A DNA stretch of 64,000 bases, from IMG/VR virus record IMGVR_UViG_3300005611_000021, positions 743 through 64,742 of that record; one strand, written 5' to 3'. Below the pieces are notes generated by a model, which made no database searches, was not told the origin of the DNA, and saw only the letters and a list, made by a program, of their open reading frames with translations. Both the position numbers and the translations under genes were made by a program. Origin of the DNA: a virus (lineage: Duplodnaviria > Caudoviricetes). The number at the start of each line of letters is the position of its first letter. Positions within the stretch are counted from its first letter, which is position 1. Shown one piece after another: positions 1 to 64,000 of this stretch.

Positions 1-2
1 TA

Positions 3-470
3 AAAAGAACTCTTGCCGCAAGCGGTGTGGGGGCTGGCGTCGGGGCACTCGTGAGGGGAAAAAAAGGCGCGGCAATAGGAGCCGGGGGTGGAGCTTTGGC
101 GGGTCTTATTCCGCGATCTGTTTTAGAGAAAGCGGAACGGGCGACTGAAAAGCGACTTAAAGCTCGGGCAGCCCGAAAAGCCGCAACGCACAAGAAGCGA
201 GCAAAAGAGTGGGAGATGAGCTCACTCGAGACGATCTTTGAACTAGCATGTGGCCCCAATCGATACGAAGAGACGGAATCCCTTCTCAAGTCGCTCTCAG
301 ATGCAAAACTGCGTCAAATTGCGAAACGTCGAGAGAGAGAACTCGGGCCAGATACCAAAATCAGCGAGGAAGATGAAGCGCTCAACTCCCTTCGCTGGCG
401 GGCAAAAGATGAACTCCGGGAACGCAAGCGCATCCAGGTTCTCCGCAAACTTGCTGGCGTAAAGTCATGA
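3..470 (+). CDS. Basic Gly-zipper protein, 5' end truncated by window edge (putative internal head protein family)
   Basis: Frame is open from base 3 (KRTLAASGVGAGVG...); GAAIGAGGGALAG motif and K/R-rich tract; ATGA overlap with next gene. Confidence 0.7.
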   Translation, partial: KRTLAASGVGAGVGALVRGKKGAAIGAGGGALAGLIPRSVLEKAERATEKRLKARAARKAATHKKRAKEWEMSSLETIFELACGPNRYEETESLLKSLSDAKLRQIAKRRERELGPDTKISEEDEALNSLRWRAKDELRERKRIQVLRKLAGVKS

Positions 471-1675
471 AAACAGCACTAATGAAGATTGCACGGCCTT
501 TCGCCCATAAGAAACGGCGTTCAAACCTCGATGACGAGGATGAGGTTCCTGGGGACGGCCGCATCCCAAAAGAGCTCATGATGAGTGAGAAAGTCTTCCG
601 GAAGCTCATGATGTTCTCCAAGGCGGTTGCCGGGGTTGATCCCAACTTGATCCAGCAACTCGTTGAAGATGCCTCACGTATCCAGCAAGAGGGGCAAACC
701 AAGATCTTGGTATCCCAACAGCTTTTCCAACAGATCCAGGCAGCATTAGCCAATTACCAGATCCAGAAGCAACAGGTTGACGGCATGACCGTTGATCGCA
801 TACAGTCATTTGAAAGCATGAACACGAAATCCTACCAAGAACTTTGCGCCAACAAGGAATCCATCGAGCTTGAGGCTATCAACAACCCGATCGAATTTGC
901 CAAAAAGGATGATGATGAAGGCCGCTTCAAAAAAGGCGGTTTTCGTGATATTGGAACGGTCGCAGCGGGAGGTGCAGCAGGTGCAGGTGCAGGTGCGCTT
1001 ATCGCCCATGGAATCTACCAGGGAAGCAAGAAGCATGACGCCTCGAGTGCGAAATCCCCCTGGCTCTACCGATCGACCCAAAAAGAGTCGAAAAACGCCA
1101 AGGGCGAAACGATCCCGGCCCGGAAAGGGCTTGGCCTGGGGACAAAGGATGCCGAACGTGCGATTAGCCGGAATAAGGATATCGGTGAGTTTAAGCCGCC
1201 GGTAAACAAGCAGACCGGTAGCCCTTATTCCTCGCAATCTGAGGCTTTCAAGAAGGCCAAAGCGAAGTATGAGAAGACAAAGAAGGCCGCCCCAGGCAAG
1301 GTGGAACGCAACACGAAACGGATCGCCGGGGTGAAGCGCAAGATCTACACCACAGGTATCGCGGGAGGTGCGGCTCTTGGTGTTGCTGGTGCCGGGATTT
1401 ATGCAGCGATCAGCCGGGAGAACAAGGAGCAGGCAAAACGCCGGTATGCCCGCGGAATGAACAAGGATGGAGCCTCGAAGTTTCGTGGCCGTACTGAGTT
1501 TAGCGTTCCCGCTCCACGAGCCAAAAGCGTTCGTGTTCTCACCCAGGAGCAATTTGAAGCGGCACAAAAAAAGCGCGAAAGAATACTCACTCGCGCTAAG
1601 CGTGCTGGAACAACCAGATCATCGTCTCCGGGATTCAATACACCCGCGACAACTCCCGTTTCACCTGGATATTAG
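467..1675 (+). CDS. Basic Gly-zipper protein with IEFA motif (putative internal head/ejection protein)
   Basis: 402 aa; NNPIEFAKK; two Gly-zipper helices (AAGGAAGAGAGA, GIAGGAALGVAGAG); K/R-rich. Confidence 0.75.
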   Translation: MKTALMKIARPFAHKKRRSNLDDEDEVPGDGRIPKELMMSEKVFRKLMMFSKAVAGVDPNLIQQLVEDASRIQQEGQTKILVSQQLFQQIQAALANYQIQKQQVDGMTVDRIQSFESMNTKSYQELCANKESIELEAINNPIEFAKKDDDEGRFKKGGFRDIGTVAAGGAAGAGAGALIAHGIYQGSKKHDASSAKSPWLYRSTQKESKNAKGETIPARKGLGLGTKDAERAISRNKDIGEFKPPVNKQTGSPYSSQSEAFKKAKAKYEKTKKAAPGKVERNTKRIAGVKRKIYTTGIAGGAALGVAGAGIYAAISRENKEQAKRRYARGMNKDGASKFRGRTEFSVPAPRAKSVRVLTQEQFEAAQKKRERILTRAKRAGTTRSSSPGFNTPATTPVSPGY

Positions 1676-1681
1676 TTGACA
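1675..1681 (+). promoter_or_regulatory. GTTGACA motif (candidate late promoter element)
   Basis: Same heptamer precedes many structural genes; here 64 nt before the ATG at 1739, so spacing is atypical. Confidence 0.35.
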
Positions 1682-1738
1682 TCCCTGGCTTTGGTTTTAA
1701 CCACTGGGATCTCTATTATGAACTAAACGAAAACCATC

Positions 1739-2698
1739 ATGAACCTGAATATCACCCAAATTTTCCCGAATTTCACCCTCACAGCGGCCGCGGCTACCAA
1801 AGCTGCCCTGGCGAATGCCATCGAAGCGGCTGGAGCGAATGATGCGGATTCTTTCACTATTGACCTGGGAGGCACGACAACGATCGTCACCCTCGTTTCA
1901 GCACTAGGCGGCGCGGCCGCAACCGAGATCCAGGTCGTCCGAAGTGGTACGGCCACAACTGATCGAGATCGCCTTCGCAAGGCTATCAATGGAACTGAGG
2001 ATACCAATGTCGGCTATGGGTCCAGCCTGGACGCTGCGGAAGGTGTCCAGGGCGTAAAGGCGGCCAATGGTACTGGCACGACTCTTTCACTCGAGGCAGA
2101 GACCGCGGGGGCATCCACCATCACTCTCGCAAATGCTACGGGTACCGTGGCCACAGCGGGAGCGGATACTGGTACAGATGCCAGCGGTACGGCCAACATT
2201 CCCCTTTCTGACCTTTCTCTCACTGAGAATGACTTCACTCTGGCTGAAGGCGGGCAAGGAGGAGGTGACTACCGCAAATTCGGCTATCACTTCGTCCGTA
2301 AGCTTTTCGATTACCTGAAGCTTCAGGAATCCGTCGCCTCCATCACCATTACGGCCGGCGGCGCCGGTTACTCCGTTGGGGATGTCCTGGTTTTCTCTGG
2401 TGGAAGTCCGACTCGAGTTGCTGCGGCCGCCGTTTCTACTATTGACGGCAATGGAGCGATCACTGGTGTAACAATTTCGGATGCTGGAGAAGGTTATGAC
2501 TCCACTCCCGCTATTTCAGTCACATCCTCGACTGCAACATCCACAGCGACCCTTTCTGCCACCCTCACAGATCTGTTGCCAGCGAACTTCGGTGTCACCC
2601 GCTCTGGAGTTTCGGAAATCGGCGATCAGCTACGCCGGACCTACAACGTGCAGATTGACTTCTCTGAAGGCGGTCTCGAGGTCGCTCCAGAGTCTTAA
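1739..2698 (+). CDS. Ala/Thr/Gly-rich putative virion structural protein (fibre/collar-like)
   Basis: 319 aa; ITITAGGAGYS...ITGVTISDAGEGYDSTP repeats of a type common in phage structural proteins; terminator follows. Confidence 0.7.
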   Translation: MNLNITQIFPNFTLTAAAATKAALANAIEAAGANDADSFTIDLGGTTTIVTLVSALGGAAATEIQVVRSGTATTDRDRLRKAINGTEDTNVGYGSSLDAAEGVQGVKAANGTGTTLSLEAETAGASTITLANATGTVATAGADTGTDASGTANIPLSDLSLTENDFTLAEGGQGGGDYRKFGYHFVRKLFDYLKLQESVASITITAGGAGYSVGDVLVFSGGSPTRVAAAAVSTIDGNGAITGVTISDAGEGYDSTPAISVTSSTATSTATLSATLTDLLPANFGVTRSGVSEIGDQLRRTYNVQIDFSEGGLEVAPES

Positions 2699-2725
2699 TT
2701 TAAGCCTATAAACGGTTTTCGGTTC

Positions 2726-2756
2726 AAGGGCGTTCCCATTCGTGGGGCGCCCTTTT
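2726..2756. terminator. Intrinsic terminator between convergent arms
   Basis: aagggcg...cgccctttt hairpin with T-tract, between + gene ending 2698 and - gene ending 2758. Confidence 0.75.
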
Positions 2757-2757
2757 G

Positions 2758-2988
2758 CTATTCGCTTCTCGCCTGGTGCATTATCAAACTCTTCTCGTGG
2801 ATGCCTTCGTAAATGTCACCCAAAGAGTGAACATCATAGAACCAGCCTCCAAAGCGTGTTTCATCTCGATAAGCCTCTGATACTACGACACCAGACTGGA
2901 TCACAGCAGGGGCGCCCGGAGGGGCGATATTGAAGAAGACTTGATCCTCTTCATAGAATTTCGGACGGAATGAACGGATGGGAATCAT
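2758..2988 (-). CDS. Small protein with MIPIR N-terminal tag
   Basis: 76 aa, starts MIPIRSFR; ATGA-coupled. Confidence 0.8.
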   Translation of the reverse strand: MIPIRSFRPKFYEEDQVFFNIAPPGAPAVIQSGVVVSEAYRDETRFGGWFYDVHSLGDIYEGIHEKSLIMHQARSE

Positions 2989-3209
2989 AGCCTCGAGACT
3001 ACATCACACGAGACATGGTATCTCTTTCCGTTTGTATCCAGCTCAACAACATAGGTTGCCTTCCGGATACCCCTTCCGTCATCAACGAGTTGCTGAATCT
3101 TTCCCGTGTAAACTGAGAGGCCATCCCCAATATCTATACGACACCACACGAGTTCACCTGTAAGGAATTCGCCTTCGCCTTTTTTGGATGATCTGACTGG
3201 GATGCTCAC
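2985..3209 (-). CDS. Small protein with MSIPVR tag, SH3/KOW-like
   Basis: 74 aa; GELVWCRIDIGDGLSVYTGKIQ beta-barrel-like pattern; ATGA-coupled. Confidence 0.8.
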   Translation of the reverse strand: MSIPVRSSKKGEGEFLTGELVWCRIDIGDGLSVYTGKIQQLVDDGRGIRKATYVVELDTNGKRYHVSCDVVSRL

Positions 3210-3643
3210 ATTTCACCCTCCCATGGCTTGAGAACCGCGCTCGACTCGAGGTAGAATTTCCCATTGTGCATGAGGAGGTACCATGGGAGGTTTTTGATTG
3301 TCCCTTTTTCGCACATCTCTCTGTACGCTGGCCCAGGTTTCGTGAAGTCGATATGTAATCCTGATCCAATCCTCACGAGCATCTTGAGGACGATAGCGAC
3401 CGCATCATTCGGGAGATATCCCGCCCGAGCCTCCGTGAATGGGACAGCCTTTCCAGTGAGCCAGATGGCGGCATTCCACTTGCACTCTCGCATGTAGGAG
3501 GAGTATCTGGCCTTGACTGGGGGGCCACCCGCGACAGATGACAGAACGCGGCATTTGGGGCGAAGGACAACCGCATCACTTTCTTTATACCAGAGGGTCC
3601 ATTTTTCCGTTACAGGGATTTTGCCTCGGATTGGAATGCTCAT
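3206..3643 (-). CDS. Protein with MSIPIR tag (145 aa)
   Basis: Start re-assigned to ATG at 3643, which overlaps the upstream stop (ATGA). Confidence 0.8.
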   Translation of the reverse strand: MSIPIRGKIPVTEKWTLWYKESDAVVLRPKCRVLSSVAGGPPVKARYSSYMRECKWNAAIWLTGKAVPFTEARAGYLPNDAVAIVLKMLVRIGSGLHIDFTKPGPAYREMCEKGTIKNLPWYLLMHNGKFYLESSAVLKPWEGEM

Positions 3644-3876
3644 TCTGCGGATAACTCCGTATACCAATAATTGCGATAGATGGGGGCGTCTTTCCACGCA
3701 TTTATTTCCACCTGACACATTCGTTTTTCCGGCCAGGTCGCCACAACCGTTCCCGCGTATCCACGGAATCCGCACCCCTGCTTCTGGATGAATACCGTGT
3801 CTCCACAAGTGGCTTCATTGAGTGGAGTGTACCAGGTTCGACTACTGCCATGCCATGCTCTTACTGGAATGCTCAT
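3640..3876 (-). CDS. Small protein with MSIPVR tag, KOW-like
   Basis: Start at 3876 (ATGA overlap); CGDTVFIQKQGCGFRGYAGTVV. Confidence 0.8.
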   Translation of the reverse strand: MSIPVRAWHGSSRTWYTPLNEATCGDTVFIQKQGCGFRGYAGTVVATWPEKRMCQVEINAWKDAPIYRNYWYTELSAE

Positions 3877-4277
3877 CTCGAGTTCTTCTTTCGCTTGATT
3901 CTCCAGACTGCCGGCTCGTGTATGTATCCAAGGCGAGAATCCGGGGTCCATGTGTCCGGGTTGGCATCCAGCCAGACTTCAGATGCAATGAAGGGTTTTG
4001 TTTGGAATTTGTATTTCCATGAGTCTACACGAATCCCATGCTCATCACTCACCCATTCCTTTTGTATGAGCCGAACACAGATACTTTGTTTGTATGTGTG
4101 GTGCTGGAGGATGTATGGCCGATGGAAGTCAAATGAGAGGTCAGAGACAAACTTGAATGTCGTGGAAACAAGTGGCTTCGCCTTTATACCCATGGTTAGC
4201 CTTCCTCGGGTGAATGAGAACAGGGCTGTCTTCTCCGCATCAATACGATGGATTGTATTCAGAACCGGGATGCTCAT
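3873..4277 (-). CDS. Protein with MSIPVL tag
   Basis: Start at 4277 (ATGA overlap). Confidence 0.75.
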   Translation of the reverse strand: MSIPVLNTIHRIDAEKTALFSFTRGRLTMGIKAKPLVSTTFKFVSDLSFDFHRPYILQHHTYKQSICVRLIQKEWVSDEHGIRVDSWKYKFQTKPFIASEVWLDANPDTWTPDSRLGYIHEPAVWRIKRKKNSR

Positions 4278-4606
4278 GATGGGAATGGCATTTTGAAGTG
4301 TCTCAACACGATGGCCTTCACTTGTGGATGCCTGATGCCCGCACAACCCTTCCAGCCTTCAATCTTTGGAACGACAAACTTGAGACTGCCTCGTGTGCAG
4401 ATCAAGTCCTCATTCCACCAATACTGGCCATCACCCCATGCGAATGCCGCGGTAATGTTCTTAATGTCAGGAATCCGGATCACAAGGGCATGACGGATGC
4501 CATATCTCCGTTGAGCGGCCTCAAGGTAAGTATCCGCGAATTCGATGATATTGGTTTCAATGTTGCCAACGTCCCGATCCCAAACGGCTCTGACTCGTAA
4601 ACTCAT
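4274..4606 (-). CDS. Small protein with variant tag MSLRVR
   Basis: 110 aa; ATGA-coupled at both ends. Confidence 0.75.
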   Translation of the reverse strand: MSLRVRAVWDRDVGNIETNIIEFADTYLEAAQRRYGIRHALVIRIPDIKNITAAFAWGDGQYWWNEDLICTRGSLKFVVPKIEGWKGCAGIRHPQVKAIVLRHFKMPFPS

Positions 4607-4830
4607 CGCTTCGCCTCCGGGATGTATTGCAGCTCATCATCTAGTGACCAGCCGGGTGTCACGAGATCCAGGTCAATCTCGACATGGTAATCGAGACCAA
4701 TAGGCTTCACGATTGCCGTGGATTCCCGAACCTCAATAGCGCGACCGACAAGCCCATAGTGATCTCGATGCCAGATCGTGACCAACTTCCCTTCAATGAT
4801 CCTCTCCATGCCTTTGATGGGGATGCTCAT
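4603..4830 (-). CDS. Small protein with MSIPIK tag, SH3/KOW-like
   Basis: Start at 4830 (ATGA overlap); EGKLVTIWHRDHYGLVGRAIEV. Confidence 0.8.
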   Translation of the reverse strand: MSIPIKGMERIIEGKLVTIWHRDHYGLVGRAIEVRESTAIVKPIGLDYHVEIDLDLVTPGWSLDDELQYIPEAKR

Positions 4831-5039
4831 AAGACCTCGATTTCCTCCGGCTTGCAGGCCAGTCGCATGACTTTTCCCCTTGTTTCGTATTGCACCACAT
4901 AGGGCATGATGTTGTTCATATTCTCCTCGATCACGATGCCACCCTTGATGTCCTCGAATGAGGATGGCATCCGAAAGGTGAATCTGACTGCCCGGCCGAT
5001 TAAGGTTTTGCGTGCACGGAATGAACGAACCGGGATCAT
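4827..5039 (-). CDS. Small protein with MIPVR tag
   Basis: 70 aa, starts MIPVRSFR like the 2988 gene; ATGA-coupled. Confidence 0.8.
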   Translation of the reverse strand: MIPVRSFRARKTLIGRAVRFTFRMPSSFEDIKGGIVIEENMNNIMPYVVQYETRGKVMRLACKPEEIEVL

Positions 5040-5320
5040 ACGAGCATGTTCTTGATTTCGAATGGAACTTCATTAGCATCAACCTTCTGTACTTCGTGTA
5101 TGGAGAATGGGGTTTCCACCGTTTGCTCATCACGCACACCAGCTTCATGCAGGACAATGTATGGATATGGGACACCATCATGAATGCGTAGCAGTAACCC
5201 GTAGAATGAACCCAATGTTGCCGTGACCTTTACGAAGTCGCCCACCTTGAGGGTGAGCTCGTCCGCGATCTGCATGGCGGCCTCGGTGCTGATGTTGAGC
5301 GTCTTTATCGGGATGCTCAT
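5036..5320 (-). CDS. Small protein with MSIPIK tag, KOW-like
   Basis: Start at 5320 (ATGA overlap); KVGDFVKVTATLGSFYG. Confidence 0.8.
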   Translation of the reverse strand: MSIPIKTLNISTEAAMQIADELTLKVGDFVKVTATLGSFYGLLLRIHDGVPYPYIVLHEAGVRDEQTVETPFSIHEVQKVDANEVPFEIKNMLV

Positions 5321-5598
5321 ATTCCAGCAACAACATCGAGTGTCTTGGATGCTCGAAGTGTAGGTGACATGGCATAGCGGCCATAGGGTGAGATGCACTC
5401 CTCATTATCAACGATGGAGATGCCACGCCTTCTCTCGGCACCATCCACCATGATCGTGACGGTCTTTTCCGTGCGGGAGAGGACTTCATGCTTATAGATG
5501 CAATCGTAGTCGCCGATCGAGCGGGTTGCATAGACCTTTCCCACTTCAAACCGGATTGGAGCGATTGTGCTTTTGAGAGACTTGATTGGAATGCTCAT
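5317..5598 (-). CDS. Small protein with MSIPIK tag
   Basis: 93 aa; FEVGKVYATRSIGDYDC pattern; ATGA-coupled. Confidence 0.8.
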   Translation of the reverse strand: MSIPIKSLKSTIAPIRFEVGKVYATRSIGDYDCIYKHEVLSRTEKTVTIMVDGAERRRGISIVDNEECISPYGRYAMSPTLRASKTLDVVAGI

Positions 5599-5969
5599 TG
5601 CAGATCACGCAGCGGGATCGGCCAAGCTTCTTCATAGGCATCAGCCATCTCGCCTGCATCTTCATAGACATCCTCATAGGCGGGCTTGAACCCTTCCTTG
5701 ATCTCATGAACCGCCTCTTCCCCGAGTTCCTTGCATCTCATGGTGAGGAAACCCGCACATTCCTTGGATTCTTCCGTGCGAGCGGTATCCTCCTCGCCTT
5801 CCTCATTCTCAACATAACCAAGGGTTTTGTGGCATGGGAAGTCTGAGTATGGGTTTTGAGCTGCATAGGCGATATCCGCCGCCCTATCCGGATGAAGGAA
5901 GGGTTTCACATTCGTCTTGAATGGGCAATGTTGGCAAGGCTTTTCCATGAATGACTTTTCGCTACTCAC
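5595..5969 (-). CDS. Cys/His protein (PCxxCPF...FPCH...CAG), DUF6283-like
   Basis: Motif pattern recalled from phage proteins. Confidence 0.55.
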   Translation of the reverse strand: MSSEKSFMEKPCQHCPFKTNVKPFLHPDRAADIAYAAQNPYSDFPCHKTLGYVENEEGEEDTARTEESKECAGFLTMRCKELGEEAVHEIKEGFKPAYEDVYEDAGEMADAYEEAWPIPLRDLQ

Positions 5970-6832
5970 TTCTCTGCCCTCCTGAGTTCTCGCAGTTTAC
6001 GAACTGCCCAATCCATATTATCCTTGACCTTGAGTTGGCGGCCTTCGGGGGGCAAGAGTCCTTCCTCTTCGACAAACTCCCGCCAACGGCCAGGTCGTTT
6101 GCTCGATGGATTACGCGTGCCCTTGATGCCATTTCTCCAAAGTCCCTGGATGGCTGTGAGGTTCGGTTGAGCTTTGTCTTCCATCTCGAGAGCTTTTCGG
6201 AGAAGATCCGGATGCTTTTTTGCCAAAAGCCGAACTTCGCTCTTTTGCATCGATGGGCAAAAGAAACATGCGGATTTGACTGGTATCGGTAAGCCTGCTT
6301 GCTTGATCTCTTCCTTGCACTGCTCTCGATTCCATCCCCATTCTCGTAATGGATACCGGTAGGTGTATCTGGAATTGCTTTCAAGGATACCACCGCCGCG
6401 GCAAGAATCCTTTGGACCCGCATCGTATCCGATGAGTCGTTCGAGCTTCCCTCCCGCGGCCATGTATTGACCGAAATGGGGGTGATCCTCAAGCCACTTA
6501 TCCATTGGAGCCACTTTCCATTTGAGCGAGCAGGACTTCCGTCCGAATGCGATAGATGGGAGTGTGGAGTTTTGGATGCAATTCCCGTACAGGTCGGAGT
6601 AGGGGCCATGCTTGAACTTTTTTGGTTTGTATCTGACGACTGTAATCGGAGGGAATCCGACCTTCTTGAGCCATGGGGCCATGGTTTTCTCCAAGAAGGT
6701 GTATGTCTCCGGCCATTCATTCCCCACATCAGCGAAGAGGATGGCCGCAGGATACCAACCGAGATCATACATACCAACGAGCATCGCTGTGGAATCAACA
6801 CCTCCGCCATAACTAACGATCCTGTTGTTCAT
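5966..6832 (-). CDS. PAPS-reductase-family (adenine nucleotide alpha hydrolase) protein
   Basis: PP-loop SYGGGVDS, CSLKWK, KSACFFCP. Confidence 0.85.
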   Translation of the reverse strand: MNNRIVSYGGGVDSTAMLVGMYDLGWYPAAILFADVGNEWPETYTFLEKTMAPWLKKVGFPPITVVRYKPKKFKHGPYSDLYGNCIQNSTLPSIAFGRKSCSLKWKVAPMDKWLEDHPHFGQYMAAGGKLERLIGYDAGPKDSCRGGGILESNSRYTYRYPLREWGWNREQCKEEIKQAGLPIPVKSACFFCPSMQKSEVRLLAKKHPDLLRKALEMEDKAQPNLTAIQGLWRNGIKGTRNPSSKRPGRWREFVEEEGLLPPEGRQLKVKDNMDWAVRKLRELRRAEK

Positions 6833-7065
6833 CGCTTTGGCTGATTCCAGTCTGCCCGGCTCTTTGCCTGCTCTTGGCAGTGGATGGCATAGGCTTTTGC
6901 GTTACAGGGGTCACAGCGGACCCCTTGGAGCTTGACTCCATTCCACAATTCGACGGGAGGTCCCAGGCGGCGGCCGCAATCCTTGCACCGTGGTACATCC
7001 GCCTTTGCGTCAAGGACATCCTGTGGAGGGGTTCCGAATAGGTCATCATTTGCTTCGCTTGTCAT
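6829..7065 (-). CDS. Small CxxC...CxxC zinc-finger-like protein
   Basis: CKDC and CDPC; coupled to next gene. Confidence 0.6.
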   Translation of the reverse strand: MTSEANDDLFGTPPQDVLDAKADVPRCKDCGRRLGPPVELWNGVKLQGVRCDPCNAKAYAIHCQEQAKSRADWNQPKR

Positions 7066-7170
7066 AGGGAGCTAGTATTTCAGTTGAAACGCCTGTTTTG
7101 GAAGCCTTGAATGCCCCTTCTGCCACCGGATAGGTGGAAACGTGCATGAAGAGGTCTTCTAAGAGTTCCA

Positions 7171-7377
7171 TCATTGGTCGAATTCCTCGGGTTCATCACC
7201 ATCCCACTCCCAGTCACCACTGACGACTTTATCCGCCGCATGGGGGCCAGAGTGGAATTTACTTTTGTTCGCCAGATCTTCCGCTTCTTCCCAGTCTTCC
7301 GCAAGGACTGTTGCGGTTTCCTGAACAGATACGGTCTTGCATCTCGTAACGGTGAATAGTTTAGCACTCATGCTCAA
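7171..7377 (-). CDS. Hypothetical protein
   Basis: 68 aa acidic ORF; ATGA overlap. Confidence 0.6.
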   Translation of the reverse strand: MSMSAKLFTVTRCKTVSVQETATVLAEDWEEAEDLANKSKFHSGPHAADKVVSGDWEWDGDEPEEFDQ

Positions 7378-7733
7378 AGGTTCCTTTCAAGTATATCCTT
7401 GACGATTCCTTCGTAGAACTCAAGCCGACTTCTGGGGATATCCCTGCGTTGCCGGATGAGGAAGAACTCCGGGTCTTTGCCGAGCGGGTATGCGTATTCG
7501 TATCCGTGGACTTCAATATCTTCAATCTCCGTCTCCGTGCAGTGGTGTGTGCCAGGCTCTCCGCCGGTGCAATGGGTCCCTGCGTAGTCGAAAGAGGCAT
7601 CTCTCTCAATCTTTTGGTGAGTTGCGAATATCGCGGTGATTTCATATCCATTGAGGTCGAAGAGTTCGCCGGTTCCTGCCTGGTCGATTTCGATTCGATT
7701 TTCATCCGTACAGGATTCTAGTGCCTTAATCAT
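7374..7733 (-). CDS. Hypothetical protein
   Basis: Probable start MIKALE at 7733. Confidence 0.6.
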   Translation of the reverse strand: MIKALESCTDENRIEIDQAGTGELFDLNGYEITAIFATHQKIERDASFDYAGTHCTGGEPGTHHCTETEIEDIEVHGYEYAYPLGKDPEFFLIRQRRDIPRSRLEFYEGIVKDILERNL

Positions 7734-8400
7734 ACAGATCTCCCCCTGGCTCCTCATACTCAGGTACGACTCTCCCCTCGAATTCAGACAGGTTGCGTTC
7801 CATGGATTTGAGATCCTTCCGGGCTTCTTCTTCCGTATCGTAGAGGCTCAACTCATAGGTTTCTCCATTGTCGTGAGACTCCTTGAGGTCACACCAGTGT
7901 CCATGCACATTCGGCATCTGGATCTTGTATTGGCATTTCACCTCACGATATCCCCCATTATGCTCCATCCACTTCTCGAGAGTAGTAGGCCATGCGGGAT
8001 GTTTTGGAATGAATCTATGCAGGGGCGGGACGGTTTCGTAGTCATCGGAGATCTGACCGGTCGAACCGGAACCTGTTTTGTGGTTGGGTTCCCATTGATG
8101 GCCGTATGTCCATCGGTAGGGAACTTCACTGAAGCCCACGGTGCAGGCTTCCATGGTTTCCGTATTGAGGATCTTGAGGAAATACCAGCCTTCGCCAGGA
8201 TCAATCACACGGTATCCGTGATGAACCAATTCCTTCGCCCGGATGGTCAACCCCTTCTTGATCCATAGATGCCGATGCCGGTAGCAAAACCAGTAGTCTT
8301 TATTTTCAGCGGGCGTCCTGGTCTTGGGGTCGTAGGGCTTCGGCTCCGGCATCACGAATTTGATCTCAATCCCGTGTGGATTAGTGAGTGGCTTAATCAT
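7726..8400 (-). CDS. Hypothetical protein
   Basis: 224 aa, coupled to upstream gene. Confidence 0.65.
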   Translation of the reverse strand: MIKPLTNPHGIEIKFVMPEPKPYDPKTRTPAENKDYWFCYRHRHLWIKKGLTIRAKELVHHGYRVIDPGEGWYFLKILNTETMEACTVGFSEVPYRWTYGHQWEPNHKTGSGSTGQISDDYETVPPLHRFIPKHPAWPTTLEKWMEHNGGYREVKCQYKIQMPNVHGHWCDLKESHDNGETYELSLYDTEEEARKDLKSMERNLSEFEGRVVPEYEEPGGDLYD

Positions 8401-9284
8401 TCGGTGATCCTGTGTGGTTTGTCGTCATCCTTGAGCACCAACTCAGCCTTGAGGATGGAGCGGTATGGGCAGTTTTCCCCTTGCATCACGTAATGGATGG
8501 CTGTCTGCATATCCCGTGCATTTGTCTGGATTCTGGCCTCTCCGCCATCATGCCTGACCGTTACCATGTATTTCTGATTTTCGTAGGGGTTTTGGCCTCC
8601 AACTGAGTTCTCGAAACGTAGTGGCATCACGATGGCCGTCAGCTTGCACTGCGGGCGAGGAGTTGTGATCTCAAGTGCTCCATTCGGAACCTCCCGCAGG
8701 TGATGCAACACCTCACTACCCCCAAGCCCCTTGTGTACATACATCGTGTTCTCAAGATACTTGTAGTTATAGGTATTGCTGGCTATCGTGAGGATGTTGT
8801 GAATGTACGTGCTTTCACTTCGATTCGGCCTGACTGTCCCAATGTTTTTGCCTCCACGTTTTGGGATGTCAATGGGATCTGTCGGGTCCGGGTATTTTAA
8901 CTCGGATGGTGAGATCTCCATGACCTTCGTGTTGAGCTTCAGGATGCGGAATGACGGAACCTTGATTTCCTTGTTCTCGGGAACTTCATGTCGGTAGGAC
9001 TCAACAAACGCATCAATCATAGGGCCTTGTATATAGTGCAGGGTCCGCCCGGTTGTGGCCACGAGCGCCCATTCATCTTGGATCTTCACGATCCCGATTC
9101 CCTGGAGAGCGGGGCGGGCATTGCCCCCTCCCACTTCCTTGCCCATGGGACCATTCATGGATGCGGCATTGAGCCATTTCATCACAGGCACGAATTCCTT
9201 CCAGTCCCTTGCTGCGAGTGTTGTATCGATCCCGTATGTAGGGATGGCCTTTAGGTGGACGTGTGAGATTGTGTGTTTACTCAT
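8397..9284 (-). CDS. DNA polymerase III beta-clamp-like protein (partial, divergent)
   Basis: RPALQGIGIV...LVATTGRTLH resembles the clamp motif RPxLxG...LVATDGHRL; AIVMPLR resembles the clamp C-terminal VMPMR. Confidence 0.55.
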   Translation of the reverse strand: MSKHTISHVHLKAIPTYGIDTTLAARDWKEFVPVMKWLNAASMNGPMGKEVGGGNARPALQGIGIVKIQDEWALVATTGRTLHYIQGPMIDAFVESYRHEVPENKEIKVPSFRILKLNTKVMEISPSELKYPDPTDPIDIPKRGGKNIGTVRPNRSESTYIHNILTIASNTYNYKYLENTMYVHKGLGGSEVLHHLREVPNGALEITTPRPQCKLTAIVMPLRFENSVGGQNPYENQKYMVTVRHDGGEARIQTNARDMQTAIHYVMQGENCPYRSILKAELVLKDDDKPHRITE

Positions 9285-9916
9285 ATCTCGCGTTGTGCCC
9301 CTATGGCGATGGTGGAAGGTTTGACCTTCTCAAGCTTGAGGTTGATGGACTTGCCGAGATTCATGCGCTTCTCCGCGAAGTCATCCCGTGCAATAATGGT
9401 TTCTTTCATCTCCCAACAGTCACTCACTCCCCACTTGTTCATGAAATCCCCGAGCGCCGCCTGGAACTCGAAGTATTTGTCTTCCTTCTCCGCCTCAAGA
9501 CGCTCATGAATGATATCCGCCTTGAGTTCGATTCCATGGGATTCGTGGTAGTAGTCTCCGGAGTCATGGCCTGTCCCGTCGAAGATGTTTTCAATCTCAA
9601 CGATCTGGGCCTCATTGAGGGCATAGGCTCTCGTGGAGGGTTTGACTTGGAGGATACATCCATCAGGGAGTTCGACATTGAATGCCCCTGGAAGCCCTCC
9701 GAAGATACGCTTGCGGGCATTTTCGAGGAGTTGTTGCTTGATCTCACTTCCATCAACTTCTCCCTTGGCGATCTTTGCGGCCTCAATGGATTCATGGAGT
9801 TCGAGTAGTTCATCATCTGTCATTCCGATGTCGGATGGGACGATTCTTGGTGTTTTGCTTTTGCTTCCGCTTGTTTTAGTTGTGCGGATGGCTTTCTTTT
9901 TCGTTGTAATAGGCAT
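9281..9916 (-). CDS. Hypothetical protein
   Basis: 211 aa, basic N-terminus, A/C-rich leader. Confidence 0.7.
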   Translation of the reverse strand: MPITTKKKAIRTTKTSGSKSKTPRIVPSDIGMTDDELLELHESIEAAKIAKGEVDGSEIKQQLLENARKRIFGGLPGAFNVELPDGCILQVKPSTRAYALNEAQIVEIENIFDGTGHDSGDYYHESHGIELKADIIHERLEAEKEDKYFEFQAALGDFMNKWGVSDCWEMKETIIARDDFAEKRMNLGKSINLKLEKVKPSTIAIGAQREI

Positions 9917-9918
9917 GG

Positions 9919-10071
9919 TTAATGGCCCTTTCTATTGTTGGTGTTTTCGGTTGATTCGGTTGATTTTACTTCTTTTGGGTCGAACATCGACAGAAACGCA
10001 TCAGCTGCCCCATTGATGAGGGCAAGTGTGACGAGTTTCGCTTTTTGGCAGAAGGTGAGCTGGATCTTCAT
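9919..10071 (-). CDS. Small hypothetical protein (50 aa, not in ORF track)
   Basis: MKIQLTFCQK...; ATG overlaps the ligase stop and fills the gap. Confidence 0.5.
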   Translation of the reverse strand: MKIQLTFCQKAKLVTLALINGAADAFLSMFDPKEVKSTESTENTNNRKGH

Positions 10072-10685
10072 CGTGTGGAGAACCTGAATTTGATCCAGTT
10101 GCCGCTCACCTGTGTTGGCGACTGGATTTGATGGGGATACTTGGATTTGGCCTTCACAGCGACAACACCCTCAACGACTGGTTGAGTCTCCCGGTTGCGC
10201 TTCATGATCCCCTTGGCCATGTTGATGAGGCTATTGTATCGATCCGTGTTGAACGATGAGCCATACCACCATGGGAGAATGAGGATTTTGGAATCCGCTT
10301 TGAGTGGTTTTGGCATCGGGATGGTTTCCTCGAACTCAGGGAATCCGAGAGTTTCCAGACGCTTCATGCAATCCTCAAAGGAATCCTTGCGTTCAGGTAG
10401 GTCCAGGAATGCGATATGGTTCTTCATCCAGATGGATTTGCACATCCACTCACAATCGAACCACTCGTCACTGACTTGGAGTTCTTCCCGGAACTTCCGC
10501 AACTCCTCGAGAGGGATGTTTTTTCCTTTGGTGTAGCGAACACCATGCCGGTTGAACATCTCTCCCGTGATAACATTGACCAATACTCGATCCCCATTGA
10601 CTTTGGGGCGAAATATGTGGTCGTGCATGTGCTTAGTGATTCTAGGCCCTCCGTTTCGAGGCCGTGCTGGGTAGGTAGGTATCAT
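10068..10685 (-). CDS. ATP-dependent DNA-ligase-like adenylation domain (no OB domain)
   Basis: Motif I PKVNGDR, III FDCE, IIIa FLDL, IV EGVVAVK, V WIKFR in correct order; 205 aa. Confidence 0.7.
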   Translation of the reverse strand: MIPTYPARPRNGGPRITKHMHDHIFRPKVNGDRVLVNVITGEMFNRHGVRYTKGKNIPLEELRKFREELQVSDEWFDCEWMCKSIWMKNHIAFLDLPERKDSFEDCMKRLETLGFPEFEETIPMPKPLKADSKILILPWWYGSSFNTDRYNSLINMAKGIMKRNRETQPVVEGVVAVKAKSKYPHQIQSPTQVSGNWIKFRFSTR

Positions 10686-10900
10686 TCTCTACACACGAAC
10701 ATCAAGTGTTCGGGCTTGAATCCGGTATGGACATATCTGTCATTTTCATCAGACCAGATCTTAACTCCATAAGCGCGGAGACCCGGCTTTGGTGTAGACT
10801 CGATTTTGCCATGCACGTTGAAGAAATCCCCTCTATGGAGGACAAGAACGGTGTCACCGATTTGATATACACGCTCATGCCTTCGAATCGGTATGCTCAC
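10682..10900 (-). CDS. Small protein with MSIPIR tag, KOW-like
   Basis: GTG start; QIGDTVLVLHRGDFFNVHGKI. Confidence 0.8.
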   Translation of the reverse strand: MSIPIRRHERVYQIGDTVLVLHRGDFFNVHGKIESTPKPGLRAYGVKIWSDENDRYVHTGFKPEHLMFVCRE

Positions 10901-11102
10901 AGAATGCTTTCTTTGGAGTAAGCATTACCTTTTCCGCAGCGATGGGTGGGCATCTGACGCATTCATCTTCCTGAGAACCTTGTCCAACGCTTAGGCTTCC
11001 TTCGCTCGTGAGCTCTCCATGAATCCCGTGATTGGACCCGCATGAGTGTGAGGGTCTTGGGGATTTGCTTCACACAAAACCAGACACGGAAGATCAACTG
11101 CC

Positions 11103-11798
11103 TCATGACTTGAATTTCCTTCGCAGGACATGCCCGACAATGGACAGGTATGAGGTGAATAGATCCTGAACGCTTTCCCTGACGATACTCTTATCGAAGT
11201 AGTTTGCGAGGACTTCCTGCTGTTTCTGGTAGCCAACGTACAAGCCAATACAGGAGACCCCGTGCTTTCGCCAGAGCGTAGGCTCGAGAGCTTCATCTTG
11301 GATGTTGGCATCCGTGTAACAGGTCACAAGGTCGGACTTTGTGACATCATCCATGAACGTCCTGAACGTCTGGGATATGCCCTCATAATTGTGGGAGGCG
11401 GATAGGCATGACCACACCCAGTCCGGCTGTGGCAAGGGTACCTTGAATCCATTCTCCCTGCGACTGCTCGTGTAGCCCGTACAGAGAATGTTTGCGTTGA
11501 TGAGCTTCCGTTGGTGAAGGCGACTCATGATGGCGCACAACTGAACCGCTCCATCCATGGGACTTCCTGACATGGAGCCAGAACAATCCACGATGACTGT
11601 GACGGTGGGGATTCCCTCTTCATTCGGTTTTGGCCGCTTGAAGTAGCCTTCCATTGACTTCCTTGCGATGGCCTTCATATCCACACGCCCGGATGAGAAT
11701 GTCCTGATCTTCCCATGCCCGCCTTTGAAGGCTCTGGCAAAGGGCTGGACATTTCTATCTGCGAGCTTGGTATCGACTGGGTAGTATCCGATACTCAT
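11103..11798 (-). CDS. VWA (MIDAS) domain protein
   Basis: VIVDCSGSM MIDAS motif; YTDA. Confidence 0.8.
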   Translation of the reverse strand: MSIGYYPVDTKLADRNVQPFARAFKGGHGKIRTFSSGRVDMKAIARKSMEGYFKRPKPNEEGIPTVTVIVDCSGSMSGSPMDGAVQLCAIMSRLHQRKLINANILCTGYTSSRRENGFKVPLPQPDWVWSCLSASHNYEGISQTFRTFMDDVTKSDLVTCYTDANIQDEALEPTLWRKHGVSCIGLYVGYQKQQEVLANYFDKSIVRESVQDLFTSYLSIVGHVLRRKFKS

Positions 11799-12955
11799 CA
11801 GTGTCCGAATGGAGAGAAGTAGTCGCCGGACAGCCCTAACTTCGCGAGCTGCATCTGTGCGGCCTGCTTGGATGATGGGACGGTCTCGATGGTGGATTCG
11901 TCTTCTGAATTCGCCTTGAGGTTCGTTCCTGTGCCTTTGAGTTTCTTCTTGTCATCGTGTGGATCTATGGGGTCTTCGTCCACGGTTTCTCCACCGTGAT
12001 CTTCCTCCTCTTTGTCCTCAAGCTGGAACTTTTCCCCTTTGGGGTCTTCTCCAGTTGCGACCTTGATGGCGATGAGGAAGTCCTCTCCCGGTCCTGCGAG
12101 CTGTGGGATCTCCCGATTACCCGGAAAGAGTTCCTGCCATGCTTTGCAGAAGGGCAGGATGCTTTCCGTTGTTGGGTAACGGTGATGGGAGTTCCTTCCC
12201 GCGAGTTGCCTCCATAGACTGAGGAATGTCCCGAATCCGATGTCCTTACAGGGGCCAATTCGGTAGGTTCCTTTGTGCGTCTTGAAGGGGATTGTCTTCT
12301 TGGGGCCGGGGAAACCCTTGTTGATATCCCCGAATGTGGACACATATAGCTGCTTCAGTGCTTCAATGTTGACTTTGGTTCCTTCCGCTTGGATGAGGGC
12401 GAGCATCACGCTCTCAGGTGAATCCTCCCGCATTTTCGGTTTTTCCCAATAGAGCCAATCGAACTTCCGGATGCCATAGGATTCGGAATCCACGAGCGTT
12501 CCATCATAGGTGAGCTCCTGTGGATTGATCTGCTTGCCATCTTTGTAGGTTGGTCGTCGGCCACGCATGAGACCTTCGATCCGTGCATCTTCCAGCAGGT
12601 TGATGAGCGGGAATCCGACCTTTTCACTCGCAGCGAATTCCAGGAACTCCCGGAATAGCCTGGTCGTGTAGAGGCCATGGCCTACCTCGTGAAGGTAGGT
12701 TGATTTCGCATACTTCAGTTCCTTCCGGGATGATCGCTTTTCCTTGAGACGCTTGGGATGGTCAACCAAGCTAACGATGGTTGGGTTCATTTGGATGCGA
12801 TGAGTGCCCGTGTGGAACGACCAACAAGCGGTCGGTACCTCCGGATCATCCTTCCAGTTGAATGTCGCCTTGGTGTCGAGGGTGTCCAGCGTTCTTTCTA
12901 CGTGGACCTCCTCAATCCTTCGTTGGTCCCTTGGTGTGAGGAAGTCCTTACTCAT
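11798..12955 (-). CDS. CobT-N-like / HExxH metallopeptidase-like protein
   Basis: YLHEVGH and INLLEDARIE motifs; adjacent to VWA and AAA genes. Confidence 0.7.
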   Translation of the reverse strand: MSKDFLTPRDQRRIEEVHVERTLDTLDTKATFNWKDDPEVPTACWSFHTGTHRIQMNPTIVSLVDHPKRLKEKRSSRKELKYAKSTYLHEVGHGLYTTRLFREFLEFAASEKVGFPLINLLEDARIEGLMRGRRPTYKDGKQINPQELTYDGTLVDSESYGIRKFDWLYWEKPKMREDSPESVMLALIQAEGTKVNIEALKQLYVSTFGDINKGFPGPKKTIPFKTHKGTYRIGPCKDIGFGTFLSLWRQLAGRNSHHRYPTTESILPFCKAWQELFPGNREIPQLAGPGEDFLIAIKVATGEDPKGEKFQLEDKEEEDHGGETVDEDPIDPHDDKKKLKGTGTNLKANSEDESTIETVPSSKQAAQMQLAKLGLSGDYFSPFGH

Positions 12956-13356
12956 GCGGGCAGGATGTCCATCTCGATCGCATCTTCCGTGATGACCACT
13001 TGGAGGGTTGCCCCCTTCACGAGCATGGCCAAGCCCTTGTCGCTGATTTCAAGGACTTCAACGTAGTCGTCGCCACCAAGCTCAACATTAGGACCGAAGC
13101 CTTGTGCATACTCCACAAGTGGAAGCTTTTCGCCTTCCTCATTCAGGCCGCGGGAGAGTTCACTCTCCTCAACACCACTCATGAGATACACACCGGCATC
13201 TTTCACGATTTCAAGGTGTGCGGGAGGGGTTTCGTCCTCTTCGTAGTAGCATCCATAAGGATTTGAGAAGGCTTTGCCTTCCTTCTTTGCATCGATCGTC
13301 TCTTGAGCAAGAGCCACAAGGTTCTCGCTTGTCGGGAAACGGAATAAACCACTCAC
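12952..13356 (-). CDS. DUF3085-like protein
   Basis: IVKDAGVYLMS and GGDDYVE motifs. Confidence 0.6.
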   Translation of the reverse strand: MSGLFRFPTSENLVALAQETIDAKKEGKAFSNPYGCYYEEDETPPAHLEIVKDAGVYLMSGVEESELSRGLNEEGEKLPLVEYAQGFGPNVELGGDDYVEVLEISDKGLAMLVKGATLQVVITEDAIEMDILPA

Positions 13357-13357
13357 G

Positions 13358-14587
13358 TTAGAAGGACTTATTCACGATGGATTCCCATGCTTTCACCTGC
13401 TCGGTCATAGGCAGGCCGTCATGATCCTCGGCGACAAACCAAGTGTTGAAGCCGTCTGCCAGCAACTCGTCTTTGAGTTGTTTCTTGGCTTCGGATTCCT
13501 TTGGCTCATGAACGAGTGATATGAGGTGAGTGAATTCACGGATGCTCGGTGAGTTTTCGAGCAAGTGTTTCTTCTCAGCGTCAACGCCGGCCTTCCATAG
13601 GTTGATGAAGCAGGTCGTGATGTGATCTGTCCATCCACGAGTCTTCACAACTGGGCCAATTACATCCTTGATGAGGTTCACGGATGTGTCCGTGTAGAAT
13701 GGCTTGAACCTGGCTCGGATCGCCGGGGTGTCCGGCTCGCAATCGAACTTGGTTCCGCTATTCTGGGTGCCGATGATGGAGATGTTGGACATCGGTGCGG
13801 TGATCTTACGAGTCACCATGATGCCATCCTCTTCAACGGGTTCACCTGTATCAAGCGTGAGGTTGCCATCCGCGTCAGGTGATGTGGCCGTCTGGAAGGC
13901 TTGTTTTGCCTTGCGTGGGACGTTTCCAATCTCATCGAGGATGATACAGACTGATTTCCCGGCGGCGGCCAGGATGAACGCCTGAGCGAGTGGCCCATTG
14001 ATCCATTTGAAGTTTCCATCAGCCCCGATGCCTGGGCCTGCGATGAAATCCCGTGCTTCCATGTCAGCCATACATCCAACCTTGATGACGAGATCAAAGC
14101 CTGCGGTGTTGGCCCATTGGGTGACGGAAAACGTCTTGGAGGCGCCTGGGGGTCCCTTGAAGATGACAAACCATTTGCCTTCCCCGAGTTCCTGACCCGG
14201 ACGACAGAACTTCTCACAGTTGCGGAAGATGAGACTTCCTTTGCCGGATTTGGCCGCAATCTTCTTCGCTGACATGATGACTTTTTTCTTCTTCTCGTCA
14301 TCTGCCATTGCGGTCAGTTGATCCACCAAAGCAGCAGCGATTGCTGCCGTATCTACCTTAGATGCGAACTTTTTAGAAACGATCGCGAGTACATCATCAC
14401 AGAAGTTCTCATCCGGGTGAATGCCTTCCTTTTCCATGATGGCGATAATGTGAGACTCGAAGTCCTTATTCGCCTTGAGTTCAGCAAGGATGGCGTTCGG
14501 GTCTGCGGAGCCACCGATAGATTTGATTGCATCTTGGAGCTCTTTAGACTCCTTTACGGCCTCTACGAGTACGGGCGTTATGTCCAT
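13358..14587 (-). CDS. MoxR/CbbQ/CobS-type AAA+ ATPase
   Basis: Walker A GPPGASKT, Walker B IILDE, sensor GTQN, arginine finger RARF. Confidence 0.85.
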   Translation of the reverse strand: MDITPVLVEAVKESKELQDAIKSIGGSADPNAILAELKANKDFESHIIAIMEKEGIHPDENFCDDVLAIVSKKFASKVDTAAIAAALVDQLTAMADDEKKKKVIMSAKKIAAKSGKGSLIFRNCEKFCRPGQELGEGKWFVIFKGPPGASKTFSVTQWANTAGFDLVIKVGCMADMEARDFIAGPGIGADGNFKWINGPLAQAFILAAAGKSVCIILDEIGNVPRKAKQAFQTATSPDADGNLTLDTGEPVEEDGIMVTRKITAPMSNISIIGTQNSGTKFDCEPDTPAIRARFKPFYTDTSVNLIKDVIGPVVKTRGWTDHITTCFINLWKAGVDAEKKHLLENSPSIREFTHLISLVHEPKESEAKKQLKDELLADGFNTWFVAEDHDGLPMTEQVKAWESIVNKSF

Positions 14588-14889
14588 TAGGCTTCCTTCT
14601 CGATCCAGTCTTTTAGCGAGAGCTCGGTTTCATGAGAGGCAACTGCGGCAACCCATGCGGCCTTTTGAGCCTTTTTACGATTATCGCTGCTGAAGTCTGT
14701 CTGGAATGGACTTCCCTTGGATTTGGCTTCGTTTTCGATACGTAGTTTCACGGTTTGGTACACGTCATCCATAAACTGCTCGCTTGGTGTGTAACCAACT
14801 TCCATCATGCGTTCTTCCGCAAGATTCTTAATAGCCTCACGAACTTCCGCATTCCCTTTGAGGGCATTCAGTAGTTTCTCGGTCTTCAT
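14587..14889 (-). CDS. Hypothetical protein
   Basis: 100 aa, coupled at both ends. Confidence 0.65.
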   Translation of the reverse strand: MKTEKLLNALKGNAEVREAIKNLAEERMMEVGYTPSEQFMDDVYQTVKLRIENEAKSKGSPFQTDFSSDNRKKAQKAAWVAAVASHETELSLKDWIEKEA

Positions 14890-15104
14890 CGAATCAACTC
14901 CGCGAGGAAATCCATCTCTTGCTGCGTTGGGACATACGTACCAACCTCAACCTCATGCTCCTCGCATCCGACTTGTGCGAACTGCGTGGTCACTGGATGA
15001 TTAGCTCGGAGTTCTGAATAGCGGGAGAGGATTTCTCCAACTGATCTGGGCTCACGAGAGTTTTCACAAGCCTGCCGTAAGTGTGTCGCTGTGGATACAC
15101 TCAT
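14886..15104 (-). CDS. Hypothetical protein
   Basis: 72 aa, ATGA-coupled. Confidence 0.55.
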   Translation of the reverse strand: MSVSTATHLRQACENSREPRSVGEILSRYSELRANHPVTTQFAQVGCEEHEVEVGTYVPTQQEMDFLAELIR

Positions 15105-15223
15105 GCGTCTGTGATAGCAATCGTGGTTGTATTCCCCTGCGGGATCACCGTGAAGGCGACATTTCTTGCTATTAGATCGGACACTACGTCCTTTGTGTGT
15201 TTGGTTTCTATTGCTAATTTCAT
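15101..15223 (-). CDS. Small hypothetical protein (40 aa, not in ORF track)
   Basis: MKLAIETK...; AGGAG upstream; stop overlaps next ATG. Confidence 0.5.
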   Translation of the reverse strand: MKLAIETKHTKDVVSDLIARNVAFTVIPQGNTTTIAITDA

Positions 15224-15355
15224 GGCATTTTCTCCTACGTACCGGGGACTAACGGGTACGGGTCGTGTGAATTTCCCGTCCGGCTGACCAAGCCTTTCGG
15301 GGGGTGACGTTTAGAAGGGACTCCTACCGCTCGTCAGCACGGTAGGAGAATTACG

Positions 15356-15383
15356 AAATTGGGCCATCCCACCCAACCGATTA
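15356..15383. repeat. Conserved intergenic element, copy A
   Basis: aaattgggccatcccacccaaccgatta; ends in the stop codon of the 15381 gene. Confidence 0.7.
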
Positions 15384-15752
15384 TCGCAAGCTCAGAATCT
15401 TCGGAAGGCTGTAAACGCACCCATCCTCATCCTTCTCGAATTTGCAACGGACGATGTATCTACCATCATCCATCTTGACTCGAGAGGCGAGAATGCCTGA
15501 GCCTGAGCCTTCTTCGCACTGCACAAGGTTCAAGCACTTGCGATTGAAGGCCATATCACTATCGCCAAATCGCACCCAGTACACATCATCCATGTGTCCT
15601 ACGTTTACAAGGATTCCCCTTTGCCCGATACGTGAGCGGGTCCTCTCAGACCACACGTTGCCCCTCAAGGGTTTGAACCCTTTTGGGACGGTATCCACGA
15701 CCTCAACGACCCAGTGGCGTCCCTGGTCGCGGGCACGGACGGGGATGCTCAT
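15381..15752 (-). CDS. Protein with MSIPVR tag
   Basis: 123 aa; IGQRGILVNVGHMDDVYWVRFG barrel-like pattern; ATGA overlap. Confidence 0.8.
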   Translation of the reverse strand: MSIPVRARDQGRHWVVEVVDTVPKGFKPLRGNVWSERTRSRIGQRGILVNVGHMDDVYWVRFGDSDMAFNRKCLNLVQCEEGSGSGILASRVKMDDGRYIVRCKFEKDEDGCVYSLPKILSLR

Positions 15753-16453
15753 ACCGCAATCCCCTTTGCCTCTAGGAGGGGGTTGATGTGATCCTTGAGG
15801 CGGATTACGCTTCCACTCTCAAGACGTGCCCAGAAGACCTCATGCTCGCCTCCTGTGGAATCCGTAGCGAGGTCGTTTGCCAGCATTCTTGCGAATGTCA
15901 TGTCGGAGGTAGGGGGATGCAGCTGGCCGCTACTGGATTGGAGGACTTCCACGCCCTCGCAGAGGAGAGCGATGAGAGCTTCCCATGTTGCTCGGATGCT
16001 GAAGTTTTCACGAGCTGCCTTGCACAACGGATGGGTGAACAACGCTGCATATCGTTTCTTGCGATTGAGTGAGGTCAGTTTCTTCTCGAGTTCGAGCAGT
16101 CTGGCTGCACGAGACTTGGCTGCGGCCGCAGATTCCTCTTTGCCCTTCAGGAAGGCGATGAATTTTTCCTCTTTCTCACGCTTTTCCGCTTGGCGGAGTG
16201 CGTTACGTAGGTTTCTAGCCTTGACTCGTGAGGATTTTGCATCGCGAGCGATTTGAGCAAACTCATCCCTAGCGATGAGTCGTCCGTCATCGGTCATTAC
16301 CATCATCTGCAACTCTTCTCTCGCAGGGTCTCGTGGCTTTGGCGTGGTCATCGCTCTTTCGAGCTTTTGGGCGGCTGCCCGTCTGAGGTTGGCTTTGAGG
16401 AGTGCTTGATCCTCGCGGCGTTGCTGGATGTCGTGTGTATTTGGTTTTTTCAT
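15749..16453 (-). CDS. Hypothetical coiled-coil protein
   Basis: Probable start MKKPN at 16453 after an aaccgaaa leader. Confidence 0.65.
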   Translation of the reverse strand: MKKPNTHDIQQRREDQALLKANLRRAAAQKLERAMTTPKPRDPAREELQMMVMTDDGRLIARDEFAQIARDAKSSRVKARNLRNALRQAEKREKEEKFIAFLKGKEESAAAAKSRAARLLELEKKLTSLNRKKRYAALFTHPLCKAARENFSIRATWEALIALLCEGVEVLQSSSGQLHPPTSDMTFARMLANDLATDSTGGEHEVFWARLESGSVIRLKDHINPLLEAKGIAV

Positions 16454-16498
16454 TTCGGTTTTTCGGTTGTGAGCGATTCGTTGTGAATCCCTCGGGTT

Positions 16499-16525
16499 AA
16501 ATTGGTCCATCCCACCACCCGATTA
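16499..16525. repeat. Conserved intergenic element, copy B
   Basis: aaattggtccatcccaccacccgatta. Confidence 0.7.
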
Positions 16526-17110
16526 GCCCTCGTCACACACACACATGAGCGTGTCTAAGCCGGAGAGACAGCGCTTGCAAAAGCCGATATGCGGCAAGAT
16601 AGCTTTCACGATCTCAACGGCCGTCGTGTCCAGGGGAAGAGACGCTGCGATCGGGAAGGGCGCTGTAAATCTGTCGTACGGGTCATACCCGTAGAATTCG
16701 TATCCGTCTTCCTCGCGGATCAGAAGGTTCTCCTCGCCTTGCACTTCGAGGTAGTAAGCGTCCATACAGACGCAGACGCCCCCTTGCCCATAGATCTCGC
16801 AGATCTTCGCAAGGATCACCCCTGCGATGTCGAGAGTGCTTGAGAAGGGCAAGGCTCCGTCAATGCCTGCCTTTGCGAATGGGTTCGTGGAAGAGGAGTA
16901 AGCGAGGGCATTCGCGACCCTCACAATCTCGTCACCTTCCAATGCGGCCGCAAGGCGGGCGTTTTTCATTACGACAACCCAGATGTTCAACGATGGCAGA
17001 TACCGAGCATCCACGCGCTCGGTTTTGGCCCAGTTTGTTTCCGTTTCCAAGACACGGAATATAGCGTCAGTATTGAGAAGGCTGACATCCTTCGCTTGAT
17101 TCGCTGGCAT
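16523..17110 (-). CDS. Hypothetical protein
   Basis: 195 aa; GAAAGGA upstream; C-terminal CxxC...CxC. Confidence 0.7.
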   Translation of the reverse strand: MPANQAKDVSLLNTDAIFRVLETETNWAKTERVDARYLPSLNIWVVVMKNARLAAALEGDEIVRVANALAYSSSTNPFAKAGIDGALPFSSTLDIAGVILAKICEIYGQGGVCVCMDAYYLEVQGEENLLIREEDGYEFYGYDPYDRFTAPFPIAASLPLDTTAVEIVKAILPHIGFCKRCLSGLDTLMCVCDEG

Positions 17111-17164
17111 AGCGATTCCTTTCTTTTCGGTTCATGCTTGTGGCGTATCCGTAGATACCCCGTG

Positions 17165-17209
17165 AAATTCGGCCACCCACCCAACGGCCACCCACCCAAC
17201 GAGCGATTA
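17165..17209. repeat. Conserved intergenic element, copy C (internal 15-bp duplication)
   Basis: aaattc(ggccacccacccaac)x2 gagcgatta. Confidence 0.7.
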
Positions 17210-17860
17210 CTTGCCGAAAACTACGGCGTCGAAGAACTTCGCGAGGAAGCAACGCTTATCTTCGCCATTGCTCTTGGCCGCCACGATGGCTGTGGACTTT
17301 TTGGCTTTGGCTTCCTTCGCCTTGGCTTCCTTCGCCTTGGCTTCCTTCGCTTTGATGCGTCTATCTAAGCGTGAGCCTGGCCGCACGGGGGCAGAGTTTT
17401 TGATCGCCTCTGCCTTGGCGTAGGTATCTGGGTCAACCTCGACCTTGGTGGCGTTTCCGTTACGCGGAATGTAGCTGTGTGGCTTGCGACCACTAATGCG
17501 TTTTCCCGTGGTTTTGTCGAGGCAGGCTTCGCCGTCTACGGTGGCGTTGCGCTTGATTACGACTCCCTGAATTGGTTTGTCTCCAACGGAGAACTTGCGA
17601 CCTGTGATCTCGATCGCTGCGGCAATCGTGGCTTGCGAGGGGGAGTCACCTATCGCAAGCATGATCGGTAGTGGTTTTTGTTGCGCGGATGCAATCGCGA
17701 AAGAGCCAAGCGTACGGAGGAAAACTCCGTTTTTTGGGATCTCTACGGTATTCGCAAGTTTGTTGATTTCCTTGCGAAAGGCATCCCGTGTGATCGGGAC
17801 GATTGTCATAGTTTTCACGGTTGCGGTTTTTTGTGCGTTTTTGTGTGTACGTTTAGACAT
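17207..17860 (-). CDS. Basic Lys/Ala-rich protein with AKEAK repeats (possibly DNA-binding)
   Basis: 217 aa; first gene of the leftward arm. Confidence 0.7.
   Translation of the reverse strand: MSKRTHKNAQKTATVKTMTIVPITRDAFRKEINKLANTVEIPKNGVFLRTLGSFAIASAQQKPLPIMLAIGDSPSQATIAAAIEITGRKFSVGDKPIQGVVIKRNATVDGEACLDKTTGKRISGRKPHSYIPRNGNATKVEVDPDTYAKAEAIKNSAPVRPGSRLDRRIKAKEAKAKEAKAKEAKAKKSTAIVAAKSNGEDKRCFLAKFFDAVVFGK
17306..17354. repeat. 15-bp tandem repeat x3 encoding AKEAK
   Basis: (t/c)ttggcttccttcgc repeated. Confidence 0.85.
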
Positions 17861-18010
17861 GGCATTTTTCCTTTTTTAGGTTTCGGTTAATGGGCGAATC
17901 GCCTGTGCCGCAGGTGACTCCCCCGTGAGAGTTGGAGACTTACGCTTGTTGTGCGTGTCTGTGTAGGAAGTTTTCCTTCGTACACCCAAGGTCTATCTTG
18001 GCCTGAATCC

Positions 18011-18019
18011 ATTATAGCA
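18011..18019 (-). promoter_or_regulatory. Extended -10 sigma70-type promoter for the leftward arm
   Basis: Minus strand reads TGcTATAAT in the divergent intergenic region, about 150 nt upstream of 17860. Confidence 0.55.
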
Positions 18020-18164
18020 TCCCCTGCAATCCCTTTCTATCACTGGCCTCGTCGCCTCTTTGAGTGGTCAAAATATAACTAATAAGCTTAACTAAGCATA
18101 AGTCAAATTCCTGAAAACTGCGCGTTTTGGCCTTGACTGGGAGAGGCCCGATTTATGTATAACT

Positions 18165-18788
18165 ATGTGTATGCCGGACACCAAATGGGCGAAAGAAATC
18201 CTCGAGCGTGCCGACCGCGGGGAAAAAATACCAAAAGCTGATCTTCAGAAGGCCAGTGACATCCTCCATGATGAACTGAGTGAGACGGCCGCCAAATCAA
18301 AGACCCTTCCCTCTAGGGCAAAGAACCAAACCGTCCTCGCGGAATGCCTTGGCCTGGAACGCAAAACGATTCAGCGCTGGAAGAAGGACAACCCGGATAC
18401 TTTCCCCAGGCCAAAGGCGAACGGGTCCTATGATGTGGATGCCGTCATCAAGTGGATGGATGCCAATGGGAAGTCAGCTCCGAATGTACCCGCTGGGGGT
18501 GAAGGTCTCGAGGAAGGCGAATCGATTGTTTCCCTCAAGATGCGCCAGCTCCGGCTGATGTGCGAGAAATTGGAGCATGAGCTCTCCGTAAAGAAAGGGG
18601 AATACACCGCGAATGTGGATGTTGAGCAATGGGTCGGGAATATGGTGTCAGAAGCCAAATCCATCCTGCTCCGGATTCCATCCAAGGCCGCTCCGATACT
18701 CGCGGGTATGTCTCCTGCTGAGATCGAGGACTACCTGAAGGAATGCGTCGACGAAGCCCTGGCGAAGCTTCATAATGCCAGCAGTTGA
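18165..18788 (+). CDS. terS: Terminase small subunit (lambda Nu1-like)
   Basis: HTH LAECLGLERKTIQRWKK, GSYDVDAVIKW, C-terminal coiled coil and LLRIPSKAAP region. Confidence 0.8.
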   Translation: MCMPDTKWAKEILERADRGEKIPKADLQKASDILHDELSETAAKSKTLPSRAKNQTVLAECLGLERKTIQRWKKDNPDTFPRPKANGSYDVDAVIKWMDANGKSAPNVPAGGEGLEEGESIVSLKMRQLRLMCEKLEHELSVKKGEYTANVDVEQWVGNMVSEAKSILLRIPSKAAPILAGMSPAEIEDYLKECVDEALAKLHNASS

Positions 18789-18948
18789 CACCCTTGTTCC
18801 GTTTATGGTTGAACTACCACCATTCGGAAACTCACCTTTTCCAGAAACCTGTGAATCCTGCAACACCCAGAAGCTTTGTGCAAGGAAAGCCAAGTGTCTC
18901 CTCAATGTTCGGCACGCCTTCTCGGAGTTGACACAACATCCAAAGAAT

Positions 18949-19395
18949 ATGAATCCACTCGCATCTCGTTTAATCGCCCTCGATGAGGGACTTGATGAAA
19001 TTATCGCTTCCCGTGCGGAACGCCTCCATGGGGATCTTGAATTTGCCCGTGGTGAAGAAGAAGGCCGCCGTAAGGGTGGAGGCTTTGCCGCTGGTGCGGG
19101 TACCGCAGCCGCCTTGCTTGCAGGTGGGAAATTTGCTCACTCTGCCGGAAAGCGTTACAAGAAAATCCGTAAACGCAACCCGGATGGTGGAAGAATGAAA
19201 GCTGCCGGACAAGCAACAAAGGATGTCGGAAGACTTTGGGGCCATAAAGTTGGATCTGCTACTCGAGCTGGTGTCCGTAAAGCAAAGGATCTTGCTGGAA
19301 AGCCAGGACAGATGGTGGATGACTTCAAGACACGGCGTGAATATCGTCAAGCATTCAAGAGAATACGCGACGAGAAGGTTTCCGCTTCTTCTTAA
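18949..19395 (+). CDS. Basic Gly-zipper protein with LEF leader (in-frame upstream ATG at 18805 also possible)
   Basis: MNPLASRLIALDEGLDE...DLEFARG; GFAAGAGTAAALLAGG. Confidence 0.75.
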   Translation: MNPLASRLIALDEGLDEIIASRAERLHGDLEFARGEEEGRRKGGGFAAGAGTAAALLAGGKFAHSAGKRYKKIRKRNPDGGRMKAAGQATKDVGRLWGHKVGSATRAGVRKAKDLAGKPGQMVDDFKTRREYRQAFKRIRDEKVSASS

Positions 19396-19418
19396 TCTAA
19401 TCTCAATCTTTCAAAACT

Positions 19419-19754
19419 ATGAATTCCGCAGAACGACTTATCTCTCTTGAGGCTCAACTTGATGAGGCTCTTGAATTTGAAAACTACGCTGAACCAAAGC
19501 GCCATCAAGGTGATGGTGGCCCACGAGCAGCAACCATTCTTGCCGGGGGTGCTGGACTTGCTGCCGCTGGTAAGGTTGGATATGATGTCCACAAGCGCTA
19601 CAAGAAGCTTCGTAAGGCATCTGCCGACAAACGTATTCCTGACTTAGGCGTTCGTGGGTCTCTTCAATCTGCGGGCAAACAGACTGCCAAAGCTTACAAA
19701 AAGGGTATTGGTCGTCGAGTTCGTGCCCTCAAGGGTGTTTTCACTGGTAAGTAA
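19419..19754 (+). CDS. Basic Gly-zipper protein with LEF leader
   Basis: MNSAERLISLEAQLDEALEFEN; ILAGGAGLAAAG. Confidence 0.8.
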   Translation: MNSAERLISLEAQLDEALEFENYAEPKRHQGDGGPRAATILAGGAGLAAAGKVGYDVHKRYKKLRKASADKRIPDLGVRGSLQSAGKQTAKAYKKGIGRRVRALKGVFTGK

Positions 19755-20368
19755 TGCCAACTGACCCCCAGGCTGATTCCCTGGAAAAGCGCCGTGACCG
19801 TTGGAAGCGTCGCCGGAAGCAGGGAGCCGCACAGTCTCGAGGCCGCAATAATGGTTTCGGGTCTGTGAAGTTTAATCCACAACCGACCAAAAGCGATGAG
19901 GGGATCACCTACCATAGCGAGCGGCATCAAAGGCTTGTGGAGCTCGGGGAGGTCCATGGCCGATCTTTAATACAGTTTGCAGGTGCAGCAAAGCTAAGGA
20001 AGATTCGCCGGAAGAATCCTCACCGAGAGAGACATCTCATTGAGCACCGAGAAAATCGGATTCGAAAAAACATCGGGAATAAATCGTATTATCAGGATAT
20101 AGCGAATGCTGATATTACCTCTCGAGTGACAACAGCAAACGGGGGCATAAACCCTGATGTGGCAATAGATAACCTTCTGAAAAGAAAAGCTGAAGCCGCA
20201 GCTTATGCTAAAAAGCATGGCCTTTCTGGTGGCGGGTCTCGTGGCCTTTCAAGTGATGATCGTGAAGCATGGCACAACAAGAATGTACTCATCCACTCAC
20301 GTACATCAAAATTTGGCCCAAACCCCCGTAATCACAAAAGAAAAGGCGTTCGGGGGCATCGCCAATAA
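19754..20368 (+). CDS. Basic protein (IQFA variant motif)
   Basis: RLVELGEVHGRSLIQFAG; K/R-rich. Confidence 0.7.
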   Translation: MPTDPQADSLEKRRDRWKRRRKQGAAQSRGRNNGFGSVKFNPQPTKSDEGITYHSERHQRLVELGEVHGRSLIQFAGAAKLRKIRRKNPHRERHLIEHRENRIRKNIGNKSYYQDIANADITSRVTTANGGINPDVAIDNLLKRKAEAAAYAKKHGLSGGGSRGLSSDDREAWHNKNVLIHSRTSKFGPNPRNHKRKGVRGHRQ

Positions 20369-20393
20369 CTTTAATGCAGGGCATCTTGCAATC

Positions 20394-20464
20394 GGAGAAT
20401 GAATACAGGGGAAGCTCACCGGCGCGACGCGCCGAGGGGCTTTTTCTGTTATAGGACCCCAACC
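20394..20464. repeat. Direct repeat copy 1 (71 nt; long hairpin plus duplicate of terL 3' end)
   Basis: About 5 differences from the copy at 20822-20891. Confidence 0.9.
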
Positions 20465-20794
20465 ATGAAAGATCGAATTATCGCCCTAGAGGAGAAGCTT
20501 GATGACGCTCTTGAGTTTAGCTCCGCGGCATGGACTCGTAAAGAAGGCAAGCGTGAATCCGGTGGATTGAACCAAAAAGGCGTAGAGAGTTATCGTAAGG
20601 AGAATCCAGGTAGCAAACTCAAAACCGCAGTCACACGAGATCCAAAAAAACTAAAAAAAGGTGGTAAGGCAGCAAAGCGAAGAGCATCATTTTGCGCCCG
20701 CATGAAGGGGATGAAGAAACGGAGAACTAGTGCAAAGACTGCCAATGATCCAAATTCAAGAATCAACAAGAGCCTACGGGCATGGAACTGCTAA
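20465..20794 (+). CDS. DUF6321-like basic protein with LEF leader
   Basis: MKDRIIALEEKLDDALEF then AAWTRKEG...RRASFCARM...SRINKSLRAWNC, recalled from T4-like cyanophage proteins. Confidence 0.75.
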   Translation: MKDRIIALEEKLDDALEFSSAAWTRKEGKRESGGLNQKGVESYRKENPGSKLKTAVTRDPKKLKKGGKAAKRRASFCARMKGMKKRRTSAKTANDPNSRINKSLRAWNC

Positions 20795-20821
20795 GTGACC
20801 CCGACCCTTTTGCTTTTAGCT

Positions 20822-20891
20822 GGAGAATGAATACAGGGAAGCCCACCGGCGCGTCGTGCCGAGGGGCTTTTCCTGTTATAGGACCCCAACC
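20822..20891. terminator. Direct repeat copy 2; likely bidirectional terminator at the terL 3' end
   Basis: acaggg-aagccc...gggctt-ttcctgt hairpin between convergent genes. Confidence 0.7.
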
Positions 20892-22651
20892 GTCCCGGTG
20901 ATGAGTGCCCCAGTAAGGATCATGCACTCACAGTCCCAGTAGTGATTTGGGCGGCGAGGTTTGTTCACCCAGATGTATTTCACGCGGCCATGGGTGTCTA
21001 CAATTTCCTCGCGGCGCTCTGCGTTCATCTGGTCGATGTAGTCAATGGTGACGTTCTCCGGGAGTTGCCAGGGCGGACCCAGACCTTGCCTGTATTCCGC
21101 GAGTAAATCCTTGATGGAAGGATTGGAAAATACGAATAAGCGAACCGGCCGAACCATGCCTTGCATAGAGGTTCCCAACGCTGGATCGATGAGGGTGTCT
21201 TTCCAGACTTGGCGGACTCCATCGACATTGAAGTATTCGAAGTCATCCCCCTTCATCGGCTTCCATGTATAGCCAGATTTCGTCACCTCATCATAAACTG
21301 AGGTCGCGTTGTATCCCGAGTCAATGATGACATCATCATCTTCAATCCCGAGAGTCGGCAAGAGTTCTCGCAGCTCGGAGAAGCCTGGGAGCCGTCCATA
21401 GTCCATAAGGCGACTGGCTCCATGTGTCCCGAATGCCCGACAAACATAGTAGAGGCAATCCTTCTGGACATCCACCCCGATAAACCGCCGCTTCTCTCCC
21501 TCCCAGTGATCCCGGAGTTTGAAGCTTCCCTTGCGATCATTTTCCCATTTGGCGGATTTGCCATACTTCAGGCGATCTTCCCAAGGCTGACCAAGGGATT
21601 CTGTCACAAAGGTCTTCAGGGGCTCAGGATCGCCCCATGAGAGAGCTTTCTTGGATGAGATGAATTCCTCAACCAAATCCCGCCATGCGACCCATGTGGG
21701 AAGGATCGCATTCCATGTGAAGGATTTTCTGTTGGATGGCGCCTCAAGGTTGGTCGGTACCCATTCGCCATCCATAGCGAGGCGGCGACGATCCCGTGGA
21801 TGGTCATAGATCTTGTGACCACATTTGGAGCATTGGATGTGAATGGTGGGGGCGAGTTTATCAAAGTCATAACGGCCGCCTGGTTTCGTATGATCGTTCG
21901 TCTCCCATTTCATGAAGAAGCCATCTTCTGCCCCCATTGAAAAATCCTCACTCCATAGAAGAGAATTTTCATTTCCGCACTGGGGGCAGGGGATCTTCCA
22001 TACCTGTTGATCGCCTTTGAGAAATTCCTGATGAACCGCATCATGCTCATCCCCTGGAGTTGAAATCACCACCTGCCGGGCGTTCCAGAAAGTTCGGCAC
22101 CGCTTGAGCACCATTGGTAGTGCTCCGGGAGGCCAGTTTCGGACCTCATCAAGTAGAAGCCAGCGCCGGGGCTTGGATTGGAGTTTCGAGGGTGCGTTGG
22201 ACCCGACAATCTCCAGGGTCATGTGTGGAAAAAAGATTTCCTTGGATTTGGCAAGCCCCCGGTCGTTGGGGATCATGTAGGCAACAGGCTCACACGCCCG
22301 GAGAGAGGGCATCATCCGTTCCTTGGCAAACTTGAGGGCTTCATCCTCATTGGCCGTCACCCACATGGCAGGCCCAGGATCTTCCGCAACCAACCAGTTG
22401 AGGAGTGCGAGCATGGTTTCCGTTTTGGCTGACTGAGCAGAACACATCACGGAGATGGAGCGAATCTTGTTGTCGGCGAAGGTCTCCATAAACTTCCGCA
22501 CCCAGGGAGAATTATCTGATCTCCATTTTCCGGGGAAAGGGGATACCGCAACCCGAAAGTGATCTTCTGCCCATTTCCAAGGTGGCCGCCGGTCTGCTGG
22601 CTTCCAACCAAGACTCGCTGCTCGACTCACGATGTTCATATCAGCTTCCAA
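20876..22651 (-). CDS. terL: Terminase large subunit (lambda GpA family)
   Basis: SPFPGKWRSDNSPW, Walker A SAQSAKTE, Walker B LLLDE, CPQC zinc motif, nuclease GVDVQ and NHYWDC. Confidence 0.95.
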   Translation of the reverse strand: MEADMNIVSRAASLGWKPADRRPPWKWAEDHFRVAVSPFPGKWRSDNSPWVRKFMETFADNKIRSISVMCSAQSAKTETMLALLNWLVAEDPGPAMWVTANEDEALKFAKERMMPSLRACEPVAYMIPNDRGLAKSKEIFFPHMTLEIVGSNAPSKLQSKPRRWLLLDEVRNWPPGALPMVLKRCRTFWNARQVVISTPGDEHDAVHQEFLKGDQQVWKIPCPQCGNENSLLWSEDFSMGAEDGFFMKWETNDHTKPGGRYDFDKLAPTIHIQCSKCGHKIYDHPRDRRRLAMDGEWVPTNLEAPSNRKSFTWNAILPTWVAWRDLVEEFISSKKALSWGDPEPLKTFVTESLGQPWEDRLKYGKSAKWENDRKGSFKLRDHWEGEKRRFIGVDVQKDCLYYVCRAFGTHGASRLMDYGRLPGFSELRELLPTLGIEDDDVIIDSGYNATSVYDEVTKSGYTWKPMKGDDFEYFNVDGVRQVWKDTLIDPALGTSMQGMVRPVRLFVFSNPSIKDLLAEYRQGLGPPWQLPENVTIDYIDQMNAERREEIVDTHGRVKYIWVNKPRRPNHYWDCECMILTGALITGTVGVL

Positions 22652-23577
22652 TTCAGACGTGATCCGGAATGATGGCCGTCCTTATACATGTTGCTCTTGT
22701 TCTTCCTGGTTCCCCCGAGCGTTAGGTGGTAGAATAGTTTGGCTTGGGGATTGATGCAATAATCTACCACATGCTTGAATGATGAACAGATGCAATGGAT
22801 CTCATCCGCACCTTCAAGGAGTTCCAGATAGTCGAAGATGTTGCCCGTTTTACTGAAATCCGGCTTGATGATCTCGAGACCTTCCCCCACATGGGTCCGG
22901 TTGATGTAATACCTTCGTTTGTCACACTCATGGAGGAATGCGTAGGGTTTTGTCGGTTTTGTCTGGTTTGTCAGATAGGCTTCCCGCACTCTGTCTCTTT
23001 TGAGGTGAAATTTCGTCCATCTCTGTTTCGGGTCCATTCCTACCAGCATGTAGAAGCATTCATCGAAAGAGAAATGTGGCCAATACCTTGTTACCGCACT
23101 GCCTCCTATGAGTACCCGTTCATTCTCCGGGAGTTCATTGAAGTAAAGGCGTGGTTTGGTGAATGCTTTGATTTTGATATCCGTATCCCGGTACATGAAG
23201 CGGATGGATTCCTCATACTTCGGGAGACACAAGAGAGTCGTGTCGTGTGTCTTGGCGAAATTTCTCACCAATGCGTTGCAGATGATGGAGTCTCCCATCC
23301 CCCAGTTGTGTAGAATCGTGATCTTTTCATCCGGGAGTCTCTTGTTCGGGTGTGGGATGGATTTAATCATCTTCCGGAATCTGGTCCATTCCGAGCCTCC
23401 CTTGTTCGATTCCATCTTGATTTGAGTCTGGATCACTGGATCGAGATTGTGCCAAATTTCCCTCAATGTCGGGATGAGTTGAGATTGTGCCCCCGTATGC
23501 TTTTGAAGTGCATATCTCATTGCAAAAAGGTAGGGGGCGCTTTTGGTGTAACTAAGTTTCATCTCTCGCGTGCGCAT
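22636..23577 (-). CDS. Glycosyltransferase-like protein (GT-B, GMGD motif)
   Basis: HNWGMGDSIICNALVR; GADEIHCICSSF. Confidence 0.6.
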   Translation of the reverse strand: MRTREMKLSYTKSAPYLFAMRYALQKHTGAQSQLIPTLREIWHNLDPVIQTQIKMESNKGGSEWTRFRKMIKSIPHPNKRLPDEKITILHNWGMGDSIICNALVRNFAKTHDTTLLCLPKYEESIRFMYRDTDIKIKAFTKPRLYFNELPENERVLIGGSAVTRYWPHFSFDECFYMLVGMDPKQRWTKFHLKRDRVREAYLTNQTKPTKPYAFLHECDKRRYYINRTHVGEGLEIIKPDFSKTGNIFDYLELLEGADEIHCICSSFKHVVDYCINPQAKLFYHLTLGGTRKNKSNMYKDGHHSGSRLNWKLI

Positions 23578-23715
23578 GTTCCCCTAAAGGGGAATTGGAT
23601 TTTTGTTTTATTTGATTTTTCTGGTCATTTTTGTTGGTTCAATGGTATGGAAGGGGTGCTAACGCCCTTCCCTTCCAACCACCAAATACGATTTGGACTT
23701 GTCCCAAGGCATGAC

Positions 23716-24213
23716 CTAAAGAGATTCGTAGATATCAAGGATGGGTTTGAGTGATTTTTTGAGAGTTCGACGTTCATCTGGACTCATCTTCTCGATGGGA
23801 GTTTTTGAAATCCCCTTCTTCCAATACTGATCCATCTTCATCGCCATCATCGGAAGGGATTCCATTCGCTTGTCGGTGAGTTTCGCTTGGTAGGTGGATT
23901 TCTTTCCATCATGGTCGATCCCGAGGCATTGACGGATGGAGGTGAACTTTCCGGAATCCAGATCAATTTCCCCGGATTCACATTTCCTGAACAGGGCGAT
24001 GTATTGGTATGCGGTTTTTCTCTTAAAGTTGAGGTTTTCCTCAATCCACTTCGGGAAGCTCTCCACTTCCGCTTGTACTTGTGCTAGGATCTCTCCTGCT
24101 TTTACAAAATACCGAAGGCTTCCCTTCATGGTCTGGACCCCTTCAGCATGGGCGTTCTTGATTTCAGTAGCTCGATTATCACCTCCGAGCGAGAGGGCAT
24201 TTTCAAACGTCAT
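23716..24213 (-). CDS. DUF3102-like protein
   Basis: AGEILAQVQ...FPKWIEENLNFKRKTAYQYIALF. Confidence 0.65.
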   Translation of the reverse strand: MTFENALSLGGDNRATEIKNAHAEGVQTMKGSLRYFVKAGEILAQVQAEVESFPKWIEENLNFKRKTAYQYIALFRKCESGEIDLDSGKFTSIRQCLGIDHDGKKSTYQAKLTDKRMESLPMMAMKMDQYWKKGISKTPIEKMSPDERRTLKKSLKPILDIYESL

Positions 24214-24619
24214 GGTGTCTCCTTAGTGCGGATTTTCGGTAGTTCTCACAAGCTTCCAGGGATTTTTGACCTGAACAGATAGGTAAGTCGAATTCCTTCT
24301 GGAAACGCTTGATCGATTTGGAAAGAGCTTGTTTGGTTACACCATGATCTTCGGCGATCTCTTTTTGGGTCTTGCCATGGAATAAAGGCAAACCGAATGC
24401 CTGGACGATGGCAGCGAGCTTGAGCCGGTAGTTGTGCGAGTCATAGATCAGGGCAATTATCTTCGTCAGGGCATCTTGTGTCTCCTGTCGTGCGAGCTCT
24501 TTGACAAGCTCTTGGATTTCCATTGGTAAATCAGAAATCTCCTCTATTGACCTTTCATTGGTTTCCTCTACGGAATCATAGTCGAAACCAACACTTCCCT
24601 CTTCTAACGGTGTTGACAT
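24203..24619 (-). CDS. HTH protein (sigma70 region 4-like)
   Basis: KTQKEIAEDHGVTKQALSKSIKRF. Confidence 0.7.
   Translation of the reverse strand: MSTPLEEGSVGFDYDSVEETNERSIEEISDLPMEIQELVKELARQETQDALTKIIALIYDSHNYRLKLAAIVQAFGLPLFHGKTQKEIAEDHGVTKQALSKSIKRFQKEFDLPICSGQKSLEACENYRKSALRRHHDV
24612..24618 (+). promoter_or_regulatory. GTTGACA motif
   Basis: 22 nt before ATG 24634; overlaps the start codon of the divergent HTH gene. Confidence 0.55.
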
Positions 24620-24633
24620 GATTATTTGGTGTT

Positions 24634-24873
24634 ATGAGCGTAAACGATTGGAGAATTGCTTATCGCATGTATTCAAGTCAAGAGCTTGACGAGGAACGTG
24701 CAAGGCTAAAAGAGGAGGCAAAGAATGCGTTGCTGTCTCAGTCAGCGGGGTCTCGGAGTTACACAAGGTCGGTCACACAGATCAACCAACAACTCCGAGC
24801 GCTTGCGGAAGTAGTTGACGAAAACAATGGTGTATCCAACATGGCTTCCACATACGTTGATTTCTCACAATGA
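24634..24873 (+). CDS. Head-to-tail joining protein (gpW-like)
   Basis: 79 aa directly before portal; SQSAGSRSYTR hairpin flanked by helices. Confidence 0.7.
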   Translation: MSVNDWRIAYRMYSSQELDEERARLKEEAKNALLSQSAGSRSYTRSVTQINQQLRALAEVVDENNGVSNMASTYVDFSQ

Positions 24874-26504
24874 CTGAACCGAAAACACCAAGAGCGTCCT
24901 GGCTGGACAAAACCATTTCCTTCATAAACCCGGAAGCGGGACTCAAACGGAAGTATTACAAAGATCAACTCGAGTTTGCTTATGATGCGGCAAACTTAGG
25001 AAGGGCAGCGGCAACACTCGGGGGGACGGCTTCCCTTGCTGCTCCGGAATCCCTTGCCAACCAACGGGATCGCATCAAGATGATGTGGGAAGCCCGGAAT
25101 CTGGTGAACAACTACTCATTTTTCAAATCTATCCTTCTGAAGGAAGCGATGTATGTCTGTGGCCAGATTCGGTACCAGTCTCAAACCGGGAATCCCGATA
25201 TTGACCGTCAAATTGAAAGCTACTTTTCGGAATGGAGCAAGAGGTGTGATGTGACAGGCCGCTACCCTTTCCGGCATCTGGTTCAACTCGCTCACATGGG
25301 GATGCGGAGAGATGGTGATGCGGGTTTTGCATTGGTGACTCAAGGGAAGGATGTTTTTCTTCAGGCAATCGAGGCGGATCGCTTAGGAAACCCCCATGAG
25401 GGCGGGAAAAATGATGATACCTACATCGGGGGAATTACCATCGATAATCTTGGCCGCCCCCATCAGTACCGGATTTTCAAGCGGACCCTCCACGGACAAT
25501 ACACGAATCCAAGGGATGTCCCTAAGTCAAATTTCATCCATTACATAGACCCGCTGCGAGCGGATCAATACCGAGGGATCACAGCCTTTGAGACTGCGAT
25601 TCCTCATGCTAAGGACTTGTATGAGCTTCTGCAAATGGAAAAACTCGCGGTCAAATGGGCTTCCGCTCATGCGGGTGTCATTACCAAAGATGACCATGGT
25701 AAGGACAAGTGGAGCTCAACCCCGGCGGCTGCCCCTCCACAACCAGGAGATCCGCTTCAGAAGGGCAACCACTTGAATCTTGAGGCCGTGCACGCCGGGA
25801 AGCTCATTCGGCTTCGGCCTGGTGAGAGCATGGAGGCATTCAGCACGAGTTCCAGGCCATCAGCGACTTTCAATGGTTTCATCACAACGCTCGTCCGGGA
25901 GATGGCCAATGGCCTCAACCTTCCGTTTGCGTTTGTGTGGGATATGAGTGCATTTGGGGGTGCGACTGCCCGGCTTGAGGTGCAGGCCGCCCAGCGTGCT
26001 TTCATGAGGCATCAACAACTTCTTCAGGAGCAAGTCCTTGATCCAGTGAAGAACATTGTGATTTCTCGGGCTATCGCTTTCGGGGATCTACCGCCCAATG
26101 CCAATTACCGCAAAGGGCGCTGGCAGTTCAATTCCCAGATCACCGCTGATCTTGGTCATGAAACCCAGGCCAACCTTTCTCTTCTCGAGGCGGGTCTCAA
26201 GACTCGTGGAACTATCATCGGTGAAAGTGGCCGTGATTTCGAAGAAGAAATTGAAAAGATTGCCAAAGAAATCGCCTACATGGAGGAAATGAGCAGGAAA
26301 TACAAGATCCCACTCGCTCTCATCGCTAAGACTCTTGAAGGTGGCTCCAAGGCTATTGTGGATTATCGTGAAGCCCTCGCAAGTGAAGCGGAAGGTCAGG
26401 AGCCTTCAGATCATGATGCAGAGATCGCAGCGAAACAAACCATGGCACAAACGGCCGCTCAACTTCAGGCTCAGAATCAATTTGCACCCGCTCAACCCGA
26501 ATGA
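24870..26504 (+). CDS. Portal protein (lambda family)
   Basis: LQAIEADRL, GITIDNLGRPHQYRI, DQYRGIT, L.PGE, ARLE motifs; 544 aa. Confidence 0.95.
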   Translation: MTEPKTPRASWLDKTISFINPEAGLKRKYYKDQLEFAYDAANLGRAAATLGGTASLAAPESLANQRDRIKMMWEARNLVNNYSFFKSILLKEAMYVCGQIRYQSQTGNPDIDRQIESYFSEWSKRCDVTGRYPFRHLVQLAHMGMRRDGDAGFALVTQGKDVFLQAIEADRLGNPHEGGKNDDTYIGGITIDNLGRPHQYRIFKRTLHGQYTNPRDVPKSNFIHYIDPLRADQYRGITAFETAIPHAKDLYELLQMEKLAVKWASAHAGVITKDDHGKDKWSSTPAAAPPQPGDPLQKGNHLNLEAVHAGKLIRLRPGESMEAFSTSSRPSATFNGFITTLVREMANGLNLPFAFVWDMSAFGGATARLEVQAAQRAFMRHQQLLQEQVLDPVKNIVISRAIAFGDLPPNANYRKGRWQFNSQITADLGHETQANLSLLEAGLKTRGTIIGESGRDFEEEIEKIAKEIAYMEEMSRKYKIPLALIAKTLEGGSKAIVDYREALASEAEGQEPSDHDAEIAAKQTMAQTAAQLQAQNQFAPAQPE

Positions 26505-28291
26505 AAACCAAACAACCAGAAGAACGTAAGAGAGTAAATCCCCTACTTCCTGCCGCCGGCCTCGCGGTCGCAGCGGCTTTAGCAGGCCGATCCCCTTTAG
26601 GGAAGCGCATGGCTGTTCGTCGGGTTGCCAAACGCAAGCATGGCTCCATGATCGGAGACCGGGAATCTTCCGTTGTTCATAAGCAGAAGAAACAGAATTA
26701 CGATAAAGCTTATGCTCAGGAGCAGAAGACCCTTCGCACCCCTGTTCAGGAAGAGACATTGAAGGAAGCTGCGAAGTTCCGTGGCAAGCGGATTCCAAAG
26801 AGGCAACGTGCTGAAGGTGGTCCTCGTCGTAAGTCAGGTGAGCGAATCCAGGTCGGGAATGACAGTGAGGAAGTCTATGATGCGGTAAGAAAAGCTCCTA
26901 ATGACAGGGCGGCCAAGCGAATCCTGGCATCTCCTCAAATGAAGGATGCTCGCCAACAGGCAGGCCGTGAAGCTCAGGATAAGATTTCCGCATCTCAGGA
27001 GAAGAACAACCGGGAAGTGCAGCAAAAAATCGCTGAACAAGCAAACATTGATGCTCAGGAGCATGACATCAATAGGAAGAAGCTCGCTGAATACTATGAG
27101 AAGAACAAGGACAATCCGAAAATCAAGGCAAGAGTGCAGGGGCCGTTGAATGCGAATGAGCGCGCTGATGAGGCCGCTAATGCCGCTGTGAGGGGTAAGG
27201 TTGCTTTGGCTGGAGCCAAGGTGAAGCGAGCCAACACCTATAAGCATCAACAGAATTTAGCGAATCGGAAGATCAAGGCTGAGTTGAAGAAGCTAGGCAT
27301 TTCCATTGATTCTCCTGAAGGTCAAGCCTACGTTAATGGACCACAGGGCAAGGCGATCCGGGCTCAGTATAACAAGAAGGCCAAAACGACCCTCAAAACT
27401 CAATCCAAAAACAAGAAGGCCGCCAAAAAAAAGGATGAGGTCAAGCGGATTGAGGAAGCCAGGAGTCGTGTCCCAAAATCAGAGCAACTTGCGGCCGCTA
27501 AGAGAAGATATGTCACTTTGGCGAACAAAAGGAATGCAGATCCGGATAAAGTGAGTAAGGCCCGATCCGCCTATGCGAATCTTCGCGCTTCCATCCTTCA
27601 GGAGTTGGAGAAAAATGTTGGAAATCATTCTGCTGAAGATGCCGCTCTCTGGTACCAGCTCAGGGGGAAGAAGTTTGGTGGCAGGACTTCCATGCCAGGA
27701 GGGACACCAGAGCAAACCTTTCGAGCCAGGATGCGTGAGATTATGCTCGAAGAAGGTGAAAAGGATGGCCGTCGACGTATCCTTACTGGTGCAGGTCTTG
27801 GAGCGATTGGGGCGGCTGCTGCGACAGATCGCCTCTACCGGGATCTTGATGCTCGTCGCACCCACAATAAGCCTCGAGCCACAAAAGGCGTTGATCCTGA
27901 TGAATTTATCCGCCCCTCCCGTGTCGATCCTGGCATCGAGGAATATGAAGGGATGAATGCGGCTATCGAGAAAGGCCGAAAGGCAGCGGGCAAGAAGACC
28001 AAGAAGGAATTCAAAGGTCGTGGAAAGGCTGAAGCCATCGAAAGAAGTATGAATGATGCTGAAAAGAGCATCCGGGAATCCCACCCGAAGACAGCTCGAC
28101 GCACTGGGGCATGGGCGCGAGGAGAGAAGCCTCTCCTGGGGAAGGATGCCCCAACTGGGTATCGGAGTCGCTTTCTCAAGAAGGCGGGTGCTCGAGCCGC
28201 TGCGTTGACTGGTGGAGGGGTAATAGCTGGAGCGGTTTACCATGGCATTAAGAAAGCAACAGAAAATGCGAAAAAGAGGAAGCAATCTTGA
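26501..28291 (+). CDS. Large basic Gly-zipper protein
   Basis: 596 aa K/R/A-rich; three hydrophobic Gly/Ala helices. Confidence 0.75.
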   Translation: MKTKQPEERKRVNPLLPAAGLAVAAALAGRSPLGKRMAVRRVAKRKHGSMIGDRESSVVHKQKKQNYDKAYAQEQKTLRTPVQEETLKEAAKFRGKRIPKRQRAEGGPRRKSGERIQVGNDSEEVYDAVRKAPNDRAAKRILASPQMKDARQQAGREAQDKISASQEKNNREVQQKIAEQANIDAQEHDINRKKLAEYYEKNKDNPKIKARVQGPLNANERADEAANAAVRGKVALAGAKVKRANTYKHQQNLANRKIKAELKKLGISIDSPEGQAYVNGPQGKAIRAQYNKKAKTTLKTQSKNKKAAKKKDEVKRIEEARSRVPKSEQLAAAKRRYVTLANKRNADPDKVSKARSAYANLRASILQELEKNVGNHSAEDAALWYQLRGKKFGGRTSMPGGTPEQTFRARMREIMLEEGEKDGRRRILTGAGLGAIGAAAATDRLYRDLDARRTHNKPRATKGVDPDEFIRPSRVDPGIEEYEGMNAAIEKGRKAAGKKTKKEFKGRGKAEAIERSMNDAEKSIRESHPKTARRTGAWARGEKPLLGKDAPTGYRSRFLKKAGARAAALTGGGVIAGAVYHGIKKATENAKKRKQS

Positions 28292-28940
28292 ATTTGAAGA
28301 TGGGGTCTCCATTAAGGAGGCTCGCGGGATGCGCCGCCAAGCCCAAAGAGCAGTCAAGCATGGCCGCTTTGCCGGTGAGGTAGTCAAGGATCTTGATGAG
28401 CTCCGTACCGGGGAACGTCGCAACAAACGGAAGAAGCGTTTCTGGGAGAAGAAATCCGTCCAGGATGCCGCGGCCGCCCATCTTTTGACCATTGGTGCGA
28501 TTGGTGCGTATGCAGGTCGCAAGCATATCCATGGTGCGGGAAAGAAGATTGCCGAACATCTACTTGAAGATCCCACCCTCAAGCCAACTCTTCAGAGACG
28601 TGGTGATGGCTGGTATATGACCAAGCCAACCTCTTCTTCTGTTCGTGTCCATACCACAGGCCGCAAGCGGGTTCGCCGTGGCAAGTATTGGCACGAGAGG
28701 AAGGATAACCGGGATAAGATGCTCGGAGCCGCTACCCTTGCGGCCGTCACAGGTATCCCCGCTGCCTATTTGCTCGGAAAGCGAAAAGGGATCAAGGTTC
28801 GCAAATCTAAGCAAAAGCCGATTCACACCACAAAGACAATTCACGCTCATGGAACTGATGCAAAAGGTGTTAGTGACACTTTAACCGAAACCCCGATTAA
28901 GCCTTATGTCGTTAAAAAAACCGAAGAAGCAAGAAAGTAA
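28242..28940 (+). CDS. Basic Gly-zipper protein with LEF motif (start may be 28266)
   Basis: RKRGSNLEFEDG; TIGAIGAYAG; MLGAATLAAVTG. Confidence 0.7.
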   Translation: MALRKQQKMRKRGSNLEFEDGVSIKEARGMRRQAQRAVKHGRFAGEVVKDLDELRTGERRNKRKKRFWEKKSVQDAAAAHLLTIGAIGAYAGRKHIHGAGKKIAEHLLEDPTLKPTLQRRGDGWYMTKPTSSSVRVHTTGRKRVRRGKYWHERKDNRDKMLGAATLAAVTGIPAAYLLGKRKGIKVRKSKQKPIHTTKTIHAHGTDAKGVSDTLTETPIKPYVVKKTEEARK

Positions 28941-29006
28941 GCCTAAGCAGGATTCCGCGAAATCCGGAAAGCCTTTCCTTGGTGTATTCAAAATCAAATT
29001 CGGATC

Positions 29007-29645
29007 ATGAGAGTATGGAAATCCAATGTTGAGCCGCCTTTAGGTTGGGAAGTGAATCCTGATCTCTCCAGGCGTTATGGCCGAACGATCATTACTGAAA
29101 CCATTGAGCAATCCAAGATCCAGAAAGTCCGGAAGCGTAAGGGGCTTATGGCTTTGTTCGAGGAGCGGAAGCAGGAATCTCCGGAAGATCGTCGACGGAA
29201 AGCCTTGGTTGCCGCCGGGGTCGCAGCGGGAACGATCGGGTCAGGGGCAGGAATGTGGAAGATTGGCCATGACCGTGCTGTTTTGGATGACTATGAGCGA
29301 AGGCTAAAGCGTCATGATAAGAATCTCACTGATACGGAAAATCGCCTTCGTTCTGAGCGTGAAGGGATGGAGGCATCCAAATCCCGCTCTCAAGTGCAAA
29401 AGGACTTCAAGGGAAACACAGACGCCCTTCCTCCAACTATGCGGCCTGGTGGTGATAAGCGAAAGCAATACAGGGAGGAACGCCTCGGTAAGGTCATGGG
29501 GGTTGGCCACATTAAGGATCGTGGACGCCGGAAAGCTGTCCGGGGAAAATGGAAGAATGGCAAGTTTATCCCTCAAAAGAGCATCCTTCAATACATCCTT
29601 CCAGACAAGCGAATCCCCAAGGTGTTGTCAGGGCTACACCGTTGA
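29007..29645 (+). CDS. Basic Gly-zipper protein
   Basis: GLMALFEE; LVAAGVAAGTIGSGAG. Confidence 0.7.
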   Translation: MRVWKSNVEPPLGWEVNPDLSRRYGRTIITETIEQSKIQKVRKRKGLMALFEERKQESPEDRRRKALVAAGVAAGTIGSGAGMWKIGHDRAVLDDYERRLKRHDKNLTDTENRLRSEREGMEASKSRSQVQKDFKGNTDALPPTMRPGGDKRKQYREERLGKVMGVGHIKDRGRRKAVRGKWKNGKFIPQKSILQYILPDKRIPKVLSGLHR

Positions 29646-29647
29646 CT
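29641..29647 (+). promoter_or_regulatory. GTTGACT motif
   Basis: 21 nt before ATG 29662. Confidence 0.55.
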
Positions 29648-29661
29648 TTTAATCCATTGCC

Positions 29662-31503
29662 ATGAATCACAACAATGTCATTTCTTTGCCTGGGTCCGGT
29701 GTTATTGAGGCCGGTGATGCCCTTGTCATCAATTCCGCGGGAAAAGCTTCTCGCCCTGGCAATGATGATTTTAAGGAAAAGCATATTGGGGTCGCGTTGC
29801 AGGATTTTGATAGCTCAGAGTCTTCCATGGCGGTTGATATCCAACTTTTTTGCCATGCGTCCGTTGCGAATGTGAATCTTGATGGCCTCATTGAGCCAGG
29901 AGATGCCGTGGCCGTGGAAAGTGAGAGTCACATCCTGGTTCCTCTTGGTGATCCTCTCCCTGACAATCAGCGTCAGGTTGGAGTCTCTTTGACGAGTGTG
30001 ACGGCCGCCGGGGTGCATTCCATTGATCTTTTGATCCAAGAACGTGTTGGCCTTGGTGTCTATGTAAGTGGAGTTCCTATCCAGCAGTTGTCCGTACCGC
30101 CTGGAATTCCTGATACTGGTACGATGGGAATGGTCGGTAGCCCCGCGGGAACCCCAACTTTCAACACCGTTCCACGTCCTCTACCTGCTGACAATTCAGG
30201 GAATCCGGGGTCTATGACCCTTGAGGGATCACACCCAACTGGCACCATTAGTCCTGTTGTGATTCAGATACCAGGCGACAATTCAGGAAATCCAGGGTCC
30301 ATGACTCTTGAAGGGTCACATCCAACCCACTCCGCTCTCAATAGTGTCACTCCCATACCTACTGCTACCACATGGACAGGGGAAAGTGCGGATGATCGCT
30401 TTGGTTGGGATGTCGGTATGGATGAACAAGGTTATACGGTTGCGATTGGAGCCAGTTACCGCAGTAGTCAGGATGGAGAGGTTTATACCCATTACTTCGA
30501 TGGTGGATCTTGGCAGGCTGGTGACACCATGACTGGGCCAACTGATGGAGAGCTTGGTCGCTCATTGGCCGTTAGTAAGGATGGTTCTCACATGGTCATC
30601 GCTGGCCCGCAGTTTAATAATCGTGGCCATGCTGAAGTCTGGGAGCAGACATCTCCCGGTACATGGTCCCTGAAATACACTTTTACCGCTGTCCAACTTC
30701 CCAATGTGGGAGGTCAGTTTAATGTGAATCGGAATGTGGCGATTTCTGCTGATGGGTCTCGAGTCGTGATCGGGGAACCGATGGCGAATATCGGCCTCTC
30801 AGACAATGGGCAGGTGCGAGTATTTGAGTGGAATGGAACAACCGCTTATGCTCAGATTGGACAGACAATCGTAGGTGCGGCCTCTAAGGATTCTTTTGGT
30901 TATGCCGTGGATATCATTGATGACGGTAGCAAGATTGTTGTAGGTGCGCCTCAACGAACTGCTGATGATCCATTCGGGTACATCCATCTCTATGAATACG
31001 ATGGGGTGGATACCTGGACCCTTGATGACTCTATCGCTGCAACCTCTAATTATGAGTTTGGTTACAGTGTATCAATTTCAGGTGATGGAACCTGGCTCGC
31101 GGTAGGAAATCCTCTTCGCCTTTCCAATAATGGTGGATTTCAGATCTACAAGTATGTCGGAGGTTCTTTTGATGTTGCAAATGTGACGACTTGGGGCGGG
31201 GCAGGGCGAACCGGTGAATCTCTCTCCATTAGCACGAATGGCGATAAGTTGATCGTTGGAAAACCTGAATCCAGTGCAGGTGCAGCCGGGGTTTATTCTC
31301 GCTCGGGAGATACCTGGTCCAAAGTTTCTGATGTGAGTACACCAACAGGCTTGGATGCGGGGGATGGTCATTTTGGCTACCGGGTCGCGATCTCCGGTGA
31401 TGGGAATGTTGCGATTGTCGGTGGATACACCTGGGATTCTAATGGGGCGGCTTGGTTGCTGGTTCTTGATGGAAGTGACCCGATCGTTCCAATCCCTGTG
31501 TAG
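29662..31503 (+). CDS. Capsid-cement (DUF2190-like) domain fused to a 7-bladed FG-GAP-like beta-propeller
   Basis: MNHNNVISLP N-terminus shared with 31977 and 33466; seven FGxxVA(I/M)SxDGxxxxxGxP-type blades. Confidence 0.75.
   Translation: MNHNNVISLPGSGVIEAGDALVINSAGKASRPGNDDFKEKHIGVALQDFDSSESSMAVDIQLFCHASVANVNLDGLIEPGDAVAVESESHILVPLGDPLPDNQRQVGVSLTSVTAAGVHSIDLLIQERVGLGVYVSGVPIQQLSVPPGIPDTGTMGMVGSPAGTPTFNTVPRPLPADNSGNPGSMTLEGSHPTGTISPVVIQIPGDNSGNPGSMTLEGSHPTHSALNSVTPIPTATTWTGESADDRFGWDVGMDEQGYTVAIGASYRSSQDGEVYTHYFDGGSWQAGDTMTGPTDGELGRSLAVSKDGSHMVIAGPQFNNRGHAEVWEQTSPGTWSLKYTFTAVQLPNVGGQFNVNRNVAISADGSRVVIGEPMANIGLSDNGQVRVFEWNGTTAYAQIGQTIVGAASKDSFGYAVDIIDDGSKIVVGAPQRTADDPFGYIHLYEYDGVDTWTLDDSIAATSNYEFGYSVSISGDGTWLAVGNPLRLSNNGGFQIYKYVGGSFDVANVTTWGGAGRTGESLSISTNGDKLIVGKPESSAGAAGVYSRSGDTWSKVSDVSTPTGLDAGDGHFGYRVAISGDGNVAIVGGYTWDSNGAAWLLVLDGSDPIVPIPV
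30190..30327 (+). repeat. Two copies of 17-aa DNSGNPGSMTLEGSHPT (87-nt period)
   Basis: Identical peptide, DNA differs at wobble positions (30190-30240, 30277-30327). Confidence 0.9.
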
Positions 31504-31509
31504 TTGACA
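31503..31509 (+). promoter_or_regulatory. GTTGACA motif
   Basis: At the previous stop codon; 36 nt before ATG 31539. Confidence 0.4.
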
Positions 31510-31538
31510 CTTTAACTTGATGAAACAAAAGACTTACT

Positions 31539-31976
31539 ATGCCATTAACTATCGGAAGCACTCAACTTGACAACATCCTGGCCGCCATTGTGGCGCAGCT
31601 TGCTACACCCGGCGCTACGATTCGCCTCTTTAATTCTGGAGACGACACCATCTATGTTGAGGCTAATATCGCTGACTTTGTTTCCCTTAATGCTGGTAAC
31701 ACTTTGTTTGTCGCTTTCAATTTTGCGGCGGGTACCACTTTTGGGCATCACACGAATGGTTCGGATCTCGTTGCAAACACCTGGGCGGTTTACAATGGTT
31801 CCTCAGAGCAGATTTTCTATGAGTCTCTTGGTGCCGATATTACCATCGGTGACTATGAGGAAGCTGTTTTCGACAACAATGGAAACAACAATAATGCCAA
31901 TGATAATGAGGGCAATGTTGATGCCAACTGGTGTAATGATGATGGCGATTTTGTACTCAAACTGACTATTTCCTAA
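31539..31976 (+). CDS. Hypothetical virion protein
   Basis: 145 aa acidic/Asn-rich ORF in the head module. Confidence 0.65.
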   Translation: MPLTIGSTQLDNILAAIVAQLATPGATIRLFNSGDDTIYVEANIADFVSLNAGNTLFVAFNFAAGTTFGHHTNGSDLVANTWAVYNGSSEQIFYESLGADITIGDYEEAVFDNNGNNNNANDNEGNVDANWCNDDGDFVLKLTIS

Positions 31977-32336
31977 GTGAATCACAATAACGTCATATCC
32001 CTTCCCGCTGGAGCCGCTGCCCTTCAAGGTCAGTTGGTGGAAGTGAATTCAGACGGGCAAGCCATTCCTTTTAGTGGTTCCTCAATCAAAGAGAAGGCCA
32101 TTGGTGTCGTCCTTCATGATGTTGATCCCTCGGAGATTGGTGATGCCATTGCGGTTCATTTGTTCACTGGGATCTTCATTGGCGAAGCCCAGGGACCTAT
32201 TGAGGTCGGTGATATTGTTGGAACACAAGATGCCAGTGCGTATCTCAAGAATTCCGGAACCCTTCGTCAGCTCGGTGTTGCCCTGGATGCCATCGAGGAT
32301 AATAGCCGCTGTCTCATCCGTGTCGTAGCGTCGTAA
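31977..32336 (+). CDS. Capsid cement/decoration protein (DUF2190-like), paralogue 2
   Basis: GTG start, MNHNNVISLP; AIGVVLHD; GPIEVGD; LGVALD. Confidence 0.75.
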   Translation: MNHNNVISLPAGAAALQGQLVEVNSDGQAIPFSGSSIKEKAIGVVLHDVDPSEIGDAIAVHLFTGIFIGEAQGPIEVGDIVGTQDASAYLKNSGTLRQLGVALDAIEDNSRCLIRVVAS

Positions 32337-32347
32337 CCCGCGAGAGA

Positions 32348-33433
32348 ATGAAAGATTTGATTTTTTTCCACGCCATTGATGGCCGCATTGATGAAGCTAA
32401 TGGCATTATTTCTGGGGTTTCCCTTATTACTATGGGGAATGCTCGCGGTCACAACCTTGAGGTTGATGAGACCACTCTCAATCAACTCAAGCTTTCTCTT
32501 GATAATACCGCTGAACCAGGGATCAAGGCGAAACTGAATCACCGAACAGGGGTGGAGGCTGTCTTTGGTTATATCAAAAACTTTCATGTCGTTGGTAATA
32601 AGTTGACGGGAGACCTTCACATGCTGAAGGCTCACAAGGACTACAATCAAACCATGGAGCAAATTAAAACCCTACCGAAGCAAATTGGCCTCTCTGTGGC
32701 GTTCCAAGGTGACAAGGAACCCGGTGCGGATGGGAAAGTTTACGCTCGGTGCAAAAGAATTGTATCCGTTGATTTGGTTGCAGATCCCGCTGCCAACCCA
32801 GACGGTATGTTTGAAGTGAAAGTTGACAAAGGAACGCAGAATATGGAACTCGAAGAACAACTCAAGGCTATCATAGATGGCCAACAGAAAATCAACGACC
32901 GCCTTGATGGTCTTGAGCAGTTTAATGCAGACATCTCAGATGCCATCGAGTTGAATCTTGGTGAGCTTGAAGAAGATGACTACGAAGACGACGACTACGG
33001 AGACGTTGAGTATGAAGACGACGACGACTACGAAGACGACGACTATGAGGACGTTGAGTATTCTGCCATCGATGACATGCTGACTTACCTCGAAGCGAAA
33101 GCTGATGGGGCCATGCAAGCTGAAGAAGATGCCCGTTTTGATGCGGCCTTCGATGTGATTGAGGACAAGGTTGCTCAACTCGCCATCCAAAATGAAGAAC
33201 TTCAACTTCAAAATGAAGCTCTCCAGGAAGCTCTCGAGATGGATGCCATTGAGCCTCTTGCACCTTCCTCTGAAGCTTACCTTTTTTCTTCCGGTGCGGA
33301 AGACGGAACTTTTGAGTTTGCGGTTCAGACCGCGACTGAACATGCTGAAACCCCACAGGATGCAATTCGTACGGCCGTGACCAACAATCCTGTTGCTCAC
33401 CGCGAATGGCTCCAGCGTCAGGGCATTCTTTAA
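32348..33433 (+). CDS. Prohead protease (HK97/T4 gp21-like) fused to acidic scaffold
   Basis: Candidate catalytic KLNH, GLS, SVDLVADPA; acidic coiled-coil C-terminal half. Confidence 0.85.
   Translation: MKDLIFFHAIDGRIDEANGIISGVSLITMGNARGHNLEVDETTLNQLKLSLDNTAEPGIKAKLNHRTGVEAVFGYIKNFHVVGNKLTGDLHMLKAHKDYNQTMEQIKTLPKQIGLSVAFQGDKEPGADGKVYARCKRIVSVDLVADPAANPDGMFEVKVDKGTQNMELEEQLKAIIDGQQKINDRLDGLEQFNADISDAIELNLGELEEDDYEDDDYGDVEYEDDDDYEDDDYEDVEYSAIDDMLTYLEAKADGAMQAEEDARFDAAFDVIEDKVAQLAIQNEELQLQNEALQEALEMDAIEPLAPSSEAYLFSSGAEDGTFEFAVQTATEHAETPQDAIRTAVTNNPVAHREWLQRQGIL
32822..32828 (+). promoter_or_regulatory. GTTGACA motif inside the protease gene
   Basis: 21 nt before the in-frame ATG at 32843. Confidence 0.55.
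32843..33433 (+). CDS. Nested scaffold protein (internal in-frame start)
   Basis: MELEEQLKAII...; begins right after the protease domain, as lambda Nu3 does within C. Confidence 0.6.
   Translation: MELEEQLKAIIDGQQKINDRLDGLEQFNADISDAIELNLGELEEDDYEDDDYGDVEYEDDDDYEDDDYEDVEYSAIDDMLTYLEAKADGAMQAEEDARFDAAFDVIEDKVAQLAIQNEELQLQNEALQEALEMDAIEPLAPSSEAYLFSSGAEDGTFEFAVQTATEHAETPQDAIRTAVTNNPVAHREWLQRQGIL
32972..33061 (+). repeat. Imperfect tandem duplication encoding (E)DDYEDDDY(G/E)DVEY x2
   Basis: Visible in both DNA and protein. Confidence 0.8.
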
Positions 33434-33465
33434 TTTTACCTACCAAAAAGAAAGGACTCAGGTAA

Positions 33466-33834
33466 ATGAATCACAATAATGTAATTTCACTCCCAACCGA
33501 CTTGACCTCGACCTATGTGGCCGGGGATCTCGTGTCGCTCAACTCTCAAGGGCAAGCCGTTCCTAATTCTGGATCTGGTGTGGCTCTGGGGGTCGTTCTT
33601 CATGATGTCCAGGCTACGGAAACAGGTCGCCCGGTTGATCTCCAGTTACTTGGTGGAGGCGGTATCGCCCTCATCAATGGTACTGGCGCTATCAACAAGG
33701 GGGATCACGTAGGCTATGGGTCAGGCGCTCCAAAGAAAGTTATTTCTGGTAATGGGGCGACAACTAAAATCGGCATTGCCCAGGAATCTCTTGGTGCGGA
33801 TGTCGATGGTCTCATCCGTGTAATCCTTCTTTAA
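33466..33834 (+). CDS. Capsid cement/decoration protein (DUF2190-like), paralogue 3
   Basis: MNHNNVISLP; ALGVVLHD; GAINKGD; IGIAQE; directly upstream of the major capsid gene. Confidence 0.8.
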   Translation: MNHNNVISLPTDLTSTYVAGDLVSLNSQGQAVPNSGSGVALGVVLHDVQATETGRPVDLQLLGGGGIALINGTGAINKGDHVGYGSGAPKKVISGNGATTKIGIAQESLGADVDGLIRVILL

Positions 33835-33846
33835 TCCACCAGACAA

Positions 33847-34872
33847 ATGTATAAAAATACACACGCAGTAATTCGTCACGACCTAAACGCATTTGTCGAG
33901 GAGGCAGCTTCCACCGACAAACTTTTAATCGGCGCCAAGCTTTGCCCAATGCTTCCGGTTGATGCCCGTGCGGGTCTCTATCCGAAGATTGAAATCGGCA
34001 ATGGCGGTGAACTCCTGAAAAAGGATGCAACCCTTCGTGGTCCTACTGGTACCTACAACGAAACAACCCGCAAATTCATCACTGATACTTATGAGTGTCT
34101 TGATCGTGGTCTCGAGGAGCGGATTGACGATGTTGTAGTTCGTGACTACAAGAAGTTTTTTGATGTCGAGGTTCTTACAGCCAAGCTCATTATGCGTACC
34201 ATGAAGCTTGATTATGAATCTCGTATTTATGATCTCCACCAAACCATCGGTAATTTCCTTAGCCTGGACGCATCTGATGTCAGTCAAAATGGCAATGGAC
34301 CTACAAATAAGACCTGGGGAACGGTTGATGGTCTGGCAGAGTGTGACTTCGCTCTCTTTCTTATGAATCTGATTCGCCAACTGACTATGCGGGGTGAAAC
34401 TCCAAATACATTGGTGATCGGTGAAGAGGCATGGAAGTTTATGCGTCGCACCACCAAACTCAACACTTTCCTCTATGGTTCTCTCGGTACTGGCCTTGGC
34501 TATAAGATGGTCTCGGAAGCTGATATCGCAAAGCAGTTTAGGCTGTCCAATGTGTATATCGTTCACGCCCACATCGATAGTGCAGCTCGCAATAAAGAGG
34601 CAAGCCTGACCCCGCTTTGGGACAATAATAAGGTTTGGCTCGGTGAGGTAAAAGGAGGGGAAATCTCCGGCGGTGGCGCATCCCGTACAATGTGCTGGAC
34701 CCCTGATGGTAGCGGCCTCTTCACCACTGAAACTTACCGGAATGAAACCCGGAGAGGGGATATGGTGCGTGTCCGTCATCACACAGCCGAAAAAATCGTT
34801 AACAAAAATGCTGGTGTCATTGGTCATTTCGCAGCTGCGAATGCTCATGCCAATAGCATCACTTGGAACTAA
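33847..34872 (+). CDS. Major capsid protein (lambda gpE/Mu-like HK97 fold)
   Basis: 341 aa after protease and cement genes; PNTLVIGEEAW; VRVRH near C-terminus; followed by a terminator. Confidence 0.9.
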   Translation: MYKNTHAVIRHDLNAFVEEAASTDKLLIGAKLCPMLPVDARAGLYPKIEIGNGGELLKKDATLRGPTGTYNETTRKFITDTYECLDRGLEERIDDVVVRDYKKFFDVEVLTAKLIMRTMKLDYESRIYDLHQTIGNFLSLDASDVSQNGNGPTNKTWGTVDGLAECDFALFLMNLIRQLTMRGETPNTLVIGEEAWKFMRRTTKLNTFLYGSLGTGLGYKMVSEADIAKQFRLSNVYIVHAHIDSAARNKEASLTPLWDNNKVWLGEVKGGEISGGGASRTMCWTPDGSGLFTTETYRNETRRGDMVRVRHHTAEKIVNKNAGVIGHFAAANAHANSITWN

Positions 34873-34901
34873 GTTTTCCTCGCGGGAAACCGCACTAACG
34901 G

Positions 34902-34934
34902 AAAGGCTTCCTCGATTCTCGGGGGAGCCTTTTT
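34902..34934 (+). terminator. Intrinsic terminator after the capsid gene
   Basis: aaaggcttcc...gggagcctttt. Confidence 0.8.
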
Positions 34935-34941
34935 GTTGACT
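34935..34941 (+). promoter_or_regulatory. GTTGACT motif
   Basis: 20 nt before ATG 34955, immediately after the terminator. Confidence 0.55.
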
Positions 34942-34954
34942 CAACAAATAGGTT

Positions 34955-35302
34955 ATGCCCACTTCACCATTCAATCAGGCTATGAATACCTCATTTGTCG
35001 CTCCAGGGATGCGAATGATGGGTGAACAGATGTGGGTGGATGGAGCTCCTTTCAAGGCCATCTATGATCCGCTTGAGGTTGGGAAGGTTCGTAAGGGTGG
35101 AGGTATGGATACTGATGGAGCCACAACCGTCTTTATTGAGCGTCACATCATCATGAGTCTAAAGATCAATGATGGTTCAATTCTATCCTTCTCTCACCAG
35201 GGCGGCCAGGTTCGCCTTCGTGTGGAATCCATTGAGGATGATGGCAGCAACATTTTGGAAGTCAGGGTTGGTCCTCGCCTCAAGGGAAGCCTTTCATTGT
35301 GA
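34955..35302 (+). CDS. Head-tail joining protein (gpFII-like)
   Basis: 115 aa beta-rich ORF in the expected position. Confidence 0.6.
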   Translation: MPTSPFNQAMNTSFVAPGMRMMGEQMWVDGAPFKAIYDPLEVGKVRKGGGMDTDGATTVFIERHIIMSLKINDGSILSFSHQGGQVRLRVESIEDDGSNILEVRVGPRLKGSLSL

Positions 35303-35457
35303 GTCGATTCCTCAAGCGATTGATCCGCATGGATGAAGAGGATCGCATCCGGGAAAATAGTGAGGCTGTTGAGAAACAGCTTGATTCTACTGGTGAAAAA
35401 ATTTTAGGGTCCACATTCGGGGATGAATGGGATTTACAACCGGAGGAAAATGAATGA
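35299..35457 (+). CDS. Small hypothetical protein (52 aa, not in ORF track)
   Basis: GTGA and ATGA overlaps at the two ends. Confidence 0.5.
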   Translation: MSRFLKRLIRMDEEDRIRENSEAVEKQLDSTGEKILGSTFGDEWDLQPEENE

Positions 35458-35888
35458 GTGGTCCATATCAAGACGTTAAGCGGGAACTCGAGCAGGTGTT
35501 TTGCAATTTGCTCAAAGAGAAGATAGGGGTTGAGTTTAAGCCATATAAGGCAGATGAGGAACTTGACACTCCCTATGGGGTTGTCGCCTGTTCATCCTGT
35601 CGCCCTATTGCCGGGGGCGCCTCTCCTCGGGGATGGAGAGCCGAGGTGAAGGTCGCCTATGTTTCTCACATCGATGAAGTGAACTCCGGGGTACATTCCC
35701 AGAAGGTTGCGGAAATTGAGGATGCTATTAGCCTGGTTCCTCAAGCGGCCGTGGAGGATTATCAACTCCAAGAAAATCACATCAAGGTTGCTGGACTCTT
35801 TATCAAGGAGCATCGGGATCAGAGTGAATCCCAGTCTTTCGGAGATGTCTTCGATGTGGATGTCGGGGTGAATGAATGCAGGGGTTGA
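35454..35888 (+). CDS. Tail completion/terminator-like protein
   Basis: 144 aa; position and alpha/beta pattern. Confidence 0.55.
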   Translation: MSGPYQDVKRELEQVFCNLLKEKIGVEFKPYKADEELDTPYGVVACSSCRPIAGGASPRGWRAEVKVAYVSHIDEVNSGVHSQKVAEIEDAISLVPQAAVEDYQLQENHIKVAGLFIKEHRDQSESQSFGDVFDVDVGVNECRG

Positions 35889-35890
35889 CA
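35884..35890 (+). promoter_or_regulatory. GTTGACA motif
   Basis: 21 nt before ATG 35905. Confidence 0.55.
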
Positions 35891-35904
35891 GCTAAAGCCA
35901 GTAT

Positions 35905-36255
35905 ATGACTACAAAGATCGGAGATTGCGCCTACATTTATGGCATTTCGGGTGATACTGTTGCTGGCATCACTCTTGAGTCTCGCCGTGTGGAGACGGAA
36001 CCTGAATTTGAAAGTACCGCCACAGATGATGACGGCAATGTTGCTGCTGTTGTTCGTGGGGGTGACAAGATCACCTACACCTTGTCTGGATTTGTGGATG
36101 CCAGCCTCGACCTGGATGCTCATGGATGCAAGATTGTGATCGATGGTCATGAGTGTCACGTCGAGAAGTGGGCAATCAACCGATCCAATAATGATTTTGC
36201 CAAATGTGAATTGACCGCCGTGAAGTATCCAAAGGCGGTTGTTTGCTGCTCATAA
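35905..36255 (+). CDS. Tail-tube-like protein, paralogue 1
   Basis: 116 aa all-beta; SNNDF.K.E.T shared with the next gene. Confidence 0.6.
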   Translation: MTTKIGDCAYIYGISGDTVAGITLESRRVETEPEFESTATDDDGNVAAVVRGGDKITYTLSGFVDASLDLDAHGCKIVIDGHECHVEKWAINRSNNDFAKCELTAVKYPKAVVCCS

Positions 36256-36267
36256 CCTTTTCTCGCT

Positions 36268-36603
36268 ATGTCCAAAACTTGTAATGATCTTCTTTTCGGC
36301 ACTACCCGGATCTTCGGGGTTGTCGTTGAATCTCAAAACTCTGAGGCAAGCCCTCAGTACGCAGCGGAAGCCAAGAATAAGGATGGTGAGACAATCGCGA
36401 TCCAGCTTGGCAAGCGTGCGGGTACTTGTACTGTTTCTGGTTACAAGTTGGCAAATGCCCAGACTCCAGCGATCTCATCCAAGTTTGAGTTGAATGGAAA
36501 AACCTTCTTCGTCGATAAAGTGACGGTGATGGAATCCAATAATGACTTCCAGAAGCTTGAGATCACTGGCAAGTTCTGGGATGGTATCACTACCGTTTGT
36601 TAA
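36268..36603 (+). CDS. Tail-tube-like protein, paralogue 2
   Basis: 111 aa; aligns by eye end-to-end with paralogue 1. Confidence 0.6.
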   Translation: MSKTCNDLLFGTTRIFGVVVESQNSEASPQYAAEAKNKDGETIAIQLGKRAGTCTVSGYKLANAQTPAISSKFELNGKTFFVDKVTVMESNNDFQKLEITGKFWDGITTVC

Positions 36604-36606
36604 GAT

Positions 36607-37224
36607 GTGGCCTTTGACGAGACTTTTGCTGAAGCGTGGCTGAATTGCCGCCACAAGGTTTTTGGCTTTCGCCTGAAGCCTCTTTCTATTTGGCATAAGT
36701 TCCTCATCCGGGCATCTGAGATCTCTATCTTTGATGAAGATGGGGAGGTAACGGTCGGAGATGTTTACCGGGCGTGTTTTGTTTGTTGCCTCGAGTATCC
36801 CAAGACTCCCAAACGTGGGAATCGTTGGCTTCACACCATCCGGCTGTTTCTTCACAATAAGGCCAAAGAGACGGAAGCATTCTCGGGTTACATCGGTGAC
36901 TTTGTGACATCCCCTGAGTTTTGGGATAAGAGTGGAAGTGAGAAGTCCTCAAAGGGTAGTGCTCCTGAAGAATTGAGCACAGTTGTCGCTTTGATGATGA
37001 TGGGATTCTCCGAGAAGGAAGCCTGGAATATGCCTCTCGGCAAAGCGTCCTGGTACACGACGGCCTATGCCTCCTGGAAGGGTGCGGATCTTGATTTCGT
37101 CACCGCCAAGGAGAAGGAAATGCAAAAGAACTGGGAAAAGATCAAGGCGGAGATGGAGGCCAATATGCCTTCTTCTATTGACCAATCCCCTGAATCCCCT
37201 GAAGTTGAACCTACAATAAGTTAG
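36607..37224 (+). CDS. Tail assembly chaperone
   Basis: GTG start; directly precedes TMP; MGFSEKEAWNMPL gpT-like motif. Confidence 0.6.
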   Translation: MAFDETFAEAWLNCRHKVFGFRLKPLSIWHKFLIRASEISIFDEDGEVTVGDVYRACFVCCLEYPKTPKRGNRWLHTIRLFLHNKAKETEAFSGYIGDFVTSPEFWDKSGSEKSSKGSAPEELSTVVALMMMGFSEKEAWNMPLGKASWYTTAYASWKGADLDFVTAKEKEMQKNWEKIKAEMEANMPSSIDQSPESPEVEPTIS

Positions 37225-37228
37225 TGCT

Positions 37229-40200
37229 ATGGCGAAGAATAAGCTATTAAGTGGACTCTTGGAAGTCCGAGGTGCCTTGTGGGGTCTGATTGATCCTGCC
37301 ATAGCTTTTGCGGAAACAGGAAAGAAGTCTTCCGCGATTTGGGCTGGCCTTCGCGGTGTGTTGATGGATAAAGTCCTTGGTCCCTTGTCTTTGGTTTCGG
37401 GGGGGGTGATCGGTTTGCTCGGTACAATCAAGCTTGTTACGAATCAAATGGATCTCCTCGCTAAGGGTATGACGAAGCTTCGCCAGCTTGAAATGCTGAA
37501 GACTCAGTTTCAGCCTCTCGTTGGGGGGGCGATCTCCGCGAAAAAGCGTCTCCAGGAATTGTATGTATTTGCTGCCCGGACCCCTTTCCAGCTTCATGAG
37601 ATTGCGGAGGCTTCCAAGACCCTTGAGGTTTTGACTCGAGGTGCGATCTCAACAGGTAAGGGTTTGAGAATGGTCGGTGATGCAGCGGCCGTCTCCGGGA
37701 ATGGTATGCAGTCTGTGGCCTTCTGGGTCGGCCGACTCTATGATGGACTCAAATCCGGTCGTCCGATTGGTGAAGCTACCAACCGTTTGCAGGAGATGGG
37801 TTTGATGACAGGAGAGGTGCGAACCCGTGTGGAAACTCTTTCGAAATCCGGTGCTGAATTCAGTATGGTTTGGAAAGAGGTTGAGAAAGGCATGGAGCGA
37901 ATGGATGGGGGTATGGATCAGCTTTCCAAGACGATGATTGGTCTTGAATCCACCCTTGCTGATATCCGGGAACAATTTGAGGCATCCTTCGCGGAGCCAT
38001 TCCAGGCAGGAGAGGCCGCATCCATCAAGGGCATGACGGAGTTGCTGGTTGCTCTTGAGGCTCCGGTCTCTCGAATTGGTCACTGGCTTGGAGTTGGTTC
38101 GAATATGATGGCCAAATTTATCGGTACTATCGGGAATCTGGCCAAGAGTGCCACAGGTGGAGGGCGAGGTCTTGAATACCTTGTGGATTCCTTTGTGGCC
38201 CTTGGGGGGGCGATTGTTATCACTCAGTTGATTACTTCCACCAAGGCCATCATTGATATGACTAAGGCCACCAGGGGTCTTGCTCAGGCAAATTGGCTGC
38301 TGACCGCAAGTGAGAATGCCAAGGGTCTAGGAAACCTGATGTCAAGGAATCGGGCTCAACGCCAAGCGGATATCGCTGCCCATCGCCGTCGTTATGGTAC
38401 TGATCCTAAGAAGAAGTTTGGTGGGGGTATGGGTGATTTTTTCCGGGATCTCTTTTTTGGTTTGGGTGCATTAGAGGTTCTTGATCGAGATGCGCAGGGT
38501 AATGTAAAGAAGGACAGTGCTGGAAATGATGTGAGGCGAAAGGCCACTCGTGGGGAGAAGGGGAAAGCCTTGGGTGGATTCCTGTTGAGAGCTTTAGCGA
38601 ATCCACTCGCCTTGATAAAAGACATCATTGTTGGTTTGGGTCGGGCGATCGCTGCGGCCTTCGGTCCGATCGGTGCCGTCGTTGCCGCGGTTGCCGCGAT
38701 TGGTATTTCTTTCTATCGGATGTATTCCGGCGCCGCCAAGACTCGTACGGAAGTCAAGGAGATGAATAAGGAGTTTCAGGAATTCAAGAAGGTTGTGGAT
38801 GATTCTACCAAATCCATGAAGACCTTCTCGGATAAGTCTGCTCTCATCACCAAGATCAAGGAAAAGATTTCTGCGGCAAAGGATGAGTTGCTGAAGCTTC
38901 AGAAAGAGGAGGAGAATGAGGGGTACTTTACGGATGTTGGTGAGCGTGCTATGGGTACGGATACTGCCAAAATCGATGCTCAGAAGAAGTTGATTATGGC
39001 TCTCCAGGGTGAATTGGAGAAGGTTTATGCAATCGAATCCTCAACACTCACCATCGGGAAGGCTCGGGAAGCTCAACTTGCTCGTCAGCTTGACTTGGCT
39101 GAACGGATGAGTGCTTTGGAATTTGATTTCCGGATGGGATCGGATAGTCCTGCCGCCCAGATCTCTGCCATGGATACCCGTCGGGAGTATCTTCGAAACC
39201 AGATCGAGCAGGCTCAAGCCACAGAGCAGGGTGATGTGATGAAGGATGAATTCACCCGCTCAGATCAACGAGCTCGCTACCTTCTCTCTGCTGAGAGATA
39301 TAAGAATGAGGAAGAGGAAATGTATGCCCGGATGGGTGTGTGGGGAAAGATGGCTGAACGGAAGCAGGTTCAGGCAGATATCAAAAAGCTTGAGAAAGAA
39401 GATGAGGATAATCTCCAAAACAACAACGCGAAGAAGATCAAAAATCTCAAAGAGCAGGAAAAGAAGCTTGGTGTTGAGATTGAATCAGGCTTGGATAAAG
39501 CCCCTGGCTGGATGCACGCTCGAGTCAATGACGCAAGGCGAGCGCGGGAGCGGATCAACAGGCTTTATGGGGATGGCTCCATCTCTCAATATGCAGGCAC
39601 GATTTCCAAGGAAGATATCGCCAGGGTCTCCAAGCATGGATACTCGGATGAATTAGGTATCCGGGTCCAGGAGGGACGCATGGGGGCAGAGACCTCCCAA
39701 TCGAAAAAGCTCGCAGCGGAATATACGCTTCAGAATGACACGACACTGAATGCTGAACAGAAGCGAGCATTGCAGAGTATTATTGATATTGAGAAAGTTC
39801 GTCTCGATAAACTGAATGAATTCATCCTCGCTCAACAGAAACTTAAAGAGGAGATCCGGCAACAAAACCGGGAAATGCGACTTTCCCTTGCCCTGATTGA
39901 TGCCGAGCGTGGTCGTCGCCAGGCTCTTGTTGGTGTTTTTAATCAAACTGAAGGCTCGCAGCGTAAGCGTCTCGAGGCAACACGGGATGAGGCGGCCGCA
40001 AGGTTGGAAGCTGAGAAAAAGTATGGTGGGGGAACCCAGGCAATAAAGGATCTCAAACAGGAAATCACCTTTCTTAGTGGAAAGGGTCATGGGGTTGGTG
40101 GCAAAGAGGGGTCTCGCCTTAACATGAATGGCCAAACCAACGCGGAGTATGCTATGGCCCAGAGTGGGGCTCAGACTCGTGAGGAACAGGAGGCATGGCT

Positions 40201-41044
40201 TCGTCGGGAGATTGCCCAGAAGAAGAAAGCCTTAGCTGATGCGGAAGCTGCAAATGCGGGCGTCATCAATGCCACAAACGCCTTGGCTGATGCGGAAAAG
40301 AACCTGGCTCAGTTTTTCAAAGATACAGAAGAACGTCTTCGGAAAGCTGTGTATCAGCTCGATAAGGAATTTACGGATCTCAAGGTTGCTGAAGCTTTTT
40401 CAAGTATAACCGCAAAGCAAGCTGCGGGAATGGATACTGGTCTCTTGCTTGATTTTGCCGCGAGAAACCTGCGACAACAAGAGCAGGCGGATGAGGCTGA
40501 GTTTCGCCGCAAGACTCGCTCTCGCTTGAAATCTGAAGGTATAGAAGGTGATGAACTGGATAATCTTGTGAATCGAGCAGTGAGTCAGCGTAAGCAAGAA
40601 TTTGAGAATGCTGGCCTCCAACAGGATTCACAGGCCGCGGATGAGAAAGCCTTAGCTGAACTTCGTTTCAAACAACGTGCTGGACTGGTTGGAGTGAAGG
40701 ATGTTCGCCAGAAAGAATTCGATATCTTTGCCAGGGAAGAACTCAAGAAGCAGATCCGTATTTCCGCTCGGGAGGGTGGGACAGATGAGGAAATTCGGGC
40801 TCGTGCGGTAAACCGGACCCAAGAGAAGCTTCAGGCGAAAGTCTTGGATTCCCTTCCTGAACAAAAACTCTTAGCGGATTCCCTTCGCCGGATCGGTGCA
40901 GGGGGCCGTGCGGTTGCCAATGATCCTCTTAAAATTCTTGCTGAACGACAGCTTCAGGCTAATGAAGCCATCCGTACAAATACTGGCATCATAGTGGACA
41001 AGCTCGACAATCTTAAACCGAAAGACCAAGTGATAGGCCAATGA
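37229..41044 (+). CDS. Tape measure protein
   Basis: 1271 aa; tape-measure N-terminal domain (FAARTPFQLHEI...GRPIGE), hydrophobic segments, long coiled coil. Confidence 0.9.
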   Translation: MAKNKLLSGLLEVRGALWGLIDPAIAFAETGKKSSAIWAGLRGVLMDKVLGPLSLVSGGVIGLLGTIKLVTNQMDLLAKGMTKLRQLEMLKTQFQPLVGGAISAKKRLQELYVFAARTPFQLHEIAEASKTLEVLTRGAISTGKGLRMVGDAAAVSGNGMQSVAFWVGRLYDGLKSGRPIGEATNRLQEMGLMTGEVRTRVETLSKSGAEFSMVWKEVEKGMERMDGGMDQLSKTMIGLESTLADIREQFEASFAEPFQAGEAASIKGMTELLVALEAPVSRIGHWLGVGSNMMAKFIGTIGNLAKSATGGGRGLEYLVDSFVALGGAIVITQLITSTKAIIDMTKATRGLAQANWLLTASENAKGLGNLMSRNRAQRQADIAAHRRRYGTDPKKKFGGGMGDFFRDLFFGLGALEVLDRDAQGNVKKDSAGNDVRRKATRGEKGKALGGFLLRALANPLALIKDIIVGLGRAIAAAFGPIGAVVAAVAAIGISFYRMYSGAAKTRTEVKEMNKEFQEFKKVVDDSTKSMKTFSDKSALITKIKEKISAAKDELLKLQKEEENEGYFTDVGERAMGTDTAKIDAQKKLIMALQGELEKVYAIESSTLTIGKAREAQLARQLDLAERMSALEFDFRMGSDSPAAQISAMDTRREYLRNQIEQAQATEQGDVMKDEFTRSDQRARYLLSAERYKNEEEEMYARMGVWGKMAERKQVQADIKKLEKEDEDNLQNNNAKKIKNLKEQEKKLGVEIESGLDKAPGWMHARVNDARRARERINRLYGDGSISQYAGTISKEDIARVSKHGYSDELGIRVQEGRMGAETSQSKKLAAEYTLQNDTTLNAEQKRALQSIIDIEKVRLDKLNEFILAQQKLKEEIRQQNREMRLSLALIDAERGRRQALVGVFNQTEGSQRKRLEATRDEAAARLEAEKKYGGGTQAIKDLKQEITFLSGKGHGVGGKEGSRLNMNGQTNAEYAMAQSGAQTREEQEAWLRREIAQKKKALADAEAANAGVINATNALADAEKNLAQFFKDTEERLRKAVYQLDKEFTDLKVAEAFSSITAKQAAGMDTGLLLDFAARNLRQQEQADEAEFRRKTRSRLKSEGIEGDELDNLVNRAVSQRKQEFENAGLQQDSQAADEKALAELRFKQRAGLVGVKDVRQKEFDIFAREELKKQIRISAREGGTDEEIRARAVNRTQEKLQAKVLDSLPEQKLLADSLRRIGAGGRAVANDPLKILAERQLQANEAIRTNTGIIVDKLDNLKPKDQVIGQ

Positions 41045-41817
41045 GTTGCATTACAGGATTAAAACGAGGAGAGGGATCTCAACTCAGACTCAATTACACT
41101 GGATTAGATACCTACACGGAGCCATACACTGGCCCCAAAGGTGATTCTGATCGCCTGATTCCCGCTTTGGGGTCTTCTCATTATCGTCATCGGGAACTCT
41201 ACCTTAGCGAGGCCACGATCACAGAAGGCAAGGCTTTCGATAGTGTTGTCCTTGTCTATAAGGGATTTCATCCAAAGTCTTCCGCTAATGGTGTTGGGGG
41301 GAAGCGTAAGGCACCTACCGGGGGGGCAGGATCTTCCCTGATTGAGCAACCGATCGCGACTCACCCCGATTACAAAACCGTGTTCGGTGCGGGCCCGAGC
41401 CCTAATGCTTATGGCCGTATCACGGATGAATCAGGGATGTTCAAGCATTTTGGTCCCCTTCCTGATGGTTTGGATGGGAGACCTGCGCCAGCCGCGGCAG
41501 TTGGAGCTGATAAATTGATAGGTGTTGAATCATTTGTGGATGCGGGGGCTGCAAGCTTCCGGTATTCATTAACCACGGAAAAACAATGGGCGCCGACAGG
41601 CCAGATGGGTAGAATTGTTACTATTCACTCCAAAACGATTGCCGTCCCTGCTCTTACCGGTGGGAGGAATTGGATGCTCATGAGTGTGGATGAGGAGAGT
41701 CTTGTGGTTGCGCCTGGGAAAACCTTCCACAAAACCACTCTGAATTTTCAGAGCAGTGGAGAGGGGGGTTGGAATCCATTGATTTACAAAGAGGGGGGAG
41801 ACATTACTCTTGAATAA
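41041..41817 (+). CDS. Putative distal tail/hub protein
   Basis: Coupled to TMP; GGWNPLIY terminal motif. Confidence 0.55.
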   Translation: MSCITGLKRGEGSQLRLNYTGLDTYTEPYTGPKGDSDRLIPALGSSHYRHRELYLSEATITEGKAFDSVVLVYKGFHPKSSANGVGGKRKAPTGGAGSSLIEQPIATHPDYKTVFGAGPSPNAYGRITDESGMFKHFGPLPDGLDGRPAPAAAVGADKLIGVESFVDAGAASFRYSLTTEKQWAPTGQMGRIVTIHSKTIAVPALTGGRNWMLMSVDEESLVVAPGKTFHKTTLNFQSSGEGGWNPLIYKEGGDITLE

Positions 41818-43780
41818 CTTCCTTTCCAATCTCACTCAGATTATACCTGGGACAAAGCTGACGGATGCTCTTACAGCAACCAGGCTTAATGCGATTCAGG
41901 ATGCGATCAAGGCTCTTGCTCGTGGTGAGAATCTAAAGGCTGGCCCGAACACGACAATTAAACGAAACTTATCAGGGGTTTCCATTGCTGCACTCCTTGA
42001 GGGAGATGATGTAGAAAACCCACTGCGAACATGGGCGTGGTCTGCCGAGGGTGTTCAAACGGCCATCAAGGGCATAGGGCAAGCCATGGGCGGCCTCCAC
42101 TTGACTGAGGGTATTGATATCCCCTATCCGAATGAGGAGGGTGTAGGTGGTCCGAGTGAATCTCGCGCACCAACCAAGCCGCTAAATATCACACCCCGCC
42201 TTGTAGATATTGCATTGCATGGTGAGAATTTCGTGGAAACCCGAGGCTCCTACCTTCGATTCTTGGAACCCGGATTCTATGAGGTGGAGATTGATACTGC
42301 CTCCATGCTCAAGCTTGAGGCAGAGGAGGAGCTTTGGAATTACCACAATATGACAATCCTCAAGTGGGCGGCCATCGGTGGAGCTGTTCGGCGTAAGAAA
42401 TCTGGAGAGGTTGTCCCGGTCACAGACGCTCGACAGATCGGGCACACCAATCCGGTGAGTGCGTCGGTCATCACAGAAACTATCAACACCTCCAAGCGTT
42501 CACCCCATGACATGAACGCAAACATTGCTTTTCGCTTCTATGCTCACAATGACATTCCTCATTGCGTGGATACGGATGCAGTCATTCGTCCCTACTATTG
42601 CTCAACCCATGATGTGAATGGCGGAGCCAGGGAAGAGTTTGGGTATCACATCGAGCCGGCTGATCCTGAATATCCCTCCATGGAGTGCCCAGAGTACGAT
42701 GATCGGTATCTTGAATTCACTGTCCCTGGCTTCCAGTGGGCGCCGTTTGAGGTGGAGGTTGAGATTGATGATATTTCCATCCCTACCTTCACTCCCGGAG
42801 TGACCGTCACGGAGGAACCTGTGTTGGTGGCATGGCAGACCCCACCGATCCACATTCCAAATAAAACTCTTGAGGGAACTGTCTCCTGTCAAGAGATCCA
42901 GATTGATGCGATCGAGTTGGAGGTGACTGTTGAATGCGATGAATCTGTCGCCGTCCAGATCCCGCCGATCGAGGATATTGAGATCCCGGTAGAGGTTTCT
43001 GATTCTTGTTCTCACTATCAGTCAGATCCGTGCGAGATTGAGGTTGGTCCTATCACGATTGAGATCCCTGAGTTTGAGGTCCCTTGCTGTTGCCCGGATG
43101 TATCTGTCAGTGATGTGGAGATTCCTGCCTTCACTCCTGTATGTAGCGTTGAGATTGAAGAACTCACCTATGAGGATATTTACCTCCCTGTCGTGGAGCA
43201 GTACATTCCCGGCGGCCAACACTCCGTTGAGGTGGCCCCGATCTCGATTGATGATGTTTCTGTTGAGGGTAGGGCTCAAATCCAGATCCCTCCCATTCCT
43301 GACGTTGATTTGAAGGTTCTGCTTCCTGAGCCTTATGAGCCAGAGGAGCGTGTCCCTGGCGAATCCTGCTCGGAGCCACCGGAAGATGATGAACTCATGT
43401 CTCCGGGTGTTTGGACAGATGGGGGGAAATCGAAATTCTGCCTCGAAGTCCTTCCCCGGAAGCCTAAAGAAGCTTATGGCCCCCGCAATCGTTGGGGGCT
43501 TGATCCAGAAGACTACAAGATTCGATACATGGAAATCGAGGGGTCTGAGGTGAAAATCGTTAAGGAACTCGAAAATACCATTTCCTTCTTTGCTCACACT
43601 GCCCACTACGAGCGGGAGAGTAAGGATCACCCCTCCAATGATCCCCGGTGGATGGATAAACAGGCAGAGCTTCTGAAACTCCATGTCCATATCAAGAGAC
43701 TTGGTGAGATTGAGAACATTACCCATATTGATCGCCCCGCAGGTTTGCCGGGTGACTTGTCCGAAAAGAGATACAAGTGA
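41810..43780 (+). CDS. Tail tip/fibre-like protein with acidic Ile-Pro repeats
   Basis: 656 aa; many xEIPxF / PPIxI repeats with interspersed Cys. Confidence 0.6.
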   Translation: MNNFLSNLTQIIPGTKLTDALTATRLNAIQDAIKALARGENLKAGPNTTIKRNLSGVSIAALLEGDDVENPLRTWAWSAEGVQTAIKGIGQAMGGLHLTEGIDIPYPNEEGVGGPSESRAPTKPLNITPRLVDIALHGENFVETRGSYLRFLEPGFYEVEIDTASMLKLEAEEELWNYHNMTILKWAAIGGAVRRKKSGEVVPVTDARQIGHTNPVSASVITETINTSKRSPHDMNANIAFRFYAHNDIPHCVDTDAVIRPYYCSTHDVNGGAREEFGYHIEPADPEYPSMECPEYDDRYLEFTVPGFQWAPFEVEVEIDDISIPTFTPGVTVTEEPVLVAWQTPPIHIPNKTLEGTVSCQEIQIDAIELEVTVECDESVAVQIPPIEDIEIPVEVSDSCSHYQSDPCEIEVGPITIEIPEFEVPCCCPDVSVSDVEIPAFTPVCSVEIEELTYEDIYLPVVEQYIPGGQHSVEVAPISIDDVSVEGRAQIQIPPIPDVDLKVLLPEPYEPEERVPGESCSEPPEDDELMSPGVWTDGGKSKFCLEVLPRKPKEAYGPRNRWGLDPEDYKIRYMEIEGSEVKIVKELENTISFFAHTAHYERESKDHPSNDPRWMDKQAELLKLHVHIKRLGEIENITHIDRPAGLPGDLSEKRYK

Positions 43781-44052
43781 AGGCTTACATTCACCAGGGA
43801 TTTTTAGACTACCTTCTGAAGCAAGATGCGAAGAAGTATCAAGGATTGGTGAGCCAGGTACAGGAAGAGGGCGCACCCTCCGCGGAAGGCTATCAAATGG
43901 ATCGTGAGGACTGGGAGGATTTGCAGGTTGACTATGGCCTCAAGGAATGTCGTGGTGTGGGGGATGTTGTTGCTAAAGTTATCAAGCGTGTCACTGGGAT
44001 AAAACCATGCACCAGTTGCACAGAGCGCCGCCGAAAATGGAATAAAAAATGA
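43777..44052 (+). CDS. Small protein with CxxC (KPCTSCTERR)
   Basis: 91 aa, GTGA-coupled. Confidence 0.6.
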   Translation: MKAYIHQGFLDYLLKQDAKKYQGLVSQVQEEGAPSAEGYQMDREDWEDLQVDYGLKECRGVGDVVAKVIKRVTGIKPCTSCTERRRKWNKK

Positions 44053-44459
44053 TTGATCCCTCTTGTCTTCTCGCCCTTCTCACCTTGGGTATGGCTGATT
44101 CAACGCTGGACTGGCTAAAGGCCACGTCTGCCCTTGTGGGGATTGTCGTGGGGATTATTTCTCTATTTGCCGCAGCAGGTTCAATATCTGTCTTGTTCTA
44201 CCGGATGAGTCAGTCTGAGAAATCCATGAATGCTAATGAGGTGGAATGTGAGGCCCGTTTCAAAAAGCTGGAAGATAAATTGTCGAAAGAGATTTCCAGA
44301 ACTCATGAGCGCTTGGATCAGCATGAGGAAGATTACAAGCCTGTCCGAGATGCAGTGAAATCCATGCAGACAGATTTGAGGTGGATTAAACAACACATTC
44401 AAAACTTGATGAAGATTAAGATCCCACAGGATGACACAAAACCCCCACTCGGGGATTGA
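44049..44459 (+). CDS. Membrane protein with coiled coil (holin/XhlA-like candidate)
   Basis: TM LVGIVVGIISLFAAAGSISVLFY followed by a coiled coil. Confidence 0.5.
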   Translation: MIDPSCLLALLTLGMADSTLDWLKATSALVGIVVGIISLFAAAGSISVLFYRMSQSEKSMNANEVECEARFKKLEDKLSKEISRTHERLDQHEEDYKPVRDAVKSMQTDLRWIKQHIQNLMKIKIPQDDTKPPLGD

Positions 44460-44491
44460 CAAGTATTCTGCCACCCCTTTTCTGAGGGGAT

Positions 44492-45313
44492 ATGTTTTCG
44501 TCATTCTCCGCAGTGGCGACCCGCGAGGTAAAGAAAGAGGCGGCGATAATGGCATTTTCCGTTAGGTGTCATTATCACGATTGTCCAATTCTCTTCGTGT
44601 GTGACGCCGAAACAAGGGCTTATCTTGAGTCGAAGGAAATTCCCGGCCTCGAGTATTCCATGATAACTGAGGAGAGACTAAAGAAAGTTCGGGAAGATTA
44701 TGCTGAAATTCAGGCGGTAAACAACTTTCACCGTATCGACTGTATTGCCTTGAAGATGGAATGCCTCGGCGAGGCTGTCTTCAAATGGGGTGATACGATG
44801 TTTCTGGATACAGATATCATCCTTGGTCGCCCGATTCATGATTGCTTGAATGAGCGGGACGAAATCATCCTCTCTCCTCACTACAACTACCTCGATCGGG
44901 CCAAGAATTACCGCACTTATGGGGTTTTCAATGCCGGGTATATCTGGACGAAGGCGAGAAATGCTGGTGAAATCTGGAAAGAACTCTACCTTCATCGCTC
45001 TGACTTTTATGAGCAGCAAGGGATGATCTGGTTTTTTGAACACTTCCAGGTTGGCCAGTTTGATGAGCATCACAACATTGGATTCTGGCGAATGCCTCAG
45101 ATGACAACACAGATGCAGCGGACACCTACCCTCGATCCTTCTGTTGTGGATTGGGATAATGCACGGAGCTTCCATGCTCACATGATGCCAGAGTGCTATG
45201 TGAACGCGGATTTCGGCCTGAAGAGGGTTTACAATCAACACCGGGAAATCGTTTACAAGCGTTTACCCAAAGAAATCCAGGAGTATATCTATGCAGTTCA
45301 AGCCGACAAATAA
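44492..45313 (+). CDS. GT-A glycosyltransferase-like protein
   Basis: DxD motif FLDTDII; FNAGYIW; YEQQG. Confidence 0.7.
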   Translation: MFSSFSAVATREVKKEAAIMAFSVRCHYHDCPILFVCDAETRAYLESKEIPGLEYSMITEERLKKVREDYAEIQAVNNFHRIDCIALKMECLGEAVFKWGDTMFLDTDIILGRPIHDCLNERDEIILSPHYNYLDRAKNYRTYGVFNAGYIWTKARNAGEIWKELYLHRSDFYEQQGMIWFFEHFQVGQFDEHHNIGFWRMPQMTTQMQRTPTLDPSVVDWDNARSFHAHMMPECYVNADFGLKRVYNQHREIVYKRLPKEIQEYIYAVQADK

Positions 45314-46112
45314 TGCCGCCCTTGTGATCCCCATGTTCGGGAAGCGGGTCCAGGATGGAAAACCCGTCATCCGGTGGCCATACATTGACCTGTGGCTTTC
45401 CTCTATTGGCCGTCAACCCATGGATGTTTTATTCATCACGGACTATGACACGATTGGCCCCGTCCCTTCCAATGTGAAGGTGATCTCAATGGAGATGGAT
45501 GAAATTTATGATCGGGCTGAAGCGGCCTTCGATATCAAATTTGCCAACCGATTCGCATACAAGCTCTGTGACCTCAAATCCTTCTATGGGGCGATCTTCC
45601 ATGAGGAACTTCATCCTTATGATTTCTGGGGATACGGAGATTGCGATGTTCTTTATGGTCAACTACCGGAATTCGGCGACCATGATCTCTATTGCGGGTG
45701 TCATGAGAGACATGACATGGATATGGTGAAATCCAAGACCCCTCTCGGCCGATGGTTCATCCCTGGCCACTTTGTAATGATGCGGAACAATTCAGCCAGT
45801 CGAGACATTTTCGGCTATCTGCCGACGGCCGCATCCTTGTTGGCCGAGGGGGTCAACCGCTATATCGATGAGCATCTGACCCCTACTGTTCTCCGTCACA
45901 TCTTCAAAGAAGATCGCCGCTGCGAGATCCGGGCGAATGATTATCAATACCTCGGGAATGCGGATATCCAGATTTATGATGGTCTTCTCTCGATTAACGG
46001 GAAGCAAGCTCACTACATCCATTTCTATAAACACAAAAATCAAATTATTACCCCTGATTGGCGGGAGATTCCTTCCTGCTTTAATGTGAGGGGATATGTT
46101 CAGGAGTCATGA
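45291..46112 (+). CDS. DUF6625-like glycosyltransferase
   Basis: YKLCDLK; DFWGYGDCDVLYG; GHF. Confidence 0.7.
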   Translation: MQFKPTNNAALVIPMFGKRVQDGKPVIRWPYIDLWLSSIGRQPMDVLFITDYDTIGPVPSNVKVISMEMDEIYDRAEAAFDIKFANRFAYKLCDLKSFYGAIFHEELHPYDFWGYGDCDVLYGQLPEFGDHDLYCGCHERHDMDMVKSKTPLGRWFIPGHFVMMRNNSASRDIFGYLPTAASLLAEGVNRYIDEHLTPTVLRHIFKEDRRCEIRANDYQYLGNADIQIYDGLLSINGKQAHYIHFYKHKNQIITPDWREIPSCFNVRGYVQES

Positions 46113-46945
46113 GTGGTATCTACACAGGAAAACCAAGCGGTCGCACAGGGAATCAAATCTTTCAATTCTGTGTTGGCCATATTCTTGCATCCGGCCTGGG
46201 TGTTGGATTTGAGTCATTCCCGATCAAGGGGCATCCTGGCCTTGTGTCTTCGCAACCAGGGATTCCGGATAGGGAGAGGCTTAACCGGCTCAAGCTGAAG
46301 TTTCGTGGCCATGGAGGGAAGTTTCGGCCATGGGCGGATGTGATGAAGTCTGCCAAGGAGCATAAGGGGGTTTCTGTTATTGGTGCGGGTCCACAGAATA
46401 TCCAGTACATCAAGCCTTACCGGGATCACATCCGAAAGTGGCTCGGGTATGACAAGGCGGGGGAATCCATTAAGGAGATCCTTTGCCATGTTCGCCTTAC
46501 GGATTATGTGAATCTCAAATGGGCGATGACCCCGGAATACTATCTGTTGATTCTCCGTAGATTCAAGAAGGGGCTTCCAAATGTCCCTGTTCGGATTGTG
46601 ACGGATGAGCCTAATCATCCCATGTTATCTGTCTTCGATGAGTTTGATGGTGAGGTCTTGGATCTGAACCCGGAAGAGACATTGAATCGCTTAGCGAGAT
46701 CCATCTGGGTCATCATGCCTCAAAGCACATTTTCGTTCTGGCCTGTCTGGACATCAAAGAACCTGGCTCAAGCCTGGATGCCATTGCCAAATAACTCCGT
46801 TTGGTCTCCTCATGTTCGTTATGACAAGTATGGAACCCGTTTCGATTTTGTGGATCTCTATGATCCGGATGTTTTCACTCCTGTCTATGGGGCAGAAACC
46901 ATCAAAGAGCGGCCTGAACAGCTTTGGGGGGATGTTCGCAAGTGA
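46109..46945 (+). CDS. Alpha-1,2-fucosyltransferase-like (GT11)
   Basis: GRTGNQIFQ; HVRLTDY; STFSFW. Confidence 0.8.
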   Translation: MSGIYTGKPSGRTGNQIFQFCVGHILASGLGVGFESFPIKGHPGLVSSQPGIPDRERLNRLKLKFRGHGGKFRPWADVMKSAKEHKGVSVIGAGPQNIQYIKPYRDHIRKWLGYDKAGESIKEILCHVRLTDYVNLKWAMTPEYYLLILRRFKKGLPNVPVRIVTDEPNHPMLSVFDEFDGEVLDLNPEETLNRLARSIWVIMPQSTFSFWPVWTSKNLAQAWMPLPNNSVWSPHVRYDKYGTRFDFVDLYDPDVFTPVYGAETIKERPEQLWGDVRK

Positions 46946-47679
46946 TTGATGTTGTTACACCTCTCGGCCCCAACGACAAGATTCAGGGGCAACTTCCCTA
47001 CACGCGGGAGAATGTCATCGGTATTCGTGACCATTACGTTGTGACTCGGTTCTCCGGGTGTGAGCATGGTGAAGAGGAATGCCGTTGGAAGATGGCGAAC
47101 TTCACCCCGGAATCGATCTTTCCTTTCTCTTGGCAGGATATTTATGATGCCGGGGCATTTCGTCAGCCTGGTCGTGTAGGCTGGTATCTTCAGCAACTCA
47201 TCAAGTTGTATGCCTGGAAAGTGATTCCTGGTCTTTCTGATCCCTATCTTGTGCTTGATGCGGATACCCATTTGCTTCGGCCCTTAAATTTCCACGAGGA
47301 GGGGGTTTTGCTATTTACTAAGGCGTATGAGTGGCACAAGCCATACTTTAGACACATGGAGCGACTACACCCCTTCCTTGAGCGAATGCAAAACGCATCC
47401 GGGGTTGCTCATCACATGCCGATGAGTCACGAAGTCCTGGCATCTCTTTTCAATCTTGTTGAGGATCATCATGGCTGTCCCTTCTGGGAAGCCTTTATGA
47501 AGTGTGTGGACCCTCAAGAGCGGGGTGGCTCCGGGGCATCCGAGTATGAGATTGTCTTCAACTACACCCAAAAGTTCTTCCCTGATATGTTCCGGCTTCG
47601 AAATCTCAACTGGAGGAACGTGAAAAGAATCCCCGATGAGGAGGATCTGGATTTCATTTCAAAACACTGGTATCTATGA
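46942..47679 (+). CDS. DUF6492-like glycosyltransferase
   Basis: GTG start overlapping the upstream stop; GWYLQQLIKLY; LVLDADT; SEYE. Confidence 0.7.
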   Translation: MIDVVTPLGPNDKIQGQLPYTRENVIGIRDHYVVTRFSGCEHGEEECRWKMANFTPESIFPFSWQDIYDAGAFRQPGRVGWYLQQLIKLYAWKVIPGLSDPYLVLDADTHLLRPLNFHEEGVLLFTKAYEWHKPYFRHMERLHPFLERMQNASGVAHHMPMSHEVLASLFNLVEDHHGCPFWEAFMKCVDPQERGGSGASEYEIVFNYTQKFFPDMFRLRNLNWRNVKRIPDEEDLDFISKHWYL

Positions 47680-48251
47680 ACGAACAAACCGAAAAACCTC
47701 GTTTCTATGTCTGCTCTTATGGTGGATGTGGCTCCACAATGCTAACCAATATCCTGCGAGCTCATGGCCCGGCGCATCACATCCATGACAGGAATCCGCC
47801 AAGAGAGCTTTGCCTTCCTGATGGTGAACACTTTGGCAACACTGTTGATCCAAACCCGGATCTTGCCCGTGTGGTCTTCATCTACTCGAGACCTGAGTAT
47901 TCCCAGGCCACATCCTGCGCATGGGGGTTGGTTCATTGGCGAAACATTGGTGTCAAGCATCCCAATACCATCGTTCAGGATCGGAAAAAGTATGCTGAAC
48001 AAAATACTGACCGGATTGGCCTCGAGGAGTTTTTCAATAACTACTTTGAACACCGGACCCGCAACTACCGGATCATCTTCGTGAATTATCACGAGCTTTG
48101 GAGATATGAGATGGAGTTTTTTCGGATGTTGGGAGTGCGAGGCCAGTTGCCTCCATTGCGAGAAAACCCGAATCGGGTAATCCACAAGATGTCCTGCTTC
48201 GATGGCTTCAATGCCAAGATCGATTCCCTTCCACCTCTTTTCGTTAAATGA
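47676..48251 (+). CDS. Sulfotransferase-like protein
   Basis: SYGGCGSTML 5'-phosphosulfate-loop-like motif; FVNYHEL. Confidence 0.6.
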   Translation: MNEQTEKPRFYVCSYGGCGSTMLTNILRAHGPAHHIHDRNPPRELCLPDGEHFGNTVDPNPDLARVVFIYSRPEYSQATSCAWGLVHWRNIGVKHPNTIVQDRKKYAEQNTDRIGLEEFFNNYFEHRTRNYRIIFVNYHELWRYEMEFFRMLGVRGQLPPLRENPNRVIHKMSCFDGFNAKIDSLPPLFVK

Positions 48252-49048
48252 AGACTACACCCGGCCCTAAAGTTATCCATACGAGCATTGGGTTCTTTTC
48301 CATTTGCTCACTTGGTTTGAATCTCATTGTCCAGCGATACAATCATCGAAAACTCGCACCCCTCCCAGATTTCTCAGAGACATTCCATCTCTACCGGGAT
48401 CATGAGGGTCAGGATGTTTACAGAGAGCTTTTTATGGAGCGTGATGATGTTCTTCTTCCTCCTGTCTCGCCTTCCCAGAAGTATTTTGCCCCAAGGGATT
48501 CCAAACACTCCTATAAGGACAGTGAGGATCAGGAGGCGTTGACGCCATTTGTTCACCGGTATTTTACCCCGGACCCGGCAACCTTTCATCGCATGGCTGA
48601 TTTTGGGGAAAAGTACCAGATTCACACAGGGAGAACCCTGGCAGTGTGTTTTCGTGGTACGGACAAATTTACGGAGGTCCAGGAACCCGAGTATGGATTC
48701 TTCCTTTCCCCAGTGGATGAGATGTTGGAAAAGCTCTCACTGGATAGGATCTTGATCCAGACAGATCAACAACAGTTTGTTGATTTTGCCAAAGAGCGGT
48801 ATGGCGGCCGCGTTGTGACCATTGATGAGATCCCTCGCACCAAGACAAAGACTCAAGTGGCCAAGCTCATCCCGGAAGGCCAGCGTGTAGAGGCCGCTCG
48901 AGACTTCCTTGCTGTCATGATAATGATGTCCTTGTGTAAGGGTGTCATCACTCACACCGGGAATGTCGGCCGATGGATTCCCCTCTTTCGTGGATGCACA
49001 AAGAACCTGGTTCAAATCTGGGGTGATAGAAGGATTGATGACTTATGA
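48248..49048 (+). CDS. NodZ/GT23-like fucosyltransferase
   Basis: AVCFRGTDK; ILIQTD; MSLCKGVITHTGNVGRW. Confidence 0.7.
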   Translation: MKTTPGPKVIHTSIGFFSICSLGLNLIVQRYNHRKLAPLPDFSETFHLYRDHEGQDVYRELFMERDDVLLPPVSPSQKYFAPRDSKHSYKDSEDQEALTPFVHRYFTPDPATFHRMADFGEKYQIHTGRTLAVCFRGTDKFTEVQEPEYGFFLSPVDEMLEKLSLDRILIQTDQQQFVDFAKERYGGRVVTIDEIPRTKTKTQVAKLIPEGQRVEAARDFLAVMIMMSLCKGVITHTGNVGRWIPLFRGCTKNLVQIWGDRRIDDL

Positions 49049-49359
49049 TTCAGGAAGTCATCCAAAGAGTTGCAAGGCATTTCAAGATGCCTGTTGAGGA
49101 TCTGACAGGCCGAAGCCGTCCAGATGCCTTGGTTGTTCCCCGACAAATGTGCTACCTCTTTTGTCGTTCTCTTGGTTGGTCAACTCTTGATGTTGGGAAG
49201 GCGTTTGGGCGATGCCATACCACCATTGTCAAGGGATGTCAGGAGATGGAAGGCCGCATGGGTGTGGATGCCCGGTTGCAACGAAAATACAGAAGCCTTT
49301 GCAAAAAGAATCAATGGAAGAAATTTGTAAAAAGATGTTTGACAAATGAAATCACTTAA
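49045..49359 (+). CDS. Stand-alone DnaA C-terminal (domain IV) HTH protein
   Basis: PRQMCYL...STLDVGKAFGRCHTTIV resembles DnaA box-binding domain. Confidence 0.75.
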   Translation: MIQEVIQRVARHFKMPVEDLTGRSRPDALVVPRQMCYLFCRSLGWSTLDVGKAFGRCHTTIVKGCQEMEGRMGVDARLQRKYRSLCKKNQWKKFVKRCLTNEIT

Positions 49360-49394
49360 TACACAAGTGTAATCCTAACCTAAACCGAAAACCT

Positions 49395-50228
49395 ATGACT
49401 GATGAGAACCAAGCCCTCCCTGTGGAGGCACTTAGTAATGAATCTGTTGCTCTCCAGCGTGGAGAGCCAAGTGAGTCTTTAGATCTTTACGCCAATTTTG
49501 GTGCGCAATGGGAAGCTATTGAGAACTTCGGGAGGGCGATCGCCCTCAGTGGTATGTGTGGCTGCGAGAAGCCTGAGCAGGGTACGATCATCGCATTCAC
49601 TTGTATGGCGGAAAAGATCACTCCGATTGAGTTTGGTCGCATTTATGACCTTATTCTCGGAAAGCCGACGATGAAGGCTGCCACCATGCTCGCAAAGCTT
49701 CGCACAGACTATGGTGGAGACTTCGAATGGACGGAGGTTGGGGATGATGGCCAGCGAGCCACGCTCAAGCTCTGGTATCGCAACAAGGAGCTCGCACCAG
49801 TCTCTTATACATGGGAGGAAGCCAGTAAGGTTGTCGTTAATGGAAAACCATTGATTCAGAAGGACAACTGGGTGAATAATCCAGGGGCGATGCTTCGTGC
49901 TCGTTGTGTAACCAAGGCTCTCCGTATGCACGTCCCGGAAATTGCAGCTGGAATCTATGATCCAGATGAGCTTTCAGATGCCACAAGTGCGGTTAGAAAC
50001 ATGATGTCTCAGCCTGTAACCAAAGAGGAACCCAGTCGTGATTGGCTTAGTGACCTCAAGGATAAGTTGGAGAACTGCTCTGATTCGATCCGGGAGAATG
50101 CCACTGCTCGCATTCTCAAGCGATTCAAAGTCGCAGAACTCGACTCCCTCGGGCCAGCCCAGGCCAAGAAGGTTGTTGAGGCTTGGGACGCATTCATGGA
50201 TGACTTGGCAAAAGGCGAGAAGAAGTGA
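49395..50228 (+). CDS. RecT-like single-strand annealing protein
   Basis: LILGKPTMKA; NWVNNPGAMLRARCVTKALR...AGIYDPDE. Confidence 0.75.
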   Translation: MTDENQALPVEALSNESVALQRGEPSESLDLYANFGAQWEAIENFGRAIALSGMCGCEKPEQGTIIAFTCMAEKITPIEFGRIYDLILGKPTMKAATMLAKLRTDYGGDFEWTEVGDDGQRATLKLWYRNKELAPVSYTWEEASKVVVNGKPLIQKDNWVNNPGAMLRARCVTKALRMHVPEIAAGIYDPDELSDATSAVRNMMSQPVTKEEPSRDWLSDLKDKLENCSDSIRENATARILKRFKVAELDSLGPAQAKKVVEAWDAFMDDLAKGEKK

Positions 50229-51280
50229 GTGAGGTTATTGTAAATGATTCTCCCGTAGGGCATCACAGACTACGGCCATCTTCATTCCCTGCCAAATCTC
50301 GTTGCGGCCGCTACACTCCTGATGGGGGTAGTAAGTTTTCCGTAAGCGGGAATGTTCAACACAAGATCTTTGCCTCCCTCTTCAAAGGGGAACTTCCGAT
50401 CTTCCTTGAGGAAGTCACTGAGTATGAGATGGAGGGGCTTCATTGGGCGCATAAGGTTGTCATGAGTGAAGCTCGCGAGGGGGAGACGGTCGAGATCGAG
50501 CGGCCGCTGTCCTTCTACAATGATAAGATGCAGGAGGTTTATGCTGGCACCGTTGATGTCGTTGTTGGACCCAACAAGATCTATGACCTCAAGGCAGGGG
50601 AAGAACATGCGTACTGGGCGCAGATGGCCGGGTATGCTCTTGCTCTTATGGATGAGGTTGGGTCGGATTACGTCGATGTGACTGTTCTTTACTCCCGCTA
50701 CAAAAGAAAACGGAAGTACACGATTACCCGACAGGCCGCGGAATATGTGATCTGTGATATCATCGTCAAATCAGAAGATCCAGATGCTCTTGAGGTGCCG
50801 AATGAATTCTGTCATTGGTGTGGTCGCATTACTGAATGTCAGGCCATCAAGGATCGGACGAACATCGTGGCCGCTCACATGGATTGGGATCTTGATTCAT
50901 TTAATGTCTCTAAATTGGGGGAAGATCCCTATGCGTTATCCAAGGCACTTACCCTTTCCCGACTCCTCAAGAAGTGGGGGTCAGCGGTTGAAGCTCTTGC
51001 CAAGGGTCTCGAGACGCCTCCACCAGGATTTTATTTCAAGGAAACCTCCGGCCGGAAATCAATCAAGGATGCTGTGGCTTGCTACAAGCGATCCGGGTTG
51101 AGCGATGAGGCCATTTTGCGATGCTGTAATGTCAGCATGACCAAATTGGTCGATGAATTCCGTGAAGGTCTGGGTGTTACCAAGAAAGAAGCCTTAGAAA
51201 TCGTTCAGGAGAAAATGAGCGATATCATCACAATAACCAAGTCTTACAAGACCCTCGAACCGGAAAAATCAATCAAGTAG
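50225..51280 (+). CDS. PD-(D/E)xK nuclease (DUF2800/Cas4-like)
   Basis: LRPSS...C; GTVD...DLKAG; QMAGYAL; CHWC...C. Confidence 0.8.
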   Translation: MSEVIVNDSPVGHHRLRPSSFPAKSRCGRYTPDGGSKFSVSGNVQHKIFASLFKGELPIFLEEVTEYEMEGLHWAHKVVMSEAREGETVEIERPLSFYNDKMQEVYAGTVDVVVGPNKIYDLKAGEEHAYWAQMAGYALALMDEVGSDYVDVTVLYSRYKRKRKYTITRQAAEYVICDIIVKSEDPDALEVPNEFCHWCGRITECQAIKDRTNIVAAHMDWDLDSFNVSKLGEDPYALSKALTLSRLLKKWGSAVEALAKGLETPPPGFYFKETSGRKSIKDAVACYKRSGLSDEAILRCCNVSMTKLVDEFREGLGVTKKEALEIVQEKMSDIITITKSYKTLEPEKSIK

Positions 51281-51282
51281 CC

Positions 51283-51717
51283 ATGCCACAATACACATAC
51301 ACTGATGCTGACCCCAACACGGTCACATACATCCCTCCTGGGGAATACACCATTGTCGTTATCGAATTCAGCTTTGGTCTGTCTAGTAGCGGGAATGAGA
51401 AGATGGATCTCAAGTATCGTGTGAAGGAAACAGGAACCATCCTGAAGGATACCTTCACCTTCACCCCGAAGTCTCAATGGAAGTTCGACATCCTTCTCAA
51501 GTGTGTCACTCCCTCCAAAGGGATTGATTTGCCGGAAAAAGGAAAGTCGATCACCGTTGATGATGCGTTCTGCCATAAATACCTCATGGGGGGCAGTGGC
51601 CGGGTCGCGGTACAGGATGACATCTATCAGAATCAAACTCGCTCCAAGATCTTTTCTTACCATGGAGCCGCTGAATCTACATCTCAAGCTCAAGCTCCAA
51701 CTCCAGAATTTTTTTAA
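51283..51717 (+). CDS. DUF669-like ssDNA-binding protein
   Basis: IPPGEY; SSSGNEKM; flexible C-terminal tail ending EFF. Confidence 0.7.
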   Translation: MPQYTYTDADPNTVTYIPPGEYTIVVIEFSFGLSSSGNEKMDLKYRVKETGTILKDTFTFTPKSQWKFDILLKCVTPSKGIDLPEKGKSITVDDAFCHKYLMGGSGRVAVQDDIYQNQTRSKIFSYHGAAESTSQAQAPTPEFF

Positions 51718-51720
51718 GTT

Positions 51721-52056
51721 ATGGAAATCGCATCTGAAATCCTCGAATACATTCACAACATCATGGCTGGAATCGGTTGGCTTGTCGTCGTCCTGTTTGC
51801 CTTCCTGATGATTTTCGGGTTCTTTATGGCCCGACAGACCAAGAAGCAGGAGATGCAAGATCTCGCAGCATGGGAAGCGTCTCTTGATCCCGAGAGACGC
51901 AAGGAGCGGATTGACGCTCTCCTCGCTGAAGTGGAAGAACACACAGAAATCCTCAAACATCAACGACAGGAATTTAATGGCCAAGCCAACAGCAAAGAGG
52001 GCAAGGAAACCCAAAGTGGCTCCAAACCCGACATGGACCCCACAACGGACGCATGA
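51721..52056 (+). CDS. Membrane protein with coiled coil
   Basis: TM IGWLVVVLFAFLMIFGFFM. Confidence 0.6.
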   Translation: MEIASEILEYIHNIMAGIGWLVVVLFAFLMIFGFFMARQTKKQEMQDLAAWEASLDPERRKERIDALLAEVEEHTEILKHQRQEFNGQANSKEGKETQSGSKPDMDPTTDA

Positions 52057-52258
52057 GCTCAGGGCGGCCTATGACATGGCCGTCCAGTCAGGTCTTCACC
52101 CGAAATCCGCTCAAGATAAATTTGAGTGCAATGGCCAGGAATACACAACCGGATGGGCATACTTCCTTTTGGAGTATCTTGAGACGGTAGTTTTCTGGCC
52201 GCCACAATCACGACTCTACACACAAAACACACAACCTCTCCCTCCTCCGGGAGAATAA
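51977..52258 (+). CDS. Small hypothetical phage protein
   Basis: Probable start MAKPT; ELRAAY...FECNGQEY..GWAYFLLEYL pattern. Confidence 0.55.
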   Translation: MAKPTAKRARKPKVAPNPTWTPQRTHELRAAYDMAVQSGLHPKSAQDKFECNGQEYTTGWAYFLLEYLETVVFWPPQSRLYTQNTQPLPPPGE

Positions 52259-52271
52259 CAAGACTAGCCTT

Positions 52272-54281
52272 ATGTCAACACTACCACCAATCCCGAAAGC
52301 TGTTCGCCTCTATATTGAGGGCGGGGCGTCTGAAGGAAAAAGAAATGAAACCCTATTCCATGCGGTATGCCAATGCCGGGATGCCGGATGGCCTGATGCC
52401 ACCATCTATGATATTCTTGGCCGTCGTGGAATGCTGGATGGCCTCACAGAGGATGAAGCTCAGAAGACAATCGGTTCCGCGTTGAGTCGATCAGCAAGAC
52501 CGCCTGCCGTCCCGCCGAATGGAGCCAAAGCAAAGGAACTCCCGAAGATGAAATCCGCTCCCAAGCCAAAAGTCATTGAAGCGGATCATAGTGGAAACGT
52601 CATGAAGGCTGTCAGATACATTCTGGATGAGTCTGAAGATCTCCCGAAGCCAATGGAGAATCCAACTGAAACCATCTTTCGGCATCTTTTCAAGCTGAGT
52701 GAGCGGGTCCAAGTCGTAGTTGCCAAGATTGGTGAAGACGGCAAAGAGAAGCCTGTTGGCAGCCATCCTATTCTCAATGTGGAAACATGGCTTGAGAAGA
52801 TCGAAGAGAAGGGAGGCATTTCTGAACTATTTTCCACGCACAATGAAGAGGGGAAAGTGAATGAGGGATTATATTTCTCGATCAACCCGATTCAGGATGC
52901 CATGGGGGGCCGTAAAGCGAAGAACATGGCAAGGATGGATTACGCTCTGATTGAGTTTGATACCATCTCCCTGAAGCAGCAATGGCAGCTTATTAAGCAA
53001 TCCAAGATACCTTGTGCGGCCGTCACCTACTCCGGGGGCAAATCCATTCATGCGATCGTTCGAGTCAATGCTCGTTCCGATGAGGAATACAAATGGCGAA
53101 TCCGCGCCCTGATGGATCACTTCTCTGAGTATGATGTTGATACCGCCAACAAAGATCCTTCCCGTCTTTCCCGCCTTCCTGGTGTGACCCGTGGAGATAC
53201 AGGCAAGGAGCAAACTCTCCTCGCCCTTGATCTGGGCTATCCCAACTGGCAGGAGTGGGAAGACTCACAAGTTGATGCCTTCCCGGATATCGTTGCTTGT
53301 GATACATTCTATGAGGAAGACATCCCTATGCCTCATCCTATCATTGATGGTCTCCTCAATCGCCAGATGTCATTTTCGCTTGGCGGTGCATCCAAGACCT
53401 TCAAATCCTGGACTCTCTTGGATATGGCCGTATCTGTTGCCAATGGGGTTCCCTTCTGGGGTCTCGAGACGCATCAGGGTAAAGTTCTTTATATCAATTT
53501 CGAGATCCAGAAATACTTCATGCGTGAAAGAGTGAAGAGGGTTGAGGCTGCCAAGGGTATCAACTTCCCAACAAAAGACTTGTATCTATGGAATCTACGT
53601 GGGGAAGCTCAGGCTCTCGAGGCCATCAAACCGAAGTTCATCAAGGCGATGGTAAACCGCAACTTCTCCATGGTTATTCTTGATCCGATATACAAAACTC
53701 TCGGTGATCGAGATGAGAATGCAGCGGGGGATATCAATAGCCTTATGAATGAGCTTGAGTCGATCGCTCTGGATACTGGGGCGGCCACGGTATTCGCAAC
53801 CCATTTCTCGAAGGGAAATCAGGCCACAAAGAAGTCGTTAGATAGAAACTCCGGGTCTGGAGTATTCTCAAGGGCGCCTGACACTATTATGACCCTTACT
53901 GAGCATCAAGATCCTGATTGCTTTACAGTGGAATCAACTGTCAGGAATCATGAAACTCCAAAATCATTTGTCGTGAAGATGGATTTCCCTTTATTCAAAA
54001 GGCGTGATGATAAGAATCCAAGCAAGCTTGCAGCCCCTACGACTGCCCGCCAAAAGGAAACAACGGATAATCTTAACACGATCGTACAGTTGTTAGATAT
54101 CAAGATTTGCAAACCCATGAAAGATGTGCTCTCCGAGGCTAAGGAGTGTGGAATTTCTGAGACCGTAGCCAAGAGAACTATCCAGAAGGGTGTGACAGAG
54201 AAGAGAATCATCAAGACAAAGGCTGAAACCGGGCGAGGTTTTGTACTACGCCGCAACCCTGTTCGTCAGATTGATAACTAA
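52272..54281 (+). CDS. Primase-helicase (PriCT + primase-like + RepA/AAA_25 helicase)
   Basis: GKRNETLF (PriCT); LIEFD, YSGGKSIH, RLSRLPG; Walker A GGASKTFKS; Walker B VILDP; THFSK. Confidence 0.9.
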   Translation: MSTLPPIPKAVRLYIEGGASEGKRNETLFHAVCQCRDAGWPDATIYDILGRRGMLDGLTEDEAQKTIGSALSRSARPPAVPPNGAKAKELPKMKSAPKPKVIEADHSGNVMKAVRYILDESEDLPKPMENPTETIFRHLFKLSERVQVVVAKIGEDGKEKPVGSHPILNVETWLEKIEEKGGISELFSTHNEEGKVNEGLYFSINPIQDAMGGRKAKNMARMDYALIEFDTISLKQQWQLIKQSKIPCAAVTYSGGKSIHAIVRVNARSDEEYKWRIRALMDHFSEYDVDTANKDPSRLSRLPGVTRGDTGKEQTLLALDLGYPNWQEWEDSQVDAFPDIVACDTFYEEDIPMPHPIIDGLLNRQMSFSLGGASKTFKSWTLLDMAVSVANGVPFWGLETHQGKVLYINFEIQKYFMRERVKRVEAAKGINFPTKDLYLWNLRGEAQALEAIKPKFIKAMVNRNFSMVILDPIYKTLGDRDENAAGDINSLMNELESIALDTGAATVFATHFSKGNQATKKSLDRNSGSGVFSRAPDTIMTLTEHQDPDCFTVESTVRNHETPKSFVVKMDFPLFKRRDDKNPSKLAAPTTARQKETTDNLNTIVQLLDIKICKPMKDVLSEAKECGISETVAKRTIQKGVTEKRIIKTKAETGRGFVLRRNPVRQIDN

Positions 54282-54400
54282 GCCTCTCTCACGCGCACGT
54301 TTTCCCAAAGGGAAAAATGGACTTTGGACTTTAGGAATGGAAAGGGGCATCACACCCCGTTTCCTATTTCCTGAAATGTGTATTGTGACATAAGGCATTT

Positions 54401-54457
54401 GGGAGACCTCTCGAAGGTAACGAATAGAACGCCCGGGAGGTCTCCCTCTCCTTTTTT
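54401..54457 (+). terminator. 10-bp stem, 26-nt loop, followed by T-tract
   Basis: gggagacctc...gaggtctccc then tctcctttttt, just before ATG 54458. Confidence 0.45.
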
Positions 54458-54838
54458 ATGATAATAGATTTAGAATACTGTCGAGCCAATGGCTCTGAGG
54501 AACCAAAGGAATATCCTTTTGATAAGACCTCTACACTAATCCCTGATGATATGATAGAATCATTCAAGGAATTTACATTGCCAATGAAGGAAGCGTTTAG
54601 TCACCAACCTTTAAGTTGGCACTCTGCATTTATTCACATGCTCAAATGGTTAATTTACAATGTGAGTCAAATTGCAGAATCAAATGGATGGACGGAGAGA
54701 GACATCTTTGAAAGGAAGCATCCCGTCTATCTTACTGTATATGGTGTATCTAATCACAGTATCACTGGGATACTGGAGATTGATGGCCAGCAATATAGTA
54801 AATACACCGCTCAACCGAAACCGAACCTTAACAAATAA
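54458..54838 (+). CDS. Hypothetical protein (visibly AT-rich)
   Basis: 126 aa ORF between helicase and methyltransferase. Confidence 0.55.
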   Translation: MIIDLEYCRANGSEEPKEYPFDKTSTLIPDDMIESFKEFTLPMKEAFSHQPLSWHSAFIHMLKWLIYNVSQIAESNGWTERDIFERKHPVYLTVYGVSNHSITGILEIDGQQYSKYTAQPKPNLNK

Positions 54839-54843
54839 ATTGA

Positions 54844-56295
54844 ATGTGGATACTACCAACCAAGAAATTACAGCAATTAGCTTATTCACCGGAGGAGGAT
54901 TCCTCGAAACGGGACTACGAAGAGTTATCCCAAACCTGCGCATCATCGCTTATGTGGAAATCGAAGCCTTTGCAGTCGAAAGGCTGGCTTCGCAGATTGA
55001 AGCTGGATACCTGGATGAGGCGCCTATTTTTACGGATGTTACCCAATTCCCGAGCAAAGAATTTCGTAACAAAGTACACCTCGTCATTGCCGGATATCCA
55101 TGCCAAGATTTTAGTTGTGCCGGAAACCGAAAGGGATTGGCGGGCTCAAGGGGAAAGATGTGGGGATTCACCCGGGCAGTCGTATCTGGAGTTCGAGCAC
55201 ACGCCTTCTTTGGGGAAAACGTCGACGGCCACGTCTCGCTTGGACTCGACACAGTTATCTCCGACCTGGGCGAAGATGGTTTCATGGCTAAGGCTGGAAT
55301 ATACTCGGCGGCAGAAGTCGGCGCTCCACACCGTCGAAACCGTGTATTCTCCCTCTCCTTTAGAACCGACCCAAGGGAATCCCCATGGACAGGATGCCTC
55401 AAAGGAAACCAAGGATGGCCAGATCTCGGGTTGGCCCACTCCCTGCACCTCGGATATGTACCAAGCAGCGAATCCAAATCGGGAGGATCATCGCCCTCAA
55501 CTCCGGGATGTGGAGAAGATGTGTTGGCCGACGCCGGACACAACGGAAGTGGGAAGGAATGTGGCGGATCTCCAGACGAAGGAAGGGGGGGTTCCTCAGA
55601 TCGGGGAAAGGGTTTACACAAAGGATGGGAAACACACCCAACTGACTCTGAACCTTGCAGTGGACATTCAGGAACGCCGGGAGAAGATGCCGGAGATGTG
55701 GCCAACGACCCGTGCATCGGATACGGAGCAGGCGAGTCCGGCAGAGATAGGGAAGAACACCTTCAGCATGACTCGAAACAGGAGCGGGGTCAGAGCGGGC
55801 GCCAGGGTGAGCGAGGCAGTGATGGCTATGCACGAGGCCACCATCAAGACATCCCCGTCCGATGGCCAAGCCGACCAGGACAGCCTCAACAGCACTGGGA
55901 ACCTCCAAGGGTCCTCCCAGTCATGGAATACCCCGCGAGTGATGGATGCCTCCCACCTGATGATGAATACGAAATACCAGGGGCATCAACCGGAGAATAC
56001 CCTATGCGGCCAAGCGTCGAATCAAAACAAGAGGGTGAGGTTGAATCCAGATTGGGTGGAGACCCTAATGGGGCTTCCCCCGGGATTCACGAGCATGATG
56101 ATCCCGAACTATCCGGAGATGGAGGAGATGATGATGATGATGATGATGAGGTGCGATACCCGATCATTGACGCAAGGTTCCTTGCCATCGCTCAGGGAGA
56201 TCGAGAACTCGCTAAATGGATGCAAGAAGGCATCACCCAAAAGCAATTCAGAGAACACCGACTCAGAATGCTTGGAAACGGAGTCGTCGGGTTGA
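54844..56295 (+). CDS. C5-methyltransferase beta polypeptide in overlapping frame (start uncertain)
   Basis: WPTP/WPTT/WNTP repeats and motif-IX-like RLNPDWVETLMGLPPGFT. Confidence 0.7.
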   Translation: MWILPTKKLQQLAYSPEEDSSKRDYEELSQTCASSLMWKSKPLQSKGWLRRLKLDTWMRRLFLRMLPNSRAKNFVTKYTSSLPDIHAKILVVPETERDWRAQGERCGDSPGQSYLEFEHTPSLGKTSTATSRLDSTQLSPTWAKMVSWLRLEYTRRQKSALHTVETVYSPSPLEPTQGNPHGQDASKETKDGQISGWPTPCTSDMYQAANPNREDHRPQLRDVEKMCWPTPDTTEVGRNVADLQTKEGGVPQIGERVYTKDGKHTQLTLNLAVDIQERREKMPEMWPTTRASDTEQASPAEIGKNTFSMTRNRSGVRAGARVSEAVMAMHEATIKTSPSDGQADQDSLNSTGNLQGSSQSWNTPRVMDASHLMMNTKYQGHQPENTLCGQASNQNKRVRLNPDWVETLMGLPPGFTSMMIPNYPEMEEMMMMMMMRCDTRSLTQGSLPSLREIENSLNGCKKASPKSNSENTDSECLETESSG

Positions 56296-56384
56296 CGGCC
56301 GCGAAAGCTTTTAGTGAACTCCTTGAATGGCACAGAGAGCATGTTGAAGACCTATATCGACTTGGCAAACTACGAAAAGCTTGA
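54846..56384 (+). CDS. C5-cytosine DNA methyltransferase, alpha polypeptide
   Basis: Probable GTG start; motif I LFTGGG, IV GYPCQ, VI ENV, VIII HRRNRVF, X RLRMLGNGVV; no motif IX in this frame. Confidence 0.85.
   Translation: MDTTNQEITAISLFTGGGFLETGLRRVIPNLRIIAYVEIEAFAVERLASQIEAGYLDEAPIFTDVTQFPSKEFRNKVHLVIAGYPCQDFSCAGNRKGLAGSRGKMWGFTRAVVSGVRAHAFFGENVDGHVSLGLDTVISDLGEDGFMAKAGIYSAAEVGAPHRRNRVFSLSFRTDPRESPWTGCLKGNQGWPDLGLAHSLHLGYVPSSESKSGGSSPSTPGCGEDVLADAGHNGSGKECGGSPDEGRGGSSDRGKGLHKGWETHPTDSEPCSGHSGTPGEDAGDVANDPCIGYGAGESGRDREEHLQHDSKQERGQSGRQGERGSDGYARGHHQDIPVRWPSRPGQPQQHWEPPRVLPVMEYPASDGCLPPDDEYEIPGASTGEYPMRPSVESKQEGEVESRLGGDPNGASPGIHEHDDPELSGDGGDDDDDDDEVRYPIIDARFLAIAQGDRELAKWMQEGITQKQFREHRLRMLGNGVVGLTAAKAFSELLEWHREHVEDLYRLGKLRKA
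56127..56147 (+). repeat. (GAT)7 microsatellite
   Basis: Reads poly-Asp in the alpha frame and poly-Met in the beta frame. Confidence 0.9.
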
Positions 56385-56562
56385 GCGGAAAATCAAGCAA
56401 CACAAGGGGCGAAAACCACTGATCCTTTTTGATGAGCAGGACAAGGTTCCCCAGTCGGAAGCCTTGGCTAAACACCTGACTCAACATATCGGGAAGGATG
56501 TAACTATCATTAGAGTCCCTGAAGGGGCCAAAATCATCTTAATAGCAAATGAGAAAGCCTGA
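56341..56562 (+). CDS. Hypothetical protein
   Basis: Probable start MLKTYIDL. Confidence 0.55.
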   Translation: MLKTYIDLANYEKLERKIKQHKGRKPLILFDEQDKVPQSEALAKHLTQHIGKDVTIIRVPEGAKIILIANEKA

Positions 56563-56827
56563 CATCACAAAGTTTACAACAAAACAAGGGAGAGAGATTT
56601 GGAAGATAACATTCAAGGCGAGGGCAAGGATTATGGGAAGGGTAACGACCTTTCCTGTTCATATTCGGCAGGGAATCTGGAAGGGTGATCCAGTAGATTT
56701 TTGCAGTTACACCACTCATGCAGGAAGTGAAGCCTGGGCTAAGATTTTAGCGAAAGCTTGGCAAGACTGGCTAAAAGGGGCGAGTAAATGTGGAATGTTG
56801 ACATACGACCTCTCGGAACATGAATAA
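56549..56827 (+). CDS. Hypothetical protein
   Basis: 92 aa basic ORF. Confidence 0.55.
   Translation: MRKPDITKFTTKQGREIWKITFKARARIMGRVTTFPVHIRQGIWKGDPVDFCSYTTHAGSEAWAKILAKAWQDWLKGASKCGMLTYDLSEHE
56797..56803 (+). promoter_or_regulatory. GTTGACA motif
   Basis: 23 nt before ATG 56820. Confidence 0.5.
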
Positions 56828-57674
56828 GACAAAAAAACGATGGGGTAAAAGGAAGCCTGATGGCAAAATGGCAAAGCCTCAACGCCCATGGTCTTCTCAG
56901 CAACGCCGCCGGAGTCTTATGGGATATTCAAACCAAGAGGAGCAGATTGAAATGAGTCAGGAAGATTTTCAACCTGGTGTTTATCATGGTCAAAGGGGGG
57001 TGCGAAATCTCCCTTTCTGGCGACATGAATACGTTGTTGTTGTACCTGCGCATAAACGTGGCCTTACAAAGGAAACCCGGAAGAAGATGCGGAAGATCGG
57101 GAATCGTGAGGGGGTTGTCCTCGGTGCCTACAATAAGAAGGGTAAACTTAAAGCCCAGGCAAACCAGCGCCATGATACTAAATCCGCTCGCAAATCCGCT
57201 CTCAGTGGGAAGAATATAAAACGGGTCTCAGATGTTCGATCAAACCGGGATCTCAATGAGGCAGTTCGCACTTCCAGGGGAATAAAGAAAGATTACCCGA
57301 AGCTGCATAAGAATATCATAGGCGCTGCGGATAACTCCAATACCTACGCCCGGTCACTCCTTAAAAAGATGGGGTATGACACAGATGTATTGAAAAAGAG
57401 TCGCCTTCGGAATCCTGGATCAACACGGGAAATGGATCTTTCCGCCCTTCGTGAGAGGCTAATTTCGTTTCAGGCCACCAGGCCGGCAATGCAACCTTCA
57501 AAAGTGAAGTATCCAGAGAAATATGTGGATGCTGTTTTTCCAGAAACGTCCTACAAGAAGCCAACCAAGAAACTCCGTCGGGGGTTTAATGGGAAGCTTG
57601 CTCTCGGTGGAGGCGCGGCCGCTCTTGGAGTTGCTGCTCTCCGTAAAAAGAAAAAGAAAATCCAATACCAATGA
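56820..57674 (+). CDS. Basic Gly-zipper protein (RLISF motif)
   Basis: ALRERLISFQ; LALGGGAAALGVAAL; K/R-rich. Confidence 0.7.
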   Translation: MNKTKKRWGKRKPDGKMAKPQRPWSSQQRRRSLMGYSNQEEQIEMSQEDFQPGVYHGQRGVRNLPFWRHEYVVVVPAHKRGLTKETRKKMRKIGNREGVVLGAYNKKGKLKAQANQRHDTKSARKSALSGKNIKRVSDVRSNRDLNEAVRTSRGIKKDYPKLHKNIIGAADNSNTYARSLLKKMGYDTDVLKKSRLRNPGSTREMDLSALRERLISFQATRPAMQPSKVKYPEKYVDAVFPETSYKKPTKKLRRGFNGKLALGGGAAALGVAALRKKKKKIQYQ

Positions 57675-58174
57675 GATTCACCATCATCCTTTTAGCGATC
57701 CCGTTATTCACATCCTGCCAACAACTCAAGAAGCTCTATCCGATCGTTGGAGCTGGAGGAGGCGCGGCCGTCGGTAGTCTTGGTGGACCAGGTACAGCGG
57801 CGGCAGGGGGTATGCTCGGGTATGCCGCGGGGAAAGAGATGGCCGAGCCATTCGTCCCTGAGTATTCTCTGATGACCGCCCCGGATCTCACCCGCATCTC
57901 TGCTGTTGAGAGTTTGACTCAGCCGGAAGTTACTAAACTCGTGGAAGCTCAACTTGCCCAACAGAAGGCTGAATTGGAGGCATCCCAGAAGTCCTGGGGT
58001 GATAAAGCCGTTGGTGAGGTCAAGGGTTTACTTCGTCTTAGCCTATGGATTGGAGGCATTGCATTCCTCCTCTTTGTTGTCATCATCCCTTTCCTTCACA
58101 AGCATGGCATCACCACTATCCGGGATAAACTCCATAAGGAATTTGAGGAACAGTGGGAAAAGTTAAAAAAATGA
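57671..58174 (+). CDS. Lipoprotein with Gly zipper and C-terminal TM (spanin-like candidate)
   Basis: Signal MRFTIILLAIPLFTS-C; TM LWIGGIAFLLFVVIIPFL. Confidence 0.55.
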   Translation: MRFTIILLAIPLFTSCQQLKKLYPIVGAGGGAAVGSLGGPGTAAAGGMLGYAAGKEMAEPFVPEYSLMTAPDLTRISAVESLTQPEVTKLVEAQLAQQKAELEASQKSWGDKAVGEVKGLLRLSLWIGGIAFLLFVVIIPFLHKHGITTIRDKLHKEFEEQWEKLKK

Positions 58175-58221
58175 TGTTATTTGTTTGACAAGTGCAATCA
58201 AGTGAAGAAACTTGGTTGCTT

Positions 58222-58401
58222 ATGAGTGAACCATTATCTGAACCAGTAGGCTTACGCCTTTCCAAGAAACTCAAAGATCGCATGGATATCTGTGCGAATG
58301 AGCTCGCAACACCTCCCTCTACCTACATCCGGGAAGCTATCCGTGAAAAGGTCATGAGAGATGAGGTTAAGATCGCAGAACACAAGAAGGCCACGAAATG
58401 A
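58222..58401 (+). CDS. Ribbon-helix-helix (CopG-like) protein
   Basis: PVGLRLSKKLKDRM...STYIREAIREKV. Confidence 0.7.
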   Translation: MSEPLSEPVGLRLSKKLKDRMDICANELATPPSTYIREAIREKVMRDEVKIAEHKKATK

Positions 58402-58766
58402 CTTTGCCCACGTTAGTAGCGGCGGGTCGGGGAATCCTCGTCTTGTCTCAAATTCATCAAAAGGCGTCTCTAAGCCTCGACCCGCTGCTTGTGTGTGTGG
58501 TTCTTTTTCTGTTGTTTGCGGCCATCAGCCAAGCGATCTGGGAATCTTGTAAGCCCCCTGCTCATCTTGAGATCTATTCCTATTCCGCTTACTACATGCA
58601 AGATGGGATCGATGGCCCAGGATTTTACTACACCATCCTCGATGAGGGTGTTCAACCTGTTGATGGGGGTGGTCCCTTCGGATCTGAAGAGGAAGCATCC
58701 ACGGTCGCAAAGATGGAATGCGACTCCTGGAATAAGCATGGGAGAGGAATTGACTATGGAAACTGA
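58398..58766 (+). CDS. Hypothetical protein with TM segment
   Basis: 122 aa; LLVCVVLFLLFAAI; GPFGSEEEA. Confidence 0.55.
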   Translation: MTLPTLVAAGRGILVLSQIHQKASLSLDPLLVCVVLFLLFAAISQAIWESCKPPAHLEIYSYSAYYMQDGIDGPGFYYTILDEGVQPVDGGGPFGSEEEASTVAKMECDSWNKHGRGIDYGN

Positions 58767-58932
58767 ACCGAAAAAGAAACCTCATCCCTTCTCTGCGTGG
58801 AGTGCGGCGATGAACAATCCTGAATTCATGAAGAAAGAACGTCTCCGGGCGATCTGGATCAAATACAACCGCAGTGTTGAGAAGGTGAAGCCTCTCGTCC
58901 GTGCGTTCCCAAGGAAACCCCGTAAAGCATGA
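58756..58932 (+). CDS. Small basic hypothetical protein
   Basis: Probable start METEPK; ATGA-coupled to next gene. Confidence 0.5.
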   Translation: METEPKKKPHPFSAWSAAMNNPEFMKKERLRAIWIKYNRSVEKVKPLVRAFPRKPRKA

Positions 58933-59111
58933 AGACCCCAAAAACAGATGCGTTTGAGGTAGTTCAGGGTCCTTTCGATAATGAACATTTTCCAAACTAC
59001 AAGGAGGCTCTTAGTCGGCTGCGTAGATATGAGAATGCTCTTTGGGAAATCCGGGAGTCAAATCGTGACACAAACGCTCGGCGTATCGCCCGGAAGGCTT
59101 TAGAATCATGA
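58929..59111 (+). CDS. Hypothetical protein
   Basis: MKTPKTDAF; ATGA-coupled. Confidence 0.6.
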   Translation: MKTPKTDAFEVVQGPFDNEHFPNYKEALSRLRRYENALWEIRESNRDTNARRIARKALES

Positions 59112-59299
59112 ATCATCCTAAGCAAATCTACCTCCAAGTCGGAGAGGGCAATGAGAAAGAGGACTTCCGGGAGTGTGATCTTGAGTGCGTCACATGGTCT
59201 AAAGAACCGACAGGGGCGGGAGACATCGGCCCTTATGTATTGTCTCCTGTATTGAATCCGAGTGAACTCGATCCTGATATTGATCCAACACTACCATGA
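59108..59299 (+). CDS. Hypothetical protein
   Basis: PKQIYLQ...VTWS motif; ATGA-coupled. Confidence 0.6.
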   Translation: MNHPKQIYLQVGEGNEKEDFRECDLECVTWSKEPTGAGDIGPYVLSPVLNPSELDPDIDPTLP

Positions 59300-59478
59300 G
59301 AATCAAGACACACACCCTTATTAAAGAGCTTCGCAAGTGTGCGGATGAGTATAGCAATCTCGGATCAAAGAGTACAAAATTGATTGAAAGCATGAATCTC
59401 TTCAGAGAGGCCGCTGATCGTCTCGAGGAATTTAACCAAACCAAAACCGAAAACCAAAATGGAAAAGAAAGAAACTAA
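59296..59478 (+). CDS. Hypothetical protein
   Basis: REAADRLEE motif; ATGA-coupled. Confidence 0.55.
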   Translation: MRIKTHTLIKELRKCADEYSNLGSKSTKLIESMNLFREAADRLEEFNQTKTENQNGKERN

Positions 59479-59914
59479 CACCGCATTCTCTGCGGATCAG
59501 GAAAACTACTCATGCTCAACACTCGCGGAAGCGGTCGAAGAGGCCGTTCAACAGCTTGGGTTGAGTAATGAAGAAATGCAAGCCGGTGAGTATATCGGCG
59601 AGGAAGTTGTCGTCAGTGAGGGCGAGAAGATTGAATGCAAGGCATCAAGTTTTGTCCTTCATATTAGTGATGACCTAAAGGAAGCCGCCTGCGATGAATG
59701 CGGGGAATATGCTGATTGTTGGGATTGGAGCAAAGAGGATGAAGCCAAACTCAATGAGGCTGTGAAGGCGGCTATTGATAAATGGGCAGATGAAACCAAT
59801 AACCAGCCGACTTTCTGGAACATCGGCCGGGTCCGTGATATCACTTGCAAGATCACAGGTCAGACGCAAGGCGACTTTGAAGTTGTCCGGAAAGATGAGT
59901 GGATAGGGCACTGA
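59459..59914 (+). CDS. Acidic hypothetical protein
   Basis: 151 aa; ACDECGEYADCW motif. Confidence 0.65.
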   Translation: MEKKETNTAFSADQENYSCSTLAEAVEEAVQQLGLSNEEMQAGEYIGEEVVVSEGEKIECKASSFVLHISDDLKEAACDECGEYADCWDWSKEDEAKLNEAVKAAIDKWADETNNQPTFWNIGRVRDITCKITGQTQGDFEVVRKDEWIGH

Positions 59915-60627
59915 TGTACGCGGTTATTCCAGCCAAGACGAATTCCACCCGGATTCCTAACAAGAACTTCAAAGAGTTTGATCCTCGCAATGGTGACTCA
60001 TTGACGGACATCCTCATCAAGAAGCTTCTCAAGGTATTCAAGCCGGGTGACATCTTCCTTTCCTCTGAGAATTATGATGTGATTGAGCCTTTCGGGGAAA
60101 AGTATGGCATCATACCGATATCCAGGGAAGAACGCTTCACGGACAATGACTGCCCTTTCAAGGCTTGGTTCAATGATACCTATCGGGATGTCTGTCGCCA
60201 GACTGCCCCCCGGAGCTTCTTCCCGACAATCATGTGGTGTCAGGTCACAGATCCGATATTCAACGACCATGCGGCCATGCTTAGGAAGTGGAATGAGATC
60301 AATGACTATGACTCCATGGTGGCCTTATACCCTTGTAAGGGGTATTTCTTGGATGATCGCTTCCGTCCGCAGGGTTGGGGCTTCGGTCCATGGCATGTGA
60401 AGTCGCAGAATCTCCCACAGATGTATGAGATGCCCTTCACTTGCTCCATACTTAACTCTACGGCCATGACGGAAGTCGGGTATCACATTGGAGCCACACC
60501 CCATTACATGCGTGTTGACAGTCCAAAGATTGATATCGACACACCCCATGACTGGGATTACGCTCAATATCTCTATCAGAAAGCATTCGATGAAGACGCC
60601 AATCCTATTGGTTATCTCCACAAATAA
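59914..60627 (+). CDS. Acylneuraminate/KDO cytidylyltransferase-family protein
   Basis: VIPAKTNSTRIPNKN; QVTDP; DIDTPHDW. Confidence 0.85.
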   Translation: MYAVIPAKTNSTRIPNKNFKEFDPRNGDSLTDILIKKLLKVFKPGDIFLSSENYDVIEPFGEKYGIIPISREERFTDNDCPFKAWFNDTYRDVCRQTAPRSFFPTIMWCQVTDPIFNDHAAMLRKWNEINDYDSMVALYPCKGYFLDDRFRPQGWGFGPWHVKSQNLPQMYEMPFTCSILNSTAMTEVGYHIGATPHYMRVDSPKIDIDTPHDWDYAQYLYQKAFDEDANPIGYLHK

Positions 60628-61240
60628 CGACACGGAGAGCCTTGAGAAGACCTTGGCTCACATCCGTAAGCACACGGAGCCTGGCACATATAGGATCTGT
60701 CTCGAGGATACGGGATCAACCCGGCGTGAGCATATCGACTACATCCACTCCATTGAGCGTGATGTGTCCTATGTCCATTTCAACATCAACCCAGTGTATG
60801 ATGTCGGGGGATACCTCCATGCGATAAAGACATTTGATTCGCCTGGTGGATTTTTCTTTATGCAGGACTCCCTTTATCCTGTCCGGGATGGATGGCTTGA
60901 TCGCGTCTCGAGTGTGGATGTCGGTGTGCCCTTTCGTCAGAGCATGTCAATCGAGTGGGGCAAGCATAAGGGCTTTTGTGAGGAACACATGGGGGGAACG
61001 CTCCCGGATGAACTCCCTAAGTATCTTATTCAGTATAACACCTTCTATGCGAGCCAAGGGGTGGCCAAGAACCTCGTTTTTAGCCTGGATGCACCCATTC
61101 CCTCTCACAAAGAGCATTCTCAAGGATATGAGAGGTTGCTGCCCTTCTACTTTCAATTCATGGGGATTACTCCTCATTTTATTGACTCAACCTATTTTAA
61201 GAAAATACATTGGTCGGAGCGTTCTCTCCGTCCACAATAA
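60590..61240 (+). CDS. GT2-like glycosyltransferase
   Basis: Probable start MKTPIL; EDTGST; YDVGGY; FFMQDS; YERL. Confidence 0.55.
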   Translation: MKTPILLVISTNNDTESLEKTLAHIRKHTEPGTYRICLEDTGSTRREHIDYIHSIERDVSYVHFNINPVYDVGGYLHAIKTFDSPGGFFFMQDSLYPVRDGWLDRVSSVDVGVPFRQSMSIEWGKHKGFCEEHMGGTLPDELPKYLIQYNTFYASQGVAKNLVFSLDAPIPSHKEHSQGYERLLPFYFQFMGITPHFIDSTYFKKIHWSERSLRPQ

Positions 61241-61263
61241 CCAAACCGAAACCGAAACCGAAA

Positions 61264-61689
61264 ATGATAGTACAGTTCAAAAAACTCCATCCGAAAGCTC
61301 AAGCCCCTGTCAAACAACACGACCGGGATGCTGGCTTCGATATTCATTGCCTTGGCAAAGAGTATGCCAAGCTCGACAAGCTTCAGGTCGTCGTGAAGAC
61401 AGGCTTGGCCGTCGACATCCCTGAAGGTTATGTTGGCCTCCTCTTCCCTCGTAGCTCCATTTCCCGCACGGATATGAGTCTATCCAATTCCGTTGGTGTC
61501 ATTGATTCCGGGTATCATGGGGAAATCCTGGGCAAATTCAATTACCATGGCCCGGATCACTATGATGAAGGGGATCGCTGCCTTCAGCTCATCATTATGC
61601 CAATTCCATCCATCAACTTCCAAGAGGTTGAAGAATTCGAGAGTGATAGCGAGAGGGGAATCAAAGGCCACGGATCAACTGGTAAATGA
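61264..61689 (+). CDS. dut: dUTPase (trimeric)
   Basis: AGFDI, FPRSS, GVIDSGYHGE, CLQL, RGIKGHGSTG. Confidence 0.95.
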   Translation: MIVQFKKLHPKAQAPVKQHDRDAGFDIHCLGKEYAKLDKLQVVVKTGLAVDIPEGYVGLLFPRSSISRTDMSLSNSVGVIDSGYHGEILGKFNYHGPDHYDEGDRCLQLIIMPIPSINFQEVEEFESDSERGIKGHGSTGK

Positions 61690-61967
61690 TTCCAATCAGG
61701 CCCTTTCCTAAAGTCTGGCCTGCATCTGAATACTTAGATACCCATCGAGTCACCAAGAACTACTCAGACGGAACCATTTTATTCCGGATGAGGATGGGTA
61801 TTTCCTTCATAACAACTGGATCTCTCCTCGTTCTGAAGGAAATACAAAGAAATGGAGATGTTTTCATTTCTTGTGTGAAGGTCATCAGGATTGTTGAGAT
61901 ACAAGAGACCGCGGCCGTGAAGTGTGAGCCTGCTCAATACTTCCCCTGGATGGAGGAATTGCTATGA
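61686..61967 (+). CDS. Small protein with MIPIR tag
   Basis: 93 aa; ATGA-coupled to dut. Confidence 0.75.
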   Translation: MIPIRPFPKVWPASEYLDTHRVTKNYSDGTILFRMRMGISFITTGSLLVLKEIQRNGDVFISCVKVIRIVEIQETAAVKCEPAQYFPWMEELL

Positions 61968-62056
61968 GCATACCCGTAAGACGCAAACGTAAGATCCCTA
62001 TCGTCATCCTTAGTGAAGCGATCAAGAGAGGAACAACAAAGAGAGGAATGACATGA
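61964..62056 (+). CDS. 30-aa peptide with MSIPVR tag (not in ORF track)
   Basis: MSIPVRRKRKIPIVILSEAIKRGTTKRGMT; ATGA overlaps at both ends. Confidence 0.65.
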   Translation: MSIPVRRKRKIPIVILSEAIKRGTTKRGMT

Positions 62057-62352
62057 TACCTGTACGAAGTAAGAGATTCAGGCCATTACGCCTCAAGATG
62101 CGGGACAATGCCAAGCTTGTCGCTCAAGCTAAACAGGAGGAAATTTCTCGCCCTCAACGCTTTGAAGTCGATTGCAGTAGTAAGAACATCTATCTCTCAT
62201 ACCACCCTGGCTATGGACAAGTAATCAAATACAACCATCCAAACGCACGGGAGGGGGATCGCTGCATCTTCAAATGGGTGAACCTGCATCCGGGTGTTGG
62301 GACATATTATGGGGTTTACTTAGGTAAAGGATTGTGGAGGGCAAGGTCATGA
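62053..62352 (+). CDS. Small protein with MIPVR tag
   Basis: 99 aa; ATGA-coupled. Confidence 0.75.
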   Translation: MIPVRSKRFRPLRLKMRDNAKLVAQAKQEEISRPQRFEVDCSSKNIYLSYHPGYGQVIKYNHPNAREGDRCIFKWVNLHPGVGTYYGVYLGKGLWRARS

Positions 62353-62657
62353 TCGAATACAAAGTGGATAAAGTCTTCCGGGATCTCATAGGCACGAAAG
62401 CCTGGACCATGGTAGATACCTCAAAAATCGAAGCTGCGAGTGCTGAAGGGTGCGAGTTATGTATAACTCATGTGAATTCCCTTGGGATGGTCGTTGGCCG
62501 TCAAACCATTGAGCCTGAAGAGGTAGATGACCTACCCCGCAATCAGGCCGTGATGCTCGGGAATAAGCATTTCACCTTCGTAGACTGGGAGGAAGATACC
62601 GATCGGAAGCATCGGCTTCATGGATGTAAACAAGACACGTTCTTTGATGAGTATTGA
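62349..62657 (+). CDS. Hypothetical protein (untagged)
   Basis: Probable start MIEYK; ATGA-coupled. Confidence 0.65.
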   Translation: MIEYKVDKVFRDLIGTKAWTMVDTSKIEAASAEGCELCITHVNSLGMVVGRQTIEPEEVDDLPRNQAVMLGNKHFTFVDWEEDTDRKHRLHGCKQDTFFDEY

Positions 62658-62899
62658 TGAGCATTCCTGTCCGAGCATGTATGCTTGATGTGTATTGCAT
62701 CTGCCACCTTAATGAGGATGATGAGCTCATTCGCCCTGTTGAATACATCAAGACCGATGAATACGAATGCAGTGATGAGGATGCTAAGTTGATCGCTCAG
62801 GGTTTGATGACCATTGAGTATGAGAGGATGTCACCATTCGACTATTACCCGGATTACCTTGAGTTCCTTGTGAATGGCCTGGAGGCGATGTGGTCATGA
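62657..62899 (+). CDS. Small acidic protein with MSIPVR tag
   Basis: TGATG overlap. Confidence 0.75.
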   Translation: MSIPVRACMLDVYCICHLNEDDELIRPVEYIKTDEYECSDEDAKLIAQGLMTIEYERMSPFDYYPDYLEFLVNGLEAMWS

Positions 62900-63141
62900 G
62901 TATTCCTGTTGTAAAGTTCACTCGGTTTATTGAGTTCAATGAGGTAGTCTATGTGAAGCCTCTCGACACATGGGGGTTTATGGATCGGGTAAAGACCACA
63001 CCATACGGGCTTAGGGTGTATCGGGTGCGCTTCCTCTATCGCTCTCCTCAATGGTTTTGTCGCATACAGCTCCAGGTGAGAGAAGAGTGTAAGGATGAGG
63101 GCACATTACGTTGGTTTAATAACTTCGATACGAGACGATGA
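62896..63141 (+). CDS. Small protein with MSIPVV tag, SH3-like
   Basis: ATGA overlap; VYVKPLDTWG...YRVRF...WF similar to the next gene. Confidence 0.75.
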   Translation: MSIPVVKFTRFIEFNEVVYVKPLDTWGFMDRVKTTPYGLRVYRVRFLYRSPQWFCRIQLQVREECKDEGTLRWFNNFDTRR

Positions 63142-63383
63142 GCATCCCTGTCCGTACATCGCCACGTCTTCGTCCACGCCTCTCGCTTGGTCAGGCCGTG
63201 TATGCCCATGACTTTGACGCTTATGGGATTGTGGATGGCACAAAGATGAGTCCAGTCAGGCGAGGGGTCAGACTGTACCGGGTGCGCTTCAAGTATGAGC
63301 ATCACTGGTTTACACGTAACCAGATCCAAACCAAGGATGAGCATCACCGATCAACGGCAAATGATGATGGCTATGGAGAATAG
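63138..63383 (+). CDS. Small protein with MSIPVR tag, SH3/KOW-like
   Basis: LGQAVYAHDFDAYGIVDG...YRVRF...WF. Confidence 0.8.
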   Translation: MSIPVRTSPRLRPRLSLGQAVYAHDFDAYGIVDGTKMSPVRRGVRLYRVRFKYEHHWFTRNQIQTKDEHHRSTANDDGYGE

Positions 63384-63404
63384 GGCGTTGGCCATGGATA
63401 AGGT

Positions 63405-63671
63405 ATGAGCATTCCTGTCCGCATGAGAGCCACGATACTTCACGATTATGATGTGGAGCCTAAGGTGCATAGATGGTCCATAGCGACCAATTCTGATGGT
63501 CAAAAGTGGCTCGCTCTCATCATGGATAAACAGCCTTGGCATAATGCTAAAGGGCATCGCTTACGCTTCTGCACTCTAGCACATGACCTTATGTGTAAGT
63601 ATGAATACTTCAGTGTGTACTTAGGTCAAGGTGATGGCCTCTATAAGTATGTCTTTCGGGTATGGCGTTGA
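63405..63671 (+). CDS. Small protein with MSIPVR tag
   Basis: 88 aa. Confidence 0.75.
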   Translation: MSIPVRMRATILHDYDVEPKVHRWSIATNSDGQKWLALIMDKQPWHNAKGHRLRFCTLAHDLMCKYEYFSVYLGQGDGLYKYVFRVWR

Positions 63672-63714
63672 AACCTTGCCGCCGCGCGAGCCTGTTGACA
63701 CCAGGGCGGAGAGT

Positions 63715-63912
63715 GTGAAGCAGTCAGAGTATAACGAAAAACGGAGCGAACTGTTGTGCGAACTGGTAGAATGTAAAGCTCATCATAGCCGGATTGAGAT
63801 GGAGTTACAGGAGCTCAACCATGCCCGTAAGGTGGCCGTTCACCGCGAGAAGTATGGGAACACACCCAAATCTAAGACAAGCTCCAAGAGGCGAAGAGAG
63901 CGAGATGACTGA
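63715..63912 (+). CDS. Small coiled-coil protein (start uncertain)
   Basis: In-frame GTG 21 nt after GTTGACA at 63694. Confidence 0.45.
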   Translation: MKQSEYNEKRSELLCELVECKAHHSRIEMELQELNHARKVAVHREKYGNTPKSKTSSKRRRERDD

Positions 63913-64000
63913 TTCACTCTGCGGGAAACTGCGCATTGAGCAAAGCTCAACCTGCAAGGAATCTATTAGAGGGGTGGGGAAGAGTCGAAGGTCATGCCAC

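Follow-up and report, generated by a model that had tools for sequence, protein, structure and literature searches.

An acidic helical leader ending in Leu-Glu-Phe recurs on unrelated basic proteins of an uncultivated phage and may be a capsid-targeting propeptide

Results

Organisation of the head module and the basic proteins

The window analysed here is a 64,000 nt stretch (positions 743 to 64,742 of IMG/VR record IMGVR_UViG_3300005611_000021) of a 65-kb uncultivated phage, the host of which is probably Verrucomicrobia-type. It carries terminase, portal and protease–scaffold genes together with genes for very basic proteins (Table 1). In every lineage examined, genes bearing the leader peptide described below are placed either between the two terminase genes or between portal and protease, the latter in distant lineages.

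Table 1. Head genes and very basic proteins (window positions unless marked as genome nt)
Feature	Position	Strand	Details
183-aa basic protein	1..470 (3′ part; start at genome nt 661, outside window)	+	MSDLLEF...; minimal N-terminal LLEF; two Gly/Ala-rich segments
HExxH-containing basic protein	genome nt 83-625 (wholly outside window, precedes nt-661 gene)		Full leader MDIRERIIALEERLDVVIEL
402-aa basic protein	467..1675	+	Internal PIEF 890-898; TEF 1493-1501
Small terminase subunit	18165..18788	+	phrog_57, E 1.6e-26; marks start of late/head block
Leader protein A, 148 aa	18949..19395	+	Long-form leader 18949-19044, LEF 19036-19044; Gly/Ala segment; K/R tail; HMM E 9e-6
Leader protein B, 111 aa	19419..19754	+	Short-form leader 19419-19478, LEF 19470-19478; Gly/Ala residues 37-51; K/R tail; HMM E 6e-4
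204-aa basic protein	19754..20368	+	Degenerate internal leader RLVELGE...LIQF 19931-19978, IQF 19970-19978; HMM E 9.7 alone
Leader + DUF6321 protein	20465..20794	+	Leader 20465-20518, LEF 20510-20518; HMM E 3e-5; fused directly to SSAAW...WNC domain
Large terminase subunit	20876..22651	-	tblastn to annotated terminases
Lambda-family portal	24870..26504	+	Pfam PF05136, 153 bits, E 1.5e-44, above gathering score; LEF 24969-24977
596-aa basic protein, net +70	26501..28291	+	Three Gly/Ala segments; no ΦEF
232-aa basic protein	28242..28940	+	N-terminal NLEFE, LEF 28287-28295; two Gly/Ala segments
212-aa basic protein	29007..29645	+	One Gly/Ala segment; no supported motif
Prohead protease–scaffold fusion	32348..33433	+	Protease ~ residues 1-160; invariant H35, H65, S116; LEQF residues 189-192; FEF-A 33311-33319
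284-aa basic protein	56820..57674	+	C-terminal Gly/Ala segment; RERLISF unsupported as leader

A preliminary description of this DNA had taken the 32348 product for a prohead protease, and structural comparison agrees. An initial AF2 model, built from 6 sequences, was of low quality (pLDDT 59.8), and Foldseek found nothing significant with it; for the same model VIA-align, which is independent of Foldseek, gave Z ≥ 2 for only 4 of 48,161 chains, with T4 gp21 the best (Z 5.3). When the model was built from a deeper alignment, Foldseek placed T4 gp21 first (5jbl, E 5.5e-4, TM 0.56), with herpesvirus proteases next. Searches of Pfam, NCBIfam and PHROG gave no match linking the protease to Peptidase_S77/S78, and a protease-domain profile found no match among PDB sequences. 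With its His and Ser residues conserved, the modelled product is a gp21/assemblin-fold prohead protease, a relationship visible by fold only. Beyond the protease domain follow a helix with LEQF, a D/E/Y acidic tract, a long helix, FEF-A and C-terminal helices, and across 33 scaffold homologues EF-type sites persist beyond the protease domain and close to the C-terminus. Scaffold helices span residues 167-204 and 240-298, and the protease occurs in ~50 genomes. The portal N-terminus reads DQLEF-AYDAA, with a clade pattern of [L/Y/F]-E-[F/M]-x-Y-D-A-A (distant relatives L048 and L058 were compared as well); as its EF directly precedes the conserved YDAA, it may have a structural role.

With regard to the basic proteins themselves, leader proteins A and B are paralogous over their whole length. 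The ORF of A is open from an ATG at 18775, which would add a Cys-rich stretch of 58 aa, and GTTGACA lies 15 nt upstream of the ATG at 18949. The 20465 gene forms a one-gene cassette flanked by direct repeats of ~71 nt (20394-20464 and 20822-20891). No Pfam or PHROG family was found for the 18775, 19419, 19754, 26501, 28242 or 29007 products, tblastn of these proteins against 50,697 phage records gave no match, with no cultured phage possessing a detectable homologue, and megablast of positions 18000-30000 against deposited phages was likewise negative. A related-locus search with the 19419 protein alone found nothing, its look-alikes in the ESM Atlas scored ≤0.80 and were uninformative, and a homologue search with the 18949 protein returned itself only. 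Orthologues of the 467 protein, sought in the contigs of five relatives, yielded a single partial match. A DUF4157-like identity for the HExxH protein was considered and rejected, there being no Pfam match.

A shared leader on non-homologous proteins

Several unrelated, very basic proteins are headed by a short acidic helix ending in Leu-Glu-Phe, with the consensus R-I-I-x-L-D/E-x-x-L-D…Φ-E-F. The leader is 18–32 aa long, amphipathic and net-acidic, its charge of -2 to -4 standing against +16 to +22 for the body. It occurs in a short and a long form, alike only at their start and EF end; both length classes finish in Φ-E-F, and R, L, D and F never vary, E hardly at all. An HMM built solely from the sequences of relatives (metagenomic phages) was searched against the genome's full set of 1218 six-frame ORFs and matched exactly four times, at window 18964, 20471 and 19431 and at genome nt 95 (E 9e-6 to 1.3e-3); the best of the remaining matches had an E-value of 0.86. 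These fall at the N-termini of the 18949, 20465 and 19419 products and of the genome nt 83 product, and the shared leader first proposed for this DNA is recovered independently at three of the window positions named for it. Between copies, 2–6 of 7–10 identical residues differ in codon, so that the leader is conserved as peptide and not as DNA, which argues for selection on the peptide.

Within this genome the four leaders sit on three non-homologous bodies, namely Gly/Ala-rich basic, DUF6321 and HExxH. All-against-all blast of the 11 basic proteins linked them almost solely through the leader and the paralogous 18949/19419 pair, and the single family originally envisaged is not what they form. 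Judged from sequence, this N-terminal module is portable, being attached to unrelated cargo.

Distribution of the short motif and of Gly/Ala-rich segments

The 11 basic proteins (2780 aa) contain six [LI]EF tripeptides where 0.42 would be expected, a count reached by none of 2000 shuffles, although the six sites are not independent, as three belong to related leaders. The other 68 ORFs hold seven copies against an expected 6.3. Enrichment of [LIM]EF is confined to basic proteins in relatives too (6 vs 0.3 expected in G002; 3 vs 0.33 in G004). Every string quoted in the preliminary description is present where it was placed, yet the strings differ in standing. SNLEFE of the 28242 protein gains from its orthologues, as it aligns with a conserved internal site of longer members that reads [E/T]-F-[E/D]-[E/D] in most of them and ELDD in two. 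The 19754 string lacks such support, the copy here being degenerate, although an apparent counterpart in L016 has a full leader and a similar sequence, by eye, just after it. RERLISF, LMALFEE, IMLEEG and IFELA drew no profile match, and for LMALFEE no conservation was seen in orthologues by eye; these four are unsupported as members. In place of about ten proteins loaded through a helical leader, the tally is four with the helix, one with a degenerate copy, three with bare ΦEF and three with nothing.

Uncharged Gly/Ala-rich segments of 12–24 aa occur in 9 of the 11 proteins. Most span 12–16 aa with a mean hydropathy of 1.1–2.0, which is short for a membrane span. A recurring unit consists of leader helix, 10–17 aa and Gly/Ala segment, and is present three times within one protein, P0079, which thereby holds three leader modules; PIEF of the 467 protein is placed 17 aa upstream of such a segment. 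No basic protein scored above the gathering threshold for the Pfam glycine-zipper families PF13441 and PF13488, the sole match being one of Gly-zipper_YMGG to the genome nt 661 protein (20.2 bits vs a 28.9 cut-off). The label 'Gly-zipper' applied previously thus holds for composition, as a descriptive term, and not for family membership.

Conservation in related phages

Among 24 related loci, 21 distinct leaders were found, all beginning 1–9 residues after Met and all on the portal strand, and ~33 small proteins among 1.84 billion representatives carry the leader at residues 1–7. The leader is conserved in phages with portals 62–70 % identical, and leader-like helices recur at 47 %. Its distribution covers only uncultivated phages and Verrucomicrobiota/PVC genome assemblies, the latter holding prophage-like copies of the clade that are probable prophages; one such region (locus L057) belongs to the isolate Verrucomicrobium sp. 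BvORR034.

ΦEF-type sites also recur inside proteins. A second acidic patch followed by [L/M/I]EF is conserved in seven of eight aligned members of 200–240 aa, and one 689-aa protein contains tandem LAARIENLIEF sites. In G002, DUF6321 is joined at LLEFG|SAAW; in a 2230-aa post-portal protein IEL|ASAAW precedes this domain and LIQF lies just past its WNC end, and in one of 1019 aa ISF and ILF surround it. From these sequences, the sites appear to mark module boundaries of basic proteins, the flanks of DUF6321, the scaffold C-terminal region and the portal N-terminus, and the repeated modules, scaffold and portal occurrences that had been pointed out here belong to the same kind of site. The Glu is replaced by A, N, M, H, Q, K, S or L in some members, and in distant relatives Phe/Leu is retained better than Glu. 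Two further proteins from the profile search (6093 and 5271 aa) were set aside as low-complexity, matching the Gly-rich part only and possessing no ΦEF, and a ParB-like N-terminal domain guessed by eye in the giant post-portal proteins has no Pfam support.

The 20465 product is a DUF6321 member (PF19846, 65.4 bits vs a 28.5 cut-off, E 7.3e-18) that also matches eight PHROG families with E-values down to 4e-41. Its body shares 78 % identity with a copy from an unrelated marine virus that stands mid-protein with no such leader in front. Elsewhere the domain forms C-terminal or internal modules within basic proteins annotated as structural or virion; DUF6321 proteins of cyanomyoviruses carry the virion annotation, as does one of S-SCSM1, a phage whose virion proteome was measured by MS.

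Discussion

We put at about even (a probability of roughly 0.5) the reading that the leaders are T4-like capsid-targeting propeptides and that ΦEF also marks polyprotein junctions, both being cut by the phage's prohead protease. With similar odds, Φ-E-F, or more generally Φ-x-F/L, would be the putative processing site of this gp21-like enzyme. Several observations argue for this: the leader is conserved, N-terminal and selected as peptide on unrelated cargo with a common Φ-E-F end; sites fall at internal boundaries; enrichment is limited to basic proteins; the protease has a gp21-like fold; the genes lie in the head module; and there is precedent in T4 and SPN3US. Against it stand the absence of the motif from 26501 and 29007, the largest pair of basic proteins following the portal, the fact that leader and scaffold are both acidic, and the leader profile on distant prophage-like regions, where E-values of 0.4–0.5 are not significant. 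A strict T4-like P1-Glu rule does not fit all sites, since Glu is replaced in some members; the better retention of Phe/Leu fits a cut after Phe rather than after Glu.

Under this scheme, very basic cargo (Gly/Ala-rich K/R proteins, the DUF6321 domain and the HExxH protein) would be made late, each item bearing the leader helix or sitting within a larger basic protein, and would enter the procapsid along with the strongly acidic protease–scaffold. The protease would then cut Φ-E-F sites in cargo, scaffold and perhaps portal, giving small basic products that remain with the DNA and exit with it at infection. We infer packaging and cleavage, as well as the scissile bond and whatever part the products might play in condensing or ejecting DNA, and the pore or membrane role suggested earlier for the Gly/Ala helices is conjecture.

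An alternative that we consider unlikely is that the helix is never removed, and that leader and Gly/Ala helix could be a single two-helix unit, a repeated helical hairpin anchoring the proteins to portal, capsid interior or membrane, with Φ-E-F a contact motif whose Phe occupies a pocket. The recurrence of the leader–Gly/Ala unit, three times in P0079, and the superior conservation of Phe/Leu would both suit such an arrangement. The leader is, however, also carried by cargo with no Gly/Ala segment (DUF6321 and the HExxH protein), Φ-x-F stands on both sides of DUF6321 in giant proteins and in the scaffold with no hairpin after it, and the two leader lengths have only their start and EF end in common.

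Somewhat less probable again is that these are unpackaged late proteins, membrane-active or nucleoid-binding, with functions in lysis, exclusion or host takeover, the acidic leader being a pro-region whose removal by a protease of host or phage would unmask a toxic cationic body. Acidic leaders on strongly basic bodies with hydrophobic Gly/Ala segments would suit this, and a similar layout is known in cationic peptides with pro-regions. Cleavage after Phe by host Prp, of the L27-type N-terminal kind, occurs for staphylococcal phage 80alpha; yet Prp (PF04327) was detected in none of four Verrucomicrobiota assemblies with related prophage-like regions, for which completeness is not given, whilst the control detected it in Bacillus, Thermotoga and Lactococcus. 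Placement of the genes in the packaging/head block of all lineages (the portal–protease interval in distant ones), the virion annotation of DUF6321 relatives and the shortness of most Gly/Ala segments count against it as well. That the pattern is a mere by-product of descent and composition, i.e. a few recent paralogues such as 18949/19419 plus chance LEF tripeptides, which are expected several times per proteome as the non-basic ORFs attest, is very improbable given the codon differences between copies, the non-homologous bodies, conservation across the portal identities above and in independent lineages, and enrichment limited to basic proteins in several genomes.

If the leaders are indeed capsid-targeting propeptides, the closest precedent is T4, in which the CTS is 10 aa long and the cleavage motif is L/I-X-E (PMC9026906). 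There the internal proteins IPI, IPII, IPIII and Alt, processed by gp21, share a short N-terminal propeptide across unrelated, mostly basic head proteins, like the leader here (PMC9026906, PMC3012670). gp21 is also the closest solved fold to the present protease, and both motifs combine a hydrophobic residue with a following Glu. Unlike in T4, the leader is helical and exceeds 10 aa, a conserved Phe is added, Glu is not invariant, and the basic proteins match no known internal-protein family; the genome differs too, having lambda-like head genes (Phage_portal_2, cement protein), a protease–scaffold fusion, a length of 65 kb and probably a Verrucomicrobiota host.

In phiKZ, SPN3US and 201phi2-1, gp175/gp245 proteases cut after (A/S/G)-X-E, processing N-terminal propeptides (several sites in each), portal and protease (PMC10052503); SPN3US gp245 specifically cuts after A-X-E, removes propeptides of 20–24 aa and cleaves the portal and its own C-terminal propeptide (PMC10052503). 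With A-L-E-F, the short-form leaders of the present clade obey the SPN3US rule, although at many sites L, I, N, D or S takes the place of that Ala and a conserved Phe follows the Glu; phiKZ-type phages are, moreover, jumbo myoviruses whose propeptides have no common helix. Lambda gpB belongs to the same portal family as the portal here, and its record annotates a 22-aa leader ending ...L-R-E-Y-A|G-Y, which resembles Q-L-E-F-A-Y, but homology of the two sites is not established as blast fails to align the N-termini, and gpC, the protease of lambda, is of the S49 rather than the assemblin-like type. P22 gp7, gp16 and gp20 and the T7 core proteins gp14–16 reside inside the head, exit together with the DNA and build a conduit across the envelope (PMC8402733), a role like that first proposed for the Gly/Ala helices, though they have no common cleavable leader. 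The DUF6321 proteins of T4-like cyanophages and pelagiphages are modules of basic, multi-module 'structural/virion' proteins; the 20465 product, a true member, differs in standing alone behind a clade-specific leader, whilst in distant relatives of the clade the domain is embedded in giant post-portal proteins and flanked by Φ-x-F/L. Encapsulin cargo-loading peptides, which are short and portable and direct diverse cargo into an HK97-fold shell, embody the same concept, but they are usually C-terminal, uncleaved and of different sequence.

More tentatively, the sequences hint at a previously undescribed, clade-wide cargo code, in which a gp21-like protease with a Φ-x-Phe/Leu site might excise small basic modules from leader-tagged precursors and giant post-portal polyproteins, the acidic helical leader being a transferable capsid-loading tag able to capture foreign domains such as the DUF6321 cassette. 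To our knowledge, T4-like and phiKZ-like myoviruses are the only phages for which experiments have established capsid-targeting propeptides. If the leaders are such propeptides, cargo loading by a cleavable tag would be far more widespread, extending to a lambda-like head module, and the cleavage specificity would be defined for a branch of assemblin-fold proteases that is so far uncharacterised. DUF6321, a domain abundant in marine cyanophages and pelagiphages, would likewise gain a first functional handle, as would the many basic Gly/Ala-rich proteins adjoining portals, and there would be a tag with which proteins might be loaded into the capsids of Verrucomicrobiota phages, whose hosts have received little study.

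Genome context and the head block

The contig of this virus is 64,742 bp long, nearly all of it covered by the window, and no close relative was found among 50,697 deposited phage records. The region concerned is the packaging and head block (table below), and in all lineages examined leader genes lie either between terS and terL or between the portal and protease genes. The probable major capsid product (33847) is without a match to any family model. Very basic ORFs, with a pI above 10 and K+R of at least about 0.19, number eleven in the genome and total 2780 aa.

Features of the packaging and head block and of related elements
Feature	Position	Strand	Remarks
Small terminase	18165-18788		phrog_57
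Four small basic ORFs	between small and large terminase genes	+	
Large terminase	20876-22651	minus	
Lambda-family portal	24870-26504		PF05136, E 1.5e-44
Three basic proteins	26501, 28242, 29007		after portal
Cement-like proteins	after the 29007 gene		
Major capsid gene, probable	33847		after 32348 gene; from position and conservation in relatives
GTTGAC[A/T] copies	18927-18933, 24612-24618, 29641-29647, 34935-34941, 35884-35890, 56797-56803		
GTTGAC[A/T] copy	genome nt ~640		before MSDLLEF start
Direct repeats	20394-20464 and 20822-20891		~71 nt, 93-100% identical
Giant basic proteins with DUF6321	L048 3294-9986; L058 5480-8539		directly after portal
Chained-module proteins	L026 1693-3282; L047 1190-2743; L025 9266-12528		S-P4; S-SCSM1; marine virus AG-345-E15

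Several late genes have GTTGAC[A/T] 13-16 nt ahead of their ATG, and its presence before ATG 18949 supports this as a real start; 15 of the 16 copies are on the plus strand, their total being at chance level (16 versus 14.7). Positions 18775-18948, which precede leader protein A (18949) in the same reading frame, encode a Cys-rich stretch (PFGN..C..C......C....C), which in relatives forms the N-terminus of a separate basic protein of 224-276 aa and is followed by I-K-E-F-A in locus L003 and N-I-E-L-A in locus L001. Three proteins begin with MNHNNVISLP, namely 29662 (with FG-GAP repeats), 31977 and 33466 (with a Pfam cement match below threshold). Together with M(S)IP[VI][RK] and the leader ending in Φ-E-F, this makes at least three N-terminal peptides that proteins of the phage share. 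Following the basic 56820 protein, 57671-58174 encodes a predicted lipoprotein-like protein with a signal-like N-terminus ending in Cys and a Gly-rich segment, GAGGGAAVGSLGGPGTAAAGG.

A conserved N-terminal leader

The preliminary description proposed that an LEF leader unites a family of basic Gly-zipper proteins; all of the strings it quoted are present in the sequence, and its core is confirmed with the edges trimmed. The products of three adjacent genes (18949, 19419 and 20465) share the N-terminal pattern R-[L/I]-I-[A/S]-L-[D/E]-x-x-L-D…[L]-E-F, of which a fourth copy, MDIRERIIALEERLDVVIEL, is encoded at genome nt 83, a short way beyond the window. Using the portal, 24 related loci (47-70% identity) were retrieved from IMG/VR, and a leader HMM built from relatives' sequences only, as a guard against circularity, was run on all 1218 six-frame ORFs of this genome; exactly these four leaders were matched (E 9e-6 to 1.3e-3), with the next match at 0.86. 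The relatives contain 21 distinct leaders, each 1-9 residues after Met on the portal strand, that fall into two length classes with a common start and a Φ-E-F end. R, L, D and F do not vary in an alignment of 13 sequences, and L and E hardly do. Codons differ at 2-6 of 7-10 identical residues between this genome's copies, and it is thus the peptide, not the DNA, that is conserved.

The short motif is likewise enriched: [LI]EF occurs six times in the 11 basic proteins versus 0.42 expected, a count reached in none of 2000 shuffles, and is at chance level in all other ORFs (7 versus 6.3 expected). The same bias is seen in the related genomes G002 (6 versus 0.3) and G004 (3 versus 0.33). No support was found for the quoted members RERLISF, LMALFEE, IMLEEG and IFELA. 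The SNLEFE with which the 28242 protein opens aligns with an internal [E/T]-F-[E/D]-[E/D] site conserved in most longer orthologues, two orthologues having ELDD there. The internal copy in 19754 is degenerate, although a similar protein from locus L016 carries a full leader. The eleven proteins do not form a single homologous family, since BLAST links them almost only via the leader and the paralogy of 18949 and 19419; 'Gly-zipper' holds as composition (9 of 11 with uncharged Gly/Ala-rich stretches of 12-24 aa), not as Pfam membership.

Cargo behind the leader

The leader is portable: it precedes bodies that have no relation to one another, namely Gly/Ala-plus-K/R proteins, a DUF6321 domain and an HExxH basic protein, with more types in relatives. 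The HExxH cargo is a leader-bearing basic protein of 180 aa, encoded outside the window (locus L027; genome nt 83-625). It matched no Pfam family, and its H-E-L-I-H suggests a small metallopeptidase-like cargo. The body of 20465 is a DUF6321 domain (PF19846, E 7e-18), 78% identical to that in an unrelated marine virus record. DUF6321, of which no mention was found in the literature searched, occurs in 503 records of phages, chiefly T4-like cyanophages and pelagiphages, as a module of large basic proteins annotated 'structural' or 'virion'; the virion proteome of one such phage, S-SCSM1, has been measured by mass spectrometry (PMC9602691). In this genome direct repeats bracket the leader-DUF6321 gene as a one-gene cassette, so that a widespread domain appears here behind the clade's own leader. 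Each repeat comprises a GC-rich hairpin and then a T run, the second copy overlapping the terL 3′ end. The 'structural/virion' proteins of cyanomyoviruses string together small basic modules that contain Cys, including DUF6321; the acidic K-E-E-[V/T]-x-x-E-like linkers between these modules could be processing sites of the type cut by gp21, the T4 prohead protease.

Sites at domain boundaries

Related motifs recur where domains meet. In G002, LLEFG immediately precedes SAAW, the start of DUF6321, and in L048, a more distant viral contig, DUF6321 (E 4e-22) lies in a 2230-aa protein right after the portal, with P-I-E-L before ASAAW upstream, P-L-I-Q-F a few residues after the C-terminal WNC, and another P-I-Q-F 40 aa beyond. 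DUF6321 of L058, a Verrucomicrobiaceae assembly contig, is flanked by I-I-S-F and V-I-L-F. Such giant post-portal proteins, that of L048 also with an SNF2-family helicase (PF00176, PF00271), look like packaged 'polyvalent' proteins.

A second site (acidic patch, [L/M/I]-E-F, [M/G/Q/A]) is kept in seven of eight aligned leader proteins of 200-240 aa, a 689-aa protein has tandem LAARIENLIEF sites, and another protein (P0079) has three successive leader-plus-Gly/Ala modules. Across 33 homologues the protease-scaffold also keeps EF-type sites in two places: behind the protease domain, as L-E-x-F (in the far clade [G/A]-E-F), and towards the C-terminus, as F-E-F-[S/A] or V-V-E-F-S-A. At the portal N-terminus the clade has [L/Y/F]-E-[F/M]-x-Y-D-A-A, and distant relatives LLEFSEY or FIEFSFD.

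A candidate processing protease

No sequence library provided a name for the 32348 product, its 50 homologues all being unnamed. An AlphaFold model from a 33-sequence alignment (N-terminal domain pLDDT 76-88) returned T4 gp21 first in Foldseek (5jbl, E 5.5e-4, probability 1.0, TM 0.56, 139 columns), followed by herpesvirus proteases. A second search, independent of Foldseek, of 48,161 chains with an earlier, lower-confidence model gave only four chains at Z≥2; besides gp21, at 5.3, these were two proteases of herpesviruses and an unrelated chain. This gp21-like predicted fold, together with invariant His35, His65 and Ser116, favours the earlier suggestion of 32348 as the candidate processing enzyme. 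The protease domain is followed by a helix, an acidic tract rich in D/E/Y, a long helix and, at the C-terminus, a small bundle of helices, and the product is therefore a protease-scaffold fusion. The tract, extreme in its D/E/Y content (32348-33433, residues ~205-240: EEDDYEDDDYGDVEYEDDDDYEDDDYEDVEY) is acidic in all 33 homologues.

Interpretation

A capsid-targeting propeptide with a prohead protease site is the best available interpretation, at roughly even odds. In T4, a 10-aa capsid targeting sequence is borne by unrelated internal proteins and gp21 cuts after L/I-X-E (PMC9026906; PMC3012670); SPN3US gp245 cuts after A-X-E and removes propeptides of 20-24 aa, further targets being the portal and the C-terminus of gp245 itself (PMC10052503). 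If the phage works as T4 does, the leader would take cargo into the scaffold core and the prohead protease would cut it off; the same enzyme would cut inter-module sites, scaffold and perhaps portal, and the basic products would remain with the DNA. Net charge is -2 to -4 for leaders and +16 to +22 for bodies, and the very acidic scaffold tract, a plausible electrostatic partner, could pair with the latter.

With regard to the scissile bond (↓), A-L-E↓F conforms to the A-X-E rule of gp245. However, 5 of about 29 close family members have another residue in place of Glu, and in distant relatives such substitution is frequent (T-K-F, V-L-F, I-Q-F, I-S-F), whereas Phe/Leu is kept; DUF6321, moreover, starts right after Phe; Φ-x-F↓ thus seems at least as likely. 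It would share with gp21 a layout of hydrophobic P3 and free P2, as found also in herpesvirus assemblin. A Prp-type protease was not found in four Verrucomicrobiota assemblies with related prophage-like regions, which argues against host cleavage after Phe.

It is possible that the leader is instead an uncleaved docking or hairpin unit, but this is weakened by leader-bearing cargo that has no Gly/Ala helix and by the sites that occur in the scaffold and on either side of DUF6321. An acidic leader on a basic body would fit a toxic late protein that is not packaged and is masked by its pro-region, a reading that clashes with the position in the head module and with DUF6321 relatives being annotated as virion proteins. 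The profile test, the codon differences and the conservation across lineages rule out chance or simple paralogy. Neither the leader nor the site is described in Pfam, PHROGs, NCBIfam, phage records or the literature searched; the principle is already known from T4 and the phiKZ group.

Host range

Homologues of the protease-scaffold (loci L049-L068) are found in assemblies of Verrucomicrobiota, Planctomycetota and Lentisphaerota, i.e. PVC bacteria, and Bacteroidota contribute two weaker matches. In such assemblies, too, the stretch upstream of the protease gene encodes helices ending in Φ-x-F/L and then Gly/Ala segments. As contigs of 1.9 and 5.2 Mb are among the matches, along with the isolate Verrucomicrobium sp. 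BvORR034, these homologues are probably prophages and the host probably belongs to the Verrucomicrobiota/PVC group. For this clade, whose other known members are all viral metagenome contigs, the matches point to a likely host range.

Follow-up and report, generated by a model that had tools for sequence, protein, structure and literature searches.

A short N-terminal peptide shared by nineteen small proteins of an uncultivated 65-kb phage

Tagged genes and their arrangement

The stretch of DNA analysed here (the window) comprises 64,000 nucleotides of one uncultivated 65-kb phage (IMG/VR record IMGVR_UViG_3300005611_000021, positions 743 to 64,742). Near its right-hand end, the dUTPase gene dut is the last annotated gene ahead of a run of eight consecutive plus-strand genes, and its stop codon (TGA) overlaps the start (ATG) of the 61686 gene (genes are named by their lower coordinate; Table 1). 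Seven of the eight encode proteins that begin with the same peptide of 5-6 aa, M(S)IP[VI][RK], which we call the tag. The original prediction had singled out this run, and all seven starts given there are correct. The sole untagged member is the 62349 gene. The 63405 gene is preceded by a 21-nt spacer and has its own ribosome-binding site.

Twelve minus-strand ORFs also carry the tag or a near variant, which brings the number in the window to 19, and the tag is common to approximately one fifth of the genes. Most of the minus-strand ORFs form the first, left-hand cluster, and two are isolated. The distance of 56 kb originally given between the clusters only reflects the linear cut of the record. 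The record has identical 11-bp ends, and in the relative G001 the flanks of its two ends are contiguous. Since the ends thus join, the clusters are approximately 3.8 kb apart and convergent, and three plus-strand genes and a strong hairpin lie between them. The tagged genes, located at 2.7-5.6, 10.7, 15.4 and 61.7-63.7 kb, are co-oriented with DNA-metabolism genes and not with head genes. The major head protein is of the HK97 type, as judged from a PHROG match.

Table 1. Tagged genes and neighbouring features of the window
Positions	Strand	Feature	Remarks
2726-2754		strong hairpin	
2758..5598	-	first cluster, ten consecutive tagged genes	ATGA-coupled; starts 2988, 3209, 3643, 3876, 4277, 4606, 4830, 5039, 5320, 5598
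10682..10900	-	isolated tagged gene, MSIPIR	72 aa; GTG start
15381..15752	-	isolated tagged gene, MSIPVR	123 aa
33847-34872		major head protein	
61264..61689	+	dut (dUTPase)	Pfam dUTPase 4.9e-18; PHROG 135 3.4e-46
61686..61967	+	tagged gene, MIPIR	93 aa; ATGA overlap with dut
61964..62056	+	tagged ORF, MSIPVR-RKRK-IPIV...	30 aa; pI 12; ATGA overlap at both ends
62053..62352	+	tagged gene, MIPVR-SKRFRP	99 aa
62349..62657	+	untagged gene, MIEYK...	102 aa from ATG 62349; ATGA-coupled
62657..62899	+	tagged gene, MSIPVR	80 aa; pI 4.1 (acidic); alpha/beta predicted, low confidence
62896..63141	+	tagged gene, MSIPVV	81 aa; paralogue of 63138
63138..63383	+	tagged gene, MSIPVR	81 aa; body modelled as small SH3/KOW-like barrel
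63405..63671	+	tagged gene, MSIPVR	88 aa; final gene of the run

The tagged proteins are 30-145 aa long, with pI values from 4.1 to 12. When the strict pattern was combined with an ORF length of at least 30 aa, 17 matches were seen; 200 Markov shuffles gave 0.23 on average and never more than 2. These matches comprise 16 of the 19 tagged ORFs and an ORF at 46214, which was judged to be spurious. With codon usage trained on large genes, every tagged ORF scored best in its own frame, or tied with the antisense frame. This excess and the coding scores reject a chance pattern and an artefact of ORF calling or repeats. An origin of the tag from repeated DNA is likewise rejected, since the flank after the tag is only 27% identical and an independent contig, L151, holds the identical cluster.

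Conservation and modularity of the tag

The tag always occupies the extreme N-terminus, and no enrichment of the motif was found inside other phage proteins. The I-P-[VI] core is present in 18 of the 19 tagged proteins, and the variant MSLRVR has L-R-V instead. The basic residue is replaced by L or V in three proteins, and Glu is absent from positions 1-6. Twelve of the 19 have S, A, G or T immediately after the tag, and a short linker, often basic, follows. Sub-variants group by position: MSIPIK occurs in three left-cluster genes, two of them adjacent, MIP-RS[FK]R occurs in three genes, and at tag position 5 the right cluster has Val only. Second in-frame copies of I-P-[VI] are found downstream of the tag in 61964 and 3206, with an IAPIR variant in 5317; by a rough estimate, approximately 0.1 such second copies are expected.

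What is conserved in the tag is its amino acid sequence and not the underlying DNA. Inside the tag, identity is 0.77 at the first two codon positions and 0.33 at the third, and the 18 nt after the tag are 0.27 identical, i.e., random. The Pro codons are spread over CCA (5), CCC (4), CCG (4) and CCT (5). The basic residue is encoded by CGN, AGR (both Arg families) and AAR, and the exchanges, V/I and R/K, are conservative. Because third codon positions are random, a nucleotide motif such as a promoter, operator or recombination site is ruled out, and a promoter scan showed no surplus over shuffles. A nucleotide-level constraint at +4 to +6 is indicated by the overuse of AGC for the Ser of the tag (13 of 15, vs 8% of Ser codons genome-wide). 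All 19 tagged starts read RTGA.

Among the bodies that follow the tag, only those of 62896 and 63138 are detectably related (BLASTP 2.5e-11). An HMM built from seven barrel-like bodies of the left cluster detected no right-cluster or other tagged body above the background of six-frame ORFs. The original prediction held that the two clusters did not arise by one tandem duplication. This stands although its distance argument fails, because the bodies are not full-length paralogues. A loose G-[DE]-x-V-x-hydrophobic segment is found 7-20 residues past the tag in approximately 12 of the 19 proteins. In the ESM Atlas model of 63138 (pLDDT 0.68), the body barrel starts after the tag, and its structural neighbours are small barrels (S4e KOW-like, DUF2158 and SNF2 N-domains). 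The model aligns to these neighbours from residues 7-12 on in most rows, with the tag outside the modelled fold. AlphaFold models of 62657 alone and of 63138 with a paralogue alignment were unusable (pLDDT of approximately 46), and a barrel is hinted at for 63138 only among the tagged bodies. The N-terminus of 10682 resembles that of the CsrA/RsmA family (MLILTRR...IGD.V.V). This candidate was rejected, as neither the six frames of the genome nor the 10682 protein matched PF02599 at E<=10.

The 5317-5598 gene of the left cluster shows how the tag may be added to a body. Untagged homologues of this body are found in Clostridium and Butyrivibrio phages, which are unrelated phages, and in one assembly protein. 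They begin 3 or 4 residues ahead of a conserved FE[VI]GK, whereas the 5317 protein has 11 additional N-terminal residues that make up the tag and linker. At the DNA level, this tag-plus-linker is nearest to that of the neighbour 5036-5320, whose body differs. On this comparison of sequences, at least one gene carries the tag as an add-on, and the added segment resembles the N-terminus of the neighbour. The tag is therefore modular and has probably spread by copying of 5' ends. The claim that new genes repeatedly acquire the tag is directly supported for this one gene, in the left cluster.

The 30-aa ORF at 61964 is preceded by GGAGG 7 nt upstream, and its own-frame coding score is weak (+5 bits). 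It does contain, in the form KIPIV, the second motif copy that had been described, and therefore two I-P-[VI] cores in total. Judged from its letters, the ORF is genuine. The rare codons ATA and GTA, CCN codons, a basic linker and an IPVR-x-KR-xx-P pattern are found both in this ORF and in the next gene, 62053. Because of these shared codons and this pattern, the ORF may be the stub of a 5' duplication, which is at least as likely as the proposed role of a decoy or competitor for a tag receptor.

Relatives and known targeting peptides

Searches for relatives covered phage records, viral and metagenome contigs and protein databases. Megablast and blastn against phage records returned nothing. 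The whole genomes of five terL relatives (G001-G005; terL 65-70% identical) contain neither the tag, nor another shared N-terminal word, nor homologues of the tagged proteins. In viral contigs, a two-tag pattern matched only G006, a false positive caused by a tandem DNA repeat of 36% GC, and none of the 72 loci matched by the single-tag pattern contained two tagged ORFs. In metagenome contigs, the two-tag pattern returned only L151, which is the same phage, and tandem-repeat contigs. A profile of the 19 proteins matched only itself among 5.8 billion proteins. The 62896/63138 profile, searched against 1.84 billion representatives, found itself and one spurious match, a mucin WxxW repeat protein matched via 'YRVRF'. 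The tagged proteins have no significant match in Pfam, PHROGs or PDB sequences, and the 61686 gene had none in Pfam, PHROG or phage tblastn. Phage tblastn with P0001, P0002, P0003, P0009, P0010, 4274 and 15381 gave nothing, as did related-locus scans for P0002 and P0003. No relatives of the 62053 gene were found by phage tblastn and a related-locus scan, and for none of the right-hand cluster bodies did profile, tblastn and related-locus searches find homologues elsewhere. The collections scanned yielded no second tag-bearing phage lineage, a search via the major head protein found no prophage relative, and the literal tag led to no relevant publication in a literature search.

The closest analogue of the tag is, as a best guess, the capsid-targeting sequence (CTS) of phage T4. 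The CTS, a modular peptide that can be transferred to other proteins, is carried by the internal proteins IPI, IPII, IPIII and Alt (PMC3012670). In both cases, one short N-terminal peptide precedes accessory proteins that are otherwise unrelated, small, often basic and quick to evolve and whose genes lie in variable genome regions; here, it precedes 19 ORFs whose bodies cannot be aligned. However, the T4 sequence is approximately 10 residues or more, ends in (L/I)-x-E and is cut by the prohead protease gp21, whereas the phage tag has 5-6 residues, the last being R/K (or L/V), and contains neither Glu nor such a protease site. Neither a T4-type protease nor a scaffold was recognised in this phage with Pfam and PHROG, and several large proteins between the portal and the major head protein have no match in either. 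The tagged genes also differ from those of T4 in sitting with DNA-metabolism genes, and 19 cargo proteins would be many for a 65-kb head.

In encapsulins, a short C- or N-terminal peptide suffices to load diverse cargo, which it docks to the inner face of a shell of the HK97 fold (PMC7355545). The major head protein of this phage is of that type on its PHROG match. However, the tagged genes do not adjoin the head gene as encapsulin cargo genes adjoin that of the shell, and the motif differs. The loading peptides of encapsulins are rich in G, S and L.

To our knowledge, docking motifs for small heat shock proteins (sHSPs) have no precedent in phages. In the I-x-I/V motifs of the sHSP/BAG3 system, Ile and Val carry the binding and the middle residue is tolerant (PMC6212398). 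The I-P-V/I-P-I core is identical to this motif, the tolerance of the middle residue matches the variant MSLRVR, and BAG3 has two motif copies, as do 61964 and 3206. An I/V/L-x-I/V/L motif in a flexible terminal extension also agrees with the position of the tag outside the modelled fold of 63138. However, known sHSP motifs are located in C-terminal extensions or internally and not at the extreme N-terminus, and the conserved basic residue is no part of them. The phage itself has no PF00011 (Hsp20, alpha-crystallin domain) match at E<=10, and Hsp20 is near-universal in bacteria, as judged from control genomes. We regard this resemblance as only a lead.

A purely conceptual likeness is seen in multi-copy precursors of RiPPs (prochlorosins) and in RxLR/PEXEL effectors, in which numerous genes of a genome have a short N-terminal recognition element in common and the remainder diversifies. 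RiPP leaders are 20-80 aa long and require a modifying enzyme, whereas the phage bodies are predicted to be folded proteins of 70-145 aa. The RxLR and PEXEL motifs come after a signal peptide, in eukaryotic pathogens.

Possible roles of the tag

We propose that the tag is a transferable N-terminal docking or sorting module that acts at the protein level through a putative common partner, with a probability of roughly 0.5. The 19 small accessory proteins, with heterogeneous bodies encoded in two convergent arrays near the record ends and in two isolated genes, would each present the tag on a flexible tether, as an extended strand of the form hydrophobic-x-hydrophobic-basic. The tag would thereby bring many different small proteins to a single shared partner. 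It would spread by in-frame fusion of a body to the 5' end (start codon, tag and linker) of a translationally coupled gene already present. Both the docking to a common partner and the choice of that partner are inferences. The options include capsid targeting as in T4, which is the most concrete precedent, and docking to a host hub such as an sHSP groove or the N-domain of an AAA+ protein. The capsid-targeting version is weakened because the tagged genes are co-oriented with DNA metabolism and the tag lacks an acidic cleavage site. A far-reaching form of the proposal, which we consider doubtful, is that X-I-P-[VI]-[RK] is a new kind of phage 'address label'. This five-residue linear motif would send approximately 20 unrelated small effectors to one hub of the host or the phage, and new effectors would be gained through in-frame capture behind resident coupled start codons, with the 30-aa ORF as a bivalent competitor or regulator. 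A tempting candidate for such a hub is the I-x-I/V groove of a host sHSP or an AAA+ adaptor site.

The proposal has to be weighed against an origin of the tagged genes in one old, lineage-specific family of paralogues. Such a family would consist mostly of SH3/KOW/Tudor-like barrels that expanded in tandem and diverged past recognition. Its N-terminus would be a retained functional arm, such as a strand that binds nucleic acid or mediates dimerisation, and not a portable signal. The recurrence of the loose G-D-x-V-x-hydrophobic pattern after the tag in many bodies would fit such a family. The tandem arrays of coupled genes, the clear paralogues 62896 and 63138, the small-barrel neighbours of 63138 in the ESM Atlas, the clustering of tag sub-variants by position and the absence of these genes from the terL relatives point in the same direction. 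However, the family of the 5317 body occurs without the tag in other phages, and the wide ranges of length and pI and the alpha/beta prediction for 62657, albeit of low confidence, count against it. Furthermore, the barrel-body HMM recovered no additional tagged body above background. On balance, we regard a common family as possible but unlikely.

The tag may instead be a translation start cassette, in which the start codon and the codons next to it are passed on as a unit in the RTGA-coupled arrays. The nascent M-S-I-P-V-R or the AUGAGC context would then aid re-initiation or early elongation, and no partner protein would recognise the tag. This is consistent with the uniform RTGA starts, the preference for AGC, the invariable position at the very start and the apparent joining of new bodies to the 5' end of a neighbour. 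Past AUGAGC, however, wobble positions are random yet the amino acids are held, with V/I and R/K exchanges that are typical of protein recognition. The tag is also absent from large, highly expressed genes and from coupled genes such as 62349, and the internal I-P-[VI] copies would make no sense for initiation, so that we consider a start cassette quite improbable. A short propeptide or degron, in which a phage or host protease cleaves between the Arg of I-P-V-R and the small residue behind it or reads the N-terminus and so times activity or lifetime, is even less probable in our view. The basic residue that closes the tag (position 6, or 5 in the MIP form) and the frequent S/A/G/T after it would suit such cleavage, and the targeting sequence of T4 is removed by proteolysis (PMC3012670). 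Against it, no protease was recognised among approximately 50 phage proteins scanned, the motif is not enriched within other phage proteins, and three tagged proteins lack the basic residue. The probability that the pattern is due to chance, ORF calling or repeated DNA is negligible. The other database matches to the DNA pattern are indeed tandem repeats (G006 and several metagenome contigs), but neither the excess over shuffles nor the identical cluster on L151 would be expected from an artefact.

Should the tag indeed serve for sorting or docking, approximately 20 proteins of unassigned function would be defined in one step as acting at the same place. The tag would then be a minimal, five-residue handle toward a common partner. 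Besides T4, there would be a second, independent case in which diverse accessory proteins of a phage are targeted by a module. The tag would also show how foreign small genes can enter a functional class of a phage, namely, through fusion to a resident 5' end.

The tag and the genes that carry it

The source record (64,742 bp, IMG/VR, completeness judged 97%; the window covers 743-64742) bears the N-terminal tag on 19 of approximately 93 genes. As the original prediction stated, seven of the eight close-packed plus-strand genes downstream of dut are tagged; their starts were checked, and the exception is 62349. The minus strand holds 12 further tagged genes, ten consecutive and two isolated. 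In the window, the strict tag is found on 17 ORFs of at least 30 aa, namely 16 of the 19 and a spurious ORF at 46214, whereas 200 Markov shuffles gave a mean of 0.23 and a maximum of 2. Within the other genes of the phage, the motif shows no enrichment. By codon usage, the annotated frame scores best for every tagged ORF, with an antisense tie in two cases. An independent metagenome contig of the same phage (L151) carries an identical cluster. It is 99.1% identical across 3,038 nt, and every difference lies upstream of the cluster, within 60973-61184. The tagging of small genes in this phage is real and unusual, and a literal text search of the literature found no earlier report of the tag. 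The N-termini MIEYK (62349-62657) and MSLRVR (4274-4606) keep the hydrophobic-x-hydrophobic-basic pattern without Pro, and may be decayed or tolerated forms.

Positions of dut and the tagged genes in the window
Feature	Position	Strand	N-terminus	Length or remark
dut	61264-61689	+		Pfam dUTPase, 4.9e-18
tagged gene	start 61686	+	MIPIR	93 aa
tagged ORF	start 61964	+	MSIPVR	30 aa
tagged gene	start 62053	+	MIPVR	99 aa
untagged member of right run	62349-62657	+	MIEYK	ATG start
tagged gene	start 62657	+	MSIPVR	80 aa
tagged gene	start 62896	+	MSIPVV	81 aa
tagged gene	start 63138	+	MSIPVR	81 aa
tagged gene	start 63405	+	MSIPVR	88 aa
left cluster	2758-5598	-		10 consecutive tagged genes, one variant (MSLRVR)
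isolated tagged gene	10682-10900	-
isolated tagged gene	15381-15752	-

A modular peptide on heterogeneous proteins

The tag is a modular N-terminal peptide, conserved at the peptide level, on heterogeneous small proteins. These range from 30 to 145 aa, with pI from 4.1 to 12. One rival explanation is that the tagged genes form one old paralogous family whose N-terminus is a conserved functional arm. Once the tag is removed, 62896/63138 is the only detectable paralogue pair (E 2.5e-11), and an HMM of seven barrel-like left-cluster bodies detected no other tagged body above the six-frame-ORF background. About 12 proteins have a loosely conserved G-[DE]-x-V-x-hydrophobic stretch after the tag, so a subset may be old barrel paralogues. 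The ESM Atlas model of 63138 has moderate confidence (pLDDT 0.68) and most resembles small SH3/KOW-like barrels, with alignments starting mostly at residues 7-12, past the tag. The prediction for 62657 is alpha/beta with low confidence; AlphaFold runs (pLDDT ~46) were too low to use.

Gene 5317-5598 has untagged homologues: a 77-aa protein of another assembly (56% identity) and hypothetical proteins of Clostridium phages Saumur and CS266P1-4, Butyrivibrio viruses Arian and Bo-Finn, and Dulem virus 34. All matches begin at residue 14-17 of the tagged protein. When aligned, the homologues start with M-x-K-[RTK]-FE[VI]GK, and the tagged protein has 11 additional residues at its N-terminus, made up of the tag and a linker plus I-A-P-I as a second copy. 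Over the 36 nt that begin with the Ile codon, its DNA is closest to that of the adjacent gene 5036, top of 171 pairs (0.61 against a mean of 0.39), while the bodies of the two differ. The extra N-terminus and its match to 5036 therefore mark the tag and linker as a module that was joined to a foreign body, and the likeness of the linkers is sequence evidence for 5'-end copying between neighbours. The simplest route would be in-frame capture of the foreign body behind the coupled start of the neighbouring gene. The shared tag and linker read IPIKTLNISTEA in 5036-5320 and IPIKSLKSTIAP in 5317-5598, with 61% DNA identity over 36 nt. The body family is small and unannotated (FE[VI]GK.Y..RS...C....V..RT..T...P.G.Y.M.P); members lie near an Arc-like repressor in Saumur and a Cro/CI regulator gene in Arian.

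The tag could also be a translation-start cassette, for which the AUGAGC bias is the sole support. For codons 3-6 of the tag, positions 1 and 2 have a pairwise identity of 0.77 and position 3 one of 0.33; in the 18 nt 3' of the tag, the value falls to 0.27, the random level. Pro uses all four codons roughly equally, and the basic position uses CGT, CGA, CGC, AGA, AGG, AAA, and AAG. The tag is under selection as amino acids, since third positions and the Pro and basic codons vary while the residues are held. One nucleotide-level feature is left, an RTGA start together with an AGC preference. RTGA is present at all 19 starts, mostly from overlap with the stop of the upstream gene, and the second codon is therefore Ser (AGY) or Ile (ATH), hence the MS-IP and M-IP forms. 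AGC encodes the tag Ser in 13 of 15 cases, compared with 8% of the Ser codons of the genome. The conserved core is I-P-[VI]-[RK].

The 30-aa ORF exactly fills the space between two tagged starts. It is probably translated within the coupled chain, because it has an ATGA overlap at each end, GGAGG 7 nt upstream, and a weakly positive frame score. The predicted second motif copy is present as K-I-P-I-V, whose Lys codon (AAG) is a single base off ATG. The rare codons ATA (6% of Ile) and GTA (12% of Val) occur in its tag and again in that of the next gene, the pattern IPVR-x-KR-xx-P is common to both, and in similarity the two rank joint third of 171 pairs. Given the shared rare codons and peptide pattern, we put the odds at about even that this ORF is a stub left by partial 5' duplication; a bivalent mini-protein with a function of its own, the decoy originally proposed, seems improbable.

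Cluster geometry and distribution

The first 11 bases of the record, outside the window, equal window 63990-64000 (GGTCATGCCAC), and L151 ends on exactly the same last base as the record. These two facts suggest a real physical end, e.g., a filled-in cohesive end, instead of an arbitrary assembly break. In the relative G001, the genes homologous to those next to the two record ends lie 3.3 kb apart on a single strand. Because of the identical ends, the L151 endpoint, and this synteny, gene order continues across the record ends. The two clusters are then approximately 3.8 kb apart and convergently transcribed, not 56 kb apart as had been proposed. The accompanying claim that they are not one tandem duplication holds, since neither cluster is a full-length duplicate of the other. 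Three plus-strand genes and a hairpin at 2726-2754 lie between them. This strong hairpin (11-bp stem, seven of 11 pairs G-C, then a T-run) sits where the plus- and minus-strand arms meet, just past the last gene of the left cluster, and is probably a two-way terminator. GTTGACA at 63694-63700 lies directly 3' of the last tagged gene, 21 nt ahead of a GTG at 63715; if it is a real promoter, the tagged run would close a transcription unit there.

The tag is on record from one uncultivated lineage only. Five relatives with terL 65-70% identical have structural and replication genes in common with this phage, but they lack the tag and all of the tagged genes, and no other N-terminal word recurs in them. 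Right-cluster proteins have no homologue in any collection searched. Window ~57.7-63.9 kb, without counterpart in G001 (L033), is an accessory insertion of this lineage. It holds dut, the right cluster, a CMP-sugar-synthetase-like gene, and a putative glycosyltransferase, the last two named by reading the sequence and without a Pfam match. At that site, G001 has very basic Gly-rich proteins between the flanking homologues. Tag-pattern scans of IMG/VR and 241 million metagenome records returned this phage again and otherwise tandem-repeat false positives. Candidate carriers G006 (IMGVR_UViG_3300035181_001867, bases 1-17000) and L154, L161, and L163 (Ga0224511 contigs) were rejected as AT-rich DNA with many tandem repeat copies, one strand of which translates by chance as MSIPI or MSIPV. 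Such repeats are a trap for pattern searches for the tag.

Possible roles of the tag

A further rival is a cleaved propeptide or degron. In 12 of the 19 proteins, the tag is directly followed by S, A, G, or T. The closest known system is the capsid-targeting sequence of T4, but the tag lacks its cleavage motif, and virion packaging of the tagged proteins is putative. Encapsulin cargo-loading peptides are short terminal docking peptides that bind HK97-fold shells (PMC7355545). In small heat-shock proteins, an I-P-V or I-x-I/V motif docks in the beta4-beta8 groove, and BAG3 carries this motif twice (PMC6212398). Both likenesses are leads only; no Hsp20 and no CsrA-like protein were found in the phage's own genome. 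We infer that the tag may be a docking or sorting handle through which the tagged proteins reach one common partner.
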